The notes beneath the pieces are model-generated. The model saw only the letters and a list, made by a program, of their open reading frames with translations, was not told the DNA's origin and made no database searches. A stretch of DNA of 62,957 nt, counting the filler, from Sphacelaria rigidula (lineage: Eukaryota), in NCBI GenBank assembly GCA_964200075.2. It is 6 parts of 6 records of this genome, joined end to end, with 100 filler letters (N's around TTAATTAATTAA, not from the genome) between each part and the next. Parts side by side here need not be neighbours in the genome. Positions count along the whole stretch, not along the records: positions 31,531 to 41,939 come from CAXNAA020006542.1; 5 more parts are not named here. The stretch is one strand, 5' to 3'. Below are positions 1 to 62,957 of this stretch, one piece after another (position 1 is the first letter of the stretch; every line of letters begins with the position of its first letter). The position numbers and the translations under genes were made by a program.

Positions 1-210
1 TGCTCCGTCCCGGCTTTGTAGGGATGCGAGGTCAATGGTCTGATGACTATGGCATGCATGATCATGAGTACACCCCCCCTCGACGAGTGCTCCGTCTCGA
101 AAGGGATGCGTGGTCAATGGTCACACGACTAAGGCAAGCAGCAAATGAGTACGCCCCTCCCCGCGCGCTGGGGGGGCATGCAAGATCATGAGTACACCCC
201 CCGTCGGTAC
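1..210 (+). repeat. Cluster of short poly(C)-tailed structured elements (variant A 1-79, variant B 88-162, partial A 3' end 176-202)
   Basis: The motif tgctccgtc..gggatgcg.ggtcaatggtc..gacta.ggca.gca..atgagtac.cccc recurs here and at 20317, 35911, 52250 and 52335. Confidence 0.85.
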
Positions 211-851
211 CGCCTCCCCCCCAGCTTGTGGCAAAAAATGACTGTTTCACGTTTTCTTTAGAGTTCTCATGCTTCACGTTTACTCAGTGCGTGTGAGTCA
301 TTAAGCACCGGGTGTTTTACATGCTCTGAGTTTTTTTCTGTTTCGGGGCATGGGCAGACCAACCGTGAGCTGATGGCTGCTCGTGTTGAAAAGGCGACCA
401 GCATGAACTGCGATGCTATCGGGCCCGACAATATGATGGTGAGTCGCTCGGTGCATCTATGGGCCTGATTTCTAGTCCTCCACTTGGAGTTTCTAGCGAG
501 AAATGGGATTGTACCAAGCTGATAGAGTTGCATGCAATACGTGCTCTCAATTTGATGCTTACATTTGTAGCAAGTGGGTCCCCGTTATAGCGCTGGCCCT
601 GGATCGGCTGACCACACGGGTGCTATTATAGGCCTCTGTAATCGGGCTCTAGTTTAAGTTGGAGATCACACGTAAAACTTTAGCTACAAATCATAACAGT
701 TGCTTTACAACGGATATTTGTTCATCTGTCGTTCCTCAAATCACCTGCTCTTATCCTTGTGAATGATACTGGCATACTTCAGAGCATGTAATCATTTTCA
801 TGAGTCGATTCTCGTGCCTACTTCCTGCTGTGTCTCTTGCGTGCATCACGG

Positions 852-1308
852 GCGTACTTCGAGAAGAACACTGGCGTTGGAAGAATGCTACGGTGGGGGG
901 GTGCACAATTATTTTCCGAGGTTAAAATTGTTAGAAGTCCCATATCTCATCCAAAACACGACTTATGCAATATTTGAGAGTACGCTAGAGTTACTATTCC
1001 AATGTGCTAGGGATGTCCCGAATGAATTTGCAAACGGGGGCGCCCTGACCCATATTCTTGTGCATTCAGAATCTTCAGGAGCCCCTGAACCAGACAAGAT
1101 TTCGCGCAAAAAGTGCACCCCTACCGTAGCATTGCTCGTTAACGTGTCTGAGGCCGACCAGATCGACTACAACATCTAGTTCGCAGGTGTAGTGCACGGC
1201 CACGGTATGAAGGTGGGCTTGAAGAACTGCCTCGAGCTAGCGCCTGTACCGAACGAGTACTTTGACTTCGTCGTCAACGAGGAGTGCTTCCAGTGGAACG
1301 AGTGCAAG
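852..1308 (+). pseudogene. Pseudo-exon of a GH114 (endo-alpha-1,4-polygalactosaminidase-like) glycoside hydrolase, interrupted by a MITE
   Basis: Removing 879-1140 joins 852-878 and 1141-1308 in frame: AYFEKNTGVNVSEADQIDYNI*FAGVVHGHGMKVGLKNCLELAPVPNEYFDFVVNEECFQWNECK. This matches the GH114 pattern TG..ADQ..YN...GLKN...FDFAVNEEC. There is an in-frame TAG at 1177-1179, a GT donor at 1309, and the acceptor reads cacGg instead of cacAg. Confidence 0.8.
879..1137. mobile_element. MITE, ~260 bp, with ~25-bp imperfect TIRs and a 3-bp TSD (gtt)
   Basis: Left end aatgctacggtgggggggtgcac, right end gtgcacccctaccgtagcatt. gtt occurs at 876-878 and 1138-1140. A diverged relative lies at ~34313-34571. 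Confidence 0.8.
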
Positions 1309-2726
1309 GTAAAACCCAATGCTCGGCTTCTCACCTGACACACCTGAAAAAGTACCAGTACTCGTCGGTCAACATCTAACAGGATAATCATCATTCCAAA
1401 TCGCGTGTGTTCTTGGTGAAAAGATTCAGAGACTGATAAAAGTGGTTTCTAGAAAATGGGATCCATCTAAAAAATGAGGTTGAAGTGGCATTTCTTTTTT
1501 GCAGCGATGACGCGAAACACCTACGACCGAGCGAAGCCATCTTCCCCCCTAGAATGTCCGCAGCAGTGAAACAGCTGTGGCTAGGTGCACCTAACAAATG
1601 CGGTGTACACGCGTGTCGATGACGGTGTCACCACAGAGAGAAGGAACGACAGAGAGGAAGCTCCTCGCCCGTGTCTTTAGTGTGTCCTCGCTCGGCAATT
1701 ACCAAACTCTCGAGAGACTAACATCATCGATATTACCAGCATGTGCCTAATTTTCCATGTGCTGAAACATCGAGCTGCAGAGAGATTTTCTCTCGTCTCA
1801 CAAATTGCCTGTCGAGCTCACGAATGCGAAGATCGGTTTCTCTCTGCCTCTCCTTTTGGACAGGACGCGCCTCTGTGCGCCGAAAAACATGTCGTTGAAA
1901 ACTAAGGCAATTTTCCCGTCATTGCTACTATTGTTTTCTGTCACATACATGCCAGCAAGGGCGATGGTGCGGCCATAACAAAAGATCCAATTTAAACTTG
2001 GGGGGGGTGTTATTCATCATTGAGTTTACCCACATCTCACCCTCTGGGTACCCGACGAGAACAGCCTGCCACACGCCAGTTGAGGGGGGTGTATGAGAGA
2101 TCAAACACTTGTAGAGACCTTTTGACATGCGGAGTGAAAAAAGGTACGTATGGTGGTGACCTAGCTGTTGCTAGTGTGGTGCATAGGAGTCCATCCATGC
2201 TGCAACCTGGAACACACGCTGGTCGCGTGAACACCTGGTTACACTACGAGTAGCTTTCCACAATTATTCCTATGCGAGGAGGTCATGGATTACAAGCTGA
2301 GCGAGAGTGCTCTACGATTAACCACTTGACGTTACATTTGAGACCCACGCCGTCAACCACCGACAGCAAAGGTCTCGGGACTTTCAAGCAACGCTGTCAG
2401 TAGTACGGCAGGCAAACCCGATCATAGCTAGCTTTCGTTGCTACCGTACTCACTCCCGACAGGAGTTTGCAAAGGGTATGAAGGCTCAAAAGTTGATTTT
2501 TCTCAACTACATCCACACAATTTGAACGACTCTCGAGACCCGAGGGGAGATGGCCGCTTCGGATCCACCTAAACACGCAAATATACCATCGAACAGCAAT
2601 ACCAAACTTTTCTGGGATTGGCGTCAGCCAGTCCGTGAAGAACGGAACAGAAATCGACAAGTTACCGTTCGTATTAGAAAGCAATGCTCACGAGACGCTT
2701 TGCAGGTTGAAAAACACGCATATTCA

Positions 2727-5700
2727 TGGAGAAGAAACTCTCCGTACCCCCAGTAGTGTTCTATGCGGTCGTAAAAACTCTACTCACCTTCATTAATACC
2801 TGGCGACCTCCGTTCATTCCCGCACGAGAGGTTGTTCTTATTTGTCAGAATCCCCTGTGAACACGAAATTTTGCACTATGCGGATGAAATTGTTTTCTAC
2901 GAACAGCGCGACCACACATTACGGCCGCAGAGAGCATTCGCATGTCATTTTCGAGAATATCGTTGATGCTTTTGAATGTTCCCAGGGTTCATCCTCGATA
3001 AAAAAACAAATACGCTCTATTTGTAAAATTCCGTGTTCTGTGCCATTCACACACGTGTCGTATGCGCGTGAATACCGAATCCTCGGTGCAACGCGTGCAA
3101 CGCAGCAATACTCGTACGTATTCGTTCAAGGCACCCGCCACAGCAGCACTGGATTCCACCTGTTCAAGGGCAAGTCTTAGTAGCAAGTAGTATATATATT
3201 TTATTCCCTCTGCCCCCACTCCCATCCATCCCAAAGTAAGTGCGTGTCCCTGTATCGCTTTCTTATTCCGGTGCCTGCTGTGTCCCTCCAAGCTCCCCAC
3301 CCCTGAAAGGACGATACTCAAAACCCTATATTATCAGGCAAAAAAGATCGTCCCAGCCGCGTATAAACATATCGTAACGTAATCTACTTAGCAAACCGGA
3401 AACCCTTCCCCGAATCCTCTTCCTTTACACTTTGTGACATATTCATGCTCTGTATCTATCATCCCTTCACGCCCTTCAGAACTGAAAAATAGTCAAACTC
3501 AAAATTCGAATAATCTCAAATGAAAATGCCAAAATACTAGGGACATATTCGGCAACACAAGACAACACATCAACCAAACGCAAACTCGAAACCCGTTCAG
3601 TTTCTCGATATTCACTACGGCAATGTCTGTGGCACTCGAAACCCAACACTCAAAGCAATTGAAAAGTGTATCGTCTTAATCAGAAATCGAATCTGACCGT
3701 ACCCATCAATATATAAATGTATACGCTCACTGCAGAATTGAAAACTTGCAGCCATGGTATCGTACCACTTCTTTCCGGCGTGGGTCAATGGCCCCGAAAA
3801 CAAACCAAATCAACTCAGATCAAACCCATGTACCAGTGTGCTGTAGGCCGCACACAATATTCATGACAATATTACGATGAAACTCGAAACACTCCGTCGG
3901 CAACACTTTAGTCTGCATGCTGATACTCCCATTTCATGCGAATAAGCGAAACCTCATTCCTTCCCTTCCTTCCCGCTAACTCTCTGATAAAATGATGCCG
4001 CACCTCGATGTGCTTGGAGTTGGAGTTCGTGATTGGGTTCTTCGCCAGTTTAATAGCTCCCTGATTATCCTCAAACGCAGGGATGCATGCCATTCCTATC
4101 TGCGGCAACATGAAACGCCAAACCTGTCTCAAAAACAATACCTCCTTGAGAATGTATATCATGGCAACGTACTCTGCTTCCGTCGTTGTGGACAGCGCCA
4201 CACACTTCGGAGTCCTTGAAAACCTAGACACACATCCACCTCCACACATCACTAGCCCTCCTGATACCGACCGCCTCTCAGCTGCCTTACTTGCGTAGTC
4301 GGCATCTGCAAAGACATGAAAGCTAAGCCCCTGCATACTTCCTCTGCGAAAAGAAATTCCCAGCGAACTTGTTCGCCTTACATACCCCAAAATACCAAGC
4401 GCAGCACGCCAATGAATGTGTTCTGGTGAGGCGCAGTACCTCGCTACTGCACGTACTGCGTTGGATATGTCTGGCTTCATGTGGGTTGCCAGCCACATCA
4501 GCGACCCAATCAACTCCCAAAACGGAAATTCATTTGCCTGCTCTTCTACAATGAACTCTTCAAGCTGCGCACCAACAGCGATGAGGATACTCTTTCCCCA
4601 CTCTACACCGTATTCCTTCGCCAACGCTTCTGCGTATGTCTGTGGTAAATTTTCAGAGTCACCTTTGCAATATCTCTCTCATGGTACAGTCCATAATACC
4701 GACGCAAATTCCCAAGGTTCTTGACTGGAATCATCGTGTTGAGATCTGTACACGGGTGGCCACTGGGGTTCCTGTAACCTAACATTTGGACGTTACTGAC
4801 CTTGTGCAACGTCTGTAACGTTCAAATTTGAGGTTTCAGGCACCACGGTGGCCACCCGTGTACCAAACTCGTCACATCTGTCCTTCTCTCCCACTGCGAA
4901 TATGCCATCTACATGTACTACTATGGTGATAATCACTCTGTCATTCTCAATCAAACGAAACACGCATGAATCCACCAAGCACTGATCAAATCCTAGAACA
5001 AATAAACACCCCGCCAAGTGATTATGCCATAGCCTACTTGCTTGCTTCAATCCGTACAAACGTTTGTTGAGCCTTACTATCTTACCAGATAAGCTTCCAC
5101 ATAACGAAGTGGCAACCGCATGAATACGTCCTCATCCAACTCAGACTGTACGAAGGCCTGTTCAATATCAAAATGATGCAACGCAAGACTTTGCTCACAA
5201 GATATTAATAGAGTCGCCAACAAACGTACGCTAGAAACTTCTACGGTGGGGGCATACAGTTTTCGAAAATATATGTTCTCCCTATGCATGTCTCCTCTTG
5301 TTACGAGTGCTTCATCTTCGTGGGCGATCCAAACTTGTCCGCCTTCCAGTTGTACACCTATTTCGCATAGATGTAGTTGTCCACGGGTTGATTTTCCGCT
5401 GAGTCCACCGTCCCCGCCTCCAGAATTCCACGCCATTCCCGCCCCATCGAGCCCCTCCATGGTTCACCGTACTCCGGGCGCACCGCCTGCGTGTATCCCT
5501 TGGGCACCTTGAGGTCGTTTGCTGGACATTGTGGGAGTTCCGACGGGATGTGCGGCGGGCGCTGCTCGCGCAAAGCGACATATATATCTTCACGCGTCGC
5601 CAGCCTCGTCGCGAGTCACATCGGTATCCCCCCGCGCCCCCCTCTTCCAACATCCTTGTCCTGTCGCCCGGCATTAACTACGGAGGGCATGAGGAGAGCG

Positions 5701-5870
5701 GACAGCAAGGATCGCTCATCCAACTGCTGCATGAGTCCCCAGCTGTGGTGCAAGAATACGGCCTTGTCAGTCTTACATTGCGTCGACCCCAACCGCGTAC
5801 GCCCTGGCTGGCGGGGGTCTGTTTTCAGATCCAGCTCCTTCCTCACTTTCATTGGGAGCGGCGAGAAAGA
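2727..5870 (-). mobile_element. Degenerate Ty1/Copia retrotransposon, 3' half (RT, RNase H, probable 3' LTR 2727-3290)
   Basis: Frameshifted RT fragments APTVEVSSVRLL..HFDIEQAFVQSELDEDVFMRLP (5077-5460) and YGLKQASRLW..IVVHVDGIF (4793-5059). RNase H motifs FADADYA..RRSVSG..ALSTTTEAEYVA..EDNQGAI..SKHIEVRHHFIRE (3908-4624). A purine tract aggggtggggagct (minus strand, 3291-3304) abuts a segment bounded by tggag...ctcca. The element is cut at 5870 by a second LTR element. Confidence 0.92.
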
Positions 5871-6453
5871 TGTTGGAATTTGAGAAATAACAGTTCCGAA
5901 TATACATACTCGAGATTGGCGGCACAACCAGACACGGTTCATCGTTAAAAACAAAATCGTAGGAATATCCGAAGGAGTGAATTATTCGTCGCAGAATAAT
6001 GAGTAACTCACGTACTGTATAGCTCATATGCAGAGAGTCAGCATATTGTCAGAATATTGAAGAGTTGAGTACGTGCAGTCTAAGCTATCAACAGTTTGGA
6101 TAAATAGTTTTATACTGTCCAGCAGTTTTGTCGACAGAGTGAAATAGTACCACGCTATTTGTTCTCCGAAGCGACCCACCTCAAGGAAGCGTACCAGCTA
6201 ATCATCAGTATTCTGTGGAAAGTCGAGACTAATTGCGTTTGATTTGAGTAACGCTCGGATGAAGCGGCAAGTTTAAAAATATTTTGTTTCGTCGCACAAG
6301 CAAGTGTACAATCAACACTGTGCAGCCTCTGCGAGCTCTCTTGTCAGAGCTGGGTTTACCACTTGAACCGATTGTTCCTGTCAGGTTGAGAGTCGAACAC
6401 TGTGTATTTTATACACACAAGCCACGATAGTCACAGCCATATATATTCCAACA
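5871..6453 (+). repeat. 5' LTR (583 bp)
   Basis: TG...CA ends with a perfect 9-bp terminal inverted repeat. The sequence is repeated at 9556-9688 and 10216-10412. Confidence 0.93.
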
Positions 6454-6804
6454 GGTTATGAGCCTCGCCACATCAACAGGTCAAAGCCACGTTTACAGGT
6501 GTTGACCGAGGTTTTGAGTTTTACTTGTGACTAAAGTTTAGCACCGTGGTCTTCGGCACCAGCAGCAAGGACGCCCCATCGAGGACGTCAAATTGCAGCA
6601 AGGAAGGAGCGTGGTCGTCCCGCCTATCAGCAAGGGTATCAAGAAAAAGATGATTTGTGGGTAGTATAGTTCCGGCATGAAGACGAGAAACAATCTGAGG
6701 TGAAGAAAAATTGAGGTGTGAATAGAAATAACACAGATTGTAACGGACGAATTTATCTGGAGAGCCATCCGTTCCTGAAGTCATGAGGAGTCTCAGTCAG
6801 TTTA

Positions 6805-8031
6805 ATGGGAAACATTTCCTCGAATGGGAAACGATCCGTCCGGGCAGTAGTTTCACTGACACACCCGGGAATTTCGGAAATTATCAACGGCAAAAATCGT
6901 CCCGAAGAAATGTATGAGCTTAGGCAGCGATGGGATGTAGGGATTCCGCAGCTCAGTGCTAGAAGTACGTCGAGAGTAAGCCCTGTAGCCACACGTTCTA
7001 GAAGCCTTCCAACGGGAGCAGGAACAGAAATATCCTCAGAGGAGACGTCGACAGCAAGAGTAGCTGTCTCATCAAGTCAGGATTCCGCAGTTGGAGTAGG
7101 CAGTACTGACACCCATGTAAGAGTAGTCAGTAACGCGCAAGAAGTAGCTGATTTCGATCGCAATAATGAAGTGCGGTTTCATATATGGTACCTGACCACG
7201 ACCGGACCTGCGAACAGTTTGCGGAGATTCGAACCACAGGGCGCCGATAGACCTGATGGTAGAAATGCTTGGGAAGGGTTGATTGCAAAATATCAGAATT
7301 TTTCCAAACAAAGGCGTCGAATTCTGATAAGACAGTTAGACAATTTAACTATGTCGCAGGGTGAGGACCCGGATGTATTCCTCTCGACTTTATATCAAAT
7401 CGAAGACGAAATAACTAATATGAATGAGAGCGTCAGTGATGGACGGTTAGCAGGTATAGTAACCGAAGGACTGACTGATGATTACAGTCAAATTAAATAC
7501 GACGCTGAAAGGGATCCTGATTTTAGCCCATCACAGATCGAATCTACTATGAGGAATCTATGTATCAATCGTCCAGCTCGTGGTAAATCTGTGAGAAAAC
7601 CTGTACGTAGAGATAGTGCTTTGATTGCAGCATCGCCTGTAGAATATTCTGGGACGAAAACAGTACACCAAGTGAGGTGTTTCACGTGTGGTACGATGGG
7701 TCATCAAATGCGTGAATGTAGATCTACGCAGCAGTCTAATGATAGTGGTAGACAGACAAAATGGTGTACACTACATAGAACAGCCAACCATCATAACACA
7801 GAGTGTAGAAGTCAAAACACGAATAAAGGCACAGGGAGTAATGACGGGAATGTCGGGCACAACAGTGATGTCGCATGGGAGCAATCTGGAACATGCGCAT
7901 CAGTGAGTAAACAGTTACCCTGGACAAAAGTACATGTTAAGATCCTACAAATGCACAAGGTCTTCATGCAAGTGAATCATCGGCACCAGTGGTGGATAAT
8001 TCGACAAGCAGGATGGGATTCACCTTCCTAA
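6805..8031 (+). CDS. gag: Copia Gag polyprotein (UBN2-like capsid region plus zinc knuckles)
   Basis: 408-aa ORF with DGRNAWEGLIAKY, MSQGEDPDVFL and GLTDDYSQI motifs, a CCHC knuckle CFTCGTMGHQMREC and a second knuckle WCTLHRTANHHNTEC. Confidence 0.88.
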   Translation: MGNISSNGKRSVRAVVSLTHPGISEIINGKNRPEEMYELRQRWDVGIPQLSARSTSRVSPVATRSRSLPTGAGTEISSEETSTARVAVSSSQDSAVGVGSTDTHVRVVSNAQEVADFDRNNEVRFHIWYLTTTGPANSLRRFEPQGADRPDGRNAWEGLIAKYQNFSKQRRRILIRQLDNLTMSQGEDPDVFLSTLYQIEDEITNMNESVSDGRLAGIVTEGLTDDYSQIKYDAERDPDFSPSQIESTMRNLCINRPARGKSVRKPVRRDSALIAASPVEYSGTKTVHQVRCFTCGTMGHQMRECRSTQQSNDSGRQTKWCTLHRTANHHNTECRSQNTNKGTGSNDGNVGHNSDVAWEQSGTCASVSKQLPWTKVHVKILQMHKVFMQVNHRHQWWIIRQAGWDSPS

Positions 8032-8078
8032 CAGAGTCTATAGATAATTGCTGTAGTAAGTTAGCCATGTCAACCTCG

Positions 8079-8642
8079 TTTTCATTAACAATCGAATCAG
8101 GGGCAGTCACCCACTGCGTGGACAGTAATTTACTACCTGGTATAGAGCGGGAACTGTAAGATTATGCCGAGTTCAATCCCCCAATAAGTATACGAGCAGC
8201 AGAGGGGCACATGCCAAAAGGAACAGGTAAAGAAGTTGTACACATGATAGTGGTAGATACCCATGGCTATGAGCGGTCCGTGTGTTTACCAGCCATTGAA
8301 GTACCCAAATTGGGGAAACGTTTATTCTCGCCTTGCGAAGCACTCAAGAAGGGCGTGGATACTATTTTTTCAGCAGATCCACATGTAGATTTGGGAAATT
8401 TTCAAATTCCAATGAATGTTGATGACAGCGGGATCTTAAGGAGTATAAGTATGAAAATCGTCAATGAGGGTAATTCAAGTAGCTCAGCGCCAACAGCTAC
8501 ATTAGTATCCGGAAAATCAATGAGTGTAGACACAACCCTGCTAGTCAGTGAGAGAGCAAAAGTAGATCGAGAATCATGTAGGGAGCAGAAAAAAAGTAGT
8601 GAAAGTAAGATACCATCGATCAAGCCGGAGGCAGTAGATTAG
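8079..8642 (+). pseudogene. Degenerate Copia aspartic protease region
   Basis: FSLTIESGAVTHCVD is a DSGA motif with D>E. It is followed by a stop and then GTGK...LPAIEVPKLGKRLFS, typical of the Copia protease C-terminal part. Confidence 0.65.
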
Positions 8643-9319
8643 AATAAGAGTAGATACCACTCTACAAGTAAGAAAAAAACAAATTTCACTAGCACAGTAA
8701 GAGGCGGCAACGCCAGCAGTCATCTTCACGATATAAAGCAGCGTATATTAAAGAGATTCTGGGGATCAAGGGTGCACTAGATTCATTATTAGGCAAACAG
8801 GTTCGAAATAGGCAGAAGAAGGCGTGCCTAGCGAGTAATAACATGAGATCAGTTCAGTCACCTGTATACCTGAACCGTAAATCGTTAAAATCGCCAACGT
8901 ACATCAACAGCAAGGAAGATACGCATGTACGTGAAATAGAAGAGGCACGATCGCACAATGTTTTTCATCTCCAAACCACCCCGAGTGATGCAAACAGCAA
9001 GATTGTCAATTTCCAGCGACAAGGAATCACGGACCAAGGACAGATCCGAGAAGCATTTAACCATCATGAACACCAACAGCGACGATGTCGACACCAAGAA
9101 GCAGCAGGCATACATACTACGGACTAATGTTTTAGGTATAAGGTGGACAGTAGTAAATGGTAGAGAATAAGCATCATCAACGACGGGATAGTGTAGCAAC
9201 GATCGACTGAGTAGCAAGAACAGAGGAGAGCAACTTCGACGACATCAACGGAGTAGGTCTCAGTGAGCCCAGTAGATACAAGCCTTCGGTATTTTTTTTG
9301 TTATGGAAGATCATCTGAG

Positions 9320-9490
9320 ATAGTACAGCAAGGTACAGTAAGATACAGTAAGGTACAAGGTACAGTAAGGTGAAGTGGAGCACAGTAAGGCACGGTAAAG
9401 TGCAGTAAAGTACAGTGGCAAGAAGTAAGGTACAGTATAGTACAGTAAATATAATTAGCGAACAGTAAATTACAGGAAAGTACAGTATAC
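9320..9490 (+). repeat. Degenerate (tacagtaagg)n tandem array in the 3' interior of the LTR element
   Basis: Repeated gtacagtaag/gtacaag units are directly visible. Confidence 0.8.
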
Positions 9491-9555
9491 ACGTTAGATA
9501 AGAATGACTGGGATTTCTTTTTTTATATATATTCGAAATAGTATTTCGAAGGGCG

Positions 9556-10412
9556 TGTTGGAATTTGATAAATAACAATTCCGAATATACATACTCGAGA
9601 TTGGCGGCACAACCAGTTACGGTTTATCGTTTAGACAAAGATCGTAGGAATATCCGAAGGGGTGAATTACTCGTCTTAGAATAATGAGCACAGAAGTGGG
9701 CGGTCTAACTATTTAGGGGTGTTTCGGGGTTTCCCTCGCGTGCTACTTTTCGATAGAACTCGAAATAGTTAGCTTCGGTAGATTTTGGTACAACAAAACA
9801 GATCATTTTACAAACGCAGTGCCCAGGTCAGTGTTACTCGGTATTATGGGGCGAAACGAGTGAATACCCCGTTCATCAGGAGGGTGTTATTGACCGTGAA
9901 ACACATTTTTTCGGCCCTGGCGCACCGAGTAGGCAGAACTTCAAAACAAAACTGTACATTTCTCTGCAAATATGATCGGAACGAGCTCGATTGACCGAAA
10001 ATACCAAAGAGTAAGAATCTAGGCTGAAACGTGGCAGGATCCTCGATGACCGGTCAGCCTGTAATGATTTTTCTTGGAATGTGGAGCGGATACAAATATC
10101 CTCAGATTCCCGATGTGAAAAAGGGTGGCGAGCGAAAAGAGCCGAACAAAATCGCCAATCACAAACAAGTCACGAAGCGCCACAAAATGAATAGTTAGAC
10201 CGACCACTACTACAGCTCACGTACTGTATAGCTCATATGCAGAGAGTCAGCATATTGTCAGAATATTGAAGAGTTGAGTACGTGTAGTCTAAGCTATCAA
10301 CAGTTTGGATAAATAGTTTTATACTGTCCAGCAGTTTTGTCGACAGAGTGAAATAGTACCACGCTATTTGTTCTCCGAAGCGACCCACCTCAAGGAAGCG
10401 TACCAGCTAATC
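9556..10412 (+). repeat. 3' LTR (interrupted by a MITE, truncated by the contig end)
   Basis: Aligns to 5871-6003 and 6007-6204. Confidence 0.92.
9691..10212. mobile_element. Tc1/mariner-like MITE (522 bp) inserted in the 3' LTR
   Basis: TIRs cagaagtgggcggtctaactatt / aatagttagaccgaccactacta. A dinucleotide duplication (ca/ca) sits at the position that is TA in the empty 5' LTR. Confidence 0.82.
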
Positions 10413-10512
10413 NNNNNNNNNNNNNNNNNNNNNNNNNNNNNNNNNNNNNNNNNNNNTTAATTAATTAANNNNNNNNNNNNNNNNNNNNNNNNNNNNNNNN
10501 NNNNNNNNNNNN
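10413..10512. other. Artificial contig linker (N44-TTAATTAATTAA-N44); also at 20922-21021, 31431-31530, 41940-42039, 52449-52548
   Basis: Identical 100-bp spacers containing six-frame stop codons, spaced exactly 10509 bp apart. Confidence 0.98.
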
Positions 10513-10582
10513 TACTGTACTGTACTGTACTGTACTGTACTGTACTGTACTGTACTGTACTGCACTGCACTGCACTATACTG
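10513..10582. repeat. (TACTG)n pentanucleotide microsatellite at the contig start
   Basis: Directly visible. Confidence 0.95.
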
Positions 10583-11396
10583 TGAGTACCTGTACTGCTG
10601 TCCGGTGCAGACCCCAATCCTATTGCCATTGTGTCCGTAATCATGTAAGCATCTTTGTTGTGAACGAAACATACTAAAAATGGTATAGACATGGCCGGTA
10701 ACGGCAAACTTCAAATAAACAGGATAAACTGGAGTCCTCATCACCAGTTCCAGTTAAACTCCAGTTCCAGTTTAACTACCAGTACAAACTGGTCCAGTTC
10801 ACAGCCCTAAGAAATATGCTTTTGTTCCAGAGTCGTGTGTACACACTGCTGTCGAGGTAGTATTCATAGCTCACCTACCTCAGAGGGTTGCTTCTTCCTG
10901 TGATGTACAACACTTGGCCACGATCTCCCATAAGCCCCCGCTGCTGGAGTGCTCCATCGATACCGAACACTGAAAACCACCTCGGGCAAATTTGGTATAT
11001 TCGAATCCCAGCTGTACGATAGTTTTTTGTGGCGTTTCGCCCGTGGCCTTGCTCCAGAACGTGAGAAACGTGAGGTGACTAAACAGGAGGAATTCTGTTG
11101 GCGTTTACGGGCTGCATGCGTGCTGATGCTTAGAGTCATAATCCATGAATCAATGCTTGATGGTTGAGTACCATTGAGGCAACACCAACTACCGTACCAG
11201 GGAGATTCGTTGACTCTTGGAGACGGCGGACTGGTACAGTCCTAATAAGATGAGATGAGCAGTTGGTCGGCACGGATCAAAATATAATCTTCCCAGTGCG
11301 ATAATTATTTTCGCTGTGCATTTTGTGCCCCTTTTGTGTTTGTTGTACTACCTGTCTGTCTCGTGTCCACTTGTCCATTTGTTCGTTACAAGACAG

Positions 11397-12926
11397 GTGG
11401 CCAACCTGTTCCTAATCGTCATCGGTGGTTCCATCCTGAACCGGCTGGAGGATTTCTCCGACGATCCGGGTTCAATCGTGACCCTGTTGGGTAACTCCGT
11501 GCCCGGGAAGGGAGAGGTACGCTTGGACCTGTTACCAAGTACATGCGTAACCTCGTGCAGCGATATATATCATGATGAATCATGCTGAATCACCATATTT
11601 CACACGTGACCTGTAGCGTCAAGGCATCGTAATGACATGGCGTCACAGGCCGGTGTGATGTTGATGAAGCCTTTTACCTCGAGCCCTCGGTGTGTGAATC
11701 AACGTTTGAGATAGCTTGTCACACACCACAGATCGGATGCGGGTGCAGTGCAGTATCACACCAACAAACACCATCACCATCATGCGCAATTGGGAGCTTG
11801 GTCGAGCGGGAACACGTGCATGGCATACGTCCGCGGTTGTGGTAATTGTGTAGCGAGCATACAGTAGGCGTTCCGTGAGTACTGGTGTCAGAAGGAAGTG
11901 CCTTGCATGCCAACCGATGCTGCCTGCCGTGGAGCTGTGCAAGCCGATGGACTAGACTACATTCACCCTTCACCCAGTACCCTCATGCGCTGGCTTCAAA
12001 CCATCCCGAGCACCGCTCAGGGTATGGTACTTGCTGTAGTGGTACTTGGAAAGTTCAACAGCACTGTCCACAGAGATGATTAATATAATGTAGTGTTGTC
12101 CGCGAGGCGTACGGTTGTGAACGTTTCCCACGAGTTTTTTTACCCCATACTCCTCATCACTCGTCCGTCGACTTGCTCACCTGTGGTTGGCGTTCGTTGG
12201 CGTTCGCTTGATATGTGGTTGACGATCAGTTCTTCTTCTTGACTCTGATGGTGACGCTTCTGTCTGGACTGTGGATGGATCTTTCTAGGGTAGTGACCGT
12301 CGTCATCGGCTTCATCATGGGCGCGGTGAGGATGCCACTCTCTTGACATGTGATTTGTATTGATGGTGCTGTTGCCAGTGTTATATATAAGACCGTAGTG
12401 GTAGTGGTGATGGTAGTGTATTTATTCAGTATATTCTGATTGAGAGTAATACGACATGTTGTAGACGTATTTTAAGGATGAAGACCTGCACGGCAGCGCA
12501 ATAGCCTTGACCTCGGGTGAGATTGGTGACACGGGTGACATGGTCTTCGTCGCCATTGCGAAAGACTCGGGGCCGACTTAACGCTCGTGTTCTCAATGTA
12601 ATGTTGAAGTGTTTGTGTTTGACGCTTACAAATGTGTTTCCGGTTCATGAATGATACACCTGATCCCGAAATGGATGCATGAAATGTGGCGGCCGTGTGC
12701 GCTGTTTGCAGTAAGTTCGACAGTATGACAAAATGGCGAAGGTTACCAGGGTCTTGGTCGAGGAGGGGAATATGTTGAGTTGTGATGTCTGTTGGTCGTC
12801 ATGACGTGATCGTGCTGTGCTTTCGCCTTGCCGTGGTGCTGTGTTGGACCGTTAGAGCCCAATCTATTTTGGTCCTGTCTACAGCTTCATCCTTGTCCTC
12901 TTCCTCATGGTGTTCGTTTGCGCGTG

Positions 12927-12963
<37 letters not shown>

Positions 12964-15900
12964 ACTGTTGCTGCTGGTTGTCGCTTGTGGTGCTGAGCAG
13001 ATGAGTGACGAGAAGGGCAAGTCTGACCGCGAGATTCGCACAGCAAAGGCCCCTCCTTCCGTCAACTGGGGCACCTTCTATCCGCCTCTGTAAGTGTCGA
13101 ACTTTCAAATATCATGTTCGGATTTTGCAGGATAGTGAAGCAAGCTTGATGGAAGTAGGTGAAGCAATGATGAAATGCTCCCAAACACAATCCCAACAAT
13201 CAACAAGGTTTTCCCGAATGGTTGCTGGTGGTGTGATGACTGATGACTTGTGCCCGTCCGTCTGAGGTGAAGGTGAAGGTGCCACCGAGTTTGTGTCGAG
13301 TGCGTCAAATGCGATGCATGTAGTAACGTTTGGCATTTGCATGTGATTATTGAATGCAATGCATTGCAGGCTGTTCGTACTCATGGTCGTATACGTGTAC
13401 GCGGCGATCACGCCGATCATTCTGCCGCTGGCATGGCTCCTCTTCGCTGCCTCTTTCATGGTGTACAAGAACCAAGCTCTCTATGTCTACGTGCAAACGG
13501 CGGAGAGCGGTGGAGCGGTGAGTCAACGTTGGCTGTTTGATTTTGTGCCATGAGTAGTTTTCCTGATGGTGGTACCATCCGGGACGGGGTAGTCAAACTG
13601 AGTTTTGTGTCGGTTGCGCTGAATTTTTCTCATGACTCTATATTGCCTGATATGGTTGGTGGTTTGATCACCTTTTGGTATACGTGGGCGCATCAGCCAG
13701 GGTCATACAGGAAAAAGGTTATCAGGGGAATTTCCCCTCATCTTTCGTTTTTAATACTCCGCGTTCCTTTTGCGGTGCTTGTCTTGGCCTGTTACTTTTC
13801 ATCGCGAGAAAGGTTCCTTTTCCTCGTCGAAGGGTCCCTCAAGTTCAATTTTTGTGTACTCACAATGTAGTCGCTCTCCACTGTAGGGTATGATGTGAGA
13901 AAGAATCCCAGATTCTCCAACTTCACCGAGATTCGAACACACGGCCCAACCACAAGGATCCGAGATTACCAACTGAGCCACCGGGGTGACCGGCTACTGG
14001 TGGGTGGTGAAATGCTGTACGCAAATTTCTATTCTACACGTGATGGATATTGCCGCCGCTCCCTCGCGGTAAAGATTAAAATGATTTTGTTGTTGGAAGC
14101 GGTTACGGTTCAATTGAATTAGGTTCGGCTTGGAATCTCGACATATGCTCTAGTGTGTTGCTTCACGCCTTTCCACGGGATTTTTCTCAAGGGTATCAGA
14201 TCTGTGTTTTGGGTCCTTGAGAACGCCAGGACGTGAGACACGAAGAAACATTGCTCGACAAGTGTTGCGGTGCGGGAGTGCTGATAGTCATGATAGTCAT
14301 GCTCCACTAAACCGGGAGAGGAGAGGAGATGAATATGTTTGGGGAGAGACCTGCCACCACGGACTCGTGTCGGGGACGAGGAGGAACTCAAAGTGTTGCC
14401 AAAACAGGAAAAAATCTTAACCCTAACAACCCCAAGCCTAGAAAGGAAGGTGTACCCGTGGCGTAGTACAGTACACTAGTCGGGTAAACGGTTATTCAAG
14501 CATACAACTTGAATGTATGGAGCTGGACATGATTCTTCTGATCGTACGTACTGTAAAACGTTCAGCTTTCAAGAGTTTGATTTTTTCCCGTCTGGCCTTG
14601 GTCCTTCTAATGTGTTTACAGGCAAGTGCAGTATCCCTTGTGCTTGTGCCTTCAATTCGCGCACTCGAACTGGCCCACCCGCTCGACACCACGCTGCACT
14701 GCAGTGCCGCTTGACGAGGCAGAGCAGCGAAACGTGATGGAAATGTCTCGTATAAGACGAGAGATGACCTACTCGTCGAAAAAAACGGCATGTGTCAACA
14801 CGAACTCCTGCAGAAGGCGTATGTAGCGATGTACAGTACATCCCTCTAGGATTCCGTCTTGTCGATCGTAGCCAGACCCTAGCCACCAACTACAGTAAAC
14901 TTAAACGTTCAACATACCAAGCTGGCTGAGTTGATGCTCACGAAAATGTTTCACACCAGAGTCGAGAATGCGGACCACCTTGTTAACTCGAGATGCTGCT
15001 ATCGCGAACCCCGTGTTTCGATTGCAGGTATCGATACAGTAGTGCATGCATTGACGCAGTGTGTGTCGTGTCGTGAGCTGCTTCATCAAATACTCAATGG
15101 TCCCTATCATTCAGTATGGTGATTTTTTTGTTTTGAAGGCAAGATATAAAATTAATAAAAACTGATGTACCTTTGAGACAGTACCCCCCATCATTTTTAC
15201 TCTTTCGCCGTGTTGTGCTCGGATCTGTCGATGTTGAGCATCGCATTCGTGCACGATAAAACGCCACACCGCACACCACCCATCCATTTTTTTAATGTTG
15301 GGTCGGGCTGACCATACCTGTTCCCGCTGTGCCGTCTCTCCTTTCCTGTGCGTGCTGTGTGTTTTGTCTTACTTGCTCGTGCGGCATGGGTTAATTGAAC
15401 CATACCACATGACGTCACGCAGGCCATGTACCTACTATTCTCTTTCGGCATGTCCTGTCTCTATGTGGGCGAGATCGTGTTCATAGGGTACCTGGGCATC
15501 AAAGACGGGGCAGGTCAAGGCGGCTGGGCCGTCGCCCTCGTGTTCATCACCATGGCGTGGCATTACCTCGTGAGTTGCCTGTACCAACAGACGTGTCGCT
15601 AAACTTGATGGCATTTCTTCATATTTATAGTACTTGTATTGTCATTTTTATGTAGTGGCAAAGTAAATAATGCATACTTGGCGCCCGTCTCCTTCATATT
15701 CGCAAGCGCTCGTATCGTCAGGACTATTTGGCCGTTTGTGTCGGTTTTTGTTTGAGAACATCGCTACAGGATGTGATGACGCAATTTTTCGTGCCGTGTT
15801 TTTGGTTTTTGTTTGTGTTCAGGTGAACTTGAAGTTCGTGTCGGTGTCCAAGAAGCAAAGCTTAGAAGCGGCCGTAGCCGCTGACAACAAGATCCTGAAG

Positions 15901-17822
15901 GCCCAGTCCGAGCTGGGCCCCTCATCCACCGCTGACCAGCACCACCCATTCGATGGCAAGGCTTACGTACAGGTACAACTATGCGACAATGAAGTTGTTG
16001 TGCACAGCTGACCTGGGAACGAGGAAACGGGTACCAGAGGATCGCGAAAAGTGTCGTGTGTCGTGTATCGTGTCGTGGTTGGCATGGTCTAACTGTTGAC
16101 AATGGCGTTGGCATCGTCAGTTTCAGGCGGAGGAAGCCCAAAAAACATTTCAACATTTCAACATTTCAACCACCAGTTTCGAGAAAAAATCGTCATTATC
16201 GTGTATCACAACCGGGAAACTTGTCGATGGTTGTTGAACACGAATGGAGTTTCGTGTAACGTCACTTTTTAGGCAGCCGCACATATGCGTCGTGGGATAC
16301 AAGATTGCCTAAGGATCTGTTGGCTCTGTCTGCTGGAACACTCTTGAAAAAATGACTCACCCCATGTGATTACTCTGATTTCGATGCATTTTGGTGATGT
16401 CCGTGAGCTTTGGGTATCCACTCGCTAACATCTCTTGAGGCATTGAAGCGCAGGAGCTTATCGCTCACAGCGCACACCATAACAAACCCCACACAAATTG
16501 TGGAGGTTTTCGACCTTCATTGCGCTGCTATCCGAATGTCTACAGTGTCTACACGTCTCAGTGTTGAGTCGACTTTTACTCAACTATTTGCAAGTAAGAA
16601 CATGTGATGAGCTGGGGGCCGAAGGGTTCCGTCTGACCTGAATTTTGCTCACTATATCACCATGCTACGTCAAGTCACGAGGCAGACTTGATCGTTTGGA
16701 GCACAGCAACAAGGCAAGTAGAGTGAGTGAGTAAGTGCACGACGCCTACCACTGTGGAGCCCACCGCCATGGACAGCGTTGCGCGTGCTGAATATCTCGT
16801 TCCTTGGCTGGGTCCAGTCGCCCGCGTCTCGAGACGATGTCGAGTGTTGGTGTGACGTGATTCACGTTCACGTGTGATGGCAGTCAGTATAGTGAAGGCA
16901 GTGCAGGTTGTGACTGTGTGCGACTTGCGCCTTTTTTACACAATTTGTGGAGACGGAGAGGGGAGCAATTGCAAGCGAGCTGCGCACATGAAGGCACCCG
17001 ACAATCGGCTGGGAACGCTCTCGGTCATCCCGGCTAGCTTTGGCCGGAATCTCTTCAGTAGCTTGCTGTGCTGCAATCACAGAATATAACACTAGCTTGC
17101 GCTGCTCATGACACAGCACATGCATATCGTAAGGGCCTGACGGGTCGGAAGGGCGGTGAGCTGTCATATTTCGTTGCCCTTGTTGATTACAAGTCATACA
17201 TTCATATTGCTAATTGGTGTGCTGTTGTACTCCTGTTTGGAGAGCGGGATTGTTGTTGTCTCCGTACGAAATCGTTGGTACCGCAAGCAATAGTAACGTG
17301 TTTTCCTGTTGTACAACAGTAGAAGTTTCTGGTGTTTTCCAGACTCCCATTTGCCTGCTTCATCTCGTTTAAAACTTGCGAACGCGAACCGATGCTGACG
17401 CTATACTGGTAGTAACCCTGACCACACGGGCTATAGTCGATTCCAATGCACATCGTTCCGAACTTCGAGTTGAAGAGCAGCGAGTAGCTCCCCGCCCTTC
17501 ATGTCTTTTTTTCGACCCTTTATCAATCCTTGTCGTAATTCTTGGCCCCTGTGCAAGTACTGAATACATACTGTCGTCCCGTTTAGTCCGTGCGGTTTGT
17601 GACGCAAGTAATGGAGTATCTGTCAGATGTTACGAGAGATCGACTCGACTTCTTTTTTTGCGTTTAAACCGTGAAACTTGGAACCTGGAACAGAGCTGCC
17701 TGAAGAAGAGCGAGTGGGAGACCAAGCCCGAGGGCTACCGTGATCCCGCCAACGCTCTCAAGGATAAGATCGTACCGCCGAGGATGGAGCATGCTCTCGA
17801 GCGTGGCACCGGTATGACATGA
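11397..17822 (+). CDS. OSCA/CSC1/ERD4-family (DUF221, RSN1_7TM) calcium-permeable stress-gated channel, C-terminal 7 exons (5' part outside the contig)
   Basis: Phase-consistent AG/GT exons 11397-11516, 12230-12325, 13001-13089, 13370-13517, 15423-15569, 15823-15972 and 17694-17822 (stop). They give VANLFLIVIGGSIL..PGSIVTLLGNSVPGKGEFFFLTLMV..MDLSRV..PPSVNWGTFYPPLLFVLMVVYVYAAITPIILP..YKNQALYVYVQTAESGG..GYLGIK..AYVQSCL, the canonical OSCA motif order. Confidence 0.93.
12926..12963. repeat. (GTT)n microsatellite in an OSCA intron
   Basis: Directly visible; explains the poly-L and poly-N ORFs. Confidence 0.95.
13635..13994 (-). mobile_element. tRNA-derived SINE, intronic copy
   Basis: The minus strand begins gccggtcaccccggtggctcagttggtaa (A box) ... 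gttcgaatc (B box). The body aligns with 33278-33775 and 48951-49255. Confidence 0.82.
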
Positions 17823-20316
17823 TCCTGTAGGTGTTGTCGAGCGGACTTCTTTCAGCCGATGGATGCGTGTCTAAGCGAATCACGCTATATAGGCAGAGAC
17901 CCCAGCACGCGTTCACCCTGGACTACTACTTACAGTGAAGCAGAGAGACGGGCATACAGCAAGTCCTGAGTGATGTGAAGGAAGTAAGCAGGAGGTAGGT
18001 ATATGTCATTTTGGATAGGCGCGAGTTTTACGTGCTGGGGGTGCGAAGCTTTGCTGTGGTTCTTCTCGAGGTCTCGCACGTGGGGCAGAAAAGTTTTGTC
18101 CGTTGTGAGTGTGAGGTCGTGCGAAGCAGAGCACACGCAGGTAGTATGCTCGATAGATCGTGTCATGCACCAGCTGTTTGCGGCGCTGCGTGCACAACCT
18201 ACAGTAGGCATGCATGACAAGTGACAATGCCAACAGCTTCTGAGGCTCTGCGCATTGCTTGGGTCGGAGGTAGGGAGTGAACGTTGTGTATGTATTTATG
18301 TACTTGGAAATATCTTTGTCACAGGGTCAAGATGGGGAATCGCAGTACATACGGTAAACGGAATCAACGGATGGGTGTTACAGTGCTACAGTAGAACAGT
18401 AGGGTGATGTACCGGGATTGTTATTATCTTCCTTACTTCATCTGCCATCGATTCCTTTCTAGGCAGTTAGTTTCATACTTGTCGGTCGAGCTACAGTAGC
18501 TCTACGTTGGTTTCGGCGCTTGTGACCTGCTTTTGCTATACTGTTTTTGTAAGGTCTGTAGTTGAGGAGATTTAAAACGGTTTGACGTTTTGGTTTGTTC
18601 ATTTTATACTCGCAATTTTACGTTAACGTTTAGGGTTGGTTTGTTCGTCCCTGTCGCGTGGGGGTCGGTTCGCTTCGTTGTGCTCGTTGTGCTCAGCATG
18701 TCCACATATACATAGGTGATGGTTGATGGGTGATGAGTGAACATTCCAGACGTGGATACGCGGCCGATAGAACAATTGATACTCCGAAGTTACCTTGCAA
18801 CACTGCACGGGCCACGCGTTAACTTGTTGCGGTGTATGTATTAATTTAATATATATATATATACATCAGCGTATAATGCATGATGACATACGCATGTATT
18901 GGAGACATATTTCCATTTCCTTCGGAGGACCTCAGTCACCTTACAGTCAGGTGCGCCGCGCAAACTTGTACCTGAAGCTGTATGGCATCAGCGTAGTTTT
19001 AGGTCGTGTGAAAGTGGGGAAAAATCCTGACTGAGAATACTGAGTACGGATGCTTCTGGTATCTTTTCTTGGAGCAATAGTTGTTGCTTTGTTTCATAAC
19101 ATTTCTAAGTCACGTTTCAGCGTTTTGGTTGGAACCAATGATATTTGGCGATTTGGATAGTGCAGTAGACGTTATAAACTCAACACGAGAAGAAATTGAT
19201 TGGTATCGTGTGTGCGTGTGTGCTCCCTATTGGAGGTCGCCATCGGCTAGTGTGGGATATGGGCATTATGGGCAGGGATGATGGCCCATGCGCGCCTTGC
19301 TGTTGATGTTGGTCGTTCTAACACTCCCTGCACGCGTGCTTGGGACGTGAAAAAATAGTACATTCGAACATGTGAGTTCTTGATCCTTTTGGCAACGCAC
19401 GCAGAATCCGAAAAGGGATGAGCTGGTGAGAGCCCCTTGACCACAACGTGCCGACGAATAACAATGTCTCATTAACTGGTAACCATGAAATGCTGCTGTT
19501 AGCGCACATATTTGTCATGTGGCCCAGGGAAAATTTTCATGGGACCAACGCATTCGCATCGAGATGCACGGTGTCTCGGCCATGTATGCAACCGAGTCTC
19601 CTCCTGGGTAGCCCTTGTCATCACTCGTATCGTGCTGTGTCGTGTCCTGTCCTGTCCCGTTCCAACGGCATGCCCGCGATTCTCAAAGGAGGAATAATGT
19701 GCTGATGACTACGCAGCTTTAGCGGAGGTACGCTCCCTGAGCCATGATATCTCGAACTTCCCGCTGGTGACGAGTCATACTGTCCACCCCATCACTTCGG
19801 CCATTCTTCTTTCTGCGACCACGATGACAGTGGTTGTTGCTCATGTGTTGCCCTTGGCATAGACCAGGCGGTTTCTTCACGGCCACAGCCCCTGCTGCCC
19901 GCTGACTCTGCTTCTGTTTATAAGAAATACAAATACAAAAACGCAACGCAGAATGCAATTTGGAGGATTACTGTTACTTAATCACATTCGCAATTTTCCA
20001 AGAATCTAGTGCCCGTGTTCACAAAGCCAAGACAAGAAGAATGACGGACCCACGAACATGAACATAAAGCGAGAGAACAAGGGGCCCGGAGTTTTACACT
20101 AGTCAGCGAAAAATAGAAAGCACAAGAATATTCCTCGAATCAAAGAAACAAACCAAAATAAAAACAAAGACGTCGGCAAGATGGCACGTGGGGAATGAGG
20201 GGCATAAAGAGGTCAAAATTAGGCAGAAGATTTGGGGCGGCATACCGATCAGATCAGGACAGGGCAAGGCAAGGTACGGTAGACACTTTTCACGATAGCC
20301 CCCCCCCCCAAACTAG

Positions 20317-20389
20317 CTCCGTCTCGAAAGGGATGCGTGGTCAATGGTCAAACGACTAAGGCAAGCAACAAATGAGTACGCTCCCCCCC
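20317..20389 (+). mobile_element. Short poly(C)-tailed element (variant B), inserted next to another C-run
   Basis: ctccgtctcgaaagggatgcgtggtcaatggtcaaacgactaaggcaagcaacaaatgagtacgctccccccc, flanked on both sides by C(n)A(n)ctag. Confidence 0.85.
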
Positions 20390-22099
20390 AAAAAAACTAG
20401 CCCAAACGGATTCGAGGTCTCAAGGCAATATCTCATCGACACGGACGAGTTGGGCCATGATTGAACTTCCCTGGAGCACGAGGAGACGATAGATACCCTC
20501 ACGTTCACCGAATTCGTTATCCATCTCCAGACGAGATCGAGTTCCAAATTAAAATCAAAATAATACGCAGAGGCACTAAATGCCCTCGACCTGGATATCG
20601 CGTCTCAGTTTTCGAGAGTTGTGCAATGAAATTTCGTATGCAGAACCGTTGGTGCATAAAACGATGAAGCTTTCTTCATTTTTTTTGTTTTTTCAGGGGA
20701 GTTTTGAGGAGAAATGAACACTGCTCGTAGGCCATATCTCCATTTTTTAGCTCAACTTGTAGAAATGTGATTTGAAGCTTACCATGGATCACAGAGAACA
20801 AGGTTTTCGTGAGATTGAGAGTTGGGTGTGGATTGAGAGTGGCTTTGATCATTCGCTTTAACTTCTTGGTCATTTTTTCATTCCGTGTTTGCTTTTCGTC
20901 GTCTCATCACTGCCATGTGCTNNNNNNNNNNNNNNNNNNNNNNNNNNNNNNNNNNNNNNNNNNNNTTAATTAATTAANNNNNNNNNNNNNNNNNNNNNNN
21001 NNNNNNNNNNNNNNNNNNNNNAAAGTTGCTCACACCACAGCTTTCCCAGTTTCCCGAATGAACCCGATGTAAGCATATCACTGTGAAGTGTAGACCAACC
21101 TGGTAACACACGGCACCGCCGCTGACTGAAGAAAAAATGAAAGAAATGTACTGCATAATGTATAACCTTAACGACGAACGGCAGAAAAAAGAGAATGTGT
21201 CGGGATTCGAACTCATGACCTCCATAATTGGAGTCTCCCATCACTTGGTTTTTAGGGGCGCAGCAGCGTCACGGAAAATGTTGAACGCACGGCCCAATTC
21301 GACGACTCTTGAGCTGAATTTTCAGGTAGACATTCTGCATTCAAGGAGCTGATACTTCACGAGAGCAGCTGCAGATTCTCTTGTTTTCCCTGGACTTATG
21401 ACAATATCTTGTTTCTGCTGAAATTTCAAATGTCCATTACTTTTTTTCTCCTTTTTTTTTGCTGCTCACGTGATCTTCTGTATTTCGATAATAAAAAGCT
21501 GCTGTCAAAATTTCAGGGCCCAACTCCTAACATCGCGCCGTGCGTCGCCTGAGCGAGATTCACACCTACTCTTGGCCGTCCCATCTTGTACTGTAAATGA
21601 GTATCGTCAGCTGCGCTGGCATTGCGTCATACGAATGCGGCATGCGACAGTTGTCTTTACGACAACCTCCACATGTTCTCAAAACAGGACTGGGCGGTTT
21701 GACGTGCTGTTCGCTGTGCCCCAGACGTATCCTTTCATGGCGTACAGGATTGTAAAATTCGCTGTTGCGCTAGTGATAGTCACTGTATGTCTGTTGATTC
21801 TGTTCTACAACACCAACCGTCGTTTTCTTGTTTCTTGTTTTTACAGGTTATTCACCAGCACACACAAATACTGTTTGTTGCGTGCCTTCTACATTTTTAC
21901 TTCGTCTACACCTATTTGAATAAGGGTGGTAGGCCGAGTAAATGTGCGGGTGCGCTGCGCTACATGTCACACAAACCTGTCGGCAGTGCACTGGCACCCT
22001 CTTCCTTGTTATTTTTGTGCACGTCGCGTCAGTTCCCCAAGACCATCCAAGCCTACTTCCACAATGATGAGACGTTTACTTATCAATCTTCTGATCTCT

Positions 22100-25000
22100 A
22101 CGTGATCGGTCTTGCGCAATTGCGCAGGCATACAAGCCATCATGTGTGATGCCATCCGCCCTTCGACTTCAAGGGAGCACGATGTCACCAAGGACGGTTC
22201 GCTTCCTTCAGACAGTGGTGAAACAACCGTAAAGTCACCCGTGCGTAGTGAGACGGTTGACAACAACGAATCGGAACGTTTTGAGGTTGACGACAGCGTT
22301 GTTGAATGACACATTTCCGAGGACGTGGCTGCAGATTTGGATGGAGCCCGTAGTCCTCCTCTCCATGTTGCCCCCACCGCCCTTGGTGAACATGCCACTG
22401 TACACCAACCGATCACTCAAAGCGCTGACGGTGTTTACACCTTTCTCCCTCAAATCGCATCCCCCCACGTGAGCCCTGATGCTATGGAGACCTTTCCTGA
22501 CGATGACCTCCGCACACAAACCGGTGCTGAACTCTGTACCCCCCCACTCTGGCTGTTGACGACCAGCCCAAGTCGGTAAATTCTCCGCCCACGCGTACCC
22601 CGAACAAAGTACATGACGAAGCAAGTTCCCAACTTAAGCAGTCTCGCCCAGCCTTCATTTCCCCTCAACATTGGTATCATTTTTCGGTGACTGAATAAAC
22701 TACGTGTAGAGACCAGATTCTGAACAACATCTCTCTCGCACAGATTGAACGTATGAAAGGGAGACATGATTTGCCCGCCTCGCCGCGAGTCAGCGTAACA
22801 GTTTTACAAGGGGGTGCAGCAGCCCGCGCAGGTTCACCCCACTGCCAGAAACTTCCGACGGAACAGAGCAACGAGGACCGTGCGATACGCCAAGTCACAA
22901 AAGCTTTGGAAATTGCGGAGCAAGAATATAACCTGGCCGCACGAGAACACTCAGACGCTGCGAAACATTTTTCACAATGCTGGCAACCCTGGCAATCATG
23001 CCTGCGTTGGCACCGTCGCCCCCAAATGGCTGACTTGAGCAGTGACCAACACCGCTCCACACGCGGCAACCGATTTGACGGCACCGATAATCGCCACCCT
23101 CTCTCAACAAGTCACCCAACGCCTGCCCTCACCTGACCCGGCACACTTTCAACCATATGCACTGGTCCAATCACAGACGGTAGATGTTTACGCATGATTG
23201 GACCTAGTGCTGCGGCTGAATCCTGCCAGGACGGCACCCACACACTCAACACTGTTGCTCACCGCACAACTTGACAACTTTTTGGAATGTTCTACAAGTT
23301 CCGGCAATTCCAAAAATCATACGGTGGGGTAATCTAGGACGCGTGGCTGAGCCCGAAATCTGGGCGCCGCCACCTGCTCGTTCATTTTATACTTCTGATA
23401 ACCGTTCATTCCTCATTCGTGGGCACAATCCCACAACCAGGAACGCAGAAGTACCCAACAAATTTCTTCCGCTCGGCCGGGTCTCACACATAACACAGAC
23501 GAATCGGCGGCGGCCGCCGCGGGTTCAACCATGTGGTGTGGGTTCCCTGGGTATGCTGGAACTGTTTTGATGGGTTCCATGACAGCCGAGATCCATGCAC
23601 CATTGCATGACTATCAGCTGAGCCGTGGCCAACCCCAGCGTTTCAATCCTGGAATTGGTCACCCAGTTTTCCATCCACCCGGTACTCATCATATTCAATC
23701 GAATCCTTTCTCTTCGTGGGATGGGGAGTCATGTAGTGCAGTTTCTGTTGCATCCGGAGCCGAAATACCTTCTGCTGTGGTAGGCACTGCCCCTTCGACC
23801 GTTCATTGTAGGATACCAAATTCAAAGCCATATACTGAAGCACCCCCCAGGTGCTTGAGTACCCGGTTAAGCACCCTACCTAGTTCCGCAAAAATTACGG
23901 TACCCGGTTCCAATTTATTTTATGAGTGTAAAATTATTCCTTGAAGGATCGCATCCGCAAAGAACCCTTGGTATCCGTCGCTCAGCGGGTTGGAATGGAA
24001 CCCCAGTGACATCGACCCAGGTGGTGCGCCAAGAGCGTGACCTAGGATCGACTGTCCGAGAACTCATTTCAATAGCCGCTGGAGCAGCCGACCCTTTCGT
24101 GCGCCATACGCATCACCCTAGGCGGGCTCCTCCAGATGATCATGTAGATGACCCTGAAGTAGCAAGCGCGCGTGAAGTCCACGAAAGAGATTGCGTGTCG
24201 GCTCAATCAGATGAAAACCATAGAGTGGAATAGGCCGATACCCCCTAGATTTCGAACAGATCGTTACGGCTCCCTGTCCACCCCTCGTGCACCACGTTAG
24301 AACCTATTTCTGATCAGGCGTCGCCATCTGTACGGACAGAAACTTCGCTGAATCATGGACGTTCGCATCCTAGCTGAAGACAGCTCAATCGTGTGTTCAT
24401 CACCAGGCAGACAAAGTGATACGCAAGACGACTCGTCCCCTACCGCGCCCATGGTGACCCTTATTTCCCACGTCAGGTTGAACAGCCCAGCTCTATCAAC
24501 CCCGCGTTCCGACGAATCGTCTACAAAACCACCCAAGTTGGCCCTGACCATTGACGGTATTGCGTTGATTGGCATATCGAACTTAACACCGCGCCCCGAT
24601 GAATCGTCTCCCGTTCTGACCAAGGTGGATGATGTTATTGATCTTGCTTCGCACAACGGCAATTCGCCCCCTCTGTTGGCCAGTAGGGGTGAAAAATCAA
24701 GCACAACCCAGTTGTCGGGTCCAACCACGGCAACTGCCCTCCCCGGGCATCGCCCCTCCGTTGCAGTATATGAGATCCAACCCTCGACTGATGAAAAAAC
24801 AATTCCAGACACAAACACTGGCACTCCATGCACGCACCACCCTTCCGACCAAAGTCTAATCCCGAAGAATCACCAGCGTGTGTATTTCAGCACCAACGTT
24901 CAAAACGCAAAGCAAGATGTGTCATATGTCTTACCCGGGTTCGGGCCCGATCTCGTCAGTGGTACTGCAACTGTGGATGATGCCTCTTTCACGACCAAGA

Positions 25001-26278
25001 TAGGTTTACATAGTGGAGCGCGTGCAAACCGTTATTTGATAGCTCTTGCACTACCAGATTCCGGTTCGCCTCAAACGTTCATTACAGTCAGCTGCTGGCA
25101 ACAAATGATCAATGCGGGAGCGGCGGGCGAGCATTGTTTTCCCACCGCGCACCCTCGTGTTTTTGGCGGGTTCGGTTTCACCACGTCACTTACGATTAAT
25201 CAATCGGTAAGACTCATTGTACAATTCTTCCAGGATACTACTCCCACCGCTCGATTATCCGTATGGGCACTAATTGTGCCCAATGTTTCCATGTCTTTTG
25301 ATGTTTGTTGGATGGAGATAGTTGGCTTCGTTTCTCCACACACAAGTATACGTCGGACAAACCTGTTCCGAACCGTCCAGTCACAGGCAAACTGTCACTG
25401 GGTCATTTCGACACTGATTCGGGGGCTCATGCCTACAAGGATTACCCAACACAAACAGGTAATGTTTTCCGTCTGTACCATGTTGGTGAACCCATAGTCT
25501 CGCTCTCTCGTGAACCCCAACTTATTCTGTGAACCTCGTGAGATGCAATGGATCGCCCGCCCTCACAAGACATATTTTGGTCGAACTGTTCAAATCTGAC
25601 CAATCACAGGTTGATCCGTTCGAGCAGACCGAACTATTTTTTCATAAAGGCCGGCTGGCCATTTTCCTCACGTCCCCTGCATGTTTCGATATACTCAACG
25701 AACGGTTGATGTATTATGCTCAGGCACGTCTCCTACGAACTGCCCTGTCATATATGTGCTCCCCTGCGGGAACTAACTTGTCAACCGACACCCCGACAAC
25801 CACGGGCCCCCCTCCACTACACATGCCTGACCCTATGGTGGTGACAAATCCACCAGATGCGACTGAACCTGGATCCCCAACTGCATTACTGGACTGATTT
25901 TCCTCAGAACAACGTGCTAGTTTCCAAAAGGTTGTGGGATGACATCCCCTCTTATTTGCGGCATTATGCTTTTGATCTATCCGGTGATGGTTGAACACCC
26001 ACCGTAATCGATAGCTGAGATCCACTTTGATAGGATATTTTGAACGCTTTCTACTGCATCCTTAGATTTAGGCCGATGTAACATAACACCGGATAAAATC
26101 AAAATCCCAGGTGACACTCCACCTATCGCTATGCCTCCGTACCGTACGAACCCCCTCTCAGCGAGTAAGATCCAAGTAATTCTCGACGGTTACTTATCCG
26201 CCGGTTCAATTCGGCACTCGACGTCTCCGTGGGCCTTGCCTTTAGTAGCCGTCCGCAAGGAGAATGGCAAAATCAGAC

Positions 26279-26280
<2 letters not shown>
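22100..26280 (+). mobile_element. Highly degenerate Ty3/Gypsy-like retroelement (gag-like region, protease, start of RT); left boundary uncertain
   Basis: Protease-like LIALALPDSGSPQTFI (~25035-25083). RT N-terminus PYRTNP..ILDGYLSAGSIRHSTSPWALPLVAVRKENGKIRL (26131-26280), cut by a LINE tail. Confidence 0.75.
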
Positions 26281-26362
<82 letters not shown>

Positions 26363-29300
26363 CTTCACATTACAAACCGTTCCGATATCTGCGCGGTACA
26401 TTCGTACTGGGCATCTGATGCGGACGTCTTCCGTGGTCACCGGCTAGCTTCCGTTAATAAGGTATGAAGAAATTAAACAAAACCAAAGGAACCAAATATA
26501 CCTAGCTTAAAACTCACAAAACGCGATACAAGCAAAACGGGGATAAAAAATGAAGAAGGAAGAGAATACATATGGCTGACCTCAGAAGATCCGGTGCCGC
26601 AGGTGGCCATTCGGACTTCAGGGGGTGGCACCCGGCTTCCCAATTCGACGCGCGAGGCCAAGTAGAAATGAACACAGGGTCCGACTACGGGCGAGATTCA
26701 AGGCCCCAAATACCACCAACCAAAGAACTAAGAATCGCAACGCTCCATCTTTCGACCTCTCGAGGGACATCCATACGTACAAGCATACCAGGTGTATCAA
26801 GACAAGCACTGCATGACATAACGACACCCCTCATTGGGGGGGTTCACCACACCCCCCGTGCTCTGGACCGTCGTCATTACTGTGTTATGTGGGCTTCGTT
26901 GGTCTCCCGTCCAATCGCACGCAGTCGGCTGGCCTCCTCTTCATTTCTGTGCCATGAGGTCATGAACCTCTCCGCTTCCTGCAGCACTCCCGCGTGCCAC
27001 GGCAACCCCCCTCTTTATTCGCTCCTGAGGGCCATAGGGCGCGGTCAATTCCGAATGTCTGGCGATTGTTGTCCGTAGAGTCGTCTGTGGCTTCGAAAGC
27101 GTGGGGATCGTCCCTCAGGCACTCCAGTCAGTTTTGTTCCGGACACCCTGGTCCTGGATCCTCCCCCCCCGACTAGTGTTCCGAATGCTATTCGCTTCGG
27201 TAGTCGTTCGTCCGATTATCTGGCCAGGGCTCCCGCGGACAGCAGTCGTCGTTGCCGGACGTTGGCTTCAGCACTTTGGCATCCGGTCTTCTTGAGGGCC
27301 TGTGCATACGACAGCTGTCGGCATGTGCCGCGCACTCGGCGGTACCCGATGACTCGCAGGAGGAGCCGGTTGTGCACCTTTCTCAGCAAGTCGTAGTGTT
27401 CGCGGCGCGGGGCCCACGTCATCCATCCGTATAATAGGGCCTCCGTCGCCTCCGCTTTCAGCAGTCGGACCTTGAGTCTCCATGGTGCTTTCGGTCGGCC
27501 AAAGAGCTCCCGGGAGAACTTCCTGATGCACGCCCACGCTGCTCTGCTCCGATCGTTGATTTCTTGCTTGAGTTCGCCCTCTTCGTTGACAAGCCCGCCC
27601 AAGTATCGGAAACTACTTTTCTGGGCGTATTTCTGGCTCGCTGCTTCGATGATCAGCGGTGGGAAAGATGGTGTTGGTGACTCCCCCTTCTTCGGTGCTT
27701 GCCTCAGTACTCGCATCAAGAAATCTCCGTCTTCTTCTCCAATATACGGTCAGTCCAAGGGCCTCAAACACGTCCACTATGGTGGTCATCATCCTCGGCA
27801 GTCGATCGGGAAATCTTGAGATGGCGCAGGCATCGTGGGCATACAGCATTCCCCACACCGCAATCCGTACATGTTCCAGCGGTGTCTCCGCCCCCCTCCC
27901 CGTCTCCTTATCGAGATATACCATGTCCTTGGTGACGATATCATCCTCGCTGTATCGCACGAGGACTGTCTCGAGCACTGCCGCGAAGAAGGTGTTGAAC
28001 AGCACGAGAGACAGTACACATCCCTGTCGCAGTCCCTGTGTGACCTCAAACCACTCCGAGGGCTCCCCGTCGTCCATGCGTACGTTGGCCTTCATACCGT
28101 CGTGGAATTGGCGGATAACTGCTATCATATTATCCGGAATACCAGCTCGGCTCAGTACCTGCCACAGACGCTCTCGGTCGACCGAACCATATACCTTCTG
28201 GAGGTCGACGAAGCACATGTACAGCGATATTTTCCGCCGTCGTCCCAGCTCCTGGAGTCCGCGCACTACGAACAGCATGTCGACAGTTGATCGGTCAGAT
28301 CGGAAGCCACACTGTTCCCCCAGTAATATCCCGTGTGTTTCGCAGTAGTCGCTGAGGTGGCTGGCCACTATCTTCAGGAACACTTTTCCTGCGTGCGATA
28401 CCAGAGAGTTCCCCCTGCAGTTATTGTAGTCGGACCGGTCCGATTTCTTGTACAGCACCTTGATCGTTGCATCTTTCCACTCCTGCGGGATCTCCTCTCC
28501 GTTCCGCACCTCGACGAGTATGGTATGGAAGCGTTCGAGGACGATGGGTTCGGCGCGGTCGTCGATCTTGAGTAGCTCCACAGGAAGGGAGTCGTGTCCT
28601 GGCAATTTCCAGTTGTGCATCCCCCGGACTGCTCATCTGGTTCCCTCCTGTGTTGGTGCGGCCCCAAGCGGGACTGAGTCCCCGGTGGTGGACTCTGCCG
28701 GTCGCTGCTTCACCTCATCGATGATGGCTGGGTTCAGCTATGGCGATTTGGCGCTGAGCAGGGTGCGGAAGAACCTCGCCCACCGTTTAAGGATGGCAAC
28801 TTTGTTCCTCGGTAGGACGCCGTCCTCGTCCTTTATAAACTGCTGCCCCACGGATTGCCTTCTACCAAGACCCACCGATCTCTTGAGGTGTTCGTACAGG
28901 CCTCTCATGTCGCGATCCTTGTAGATCACTTCTAGCCTTGGCACATACCTCTCCAGAGATGCCCATGCATGCCGTCGTCTATTGCAGTACGCGCGTTCTT
29001 ACACGCGGCTCTGGGTGCTTCTCACGATGCTGGGGTCCGGTGATGCTTCATCAGTCGGCGTGCCTCCCGTCGTTCGGCGAGCGCTGCCTCCACTGTTGCT
29101 CTCGTGCCGGGATTTTCACACCATTCCGGCATACACGGTATCCGTATCTCTTCCGGGAGTACTGCCTGCGCTGCTTCGAGGATAGCTTCGGTAAACTCCT
29201 TCGCGGCCGCCGGTACGGTGGTGATTGGCTGGTATTTTCGCTCGGCGAGGTTATGTAGGAACCTCTCGGTCACGTGCTACCTTGCCATTTCGGTCGGCAG

Positions 29301-29840
29301 CTTCTGTCGACTGAATTGCCGCTGCTTCGACTTAGTGCGCACTTGGCGGTTGTGGGCAAGGCGGCCACCGAGGTCGACAGTGGCCACCACCATGTTGTGG
29401 TCCGAGTCTGCTTTAGCCGGGGGTGCGGGTTGGGGGTGTACGACTACGTTGCGCACTCTACCTCGGTGTGCCTCCCGGGTGAGTATGTAGTCTGTGCGCT
29501 TGAGGTCGCTCGTGCAATTCCCCGCAACACCGTTGTATGTGTGCGAGACTCCGCCTTTGCGCATGCTAAAGAAGGTGCTCGTGATGGCTAGTTTATTGTC
29601 GGTTGCAAAAGTTAGCAGAAGTTTGCCGTTATCGTTCAGCTCATCACGCTCATAGGCGCCTAGGACCCCTTCGTCCTCTAAGCCCTTTCCTACTTTGTCC
29701 CCCGTCCGCGCGTTGGCATCCATCAATACATACACACGTTCCTTCGACGGGATTCGCTGTACGAGATCGTCAAGTCCATCCCAGAACGCTTGTTTCGTTT
29801 TCGTTCTTGGCGGTTTCAGTTGGTGCTGTAGCCTTCGGGC
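26279..29840 (-). mobile_element. RTE-clade non-LTR retrotransposon (LINE), 5'-incomplete, frameshifted, with a (CAA)n tail
   Basis: APE endonuclease motifs APTE..MDANARTG..NDNG..DYILTR..SDHNMV (29277-29835). RT motifs EQCGFR..TVDMLF..CFVDLQK..GLRQGCVLS..MLYAHD (27613-28620). C-terminal FRYLGG..ALLYG..TW (27216-27719). A 3' UTR and a (CAA)n tail at 26279-26361. Confidence 0.95.
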
Positions 29841-29845
29841 AACAT

Positions 29846-30521
29846 TGTTACCTATTACTGCAGTGGAGAAATGCGTAGCAGGCGTTTTTAGTCTGGTTGG
29901 TGGATAACGGGTCTGAGAGTATGATCGATGGACTCCGTGATGTATGTTGTATACAGAACGAGGCAGGCCGGTCACTTCTGGTGAACGAAGACTGCCGTTT
30001 GTATAACTGCTTGGAGTTTTGAAGTCTTGCAGTCTCTGGAGCCCGTGACTGGGAGGAAGCCTCTGGAGCAGCAGCACTGTAACCTTGTCCTGATTGCAGG
30101 CAGGTTCACAATAAACGTTTATTCAGGAAACTTGTCGTTTCTGGAAAGGGTTTTCGAAGCCGCGACCCACAGTCTGTAAAACGGGGGACGCTCACGTTGA
30201 AAAACAGGGGGGGAGGAAGCGGCGGAAAGAGAGGCGCTGGTCATATAAGCCAAGGCAACTGAAGGAAGGGAGCCTTTTGGAAGGGTGGCAGCGCGCAGGA
30301 GGATAGCAGGAGTAGAGCCGAGAAGGTTCTGAGGTAGTGCTAGGGTGCGCTTTGGTATCAGTTGATCATCAGCTGGGTTGCCCGGAGAGCCTGCCAAAAA
30401 ACGTGGCGCAATTACTACCTCAAACGGGAGAATTGCAAGAGGGCAGGCTCAAGGTTGGCCAGCCGCGTTCAAGAAGAGAAGTCTACGAAGGGCTTCAAAA
30501 CGTGGTGAGAGCTGCGTGACA
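29846..30521 (+). mobile_element. Candidate LTR truncating the LINE 5' part
   Basis: LINE homology stops abruptly near 29840. The segment is bounded by tgttac...gtgaca with an internal aataaa and is followed by a repeat-containing degenerate ORF region. There is no second copy in the contig. Confidence 0.3.
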
Positions 30522-31594
30522 AGAGGTGCTGTGTTCGCCATAGTGTGGTGACAACGCTCGTCTTGGTGTACGGGCAGAGTTGCAGTTTCTGTGCTTGGGA
30601 GGCAGTTGAGTTTTTTTCACATTTTGTGTTAATTTTTGACATGGCAAGGCTCAGGATCAAGCACCTGATTGTGCCAAGCACACAGAAACTGTCATCACGG
30701 CTGGCCGGCGCACCGCGGCTGCGGCCGCCGCAGCGGGTAGTGGCGGTTCTGGCTCGAAAAAGCCTTCCAAACCTTGTCCCACCACACAGAAACTGTCGTC
30801 AGCGGCTAGCCGGCGCGCCGCGGCTTCAGCAGCCGCTGATAAGCCAAATAGCGCGCCCAACCAAAATGCAGTGCCCCGAGGCTGTTGGCGATGTGTGGGC
30901 CGAGGTTGTCATAGGTGCGGTGCTTATGATCCTACGGCGGGAGCAAGTACAGCTCCGCAGAAATTTCTGCTTCAAGGGGAGGTGCATTTCAAGTTGACGG
31001 ATTTAGACCCGCGCGATAGACTTGTGTTCGAAGACAAGCGTGTAGCTGAGGACACGCCTTGCATGCTCGAAGCTGCAGGGGGGTGATATTCGCGTCATGC
31101 GGACGAGCAAAGCGGGCTTGTGACTCGCCGTACTCATGGCAAGTCTCTAAGCCCCGACGATATGGCGGGAGATGGTTCAGATGATTCGCAGGGGTGTCTG
31201 TTTGAAGGAGAGCTGGATGCACCGTTGGCGGAGTTGCCGCCGGAGCAGTGTGGCGCTGTGGACATGCCGTGCATGCTGGAAGCAGCAGGGATGTGTGATC
31301 CGCGTGAGGCGGGTAGGCAGAGCGAGCTTCCGGCTTGTGATGCTATTAGGACACTTTATACGATAGCCCCCCCCCCCCAAAAGTGCCATGATGTTAGACG
31401 TGGAATTATCGCAATATTTCAATATCTTACNNNNNNNNNNNNNNNNNNNNNNNNNNNNNNNNNNNNNNNNNNNNTTAATTAATTAANNNNNNNNNNNNNN
31501 NNNNNNNNNNNNNNNNNNNNNNNNNNNNNNTTTACTCACCTTTTCTCGCTTTCCACAGTGGAAAGCATACATCACGAAGAAACAACTCAACGCA

Positions 31595-31662
31595 TGGGGA
31601 ATCGAACCCCCGTTCTCTTCACCCTAATGGCGACAGTCGGACCATTACACCACCGAGACTCG
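31595..31662 (-). mobile_element. tRNA-like SINE head (degenerate)
   Basis: Minus strand tggtgtaatgg (A box) ... ggttcgattccc (B box). No proper anticodon arm. Confidence 0.45.
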
Positions 31663-32545
31663 GGCATCGTATTTCTGGAAGGACACGCCGAGGTTGGTCG
31701 TTGGGTTTGGCGAGTAGCAAATTTGCCGGTAAATCATCCATCCCGCGGGTCCCATGAGGCCGTTGCTGGGAGTTTGAGTAACGGCGGGCGTCGACTACAA
31801 AAGGTACTGGGGGTAGTCCCCACCTGCCTCGAGGACGCATAGGTAGGAAGGGCAGTCCAGAACGGTTTTCAACATGCTGAATAACTCACCTCGGGTGCAC
31901 ATGCCCTAATCTGGCCTACACATCGACGGAACGATATACATTTGTGGGGAAGTCCTCTTGTGTGCATGGGGGCATAAGACGCGAAAAAAAGTATTCGACT
32001 TTTTGCAAGGCACGGGTGTGGCACATATCCCCTGATGAGTCAAGCCTTTTCTCATGTGAGAGAAAGTTCGATTGAAAGAGAGAGAGAGAAAGAGAGAGAG
32101 AGAATGTGCGGCTGCTTCTCTTTAAGGAGAGCTTTGCAAAACCGTACCCAATGTTCTTTCCTCGAAACGCACAACGCCCTGGGAAAAACAACCCAAGGAA
32201 GTAACGTCATATACCACGGATGAAAGCTATCATGCGAAGCAAAGGGCCATCCCCTAAGCTCATTACGGAATTTTTCGTGACTTGAGTTTTGTGCTCCTGT
32301 GCCCGTCAGGTTAACTATTCCTACTTACCTCGCAGTCAAAAGTTTACAACACAGCAGAAAGGCAAAATGTCGACACGTTACGCAGCACCCGTTGTCCCTA
32401 TTGCAACCATTGAAAGTCTCGTTGTCCAGGCTGTGGAGGTTTCAAAACTCGTGAACCATGGATGATGACACGTGTGGCAATGTGATAACAGTGGACAATG
32501 ACATACACCGAGACAAGACGCTCCCATTCCTCACAATTCACTCAC

Positions 32546-35500
32546 CTGTACAATGTTCGGATGTGCAAGCGATCGCATGATGGACGCCTCCTTTTCATAC
32601 ACCGCCCTTCCCTCCGTGCTCTGCAGGCTCGCGCGCTTCAGAACCAGCTCTCTCCCGTTCGACACGTCCTGAGAGGTTTGGTATACAAAAAAGGCGACAA
32701 TGAATTAAAAAGCGCCGGTGTCTTCTTTCCGACCTTGAAGTGTAAGTACAGTAGCCCTATTTTCACACATTGTCGCTGGTGTGGCGCTAGGAAACAGGAC
32801 ACGGGAGAAAAAGCGACGCGCTCACGTCGTTTCGGACATACTATACGCGCACACGCCACATGCGTTTTTCGTGAATTGAGCCACTACTGAAATGAAAAAA
32901 TCACGAGTGATATCTCCGACAAGTACGGTGTACGAGAGGAACCTGTGCACGTTTCCCCCTCTATTTTCCTTTCCTCGGATGGAGGTCCACTTGGGGAGGC
33001 TCATCCCTAACTGTGTCCATCCCGCCCTTGACACCGAGCACGTCGGCATGTTCCACGGTTGTGCTCTGTAGGGCATTATATATCTGGGAGCGGGGGATTC
33101 TTGGTGGACATACTAAGCCATACCGAAATGTGTCCTGAACATTTCCGACTTAGTCCGGCAGGGTATGGAGCCTTGTTCCCAACAATCCAATATGGTCTGA
33201 AAGGGTGTTCATCACTAAAGTACCTCTTTCATAGTTGTGTGGATACTCCTCTAACAATTTCAGTCGGTATATCCTAAGCCGGTCGCCCCGGTGGCTCAGT
33301 TGGTAACCTCAAAACCTCCTGACGGTTGGGTCGCGGGTTCAAATCTCGAAGCGATTTGGGATTTTTCTCACACAATGCCCGACAGTGGAGAGCGACTATG
33401 ACGTAGGTACACATCATTCGACTTTATGGTCGACGAGGGAAAGGGACAGCTGAACTCTTTTTGCGACAAAAACATAAAGGTAATCTCAGAGCGATCTGGG
33501 TTTTTTTCTCACACAATGCTCAGCAGTGGAGAGGGCCTATGTCGTGGGTACACAAAAATCGACTCTATGGTCGACGAGGGAAAGGGGCGGCTGAACTCCT
33601 CCCGCGATGACAATAAAGGCAAGCACGGCAAAAGGAAGGTGGAGAACTAAAACAGACAAAAAAGAAAATACTTCGTGTTGGCCTTTCTCCTGTGTGACCC
33701 CGGCTGGTGCGCCCACATACACCGAAAGGTGTATACCGGCGTCCAGAATAGATGGGACGACAACACACAACACATCAACTCATATCCCACAGAGCACAAC
33801 CTTGAAATGTTCAATTGTCAGCTGTCAGAAGAAAGCGTATAATTTTCGATTTTTCATTTTCAGACCTGCGGTATCAGTCACTCTGAAAAAAGTACAAGCG
33901 ATGTCATCATGAAATTGATACAGTAATGTATACTCGTACATCTTATATAACATGACAGCTGTACCCATGCCCTGGCCTAAGCCCATAGCAGCGCTCAAGC
34001 AGCACGCGCTCCCTTATGGCATCCACAAGAGCAAAGAGCGACGACGCCAACAACATGCCAAAAAGTATGAAGCCTCGTGCCCATTTTGAAATCACCCTTC
34101 GTGTACTCCTCAGACTCGTCTTTCCTCGGAGAGAGTCTTGAACCTCACAATGATGGAACCCACCTCCCTTCCTCGGTACCCGCGCATCTATTCGACAATC
34201 TAGCCAGCTGACACGGACCAGCGCTTAGCTACCCTACTCTCCCTGGTATACTCCAAGGGGAGAGCTGCAGACCAGATCACGGCCTACTAGGTAGGCGTGT
34301 ACGATCGCATGTATGCCAAGTCATGGCACCTTAGGGTTGAACAAAATATCCATTAGTTTCGAGATACTAGGAATCCTTCATCTCCAAAAAACAACCCTTA
34401 TAAAATATGTCAGAGCACGCCGCGATTATATAGCGTTCAAATGGGCTACGGATATCTCGTCTGAGTTTGAAAACGGGAATGTCCTGACCCATATCCTCGT
34501 GTACCTCGAACACTTTTGGAGCCCGTCCATGAGAAACATCTGGGCCCACACGTGCAACCGCTACTATGGCATAACTCTCCTGTCGACGCCGAATGAGAGC
34601 ATGTTGTTCGACTATGACGGAAAATCAGCTACAGTAGTGCGGGTGCTGTGTCAGTGCTCTAGTTGTAGAGTCTGGATTGGAGGAAGCAGTGCCGAACACA
34701 CACGGGTTGATAGCCCTAGAAAGAGTGGGTCTTTGGTTGAGGATCACACCACCTAGCAAACTGTTCATCCTAGGAAATTATATATAGTGGGCGTTGCCTG
34801 TGGAACCGAAGTGTAACGACACCCAGAAATATCGGAAGAGTGCGCTTCACATACATGGCTGTACGGTTGTTTGTTTCAGACGGCTCACCAAGTAGGATCA
34901 GTTGTCTCGCCTTCATCGAAATTTGGAAGCCATGTCATCAGAACAACCTTGTGAAGGGCGAGGGAAACACCGGACGACTCCTTTTTCTCTTCATTTTTCG
35001 ACAATTGCAGAGAGAGGCGTCTCTTTAAAACCTTATTGTGCGATCCGGTAAAAAAAAACGAACCACAACATAACCGACCGGAGTATATGGCACTTCATAA
35101 TTACAATTTCGAAGTATATTCTTGCGACCGGCTCTCGGTGGCAGGATAAAAATTGCAGCTACGCGGTTCAACTCGACTAGTTCGTACTTTCAGCGTCCCG
35201 GTGTCTAATGGTGTATCTGGAGCCACTAGTTGGGAAGAATGGGGGTGCGATTTCCGGCAGACGCATTCCGTTTTTTTATTGACAAGTACGAGGAACTGAT
35301 TTGCGTCCTTGTAAACGTCAGGACGGGAGTCTCAAAAATCAATTTGTGCTGGTCATGATTCAATCCGCGACACCAAAATGAAAAGCGTGTACCGAGGGCG
35401 AGATAAGTTGCTCCCTTGAGACCATTACACCATTGGACAACGGACTCATCCCGAGGAACGAGAGGGGTTGGAAGTGTGACGAAAAAAACAAATAAACTCA

Positions 35501-38500
35501 AGTTGAAGTATTGTAAACACTCGGTTCTTCCTTAAAACCCAGGCGCTCAAACGGAAGCACGCAGAGGTGTGATGGAACCTGTGCTTTACGGATGTGGCGT
35601 GATAACACAGGCAAGTGGCACGTGGTGATCGAGAAAGGGGCGGAGAATTACGAGGACGCGTGACGTCGCGAGGATTCCCGGCAATCCATTTGACATTGCA
35701 AGCAAGAGGTTGCTGCGCCGAGAGCCGTCAACAGGCGAGCCGTCACCGATGGTACAACAACAGTAGCAGCTGCTGCGCGTGAGGAATCGATGGAAACGGT
35801 CGACGTTGTGACCCACTTTTCCCCCCACTACTGTAGGGATGAATGAGGGTAGCCCGGAAATTGATCTACCGTTGCCTTTCGGCTGTTGAAGTCTTTCCCT
35901 GGCCAGTAACTGCTCCGTCTCCAAAAGGATGCGTGTTCAGTGGTCAAACGACTAAGGCAAGCGACAAATGAGTACGCCCCCCCCCCCCTCCCCCCTGGCC
36001 AGTAACATTGGCGATACTTGTTTGCTTGTCTACAACAGTAAAAACAGGGCTGAAATGTCTCCACTGTTTGCATACAGTGTCTCTGAGTGTGTGTGTACGT
36101 GTTTCGTACAGTAGGATGCGAAAAAGAAGCGGGCAACGTCCAGCACAGATAACGTGGAACTATCTGTACTCTCTGCTTACAATGCGACGTGGAAACGACT
36201 CGAACAACGTGCGGGTTTGTATTGCTTGCAACGTCCATGAACGTGTAAGCAAGTCGGTCGCCCATCCCACAACGTGGTTCCGTCGCCGATCTCTGCCATC
36301 AAAGAAGATGCTTGAGTTCTCGGCAGAGAAAGATCAAGGCATCATACCCAACTACTGCAGTGTACCCATCCCTGTGCTCAACTCGTGCTCTATGCTGCAG
36401 GGTCGTGATGGTAGCTGAGAATGAGTTGTGTGGGGTTTGCATGGTTCTGTGAACGGGTGGTCTGCAAGATAGGGGTTAAGTGCCCCTTAGTACCTCCCCT
36501 TTTCATGTTTTTGATAGAAAAAGCTTAGCTTCATTACATATTACTTTTCACCCGCGTGCCGCTAATTATAAAAAATAGTCGAAGCCAGCCAAGAACAGAA
36601 ATACCATGAACCTATCAGATCGAGTTCCTTTCCGCCTCACTTTTTCGATCGAAAAAATGTGCTTAGACACGCCTCAAGACAGGGCCCTAGGGCGTGTCTT
36701 CGCACTTCTTTCTTCGATCGAAAAAATGGGGCGGTGGAACCGATTTGAGCGGAAATTTTTCGTTTTGATGCAGTTGGGTCCAGATGGACTTTCAAGCTCT
36801 CAATCGAAAAACTACAGTGAAAATCGTGAAACGACACATGGTCACTCGTGTACAGAACAGACAGTCTGTCCCACGGATTGTTCACTTTTGGGACGTTTGA
36901 TCCACCTTTTGACCCCCAAACAGGGAAAACCGCCAACACACGTCTCGGACACTTCGCATCACCGCACAGAGAGGAGCCTAGCCCACTTTTCGGATTTCCT
37001 CGGCTCCAAAGTTTCGAGATTAGCCGCTGAGCAAAAATTCGTGCGCAAAAATCTGTGCTTGCCGACCTCCGCCAGTTTGGCGGGGTCAAAAGGTGGGTCA
37101 AACGTCCCAAAAGTGAACAATCCGTGGGCCAAAAATCTGTTTGCCACAAAATCCGGCCCAAGACACGCCCTCAGCAAAGCATTTTTCGATCGAGAAGGTG
37201 GGTGCGGCGGAAAATGAAAAATCTGATCTGACAAGTCGTCACTCATGTCCACGTCATTGATGTTAAATTGTCGTGGATCTATCAGATCGGAATTTTCTTT
37301 CCCGCCGCACTTTTTCGATCGGAAAGTGATGTGCCAAGACACGGCCTATAAGATACGGCCGAAGACAGGACAAAAAAAGAAGCGAGAAACGAAACAAGCC
37401 TCCAAAAGCAGCATGTTGATTGGTCGCCGGGCCCAGCGCAATCAACCAACATACTGCTTTTTGACGCTTGCTTCGTTTCTCGCTTCATATTCTAGTCTCG
37501 ATAAGACGGGGCCTAAGATCGGGTTGCCTTGCTCACGTCATCAGTACCGCTCGCAACTGGCACAACACAGGGTGAAGCTCGACGCCTGTCTCTCACAAGA
37601 TCCCGATATCTCGTTCGCCAGCTGCGAATTCCGAGTCAAGCACTCTCCTATCATAGAGCGTTCTTCTTGTTTTTTTTCTTTCATCCAGTGGTATTGGTGT
37701 ACTTGCAAAGTGTCGGCGTCTCATCCCTGCAGCGTTCGCGGGCGAGAGTTTCCAGTTACCAAACCTCTTTTGTTTGTGTCATCTCGGAAGCCATGCGGCA
37801 GACACTTTCCCCTTTATCTTTCACTAAACCTGTTTTCGGATTCACTCTGAGAGCGTTTTTTTTTTTGTCCCCCATCGTTTCATTATATTTTTTTCTTTGC
37901 TTTGTATTTTCCTCTTGTTTCCCTCTTTCTTGCTTTAGGTCGGCCATTTCTTTCTGTGCTTTGCTTGTGTTGAATTTTCATTACTTTTTTTTTGGCACGA
38001 CTTAGTCTGTTACGTCGTTCTGTTTCGACCCCCCCTTTTTTTTCTGTTCCTATATATTTTTTTTCTTAGAGCGTGTTTGAATTTCGTTTGTCTTGGGTAC
38101 GTCGATCAAGAGACCACGGCTGGACCCCTGGGGGGTCAGTTAAAGTGCGACAATCAATCAATCAAATCAGCGTTCCGTCCATCAAGGGTACATGTCTACT
38201 TTCTATCTGATCAGCACGGCTGCATTCGTCGCGGACCAGATGATATACGACGACCACTTGATTAATTAATTAAGCATTAATACAGTATTCGTAGTGCAGT
38301 ACAGACGATAGTAGGATTCCCCAAAGCACCGGGAGGCGTCTCCTTGTGAACCCGAAATCTCAGAAAATATGCGCTTGCCGTACCCGAACTTCAGAATATT
38401 CGCGCACGATACAACTGTAGTACCCGTACAACGATCGAAATGAGTGAAGAAGAAAATCACATGATGGTTATATTACGCAGATGTGTGGTTGATCGATTAT

Positions 38501-39443
38501 TCATGCATATGCAAGGGCACGAGGGTCCGCAGCTGTGCATCTTCAGTCCTTCGGAGTTGTGGTTACTATGCACCTTACTTGACAGTATCAGAGTACAGAC
38601 TGTACTTGTTTAGGCCTTACTATGGGCACCCATATATGCACCTGCTTCCACCAACACGACAGACCAAAAAATGGTGCATCCTGGAATGATCTGCGGAAAG
38701 ATCGCGAGGGGGATGTAGTGATGCAGCTCGCAAGGCATCTTGCAACTATTATACTACAGTCAGGGGGCCTCAAAACCCCCTCATGGAACGTGACAAAATC
38801 GCACAGACAGTTATTCATGATGCAGGGCCGTAGGCTTTTGGCCTATTTCCACCCCTGCGTGACAGTAGGCGTGCTCCAATGCCAGGGCGGAGGCCTGCCT
38901 TGGATGGGTTACGATACTTCTTTTGGCCATCATACAGGTCGTACTAGAATAAGGCCTCGGACATTGGAGCCTACCGGTTTTTGCGGAGGAACATGAAAAA
39001 AGTCTTGAATGGGTAGTCGTGTGTAGTGCGCCGCACAAATCCTTGCATACCATCAAGCCCAAAAGCGAAACGGAGGCATGACATTGCTAAGCTCAACTAG
39101 CTGCTGCATCATTAACTTGATCCGTTGCTTCTCTTTGAATCACCATGGACCACAGCGTTCCAATGACAGAAGGACAAAGGTCAACGGACGTGGTACCCTC
39201 CATAATTGCATCCATCATGTGTAACCTAAAGTACAACAGTCAGTAGTACAACACGAGACGGTACGGTAGTACAACAAAGAGGAACACCGTACAGAAACAT
39301 TCGAATTTTGGACATGCCTCAACCAGATGCACGAACGCGAATCCCCCCTCGCCCAAGCTGCGTTTCAAGCGGACGGTGCATCGTCCGATCCTCAGCGGCT
39401 CCTCTCCGAAAGAACCAGCGTTCCAGCTACTGCGGTGCAGCAT
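32546..39443 (-). CDS. Ser/Thr protein kinase, NAK (AAK1/GAK/MPSK1-like) type, first two exons; remainder outside the contig
   Basis: Exon 1 39443-39318 MLHRSSWNAGSFGEEPLRIGRCTVRLKRSLGEGGFAFVHLVE plus exon 2 32668-32546 DVSNGRELVLKRASLQSTEGRAVYEKEASIMRSLAHPNIVQ give kinase subdomains I-IV. The intron is ~6.65 kb with a probable GC donor. Confidence 0.88.
33278..33775 (+). mobile_element. tRNA-derived SINE with an internal ~110-bp duplication
   Basis: A box tggctcagttgg (33292-33303), B box ggttcaaatc (~33336). Duplicated block at ~33352-33460 and ~33490-33600. 3' GAAA hairpin at 33718-33733 and a CA-rich tail. Confidence 0.85.
34313..34571. mobile_element. Diverged relative of the 879-1137 MITE
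   Basis: Shared internal sequence, e.g. tttgaaaacgggaatgtcctgacccatatcctcgtg versus tttgcaaacgggggcgccctgacccatattcttgtg. Ends atgcca...tggcat. Confidence 0.6.
35911..35992 (+). mobile_element. Short poly(C)-tailed element (variant B) with a 14-bp TSD
   Basis: TSD ccctggccagtaac at 35897-35910 and 35993-36006 flanks a 66-nt body plus a C-tail. Confidence 0.9.
36610..37490. repeat. Cluster of fold-back (inverted) repeats, probably non-autonomous DNA transposon(s)
   Basis: Inverted pairs at ~36627-36670/36691-36740, 36869-36917/37082-37128, 37185-37232/37279-37322 and 37379-37418/37447-37486. Confidence 0.8.
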
Positions 39444-40252
39444 CTTCCTCTCTGCTCAATAGTCTTCGCTCTGATTCTCTTTGACAGAATTCTACTGAGA
39501 CTACAGCAATTCGGACATCACCTTCAGTACCACTGTTGTGCTGACTGTACTGTACTGTTGTTTCTCCTCCTGTAGCAATGGCGACTGAAGGGCAGTAAAT
39601 TTTGTGCCAGTTACTTTCGGGTTTCTTTTATTTTTATTTCCTTCTTTACAACAGATATGGCAACGATGGGTCGGATTTCAAACAAATCCTCACGATGTCA
39701 ACGAAGAACAGCCACAGCAACACCCGCAGGAGCGCGACAGAAAGCGCTCACGGGAAATATGGGTCAAACACTACTACTACAGAGGGGTACAAATGCTGAG
39801 TCGATTCGGGCTCCTGTCACGGTTCGGACGAACTATTACAGTTCAACTGCGTGTTTTACTGTACTCTGATACTGTTCGCATCGCCTCTTGTACCGACAAT
39901 AAGATGTAGACTCCAAACAGCGGCCACTGCGCCCTGACGAAAACCTTGCGACAAGTCATGATCCATGAGTTGACTTTCTTGACAACTTTGGGAACGGGTT
40001 GGGAAATTATGGATATAAACGCGCAAGTGGGAACTAGTGAACATGTACGAGGTAATCGAAGCGCTCTTGTAACCATCCCTCCGATTTTTGCGATGGCTAA
40101 AACAATGTAGACTTCAACCAAACCAAACGAGGTGAAAAAATAATGACATCTGTTTCCCATTAGAAAATGACAAAAACTGACCAAGTCGACTTTTTTTAGT
40201 GGCGGTGCCGTCGCTCAGTCCTCGCTCTCCCCGAGCAACCGTCTAGGCTAAG

Positions 40253-41400
40253 ATGACGAGCAAGCTGAACAGCGACCTTGTAACCAAGGCTGTGGAGGAG
40301 ATCCTCGCCTATTCGGCGGGTGAGACCTACAAGAAGGGTGACACTGATGTTGTGGGCAAGAAACGCAAGTTTACCGAGTCCATCGAGCTTCAGGTATGTT
40401 GTCACAGATTCGACCTAGGCAGGCGTCTCGACCCGGTGCGCTGTGTCCTCATTTTGCTTCGTGGTCAACAAAGCAGCTGCTAGATGAGAATGGAATAGCA
40501 TATAATGATACGATCCCGTGATTCGTTTTGGAAATGGTGCAAGTCTTGGGGGCCCCTCGTCTGATTTCTGGCGTGTGTTTCGACGGCTGCTAGCGTGTGC
40601 AGCAACAGTAAAGTGACGGAAACGTTCGCGTCGATCGCCATCCTGTTGAGCTGTGGATGGAGAGATGCGAGCTATGCGTGTGCATTGACGTACCTACTCT
40701 TCAGCGAGGGTGTGCGTGTGCGTGTGCGTGTGCCGTATATGTGATGGCATGTGCATTAGCTGGCTACCTCTGTACTGTGCTGTTGCGATGTCGATGCTCT
40801 GCTTTTGGAGATGACTCCGTCGAGTTTTGTTCAGGGTCAGATGCGCCATTCTGCGGTATACATGCATTGAAACAGGAATTGTGGGCTTCTGTAAAATATC
40901 GACTGAACTTCTGTTGGACGCCAAAACCACGGCAGTTACCAGCAGTTCTGGGGTGCACTACTGTGTATTGCTTCGATAAACTGTGTCCCTCAACGTGGAC
41001 TTCGAGCTCATCTGGTCCTGAGAAAAACCGCTGTTTCGTACGTTTTGCACAAGTCCGGAAGGATCATGGAATGAGCATGCACTTCCCCCGAGTTTTGTAC
41101 CGCTGAAAGCTGGTGTCATCGTTGCAAACAGAGGGCTCACAGGACTCCCATGTACAGCCACTGCACTCTGAAGTGACCAAGTAGACCATCGACTCGTAGA
41201 TGATGGGCAGAGTGATTGGACGTTGATCAGAAATAGTCATACGCCGGTGGTGAATACGATCATACATGTCCTAGGTGCAGCAAGTCGACTTTCGTTCAAC
41301 AAGTTGATGCTTGTCGGTGTCTGCAGGTGACTTTGAAGAACTATGACCCCCAGCGCGACAAGCGTTTCTCGGGAACCTTCAAGCTGCCCACCATCCCCCG
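40253..41400 (+). CDS. RPL10A: 60S ribosomal protein L10a (uL1), first two exons
   Basis: Exon 1 40253-40393 [30 protein letters not shown] and exon 2 41327-41400 [25 protein letters not shown]. Canonical GT-AG sites and a diagnostic uL1 motif. Confidence 0.96.
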
Positions 41401-43973
41401 GTAAGCTTTGTACCATACGATATGCACCTCATGGCCAACATGGCGGCAGTAATATAGACGGTTGTTGGAGTTTTGGAAAAACGTTTTTTCTGGCCGCAGT
41501 CATTTTAGCTTTGAGTGGAACCGTACAATCGACCAGTACAGTACGAGGAGTACATTTCATTCCTCCCTCAGCTTGTACAGAGGATCGCAGTGGATTGAGT
41601 AAACCTCCGTACTCCCCTTGTACAAGCAGTCGCGGTTCTTGGTGAGGGGGATTTTTTTTCCAAGACCAAGAAGAGGCGCAAGTGGGTGTGGGTGATGCTC
41701 CGTAAATGATGCGCCATCCACTGGATTTGTAAGTGGCTGCTTCGATACATGCTTTCATTTTCTCGAACGCCCCCGTCTCACTCCGTACACAGATTAGATG
41801 ATGAGCTGCGCAGAGCCTTCGAAGAAATCATCACTTGGTACACGCGGTACGTGCTAGTGTTGTTGAAGTCCCCCCCCCCCCCACCGAAGATGAAGGGCAA
41901 CTAGTACCTGGATATGGACATGACGTTCCCCTCTGTACCNNNNNNNNNNNNNNNNNNNNNNNNNNNNNNNNNNNNNNNNNNNNTTAATTAATTAANNNNN
42001 NNNNNNNNNNNNNNNNNNNNNNNNNNNNNNNNNNNNNNNGGTTCTTCCAGTTCCTCTGGGGACAAAAAAAAAATGAGTCCTGCGTATCCCTGTACTGAAG
42101 TGGTACAGCATGCGATGAGGCCGTACGTAGTCGACAGGAACGAACAAGCTTGTGTGTAGGCAGCTGATCTCCGTCGCGGAGAACTGCCCAAAGCGTGTAA
42201 GGGAGTATGCAGCAGCAGCTGCTGCGAGTCAGAGAGGCGTACTGTACTGTACTGTACGTGCGCCTCAATTATCATGCCCTCCGAAGAGAGTTTGTCGCTT
42301 GCAACAAGAAGGGCAATCGCGGTCCAACCCGATCACAAAGCGCTTTGTGGCAAGGTGATGGGGACAATAACATCATCCCAAGCCACAAGTGGCGGGAGGC
42401 TCGGGCGGCCCGCCGGTCGCCACATCCTGTTGAAAGCTCTCTGCGGCGACCCATACTGCGTGAACCATCTGTACATGATCTGGTGCGCACCCCACCCAAA
42501 CTACAGTTTGTACCTGCACGTGAAAATAAATTGGATGGAACTTTCGGTCTTCCTCCTAGCCCTGCGGTTGCATACGTGGGTTATCAGCAACATGAAGCCA
42601 CTGTTTCGTGCAGACGCCAGACACATCAGATGGCTCATGAGCTATTCACAAGTACTAAGCGAAGAGGACGTGTAGATCCCTTGACCAAGAACACGATATA
42701 CGTGACAGCGCGTCTGAGGAGCGAAAGCGCTACCCTTGCGCTACTCCAGGCGCTCGGCGTCCAGCGGTGTAGGGCGCAAATATCGAAGAAGGGGCCAAGT
42801 TAGCGAGCTCATCATCCGCATCAGTACACTAATAAGAAGTAATACTCACGTACCTCGTGAGCTGTCGCACGTGTGCACTTTATGATTTTTTTCTCTTGTG
42901 TGGTGGTACCCTCATATAGTTGAGAGACTACGTCCGCCATGCAGAGCATCGCTCGCTGACCGACGTAGCGTTAGTGGATGAACTATCGAGAAAGGAGGAG
43001 CGTCCGGCCAGCTGATGGTGACACAGGTACTGTGTTGTATCAGGGCAAAAGCCATTTCACACTAGGAATTGAAGAAAGCTGTTAGTATCGACGTGTAGGT
43101 GAAAAAAAAGCCCGTTCGAGCCGCCCCGGCCGTTCAGGCTAGTTTTCCCGCGTTGGGCTACAAATGTTCATGGTTGGCACAAGTTCACAAGTATCCTTAA
43201 CCCGAACCCGAAAACCCTCGAAAACGGGCGGTACATACATTCCCTAGGCAAAGTTTGGTCTTGGTACCCGAAATCGGCGCTTGTGGCGCCGATTCCAACT
43301 AAAACGCGTTCTGCGCCCGCGGGGAGCATACGGGACTCTAAGCCTTGCCAAACATCCGGTTGTCGTTGTACACACTTGAATCAAGTAATATCAACCACGA
43401 ACATTTGTAGCCCAACGACCGTAAACGTTACTGTGGATGTTGCCCAGAGCGTCGTCGTGCCTGCAGTGCTTTCAAACAGCGCCTAGCCACACACATCAAC
43501 ACACAGTGACGTGAGTTCTTTGCAACGACGTTTTTTTTGTGTGACTGCCGGCTTTTCCTTCTTCTTTGAAGAAAGAATCCTCACCCGATTGCCCTGAGGC
43601 TCGGCTAGACGACCTCGCGACAGCCATCTGGGGTAGGCTCCTCGAGCGTTCAAAAAGCTTTGCTCGAGGTCAATGTGAGGGTCGAACTCACTGTAACATC
43701 CTTTCAAGTTTGCCTACTGCATGCGCCCTATCCTCGTCAGCTTCGGACCCAGTGTGCGTCGGTGACACCGCGAAACATGTCATGATGATCTATATCAGCA
43801 TCTCGTAAAATGCTTCTAGGCGATATCGGTCAATCTGCCTTATTCTGAATCGCCGACAGTCGAATCACCCGAAAGAATCTGGTCCACACTTGCAGTCGTG
43901 AGAGACGGTCATTAGCCGTGGCTACTCGAAGCAGCTTCTCCCCCGTCTTTTCGGATGAGGGCGCGCACATTAA

Positions 43974-44076
43974 CCCTTAGACCGCAGTACGGGTAGTCCA
44001 TCTGGACCATGCATACTTTTTTCAAGTGAACATTTGATGCCGATTCAGTAGGTGACCTACCCTCGCGGTCAAAGGG
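43974..44076. mobile_element. ~103-bp piggyBac-type MITE, copy 1
   Basis: TTAA|cccttagaccgc ... gcggtcaaaggg|TTAA. Confidence 0.88.
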
Positions 44077-44083
44077 TTAACTT

Positions 44084-44214
44084 TCGATCGAAATTGTACG
44101 GTGGAAAGGGGAAATATCGATCCGATCGGTCGTGACTTCAACTGTCGCCGTTCGTGTTGAAATCACAACCTATCTGATCGGAATTTCCCTTTTCCGCCGC
44201 ACTTTTCCGATCGA
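44084..44214. repeat. Fold-back repeat of the same family as 37185-37322
   Basis: Arms 44084-44142 and 44156-44214 are reverse-complementary. It shares gatcggaattt..ttccgccgcactttt.cgatcg with 37286-37322. Confidence 0.8.
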
Positions 44215-45994
44215 ATTATGATGTGCAAAGGCACGCCCTGAGCGACAAAATTATGGTTCAACTTGAGCGCGTTGGCCCCCAGGACGAGTCATCTGTTGAC
44301 GGGGCATCATTTATCTCCGTGAAAAGAATTCAAAACCTAGCAGACTCGCTCGGCGGTCGAGGATGCAATCAGGCCCATGTTACTTCCAAAACATCCGACG
44401 GGCCAGGCGTCCAACCGCGTGTGATGGGTGGGTAACCCTTGAGTGATCGTGGCCCACCCACCACCAACCCCAAGGGCGGCTCGACGGTGGTCGTTAGAGC
44501 ATAATTGCCGACATCGCGGAGAATTGCTGCGAAGCACTAGCCTCGGGGTGACACATGTGTAGGTCAGTCACAGTACAGTGAAATCCGGCGTCCTGCTGGC
44601 GAAACAGTTTACCAGCACAGCATGATACTTCATCGCAGCAGCAGCTTTTCAGTCGATCCGGACACTATGCGACTCCAGTATACCAACATTTACCCCTCGA
44701 GAGGAGAAACTTCAATATGCGCGGCGATTTGATACGGGCAGATCATGCTGATCGACTGAAGGTCGCGCATGAAGCGATCCGCGACGAATGCGACCATGGT
44801 CGTTAGACACAAGGTACGAGTACACGTATCCGAGGTCAACAAACAGAGCACTCACGAAGGGAAGCGTGGACATGGAGGAACGATGAGAACCAAAGGAGAG
44901 AAGATAAAACACCGTACGGTAAAATGACGAAAACGGGAGAAAAACGCATAAGACGAAGTGGAAACGAACTAAAGGTCGTCAAAGCAGGTTGTAGCTCAGC
45001 TGCCTGGGGATCACACGATTTGGGCAGGAAATCTCGGCCACTAACCTTGTAGGAGCGGGACGCCAACACCTTGCGGCATGGTGGTCGCATATTTTTGACT
45101 GCCTTCTGACCACGGTCAATGGCCTTTGGCTTGGAAGGTTGGTGTGAAAATCCACGGGATGGACCATGGTGCCTGCACCTCACTGAAACGTTGTTGCGAT
45201 ATAGTTCCTATCATATCAGGCGCCCGCTTACTATTTACTTTCTATTCATCTGTTTTTACGCAACAAAGACCTGCTACTATACTTGCAGCTAAAGCGCGTT
45301 CACACAGATGTGAGACGAATCATAGGACGCTTCGTATGTCCATGCGTAACAAATACTGTTGTATCCGATCTTGAGAAGATACAAGAGTATGGTGAAAACA
45401 AGGTCAAATAGTACAGACTAGCCAAGTACGATCAAGAAACCGGAAATAATAAACAACAGCAAACCCTGATCTCACGGGTCCCAAGCACAGGATCATGACA
45501 CAACTGTGCGCAGGTCTGCCTGGTTGCACCGACGTGAAGCCTGTAGGTCGAGGACCCCCCACTCAATCCGTCTGGTGATGCTACGCTGGGAAATTTCGAC
45601 TACGTGGGCTTTGAGAGGCTGCAAGACACATTATTGCGCCAAAGGCATGGACACAGCCGCTCCAATATACACAGTACCGCAGGCGACGGTGTATATTACG
45701 GTAACTTGGTACACCATCCCCTCCCCCTCCCCTGAACAACACTGAACAACACCCCCCGCGACATGTTCTCGGATATTTTTGGCATCATATCGGTGTCTAC
45801 AGTGCAATGGAGGTTCCGATATGGTGCGGTCGTTCGCCAGCCGGGGATCACCGTACTCTTGCGATGCGATAACGTGACTTTGGCAACTCAGAATGCATTT
45901 TCAACCGCTGATCATGACCACACTGTGGTTGTACCCTACCCAGTGCATACTTGAGGTGTTTCAAGGCTCCCGCGAAAGTATCAGTGGTGCTTAA

Positions 45995-46101
45995 CCCTTA
46001 GACCGCAATGCGGGTAAATTAGTCCATCTGGACCATGCACACTTTTTTCAAGTGAATATTGATGCCGATTCAGCAGGTGACCTACCCTTGCGGTCGAAGG
46101 G
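45995..46101. mobile_element. piggyBac-type MITE, copy 2
   Basis: ttaa|cccttagaccgc ... gcggtcgaaggg|ttga; near-identical to copy 1. Confidence 0.88.
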
Positions 46102-46694
46102 TTGAGCGTAGCCGGAGGCTATGTTGCAGGTACATATCGCATAGGAGCTGCGATAGCGAGCTTGCACCACTGCGTGTGGCAAATGAACGGGTAGTAAACA
46201 GGATACATGTATTTCTGACGGGGTTGTTCGATGGCGAATAGATCGTTTACACTCATCCCCGCTTCTGTACTCCCGTAAGAACGCTTGTGATGTCGAAGCA
46301 ATTCGAGGTTAGTGTTCTCGCGGTCCATGTCATGATTGTCTCGCCTTGAATCATTGTGGCAGGAGCGTACTCTCACGTGAAAATCGATATTGTATTGCGC
46401 ACGTCTTACGGCAAGGATACGCAACTGTTCCGAAGGTATTTGCCTCTGAGGTGCACTTCATACTGTGATCAACCTCGAGCTACACCTGACCATGGCATGT
46501 CGATTAGAAGAGAGCTGGATGAGAGGAGGACCAGTTGGGAGGGCAACGGATGCACTCGTGTACAATATTTGCGTTCGCTGGGCTGGACCCTACCCGCTTG
46601 GCGTAAGTTCTTGTTTTGCTGTCTCTTTTTCACTTGAACAACACAGTGCCTAACGTCGGCTCGCGTCCGTGACGGCATTCCCTTGTAATACCAG

Positions 46695-49600
46695 GAGCGT
46701 GAGCAACGGCAAGCAGCCGCGGCAAGAAAATCTCTTGCACTGGCCCTCGCATCGCAAGCCCGCGCTGAAAATGCCGTACGCTCCTCCTCCCGTAGAGAAA
46801 ATATGTCTGCTGCCACAGAGGGCGGCGGCGGCGGTCGTAGCAGGAGCCCTCGCCGACGTTCCGCTTCACATAGCGCCGCCTACACCCGACCCCGCAGCAA
46901 CGGGACCGTGCCCTCCACTTCTGCGGCGCGGGTTGTGGCGCCGCCGCCGCCACCCGCCGCTGCTGGCGAACGATCTTATACTTTCGGTGAAACACGACCC
47001 CGCGGACGAGAGCAAAACCTCTCCCGACGGTTGGTGAAGTCGGCGCCGGGAGTGCCGGCGCCGGTGAGGAGTAGTAGTGCGAGGGGAAGCGGGGTCTCTA
47101 GGAGCAGGCCGACGTTGAGGCCCCGGGCGCTAGCTCTACAGCCACCACCACGGAAGAGCCAGCGGCTTGGGCGGCAAGGGAGCGAGCGCGCGGCGGTGGT
47201 GGAAGGGGATGGTGCTGTTGACGGTCGACGACGGAGCTCCACGGGTAGGGTAGCGAGGGAGAGGTCTTGCTCTTCGGAGTCAGGGGCGCGGCGGTCGGAG
47301 GTGTCCTTGTCTCGGTCGCCGAAGGCATCGGATGGTGCCAGCCGCCGTGCCCGGGCGAGTGAGCCACCCCTTCCTTCGCTCAAGAGACGGGCCGTTTCGG
47401 CTGCGAGGGGAGCGGGAGTAGTGGCCGCTGCTGCCGATGATGGCGCTTGTGGTGACGAGTCCACGAATGACGGGTTCGAGCGCAACCCCAGGTGACTACC
47501 TGTGACCTGACGCATGTATCTTGTGGTTTTGACGTCGAGGTGTACGCTTTTCGAAAGTCGGACAGCTCGTGAGCTACCTTGAGGTCACTTCTCGTTGGTG
47601 TACTGAGCCGGATTGTGAGCACGCGTAGTAGCACGAAGGTAGCACTTTGCCTTCTCGGACCCCGCTGTCGCGTATTTGGTGTTATTGTGCTACGGATCTG
47701 AATGTTCTCTTCCTCTAGGTGATTTATGATTCATGTAGGCCATGACCTGCCCGACGTGTAATTTGTGTCTGCTATTGTCTTCTCCCCGGTGTTCTCCGTC
47801 TTTTTTCATATTTTTACCTGTCAAATAATGCTATCTGTACCTGTATCTAAAACCGTACGTAGGTGTGTCCATTCACATTGTATGCAATGTTAGTTCCATC
47901 CTTTTGTTTTTCTGTCGACGGTTGGCTCCTTTTTTGTCCCCTTTTTTTCATGTCCTCCATTCTTGTTGGTATTGTCCACCTCCGTTGAGCTCTCTAGCGC
48001 CCTCCCTCACCAAAGTGCTGCGGTTGGACTTCAGTCGTACTGACTCTCAGGATGGGCCCGGGATAATTGTGTTCGCTTTTTAGCGGAATAGACGACGTCT
48101 TCATGGTAGTATCAGGAGGCGTAAGATCACGTAGCAAGGCATCGACAGGAGCCCAACCTTAGTAGAGGGTGTAGGGGAGGTGTGGCGACTGAGCTAGCAT
48201 TAGTGTACACACGACATAATCCCGTGATTTCAACCACGTTACCAGACTTCTACAAGCCCAATGGATGCAAAAAGTAGTGTTCGATCAGATTCTGTGAGCG
48301 CCCACTTCCAACTGACGCTAACCTACGCATATAATATGAGCCATTCTCCAGTACTGACAGTTTTTGAAAGAATCGCCCCTACTTGGCCTCGCCACAACGT
48401 CGGCGGCCGAATACTCGGGACAGCTACAATGCAGACTCGGAGGACTATAACCCCTGAAACGTCCTCAGACGAAAAGTTGTTTTTCGATACGTATTTGACC
48501 AAACAAACGTATTGGTGACTCAGCACGTTGTCGGGGTCAAGTTTTATATTTTTGGCTTTCTTCTGTGCGATGTTGCGCTCTGCTGCGTTCTTCTGTTCCA
48601 CCACCCTAACTTTGCAGAGTGACAAGAAGTTCGCGTAGCCCCACACGTGCGGCTGCCGGAGATGTCAACAGCAACCTAGCTATCCGAGGATCTCGTCGCG
48701 GTACACAGGCGAGTGATGTGATCCGTGACAAGTCTGTGCCTTCACGTCAGACCGTAAGCGAATGGTATCATTTTGTTACTCGAGAGTCGGGCTCGATTAT
48801 GGTTGGCCTGAACTACGATACGCCATCTGAATTGATTCGGTCGATCGTTTGTGCCACGTTCCACCGGCTCACTGTACAGATAGTGCAGGATTCTACAACA
48901 GATTCAAAACATGTTGCTCAAAATTGCGTTCCAGCTGACAGGTGTACACTCTGACGGTGGGGTCGTGAGTTCAATTCTCGGCGCGATCTGGGAATTTTTC
49001 TCTCTCAATGCCCAACAGTGGAGAGCGCCCATGTCGTGGGTACACAAAATTCGACGTTACAGTCGACAAGGGAAACGGACTGTTGAACCCCTCTTGCGAT
49101 AGAAGACGAGGCAAGCACCGCAGAGGGATGGCGGAGTACTACTTGATCGAAATGAAGAAAAATAACTCCTCTGTTGGTCTTCTTCCTGTGACCCCGGCTG
49201 ATGGTCCCAGGCATACCGAAAGGTGTAGACTGGCGTCCTGAATAGATGAGATTACAAAGAGCAGTCACTTAGCTTCGTCCAGGAATGATTCCGCCTACGC
49301 TGCCCTAAGGTCAACCTTAGCCTCAACTTCAATACTTACCCTGCTGCAAAAAACAAATCTAGATGAAGATTAGTTCGTGTGAGACGTTGACGTGGGGGTA
49401 TTGGGATCCTGGTCAATGACTCGGTGATTGGTCGGTTTTGTGGATTGTCGCACATTATGAAGTGATGCCCAGTGGACCTGGTGATCCTATTGATACCGTG
49501 GTCAACGGATAGGAAAGGGTAGAGTTGGAAGACATTCCAGGTACACGAAGCGAAAACGCTCAAGCATTTCTTGAAGAAAAAAAAAATGGGAAGAAAACAA

Positions 49601-51839
49601 AATGTTCAGAAAAAACAAAGCAGTAATTCGGAAAACAAACAGCACAACAGAAACAACTATACACGAGAAGAAGGAAAACACGGGGGAAGAGGTGGCTCTT
49701 CGGAATGCACCTTGTAGAGGCCTGATCCACGTGTCATCTTGATGCTCCCGTGTCCGATTGACGTAATACACCCCATGTACAGGCAACACCAGTCAGCCCT
49801 ACCCGCAAGCCCAGCTCACCGCGGCCTAGAAGTAACAGCTGTGGGGAAGCAAAACAAGTGGACGATGAGGAAGAGCAAGCGAAGCGCGCGAAGGAGGAGC
49901 AGTATCTACGCGAGCACAAGAGAACGCTTGCCTACATGGCCAGGTATTGCGCTGTGCTGTCATTTTCCAGTGAAGTCGGTCCACGTGTAGGTACGCCGTT
50001 GCCAGCGTGTTGGACTTCGCTTGAGTCTGCAGAACATCTTATATCCTAAATCCAGATTGTTCTCAGTCACAGGATTGACTCCTGCCCCCGAGTTTCGTGT
50101 TGATGTGCCACTGCAAAGCCCCGTTAATGAATACATTCCCTTGTCCCCGAGATGTCGGATCTTTCCTGTTGGGACAAGTCGTTGAAAAACTTTGATATAC
50201 GATGTCGTGCACTGCCACCCGTGGGCTCAAAGGGAGAATGACTGATTCGCGGTTGAGGGGTCCAACTAACGATCCTTTTTTTCGCTTTTTTTTATGGGGG
50301 GGGGGGCGGGGAGGTGGCATGTTGGCGAAATCACTTGAGAACTCTGTTTTGTTCCGCTCTCGGCATGTGATGTGTGTAGGGATATCACACCCGGGACAAT
50401 ATATGATCAATATATGCAATAGATACATGTACTGGGTAAAGTATGGGCCTACTGCAACGTCATTTTTGACCGACAAAAGTTGCAATAAGCCCATACTTTA
50501 CCCAGTACACTTTTCGTATATTGCATCTATTGACCAAATACTGTCCAGGTTGTTATATATTTTTACTGTATGTACCTTGCTCGTTTTTGATTCTCGTCCA
50601 AAATGTGGTATTGAACGACTCCCAGGCAGCGGAAGGTGGCGATGTTGGAGAAACGTAAAGCAGAAGAAGAGAAGACGCTGAAGGCTGAAAAACTTCGGCG
50701 TGCATTGCAGGCAAGTTCCCCCCCCCCCCGCCCCCGCCCCCTTCGTATTTTTGTTTTTAGTGCTTCTGACCCCCCGTTCCCCTCCGCAAAACGCCTGTGT
50801 AATCTGAGAGTATTGACCTCCATCTCTCACGTGATTCTTTAATGATAGAGCATGATGGACCCAGCATTATCGCAGCCTGTCAATGTTTGTCGGGTCCCCC
50901 TCAGTCCCCGGACGTTCATGCAAACAGTGCTGATCATGAGCGTATTAGATTATGTAGCTGTCGCCATGTTCCAGCAATCAAGAGTGATTTACTCGCAGAC
51001 AATATATGAGCAAGATTCCCGCGAAATGTTTTGCATGACTCCCGTTGTTGTTTTTATGCCGACGAAAACCGCAATCTGCTCGAAAAGACGGTTGACGGTT
51101 GGTGTGTCGGGATTCGAAGCCGCAGCCTTACTTCTTCCCCACTGCCGTATGGGGGTATGAGTGAGGCCACAGGGGCGCGACAGCAGGCAATACTGACACT
51201 GACCAAGGAGTAGAGTGATCCGGACGGTAGCTTACAACGACAGCATGAGTGCGGCGTCAACTCTTTCGCCATCGCTAGAGGAACATGCTTGCCTAGCGGT
51301 CATAATCCAGTGGAAATGGTGCTGATGTAAAATATGAGAGACGGGACACCCCACGCACTTAATGGGGGCAATTTATGTTGTGTTGACGGTCAACGATACT
51401 GTGGTTCGTGGCCTCACATGTTCTCATCTCGATGCCATGTTGATGTATGTATGCATGTGCGTATGTTTGTATCTATCTCGCAGAAACTGGAGTCGGACAG
51501 AAGGCAAAGCATCTCCTTGCCCCCGCTCCGCTCGCACTCGAGGGAAAACATTTCCGCGGGCTCTTCCTCTAGAAGGTCTCGCGTCGAAGGTAGTAACAAC
51601 GGCACTAGCAGCAGCAGCAACAACAACAACAACACCCAAAATGTCGGATCAAACGGCGGCAGCTTACAAGGTCGTCCGCGGCAGGGTCGCGCGTCCAGCG
51701 CAAGACGCGGCGCAACTTCCGCCGCTTCGACACACACGGCAGCCGCGAGGGCGCCGGGGACAGGGGCAGCGGACTCTGCACGACCGGCTTGGATTAATGT
51801 TGCGGATGGCACGGCGCAGCCGGGTTCACCGGAGGACAT
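46695..51839 (+). CDS. Uncharacterised S/R/A-rich, partly coiled-coil protein (5 internal exons)
   Basis: Phase-consistent exons 46695-47491, 48618-48753 (alternative GC donor at ~48709), 49783-49943, 50626-50710 (GC donor) and 51484-51839. Charged segment DDEEEQAKRAKEEQYLREHKRTLAYMARQRKVAMLEKRKAEEEKTLKAEKLRRALQKLESDRR. No family recognised. Confidence 0.75.
48951..49255 (+). mobile_element. tRNA-derived SINE, 5'-clipped intronic copy
   Basis: Aligns along its length with 33320-33755 (B box, cagtggagagcg, gtcgtgggtacacaaaa, accgaaaggtgta). Confidence 0.82.
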
Positions 51840-52249
51840 GTAAGTTGTTGCTGATAGTGCATGTGCAGTTGTGTAATGCCAGTACGTATGTTTTTCATGT
51901 GTTTGAGCCGTTCGCCGACTCCGAGGTATTGAGGTATGTTGACTTGCAGGAGCATTGATGCGTTATGTTCGAGTCGCTCTAGTCAAATGTATGTATATTT
52001 TTATGTGCATACCTATATATTCTCCTATTCCCGTCGTTCGTTTGACCCCTGCTCACCATCCTCGAGATGAACCTGTGATACTCTCGAGAGATGAAGCCAT
52101 CTCCACCGGTACATGCCTCACATGTGGGTGTTCGCAAATTGGATGAGCACTCCGCCCCGCATAGCGACTCTAGTCCAGATTCACGGAGACTCAATTCTTT
52201 CACCCCACACATCTTCGAACCATGTCCTTGTTCCCGCGAAAACCCGGTG

Positions 52250-52403
52250 TGCTCCGTCCCGTCATGTATGGATGCAAGGTCAATGGCCATATGGCTGTGG
52301 CGTGCAACATCATGAGTGCACTCTCCACACGCGTATCTCCGACTCCAAGGGATGCGTGGTCAATGGTCACATGACTGAGGCAAACATTGGAATAAATACG
52401 CCT

Positions 52404-52432
<29 letters not shown>
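52250..52432 (+). repeat. Tandem variant A + variant B poly(C)-tailed elements
   Basis: gctccgtcccgtcatgtatggatgcaaggtcaatggcc..atcatgagtgcac, followed by ctccgactccaagggatgcgtggtcaatggtcacatgactgaggc..tacgcctc(C)n. Confidence 0.78.
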
Positions 52433-52434
<2 letters not shown>

Positions 52435-52548
52435 GGTGGTCCCGCAAANNNNNNNNNNNNNNNNNNNNNNNNNNNNNNNNNNNNNNNNNNNNTTAATTAA
52501 TTAANNNNNNNNNNNNNNNNNNNNNNNNNNNNNNNNNNNNNNNNNNNN

Positions 52549-53800
52549 CCCCTGGTCATCATCCAGGATCCACTATATACTCAACCGTGACGGCGTGATT
52601 TCGCCACAGTTTCCAGCATGCTTTGTCACGTGTTCCGTTGCGCTTAGACGCAGGAAGGGGTTGCTCAAAAGATGCGGCACAATGAATGACGGTGGCTTTT
52701 CTGTTGGACTCCTCACCATCCTGCTTTCGTTGCCGTGCTGAAACTTCTGCGTTAGGGGCACATGGTCGAAAGCGGGTGCGAATCCCGAGCCTTTTGAAGA
52801 AAGTAAATGAAACTTCGATGGTCCGTTGAACCTCAATTAAATGTTGAACCTCAGAAGCGAATCCAGGCTGTTTAAATCCTCGATGACCGGTGGTTGTTCT
52901 GACTCCCTTTCCACAGGGATTACTTCCCCAGAGTCGAGATCAGATACTTCGGCAATCTTCACATCCTCCAAGGAGGAGGGTATTCAGGGTGCTCCAGCGA
53001 AACCCAGATTTGTGTTAGGTGTGAGCATTTGTCTCTATAAACCGGTGTGACGAAGAGGAAAAGTCGACTCTCCAGCTTCTACGATAATTTCACGTGGAGA
53101 CCAGTCTGGATCCAGAGTCACATAGTAAGAGCCACTTCTGGTCGGTGTTCCATCCATGTTTAATAATTTCACTATTACAGATTCCACCACAAAGTATTGG
53201 GTCGTACCATATCATTCGGTCAATTGTACATCACTACAACCTGCGGCGCTACTGATTCCGGTTCGATGAAAGCAACAGCATTGCTAATACTTTCCGCGAA
53301 AACACGGTCAACAGAGTCTACGTCATTCCCCTCGAACGTCATGACTGTCTCACGCTTATTAACATCTCGATACGTCCTGACCGGGAAAAATCCTAGACCA
53401 TCACGTCCTACTACGATATCATACTTCATCGTGTCTGCCAGTGCAATATGGATGGGCACAAACTGCTGAACATGCCTTGCCGTTTTGGACCGAATTTCGT
53501 GGGTTGGGTCTTTGAGGCCATAACCTGATAGTTTATCGTACCTGCTGTGAAGAGGTGCACAGCGGGACACTACTAAAACCTCCCCAGGGTACTTGATCAA
53601 TTTTGAGGGTGTACCCTCTATCGTGGCCGCCCCGATGTCAACCATTCTTTTCCACACCTGGTACTGAGTGAAAGTTGCAGGGCTTCCCGTGTCTACTAGA
53701 GCTTTGACTCCTATCGCTTGAGTAGCTTTTGGACCCGAAACGATCGGAACCAAAGCCGAACTTTCTTTGCGCTTCAGGTTCACTTCCCTACCCATCCACG
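52549..53800 (-). mobile_element. Degenerate Gypsy-like retroelement fragment (aspartic protease region)
   Basis: VKALVDTGSPATF..VWKRM..YDIVVGRD (53220-53795), with the D[ST]G and GRD motifs. It is similar to the protease motif at ~25050. Confidence 0.7.
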
Positions 53801-53877
53801 GCTGTATGAACCTACTCCAAGTATGTGCCTTTCCGGCGCATTATCGGGCGAGTAATTGCTGGTGGAATGCAGCATCA

Positions 53878-55310
53878 GAAGCGCAGCATCGAGAGATTGC
53901 CCAATCCGCAAATATAGAGGAGACGGCCGTCCGCGTAAACAACACGAACAAACCACCGCCCGCTTCGTCACGGAGGCGGAAGTATTACCTGAACGGCTAG
54001 ATCCGTCCAGTTTAGACCAACACCAGCGGGGAGCGAAGTCTGAGGTTGCGGCTTCCCGGGAACATCCAGTAGATTCACATGTTGAGCGCCGCCCGGTCAT
54101 ACAGATGACCCCGGTGCAACCGCACCATCACCCCAACCCCAACATCTTGGAACTAGGGGACGAAGCCCTCACGTCAGACAATTTTCGGTTCTTGCCACAG
54201 ACGTCCGAGCGGCGATGAGGCTTTGGCTCGCAAATTATACCATGCTGAAGTGAAAGAGGCTGACTCTGGTCAGAATAGAGTAGCGGTAACGTTCAAGAAG
54301 GATGAGACCCTCGCGAGGAGTTTGGTTGAAGAGACGGATAAATTGAATGGAGAAATCACCTCGGAATGGCAGCGGGTGGCCAAGCCAACTCGGTCCTACG
54401 CCCAGGTGGCCAAACCTACTGTTGCCGCTTTACGGGACGTGGCTGATTCTCCCGCGTCCCCGACCCTAATGTCTCGCTCCACTGTCTCTGCATGCCCGAG
54501 CTAGGATTGTGACAGAGGCCACGGTAAGTAAGAAAGCGGGCCGCCATCGCATCCTGGATGCGGAAGCAAGTAAGAAGAAAGTAAGAAAGTAAGAAAGCGA
54601 GCCTCGATCGCATCCTGGATGCGAAAGCGACAGTAGCGCCGGAGGTGGAGGAGGCGAAGACGAAACTTGCGGCATTAGAAGCCCAGCATCGAGAGGTACG
54701 CCAGTCCGCGTCTGTAGAAGAGACGACCGTCCGCGAAGCGTGGAAACAACGCGGACAAGCCACCGCCCGGTTCGTTACTAAGGCGGAACACACGCGCCTA
54801 TTTGGCTACCCAAACATTCCTCGACGGCGGTCAACTTCTCGAGCCCCCAGAGCAATTCAACGTCTCCGGAGGGGTGCGCGGCCTTCCAGGGCGGTAGTGT
54901 TTGGTTGCCTCCAGAGGGGTTAAACGCCTCCGGAGGCTTGTTTTAGCCTCTGGACGGCCGCTCATCCCTTGAGAGGCATTTTGCTACCCCCAAATTCCTA
55001 CGGAGGGGTGCGCGGCCCTCCAGGGCTGTAGCGTTTGGTTTCCTCCAGAGGGATTGAAGACCTCCCCGGAGGCTTGTTTTTGCCTCTGGGGGGCCGCGCA
55101 TTCCTCCGGGGGCATTTTGGGGGATAGCCAAATGGCCGCGTGTGAAGTACTGCCTGAACGGCTAGATCCGTCCGGTCTAGACCAACACCAGCGGGGCGCG
55201 AACTCTGAGGTTGCGGCTTCCCGGGAACGTCCAGAAGGTTCGCATTGTGAGCGCCGCCTGGTTATACATCTCGGAACTGGGGGATGAAGCCCTCACGTTA
55301 GGCGATTTTC
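53878..55310 (+). repeat. Direct duplication: unit 53878-54190 and unit 54678-55310 (second unit split by a MITE)
   Basis: Both units read EAQHRE..QSA..EET.VR / TARFVT.AEVLPERLDPS.LDQHQRGA.SEVAASRE. Confidence 0.8.
54789..55144. mobile_element. CACTA/EnSpm-like non-autonomous element (356 bp)
   Basis: TIRs cacacgcgcctatttggcta / tagccaaatggccgcgtgtg. The 2-bp TSD aa is confirmed by the empty paralogous site at ~53975-53990. There are internal ~80-bp direct repeats. Confidence 0.82.
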
Positions 55311-55954
55311 TATTTCATCTCCTTTGGACGCAAGTATACACATATCATTCTGAACCTGAAGCCACGCCTTACAATACCTTAAAATGCCACGAAAAAAAAT
55401 CCTGTATTACGAACAACGATCTTTTGTAGCTCCTTTGAACTAACTCAATTTCTGCACACGCACACACAATTACTTCCTTGATTTGTATTTCGTTGAGTGT
55501 GTTATGATTCAAGTGCCTCACCATCACCAGTTGTTTCGGCCTCTACGACTCTGTCTCGATACTGCGCTCCAAGTTCACACACGACACACTCTTACCGCAC
55601 TCGCCATCATGATCGCAAATAAAGCGACGGCATCGTTCGTGTCGATTTGAAAAATGAGCGCGGGGAAAACGACGAGGAAATTCTGCGACACTGCACTTTG
55701 GCCCCGGCCACACGTTTCATATCCAGGTGCGGAAGCACCCGGTTCGGACCGGGTGCTTTTTTATACTCGAAATTGATGTTTCTTCAGCAGAGCCGGGTCC
55801 GAAATCCACCTCCAAAATACCGGGTACAGTACCCTTGTGCCATAAAAAGCACCAGCAAAAGGTTCCCCCTCTAATTCGCACATTTTACACCACCACACTA
55901 CAGTATTATACCAACAACGGCGAAAAGCCCGAGAGTAGTTATTTCGAATAGTAC

Positions 55955-58531
55955 CTGTCTCATGCTGAAAATCGTGACCCCGAGTTGTCTACAAAGCAAG
56001 CCAATGGCCGACGGCTCTGCGTTGTCAACATCCACTATCCCCGTCGAAACACAACAACCGTACTTCCTGCTGTAAACATCATCCAACGATTTCCACGAGC
56101 CCGTCAGGCGGTGTATCAGTGGATCAACACGTGCTTAAAACGTATGCAACAACATATAGCTCAGCTAGAGGACAGTTCATTCGGAACCAGGCATGCAGCC
56201 TGTTCTTCGTCTTCACATGTGGACACACCTACGGGCTGATTCACGCTCGTCACCCTAAATTAACATATCAGCGAAACGCCTTTCGCAATACCTACCCAAC
56301 AGCCGCATACGTGGTGCCATACTGACCGCAATGAACAACCGACGAGGGTGACATAGCCCATTTTTTGCTGAAGGCCACGGCGGTGTGGTCAAGGGCAAAA
56401 AGGCACCTCCATCAATAAGCAAGAGCCCTTCACGTTCTCAAATTGAAAACACAAATACCCAGCACAATTTTTACCCAATCTCCACATGCTTTAACTCGTA
56501 GTAGTCGCCATCAACTCGGGAATCTAACGGAAAACTATTTGAAAACTGTTACTTTCGGATCGAACTATTCCCACAACCGTGGTATTCCGGTGATGTGCGG
56601 TTTTGGGTCGTCAAATTTCCGCTGGTGGTGTCCACAAAAGACCCGGAAGGCCTCGTGACGGTTTTCCCTTATATATCTGTCGTGAAAAAAGCTTAGACAG
56701 CCCTCAAACTCGGCAGTTCGGTAAGTATTGGTGCTCCAACTGCAAACATATATATGCTCTTGAAAAACGTTTCAAAGTTTTTCCGCTCTTTACTGTCTTC
56801 CGGGGTTCCAGCGTGAAGACCCCCGGAAGCCGGTACATAATGCCCTGATGTAAAACCACAACTGCGCTTCCCGCGGTATTCCAAGGATCATATGTACAAA
56901 GTTTCATTGCAAACCTCGAAAAACCTCATGCAGTTTTTCTCGCATTAACATTGAACATACCCGGAAAAGACGTCTTAACACTAAATTCACGTAGCTACGG
57001 GCTTTCAGGTTCCAAGGTCACTTCATCGCACAAAAGCGGAAATGTTCAGGTAGTTTTTAGAAGCTAGACAGAAACTTTGCACCCGCACACCATGGGATTT
57101 GACAACACTTCGTATGAATGGGGTCTGTCGATTTTTTCTCGACAGTTATCGGGAGTCCCAGAAGAGCATGTCACTTCGCAGGACCCTGAGACCCCGGATA
57201 ACTGGTGAAAGGCGAGAAAAAGTCGAAAGACCCCATTCATATAAAGTTTGTAAAGTACCATAGTATGTGTACAAACTATTAGACTACAGCTCCAAGAATC
57301 GGCATGAACATTCGCGGATAATTGAATTTTGGGGCATGATGAGAGTGAACCCGCGTTTATGATGCGACAACGACCGCCTAATAGACTCTACACTGCACCC
57401 CGCATGACTCTGTGTACAGTACATACAATGACACGTGAAAAAAATAGCTCGGAACGCCTCGGTGAAAAAACTCCAAGAAAAAAAAATGATCGCCAGTGTT
57501 TCGCATTGACACTTGCAGCGCGCGAGCAAAATAACTCAGGGTGGAGATACGTGCAGGAAGAAGACAGGACATTTTCCTCTTCGTTGCGCTCGCGAACGAT
57601 GCGGAATCTTCGCGACGCACGTCTTTTCAGTCCACAAGCTTATGTCGCTGTACAGTGGCGGCGCTCGGGAGGGCTCCGATACCCCGCGGCCGAAGGATAG
57701 TCTTTGAGCGAACCCCGTGAGATCCCCGTCCCATCGCCATTGGAACAGCGGCCCTCGTTCGCGTTGAGCTCACTGCCAGGTCTGGTTGAGGTACAGAATC
57801 ACGGAAGTGATGATCGTCGTGCGAGGTTACGCATTGAGTACTTCGAACAAAGCAAGCGTACCGCTCCACCATACGAGTTAACAACTCCATCGTGCATTGC
57901 ATAGAGTTCTGCCAGAACAAAAAAACAAAAAGAGGAAAAATATGAGCCACCTCAGGCAGACAGACACACGGAACGATCCGTCAAACGACCTGTCGTCGCC
58001 CTCCCCTTCAAAAAAATAAGGTTGTCGATACCTGTCAGTCAACCAGGGATTGGAAATTTCTTCGATTTAGATGCAGCATACCGTAATACTTTTCGTGATA
58101 GCATTCGAAAAGGGCTTTGATAACCCATGTTTGGCTCTTTGTCAGGGCACACCGTGATTGTAGCCTGCAAGTCAGGACGGGCAATGTTCATCTCGATGTC
58201 GATTGATGAGGCGATGAGCGATGCCGGAAACCACGACCGTCACCTTTCCAAGCTTATGTAAATCGTGGAAGTCCATATCGACGGCATGGAGACTTGGCTT
58301 GCAACTGGAGTATCGAGAAATCCGTGTCCGTGTATATTGTTGAATCCATCCCACAAGGTACTTTTCACGGCATTTCAAACTGCAAACAACATGACTTACC
58401 CTGTGGAAGAAGCCGTTAGGTACGGGCGAAACACGGCGTTATAGTTCTGCAGAGTACCGCCAGCCTCATCAAGCACTCTCAGAGCTGCCCCGCCGGGCCC
58501 GAGCGCGATGCGCTGAACCTCCTCGAACATC
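55955..58531 (-). CDS. Probable multi-exon gene of unknown function (partial model)
   Basis: Phase-consistent AG/GT exons 58531-58400 (MFEEVQRIALGPGGAALRVLDEAGGTLQNYNAVFRPYLTASSTG) and 58304-58244 (CKPSLHAVDMDFHDLHKLGK), then an exon from ~57908 (NSMQCTMELLTRMVERYACFV..). A further candidate exon lies at ~56066-55955. Confidence 0.5.
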
Positions 58532-58898
58532 CTGCCAGAAGATGAGCCAATGAAACCACAGACGTGAAGGCCACGTGGTGAAGCGCAGACAAGCATGACC
58601 CAACGCCAAAAAACACGTCTTGATCGAAATGACGGTACTTCGGCTTACAAATATGACACCATTCGCCTGCATGTATCGAACATGGGTCCGATTTGAAAAC
58701 ACGGCAAAGTTTGTCGGAGATCGGTACACATACACCCGCAACGCAACACAAGTGGTAAGCCACCACTGATGCGCTTGTCAGCAATGCCGCAGGTATCAAC
58801 GCCACGGGTCTCCGCATGAAGGCTTTGAACAAAATGATCAACAAAAGGTGACCCTGACATCAACCATAATTCTTTAGTACAAGGGTCGTCATTATTAA

Positions 58899-58998
58899 CC
58901 CTTAGACGGCGAGAGTAGGTCATCTGTTGAATCGGTGTCAATTTCACTTGAAAAAGTGTGCATGATCCAGATGCACTACCCTGGGTGGTCTAAGGATG
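58899..58998. mobile_element. piggyBac-type MITE, copy 3 (reverse orientation)
   Basis: ttaa|cccttagacggcgagagtaggtcatctg...; reverse complement of copy 1. Confidence 0.8.
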
Positions 58999-59850
58999 GA
59001 CGGGCTTTGTTCTTCATGTTTTTCATCCATTTTCATCCATTTCCATCCATGAAAACGGAGGCAAAACAAAACCCGGTGACAACGGCCCTAAAAGCAGGTA
59101 ACGACTTCCAGCCGCACGACTAAACGCAAGCACCACGAAAGGAAAAGGGAACCCCGACCGCGCTGGCACCAACCCGGCAGCACAGCATTCATACATAATC
59201 TACCCCGAGGAAGTACGCACCAAACCGAGTGGAATAGCGCCCCGCCACTCGTCTAGCCTCAAACCGGATGTTCAATAACAGAGTCTAAGAGCATCGCTTC
59301 CTAGCTCGTCGATCCTCGTCGGCAGAAGTGAGGCCTCGGTCGCCTGTATTGCATGGGCAACACGCTGGCTGTATGCATCGACTCGAGAGCGAGGGTATTC
59401 GTTGAGAGCCATGATGACTTGTTCCTGGCGCGTATCGACGGCGTACCCGTCGGCGTTGAGGGTGTCTGCCACGGGTGACATCATGTTGTTGAAACGCCTG
59501 GCGGTAGCTCTTTGCGATGTTTTCAAACCCCGCTCGCCCGTCGTAACCATCATAGTCCGGATAGGCCCCTTTTTCACGGCCATGTGTGGATATAGTCGAC
59601 AAAACCCGCCCTTGCAAGGTCATGACGAAATTGACGATGAGCGATCCATGTCGTCGGGACCCACCTTCCCCCTATCTGATCTGCTTAGTGCGTGTCTTCC
59701 GCCATTTATGTTGAGGTATATTCCTATCAAATCGTAATTTTCTTTCCACCGCACTTTCGTCTTATTTCATTTTGTATCATGTCTGTGTGAATTTTCCGGG
59801 GCTGATCATATACATTTATGTTTTGCCCACACCTTATTTTGGGCAGTTAA

Positions 59851-59950
59851 CCCCTAGACCGCGATGCGGGTAGCCCATCTGGATCACGCATAATTTTTCA
59901 AGTTAAATTGATGCCGATTCAGCAGGTGGCCTACCCTCGCGGCCGAAGGG
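59851..59950. mobile_element. piggyBac-type MITE, copy 4
   Basis: ttaa|cccctagaccgc ... gcggccgaaggg. Confidence 0.82.
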
Positions 59951-59954
59951 TTCC

Positions 59955-60060
59955 TCTGACCGCGGAAGGCATCCGCACCAAATTCCCAGTAGAGATTGCT
60001 ACGCAGCTATCGGAACGCTTTTAATGTGGAAGCAACAACAACAACGACGACGACAACAAC
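59955..60060 (+). mobile_element. 3' terminal fragment of the RTE LINE family with a (CAA)-type tail
   Basis: tgaccgcggaaggcatccgcacc..cgcagctatcggaacg..taatgtggaagcaacaac matches the reverse complement of 26361-26440. Confidence 0.75.
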
Positions 60061-60859
60061 CATACGTTTGCTACGAAACGTCCTCAGGCGGGGTCTAATC
60101 GATAATGATGATCAGTTTTTGAATAGTCACTTTTGAAAACTGGTTGCCCCAACAACGACCAAGTTTCAGTGTTTTCGAGATGCATTCTTGTCCAGATTAG
60201 TTAGGGTCGTACGCCAACTATCAATCATATAAGACGGCTTCTTATATAGCCAGAAAACTGACTCTGAGAGCTGCCCTTTGTGAGCCTTTCATCGCGGATT
60301 TTCGGCGAAATACAGGCCCTAGCGAATTGGGCCTACCCTGAAATATTTGACGGTTAGGACGAATCAGAGATTAACCCAGTTGACTCCCTATGAAATGACA
60401 GGATTCAACCATATGCCGACAGCTGGTCCCGACTGAACCCGACGGTGGATAACATATGCAGTACAGTCATCTCAACCGCATTACACATGGGAGAAGAATA
60501 CGCCTGATTCAAGACCCATGAAATGAGAGGATTCAACCATGTGCCGACTCTTCGTCCCGCACGAATCGCGCATGGCATAGACGTACATGCCATTCACGCC
60601 TCACGAAATGAAGAGTGGGTGGCATGTACAATCGATTCATTCCACATTTCTTCAACAGGGGATGAAAACGTGCCCCATGATTTACCCCGTATGAACGGAA
60701 GGTGGGAGACAGGTACCGTTGACGGTGTACTGTACAACTCAAGAGCTCAAACCCTGTATAAATTACAACTGATGTACGGATCGTATGATTCATTCGTGGA
60801 AATGATGAGCATGAGTTGAATCACGATATAATTCGTTCTAACCGTGAAATATACTTGCA

Positions 60860-61032
60860 ATGCTCTCCAAGAGGATTCTGTCGCACTTTCCGGGTTTTTC
60901 GTCGCACAATCTTACTCTTGACCAGATTCCCGATTTCTTCAGTCGCCCCAAAAATCGGGAATCCGGCCGAAAGTAAGGTGGACGATGAGAAGTCGGGAAT
61001 ATGCGCTAGAACTCTCTTGGAAAACAGAGCAA
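60860..61032. repeat. Imperfect ~170-bp hairpin (fold-back MITE-like)
   Basis: tgctctccaagag...gattcccgattt versus aaatcgggaatc...ctcttggaaaacagagca. Confidence 0.7.
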
Positions 61033-61375
61033 ATGTTTCAGACGAGGCCCGATCCGCCAGGGCCCATATTCCGCCAAAAATACGTGATGAAAGGTTCAAG
61101 AAGAGCAGTTCTCAGAGAATCCGTATTCTGGCTCAAGAAGCGCCGACAGCTTGATTCTTAATTTCAAGTTTATTTGATTATTAAAACCAAATTAATCAGT
61201 TGACTGTTAATTGACTCACACGTTCCGCCGCTGCGAGACAGATAGCTGCGACCATCAACTGCACAATCGCTGAGGATACAGCCGTCCGTGCTGGCTCGGT
61301 ATGTTTTCCCCAACCTGCACGCACCCGACTTGTCTGATTTACTGTACTCGATCACAGCACCCGACTTCAACTTAA

Positions 61376-61853
61376 CCCTTTGGGAACTCACAATGGAAAA
61401 CCGATCATTTTCAATTGAAGGTTTTTGAGCAAGATATGGTCGATGGTTCACACCTCAGACGCAACAACATTCACCCAATGCGTATTTTTCAGACCCGTGC
61501 GAATGACAAGTGGAACAAAAGAAGGTTTACTACTTACCGATGTGTCGTACCAGACCCTGGAACCCATTGCTGTTTTTTTAATGGAGTGTTTCATAGTGTT
61601 TTTGCTAATTATTGTCGATGGATACAGTTGGACACACTTCATCCGTTGCGTGGTATAATTGGACAAACCTCACCCGACCTCTTCAGGGAGGACATTTTTC
61701 CTGTACCCGCCGCGTGTGCTATTGAATTTTCTCTGGTCTTCCATTATAAAATGGTTGCCGTCGGCCTTTTCTACTTCCATATTTTCCTCTTTGTCAGGGC
61801 TTCTCATAATGAGGCGTTTGGCCCGGGGACAGGAGGGGAGGATTCCAAAAGGG
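61376..61853. mobile_element. Larger piggyBac-type MITE (~480 bp)
   Basis: ttaa|ccctttgggaac ... gattccaaaaggg|ttta. Confidence 0.55.
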
Positions 61854-61857
61854 TTTA

Positions 61858-61957
61858 TCCGTTGACGGCGAGAATAGGTCATCTGTTGGCATGGCGTCAA
61901 TTTCACATGAAAAAGGTATATGCATGATCGTCATGGACTACCCTCGTGGTCTAAGGG
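61858..61957. mobile_element. piggyBac-type MITE, copy 5 (reverse, degenerate)
   Basis: gacggcgagaataggtcatctg...ggactaccctcgtggtctaaggg|ttga; aligns with copy 3. Confidence 0.75.
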
Positions 61958-62957
61958 TTGAGTATCGAAGAAGACACAACTAATAGCTTCACAGCCATCA
62001 AGTGATTTTTTTCAACTGTGTATAGACAACACTTAGTCCGCCCACTCCACTGTACAGACCGGAACACGACAGCAGTACAGCTGTTGAGGCACTTTCCAGC
62101 CAGCGCAGATCCAACTATGTGTGGAGAGGATTCAAACGTTCAACAGCACAGCGACAACTCAACTACAACATAGAAATAATAGGTGTGGGGCAACGCCTTG
62201 TTTGTTTTACGGAAGACAAATCAGCCAACACAGCCTACAAACATCATTATTTTTATACAGCTACGAAAACAAGAGTGCGGTGGTAGCTCAGGCAGTTCCA
62301 GCGGAGACCAAACCGTCTTGGCAAGGTCTAAACACACGAGAGTTCAGTGACAGCTCAAAAGATTGTGAGAGAGGACGTGAACACGTTTGTGCTGAACCAC
62401 CACGCAGGCACGGGTCATCACGAGCTAGCGGCAAAAACAGCAGCAGCAGCGTAGGACGAAGACCGCTGGTAAACGTATCGCACACGCTTGCGGGCTGCCG
62501 ACACTACCGCACAGAAACTGTTCCCAATACACGATCATGGTACGGTGCCGCACGCACAACACGGTACGGTGGTACCCGTACAGAGATGTCTGCCGACTAA
62601 TGTCTCGATTTCAGAGTGTTCGAAAGTACAGATGAATTTGTCACATACAGGTGGCGACAGCACTTGAGAAACCACCTGTTAAGCAATCGAGGCTCAGATT
62701 TTCCAGATTTTAAGAACTTGATGCTGAAACATTCTCTCAGATCGGAGCGTAAATAAGGATAGGAAATTGAACGATGCAAGAGGCTCGGCGGATAAGAAAT
62801 CTGTCATCGACACTGCTGCCTTGGGAAAAAACGAAATTGATCCCAGACCCATCAGCCCCTCGATGCAGGAATGCTCCACCCCCCCCTCCATCCCCCCCCA
62901 CCCAGCCCCCACCCCGCACTCCCTCCCATCACCCCCCCCCCCCCCCCCGCCCCTCGC

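Follow-up and report, generated by a model that had tools for sequence, protein, structure and literature searches.

A stretch of 62,957 nt of DNA from Sphacelaria rigidula (hereafter, the window) contains short, C-tailed units that are probably tail-only retrocopies of a brown-algal non-LTR retrotransposon with a single endonuclease-reverse transcriptase (EN-RT) ORF, an element of the RTE-X type by published description. Judged by its sequence, the 66 nt body of the units is the 3' end of such a LINE and consists of the last 19 codons (APSRKGCVVNGQMTKASNK), the stop codon and 5 nt, after which a run of C follows. The units had been described in a first-pass annotation as an independent tiny family, a view that we gave up because the body, including the 19 codons and the stop codon, is the parent's own 3' end. 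What is established, as described below, is that the body is the LINE end, that the units have C tails and duplications beginning with C, that their 5' boundary is fixed and that they form arrays.

Copies of the family in the window

The window is composed of six pieces of ~10.4 kb, connected by linkers of the form N44-TTAATTAATTAA-N44, and units of the family are present in pieces 1, 2, 4, and 5. A 17 nt core pattern, searched across the whole window with up to three mismatches, gave six matches, all on the plus strand, versus 0.37 expected, and none of 100 shuffles reached this number.

Unit B3 in piece 4 is surrounded by unrelated DNA. Its 66 nt body (35911–35976, plus strand) is made up of a T, the last 19 codons, the TGA stop codon and GTACG; it begins at LINE position 577, is 87–92% identical to the metagenomic LINE loci L121, L123, L124, and L129 (blastn), and also matches the last 19 residues of the protein P0122 (tblastn). 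The body is followed by a C tail, C12-T-C3 (35977–35992, plus strand), that merges into the CCC of the right target-site duplication (TSD). The left TSD (CCCTGGCCAGTAAC, 35897–35910, plus strand) and the right TSD (CCCTGGCCAGTAAC, 35993–36006, plus strand) are exact 14 nt direct repeats that begin with CCC. Sequence reading and a repeat finder agreed on this arrangement, as the first-pass annotation had given it. The only inverted repeat around B3 is the palindrome CTGGCCAG inside the duplication; therefore, there are no terminal inverted repeats, as also claimed previously, and the feature that defines DNA transposons and MITEs is missing.

Unit B2 in piece 2 (body at 20316–20380, plus strand, with the G of GCTCCG at 20316) is 97% identical to L121 and L124 and is located in the C tail of another element, between repeats of a C run and AAACTAGC. 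Its target (20280–20317, plus strand) is the 3' end of that C-tailed element (...ACGATAG followed by C11), then AAACTAGC; the same end, ...GACACTTT..ACGATAG followed by C12 and AAA, recurs at 31349–31381. The tail and right flank repeat of B2 read CT-C7-A7-CTAGC (20381–20401, plus strand). The left flank, C11-AAACTAGC (20299–20317), and the right flank, C7-A7-CTAGC (20383–20401), form a direct repeat with 79% identity over 19 nt, of which the repeat finder recovered 8 nt as exact. Thus, the C(n)A(n)ctag flanks proposed for this copy are present on both sides, but they are imperfect, with A3 on the left versus A7 on the right. Duplications are readable in these two window copies only, and both display what had been expected of a retroposed copy, namely, a C tail and a duplication beginning with C. 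Variable TSD length (14 bp exact, 19 nt imperfect) combined with a homopolymer tail corresponds to the 3' end of a LINE.

The further copies reported at 1–210 and 52250–52432 were recovered as well, so that the family indeed occurs in four pieces. In piece 1, unit A1 (1–79, plus strand) represents a diverged subfamily with 5 extra nt, in which the LINE reading frame is lost, and ends with C7; it begins at the first base of the piece. It is followed by unit B1 (88–162, plus strand; body at 88–153, tail C4-T-C4) and by one clearly shorter copy, a 22 nt 3' fragment of an A-type unit with C6 (175–202, plus strand), which is 94% identical to 51–82. Piece 5 contains unit A4 (52250–52326, plus strand; body at 52250–52320, degenerate tail CTCTCC) and unit B4 (52336–52432, plus strand; body at 52336–52400 with a degenerate 5' end, tail CCT-C29). 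Across the window, the C tails are 7–29 nt long, and the two A-then-B dimers in pieces 1 and 5, each about 165–185 bp in length, both have linkers of 15 nt.

An odd G-rich insert is found between tail and flank after B1 (GCGCGCT-G7) and after B4 (GGGGTGG). These inserts count against simple target-primed reverse transcription (TPRT), which does not predict them.

The parent LINE

All matches between the window units and the LINE are limited to its last 19 codons (blastn and tblastn), in line with the earlier remark that the window lacks the partner LINE; there are no LINE-attached copies in the window versus six short ones. To extend the matches in the 5' direction toward an RT-encoding parent had been suggested as a check, and metagenomic loci provided the answer. 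A scan with a 24 nt core pattern yielded nine loci, five of which (L122 and L125–L128) were rejected as chance matches and four of which (L121, L123, L124, and L129) are true relatives. In the latter, the 66-mer is preceded by sequence that is homologous among all four loci over at least 577 nt, and it is followed by a tail of C8–C11, where the homology stops. The upstream sequence is an open frame that ends with ...NGAPSRKGCVVNGQMTKASNK-stop 5 nt before the tail, and in all four relatives the 66-mer is the end of an ORF, as expected of a LINE with an APE endonuclease and an RT. The same C-terminal peptide, or a close variant, is present in the full-length relatives P0122 (1360 aa; Exo_endo_phos at residues 170–414, RVT_1 at residues 740–989) and P0124 (1328 aa) and in the Ectocarpus protein P0125. 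A comparison of the four LINE loci gave an identity of 95.2% for the last 66 nt, versus 74–87% in the upstream 66 nt windows. The tail begins 5 nt past the stop codon; therefore, a cis-acting module at this end would overlap the coding sequence.

Other candidate relatives were rejected. The viral contig set contained no match. Genome contigs contained at least 120 matching loci; of the 120 listed, none continues like the family, 106 continue as CNGGNGA, and one that was analyzed further is GcpE/IspG (Pfam E 2e-55). The peptide encoded by the 19 nt core, G-C-V-V-N-G, happens to be a conserved motif of bacteria as well, and these matches are a coincidence and not homology. In the window's own LINE, a C7 located 33 nt past the stop codon (26836–26842, minus strand) was rejected as a C tail: this RTE-like element continues as far as a (CAA)28 tail at 26279–26362, in agreement with the '(CAA)n 3'' given for Ectocarpus RTE families in the library entries (PMC12477816).

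A fixed 5' boundary and head-to-tail arrays

Nearly all window units start at TGCTCCG. Relative to the parent LINE, blastn placed the starts of five units at positions 576 (B1 and A4), 577 (B3), 578 (B2), and 579 (B4); the first base is identical in four window units and deviates by 1–3 nt in B2. The 5' end of A1 cannot be used in this respect, because the unit begins at window base 1. Contigs from public sequencing runs of the same organism (four runs from three studies, all contigs; figures for ends and joints refer to the matches listed) revealed the same boundary. Among the matches listed, the match terminates precisely at the T before GCTCCG in 327–400 contigs per large run, and the mode of the match ends is at a single position in all four runs. 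The consensus beyond the T-ending contigs is a G run on the reference strand, that is, a C run directly upstream of the unit. Thus, the earlier claim that all copies share one 5' start holds for the five units at 576–579 and for hundreds of the public contigs, but the boundary is not absolute, because the copy at 175–202 is much shorter.

In addition, many contigs join positions 175–182 back to 104–108, which results in a head-to-tail period of 72–79 nt. For X1, the rows for such joints comprise 1, 8, 5, 22, 12, 5, 12, 6, 7, and 15 contigs among the matches listed, and tails continuing as at least 16 G account for 1641 + 398 + 390 + 390 contigs, again among the matches listed. Contigs continuing into LINE sequence number 550–724 per large run among the matches listed. 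The summed contig depth is ~3-fold higher over the 66-mer; because contig depth is not copy number, this gives no more than a hint of an excess of short over long copies. This discrete 5' boundary of tail-only units may be new.

RNA structure and SINE features

No Rfam family matched anywhere in the window at the gathering score, and with E values of up to 10 only chance hits (E of at least 0.3) were obtained around two copies. One of them, TCV_Pr (E 0.3), falls on a CCCC..GCGCGC..GGGG palindrome at 151–181; the others had E > 4. Hence, no covariance model of a self-cleaving ribozyme (HDV-like, hammerhead, twister, and others) matches the units. From a comparison by eye, the helix order of the 66-mer presumably differs from both the HDV-like and the hammerhead topologies, and both were rejected. 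ARAGORN predicted no tRNA gene in the window, and no promoter boxes were found in the units, in accord with the reported lack of pol III A and B boxes.

Folding gave a similar picture. The RNAalifold consensus had a covariation term of +0.11, and fold z-scores were between −0.77 and +0.41 for four sense sequences and 0.01 for the antisense sequence. A four-helix model paired 97.3% of the cells; its covariation score was reached by 64 of 500 shuffles, and its one pair with a compensatory change by 83 of 500. Significant RNA structure in support of a recognition module was found neither by folding nor by covariation. The suggestion that self-cleavage or processing sets the 5' end therefore received no support from Rfam, folding or covariation. 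The head that defines SINEs in the strict sense, which originates from tRNA, 5S or 7SL RNA and contains an internal pol III promoter, is lacking, the whole body being the coding end of a LINE; the units do have a 3' tail in common with a partner LINE, as SINEs do.

Alternative explanations

The constant 5' end could indicate a short lineage that propagates itself from a discrete C-tailed RNA of ~67 nt, which would either be transcribed from a start site of its own or be cut out of LINE or array transcripts; the RT would jump from the 5' end of this RNA to the C tail of another RNA and thereby produce the arrays. We consider this possible, but rather doubtful. It would account for the first base shared by four window units (and met within 1–3 nt by B2), for the single mode of match ends in four runs among the matches listed, for the diverged A subfamily that keeps the same 5' start in spite of 5 extra, frame-breaking nt, for the equal 15 nt linkers of the two A-then-B dimers and for the six short copies versus no LINE-attached ones in the window. 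However, promoter boxes and a tRNA-like gene were not found in the window units, nor was an Rfam ribozyme, and LINE-attached copies are abundant too, with 550–724 contigs per large run among the matches listed. Tentatively, the last 66–67 nt might then be a self-contained minimal retroposon lineage, the smallest known, with its own non-coding A subfamily and A+B dimers, and the fixed base would reflect a defined short RNA or a programmed RT jump from the module boundary onto another C tail.

It is quite improbable that the boundary is an insertion hot spot, at which C-tailed copies enter old LINEs just upstream of TGCTCCG and sever their last 66 nt. In hundreds of contigs, a C run does lie immediately upstream of the unit, and C-tailed elements in the window do insert into each other's ends, but the target would not be C-rich, no LINE fragment in the window ends at position 576, B2 has flank repeats of its own, and B3 lies in unrelated DNA with an exact 14 bp duplication. 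It is highly improbable that the 66-mer is a self-cleaving ribozyme, or a tRNA-like structure, by which its own 5' end is set. In favor of this are a length common among small ribozymes, the fixed 5' end and a drawn model of two hairpins and a closing GCUC/GAGU helix, in which 97.3% of the cells are paired, but the Rfam hits are at chance level (E of at least 0.3), ARAGORN found no gene, the fold energies are not different from those of shuffles, the single compensatory pair is matched by 83 of 500 shuffles, and the helix order presumably does not fit the nested HDV-like pseudoknot. For the arrays, a DNA-level satellite of ~75 nt that arose a single time from a truncated LINE end and expanded through unequal exchange, without reverse transcription, is unlikely. 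Joints with a period of 72–79 nt in many contigs and the library remark that RTEX-N1 'can be present in tandem' (PMC12477816) would agree with it; against it, TSDs are found at single units in dispersed locations, the units are separated by C runs of variable length, and A and B subfamilies alternate, unlike in a homogenized satellite.

Proposed mechanism and implications

If the units are tail-only retrocopies of a C-tailed LINE, the following course of events appears plausible. The LINE RNA would end with the last 19 codons, the TGA stop codon, GTACG and a run of C. The endonuclease would nick C-rich targets, and the exposed bottom strand, ending in G, would pair with the C run and prime reverse transcription. 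The RT would recognize the terminal ~60–100 nt instead of a poly(A) tail. In the short copies, either cDNA synthesis or the RNA template would end at the fixed base, the T before GCTCCG. New copies would land in old C tails, building nested and head-to-tail arrays, because C runs themselves would be the preferred target. With regard to the priming chemistry, the recognition of the 3' module and the cause of the boundary, this is what we infer. Of the earlier proposal, in which a C/G-specific LINE uses its C tail for priming at nicks that end in G, the (C)n-tailed LINE with C-rich TSDs is borne out, and the chemistry of priming is deduced from it. The proposal is apparently right but not new, because the Ectocarpus library already lists RTE-X LINEs with (C)n ends and C-rich duplications.

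C-tailed LINEs show that the nucleotide used in target priming is independent of polyadenylation, and they offer an independent test case for the coupling of endonuclease specificity, tail sequence and RNA recognition. The window adds the position of the tail only 5 nt past the stop codon, a discrete 66 nt unit that can be copied on its own, and the stacking of such units head to tail in each other's C runs. If the reading as a minimal lineage were true, the minimal RT-recognition cassette of a C-tailed LINE would already have been mapped by nature, partly inside an ORF. Genome annotations should therefore mask such units as ends of LINEs and not name them a new SINE family.

Comparison with known systems

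C-tailed LINEs of brown algae are already catalogued in the curated Ectocarpus repeat library, the entries of which describe RTEX-1 and RTEX-2 as 'single EN-RT ORF; (C)n 3'' with a 'C-rich' TSD (PMC12477816, supplementary file 1). In these entries, the non-autonomous RTEX-N1_Ec32 (607 bp) and RTEX-N2_Ec32 (188 bp) 'could be SINE', and the note for RTEX-N1 reads '60 bp 3' end 83% RTEX-1/RTEX-2; can be present in tandem' (PMC12477816). The first-pass annotation had named beforehand, as the finding that would speak against it, that the sequence belongs to a well-described LINE whose 3' end is annotated and whose C tails are known, and the RTE-X entries largely correspond to this (PMC12477816). 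The parent LINE agrees with the library notes in the single EN-RT ORF, the (C)n 3' end and the C-rich TSDs, and its assignment to the RTE-X type is by descriptions rather than by a tree or a consensus alignment. RTEX-1_Ec32 and RTEX-2_Ec32 furthermore resemble it in their brown-algal host and very high abundance, and the C-terminal peptide of the parent ORF is that of Ectocarpus P0125 or a close variant. They differ in that the library notes, as far as these entries go, describe neither a tail abutting the stop codon nor 66 nt tail-only copies with a fixed 5' end. Like the window units, RTEX-N1_Ec32 and RTEX-N2_Ec32 share only the last ~60–100 bp with the autonomous LINE and have C-rich TSDs, RTEX-N1 can occur in tandem, and the A+B dimers (about 165–185 bp) are close in length to RTEX-N2_Ec32, compared by description. 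However, the RTEX-N elements have a 5' head of unknown origin, whereas the window units are headless or have a second module as head. A literature search for C-tailed LINEs with poly-C and C-rich tail wording, which may miss 'poly(C)' spellings, found none, judged by title and abstract.

In stringent LINE/SINE pairs, such as UnaL2 and UnaSINE1 of eel, a short 3' module that is conserved, together with a tail of non-A repeats, is the presumed recognition site of the RT, and the partners have only the 3' module in common. The window family differs from this pair in its homopolymeric C tail and in a module that overlaps the ORF end; a stable, covarying stem-loop was not found in the units. L1, together with Alu and processed pseudogenes, is characterized by a homopolymer tail, a TSD of variable length that begins with the base of the tail, and 5' truncation. 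The window family has all of these features, but with C in place of A, with a conserved 3' body common to partner and parasite, unlike in recognition of the tail alone, and with a 5' end that is fixed and not staggered.

Short C-tailed units in the window

The window consists of six pieces of ~10.4 kb with N44-TTAATTAATTAA-N44 linkers at the joins, and units of one family are present in pieces 1, 2, 4 and 5. The main copy, B3 (35897–36006, plus strand), comprises a 66-nt body (35911–35976) and a C12-T-C3 tail, with the exact 14-bp direct repeat CCCTGGCCAGTAAC on both sides. This copy had been described in the first-pass annotation, together with further copies at 1–210, 20317 and 52250–52432, and all of them were recovered. 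Subfamily A is represented by A1 (1–79, piece 1) and A4 (52250–52326), and subfamily B by B1 (88–162), B2 (20316–20389) and B4 (52336–52432, with a C29 tail); in addition, a short copy at 175–202 consists of a 22-nt 3′ fragment and C6. All these units are on the plus strand. Allowing up to three mismatches, the 17-nt core matched the window six times, always on the plus strand, versus 0.37 matches expected, and none of 100 shuffles reached six.

Two A-then-B dimers are present, both with 15-nt linkers. The A subfamily carries five extra nucleotides and has lost the LINE frame, with its 5′ start unchanged. Around the A4+B4 dimer, CCCGC(G)AAA may form a flank repeat, truncated where the piece ends. 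B2 is flanked by C11-AAACTAGC on the left and C7-A7-CTAGC on the right. As proposed previously, terminal inverted repeats are absent: the only inverted repeat is a palindrome within the 14-bp duplication. ARAGORN found no tRNA genes in the window, and Rfam yielded no match over the window at the gathering score.

The body is the 3′ end of a LINE

A 24-nt degenerate core pattern matched nine metagenome loci, four of which (L121, L123, L124 and L129) contain the whole 66-mer; the other five were rejected as chance matches. In all four loci, at least 577 nt of mutually alignable sequence precede the 66-mer and C8–C11 follows it, with divergence beyond the tail. Upstream lies an open reading frame that contains a CxxC...H....C motif and ends in ...NGAPSRKGCVVNGQMTKASNK, followed by TGA, GTACG and the C run. 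Thus, the 66-mer opens with a single T, continues through the final 19 codons and the stop codon, and closes with 5 nt of untranslated sequence.

A protein search with the LINE translation returned the full-length relatives P0122 (1360 residues; APE-type endonuclease at 170–414, RVT_1 at 740–989) and P0124 (1328 residues), as well as proteins labelled Ectocarpus sp. and Sphacelaria rigidula by their sources. P0122, P0124 and the Ectocarpus protein P0125 share the C-terminal peptide, identical or as a close variant. The window matches these LINE proteins over the last 19 residues only; therefore, the window lacks the parent LINE, as had been noted, and every unit there is tail-only. The earlier view of the body as a separate small family did not hold, because the 66-mer belongs to the partner LINE itself, as its 3′ end.

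Because the 19-nt repeat core encodes G-C-V-V-N-G, pattern searches with it also pick up bacterial GcpE/IspG genes, at their conserved MGCVVNGPGE stretch, and can mislead. The matches in genome contigs (at least 120 loci) were rejected as family members: 106 of the 120 listed continue with CNGGNGA, and the one tested was Pfam GcpE.

A fixed 5′ boundary and arrays in public contigs

By blastn, the units start on the LINE at 576 (B1), 578 (B2), 577 (B3), 579 (B4) and 576 (A4). Logan contigs from four public sequencing runs of three studies (X1, X3, X4 and X5) were placed on L124 at 80% likeness, giving 76,837, 90,613, 50,607 and 4,152 contig pieces, respectively. On L124 the element lies on the minus strand, with the tail at 103–112, the 66-mer at 113–178, the boundary T at 179 and the LINE upstream from 180. 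The match ends exactly at 179 in 400, 366, 327 and 51 contigs of the four runs. The 30 letters past 179 have a consensus of A followed by a run of G (agreement ~0.46–0.49), so that, in element orientation, a C run lies directly upstream of TGCTCCG. Many contigs join 175–182 back to 104–108 ('goes back 72–79'), with 1, 8, 5, 22, 12, 5, 12, 6, 7 and 15 contigs among the joins listed for X1; in these joins, units, each with its C run, are arrayed head to tail. In addition, 691, 724 and 550 contigs leave L124 at 212 and continue into what the consensus shows to be upstream sequence of the LINE itself; thus, LINE-attached copies are abundant, too. On the tail side, 1641, 398, 390 and 390 X1 contigs extend as at least 16 G before diverging, indicating that tails are usually longer than that of L124. 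Summed word depth, which is not copy number, was 8–14 million over the 66-mer versus 1–4 million over the 260 nt that follow, which hints at more short copies than LINE-attached ones.

Several explanations were considered for copies ending at one base. The template may be a defined short RNA, or reverse transcriptase (RT) may preferentially stop at this base or jump there onto another C tail; alternatively, the base may be an insertion hot spot, or arrays may grow at the DNA level. The 14-bp duplication around B3 is unrelated to the element, which argues that single units were really retroposed. That the A subfamily keeps its 5′ start despite the lost frame, and that the A-then-B linkers are equal, suggests a self-propagating lineage. 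Of interest are the discrete tail-only unit, the arrays of such units and a cis module that overlaps the end of an ORF.

Other elements and C runs in the window

C or G runs of at least 11 nt number eight in the window, versus one A/T run. C runs of 11–17 nt also occur at 41870–41882, 50296–50306 (minus strand), 50718–50743 and 62879–62948, none of them preceded by a recognisable family body. A second C-tailed 3′ end (...GACACTTT..ACGATAG, C11 or C12, AAA) is found in two pieces, at 20280–20312, where the copy is only about 20 nt long and its tail is the C11 left of B2, and at 31349–31381, downstream of a region that resembles an ORF and contains ...PCMLEAAG... twice as an internal repeat. This 3′ end may represent another family, of RTE-X type or non-autonomous. 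Past the B1 tail lies a near-palindrome at 151–181, CCCCTCCCC-GCGCGC-T-GGGGGGG, with the insert GCGCGCT-G7 at 163–176 (Rfam TCV_Pr is weak here, E 0.3), and GGGGTGG follows the C29 tail of B4 at 52433–52439. Both G-rich inserts may have been left by snap-back synthesis during integration.

A repeated element with ends starting TTAACCC(T/C)TAGAC occurs at 43970–44078, 45991–46103, 59847–59952, 58895–58956 and 61854–61915, including two copies 2 kb apart in piece 5; these ends resemble piggyBac-type termini at TTAA targets. A 197-nt direct repeat (6007–6203 and 10216–10412, 99% identical, 4.2 kb apart) reaches the end of piece 1 and encloses a Copia-type gag ORF (6805–8031; Retrotran_gag_2, zf-CCHC), probably an LTR retrotransposon or a gag-only derivative.

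A second, different LINE occupies 26279–30122 on the minus strand, with an APE-type endonuclease ORF (29277–30122) and an RT ORF (27613–28632; Pfam RVT_1, E 1.5e-16). The closest named relatives of this LINE are from Ectocarpus sp. and Ascophyllum nodosum, and public runs containing the region carry the label 'algae metagenome'; the host is therefore a brown alga or something closely related. The LINE is 65–75% identical to a 1199-aa relative, P0001. Its ORF ends near 26880, and (CAA)28 at 26279–26362 fits the '(CAA)n 3′' RTE families in the available entries of the Ectocarpus library. On the plus strand, a pol fragment of LTR or DIRS type (26044–26418) seems to be interrupted by this LINE. 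Another (CAA)n tract, at 12927–12976 on the minus strand, may be a further RTE-type 3′ end or a coding CAA/CAG repeat.

Probable mechanism and comparison with known systems

Target-primed reverse transcription (TPRT) is the established model for L1. For the C-tailed units, the scheme would be TPRT with C replacing A: by analogy with L1, a nick by the endonuclease would leave a G-ending 3′ end that pairs with the C run of the RNA. This reading is based on the C tail, on the B3 duplication that starts with CCC right after the tail, on C-rich target-site duplications (TSDs) in published Ectocarpus entries, and on units in or near earlier C tails, which hold or adjoin B2 and the units in 1–222. 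The first-pass proposal of C-tail priming by a C/G-specific LINE appears essentially right. Recognition of the terminal module by RT is also probable, since identity among the four LINE loci is 95.2% over the last 66 nt, versus 74–87% in upstream windows, all five variable coding positions in this stretch alter the amino acid, and the published entries include parasites sharing only the LINE end. Conservation reaches about 100 nt, with no step at the boundary, and no significant RNA structure was found.

Apart from one paper, the literature search on C-tailed retrotransposons returned nothing relevant, the spelling 'poly(C)' not being searchable. In the available excerpts of that paper, on the Ectocarpus mobilome (2025; PMC12477816), RTEX-1_Ec32 is listed as 'single EN-RT ORF; (C)n 3′' with a 'C-rich' TSD, and RTEX-2_Ec32 with '(C)n termini/TSD'. 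RTEX-N1_Ec32 (607 bp; '60 bp 3′ end 83% RTEX-1_Ec32/RTEX-2_Ec32') 'can be present in tandem', and RTEX-N2_Ec32 (188 bp) 'could be SINE'. RTE-X families account for 16,418 copies, RTEX-N1 being the most abundant single family. The possibility, raised earlier, that the body is simply the annotated 3′ end of a LINE with known C tails is thus borne out in that it is a LINE 3′ end and that C-tailed LINEs with C-rich TSDs are annotated in Ectocarpus; the comparison with the published consensus is one of descriptions. Likewise, the parent LINE is placed in RTE-X by matching descriptions, not by tree or consensus alignment. As far as these entries go, the catalogue of brown-algal repeats already contains C-tailed LINEs, C-rich duplications and parasites with just the last ~60 bp in common.
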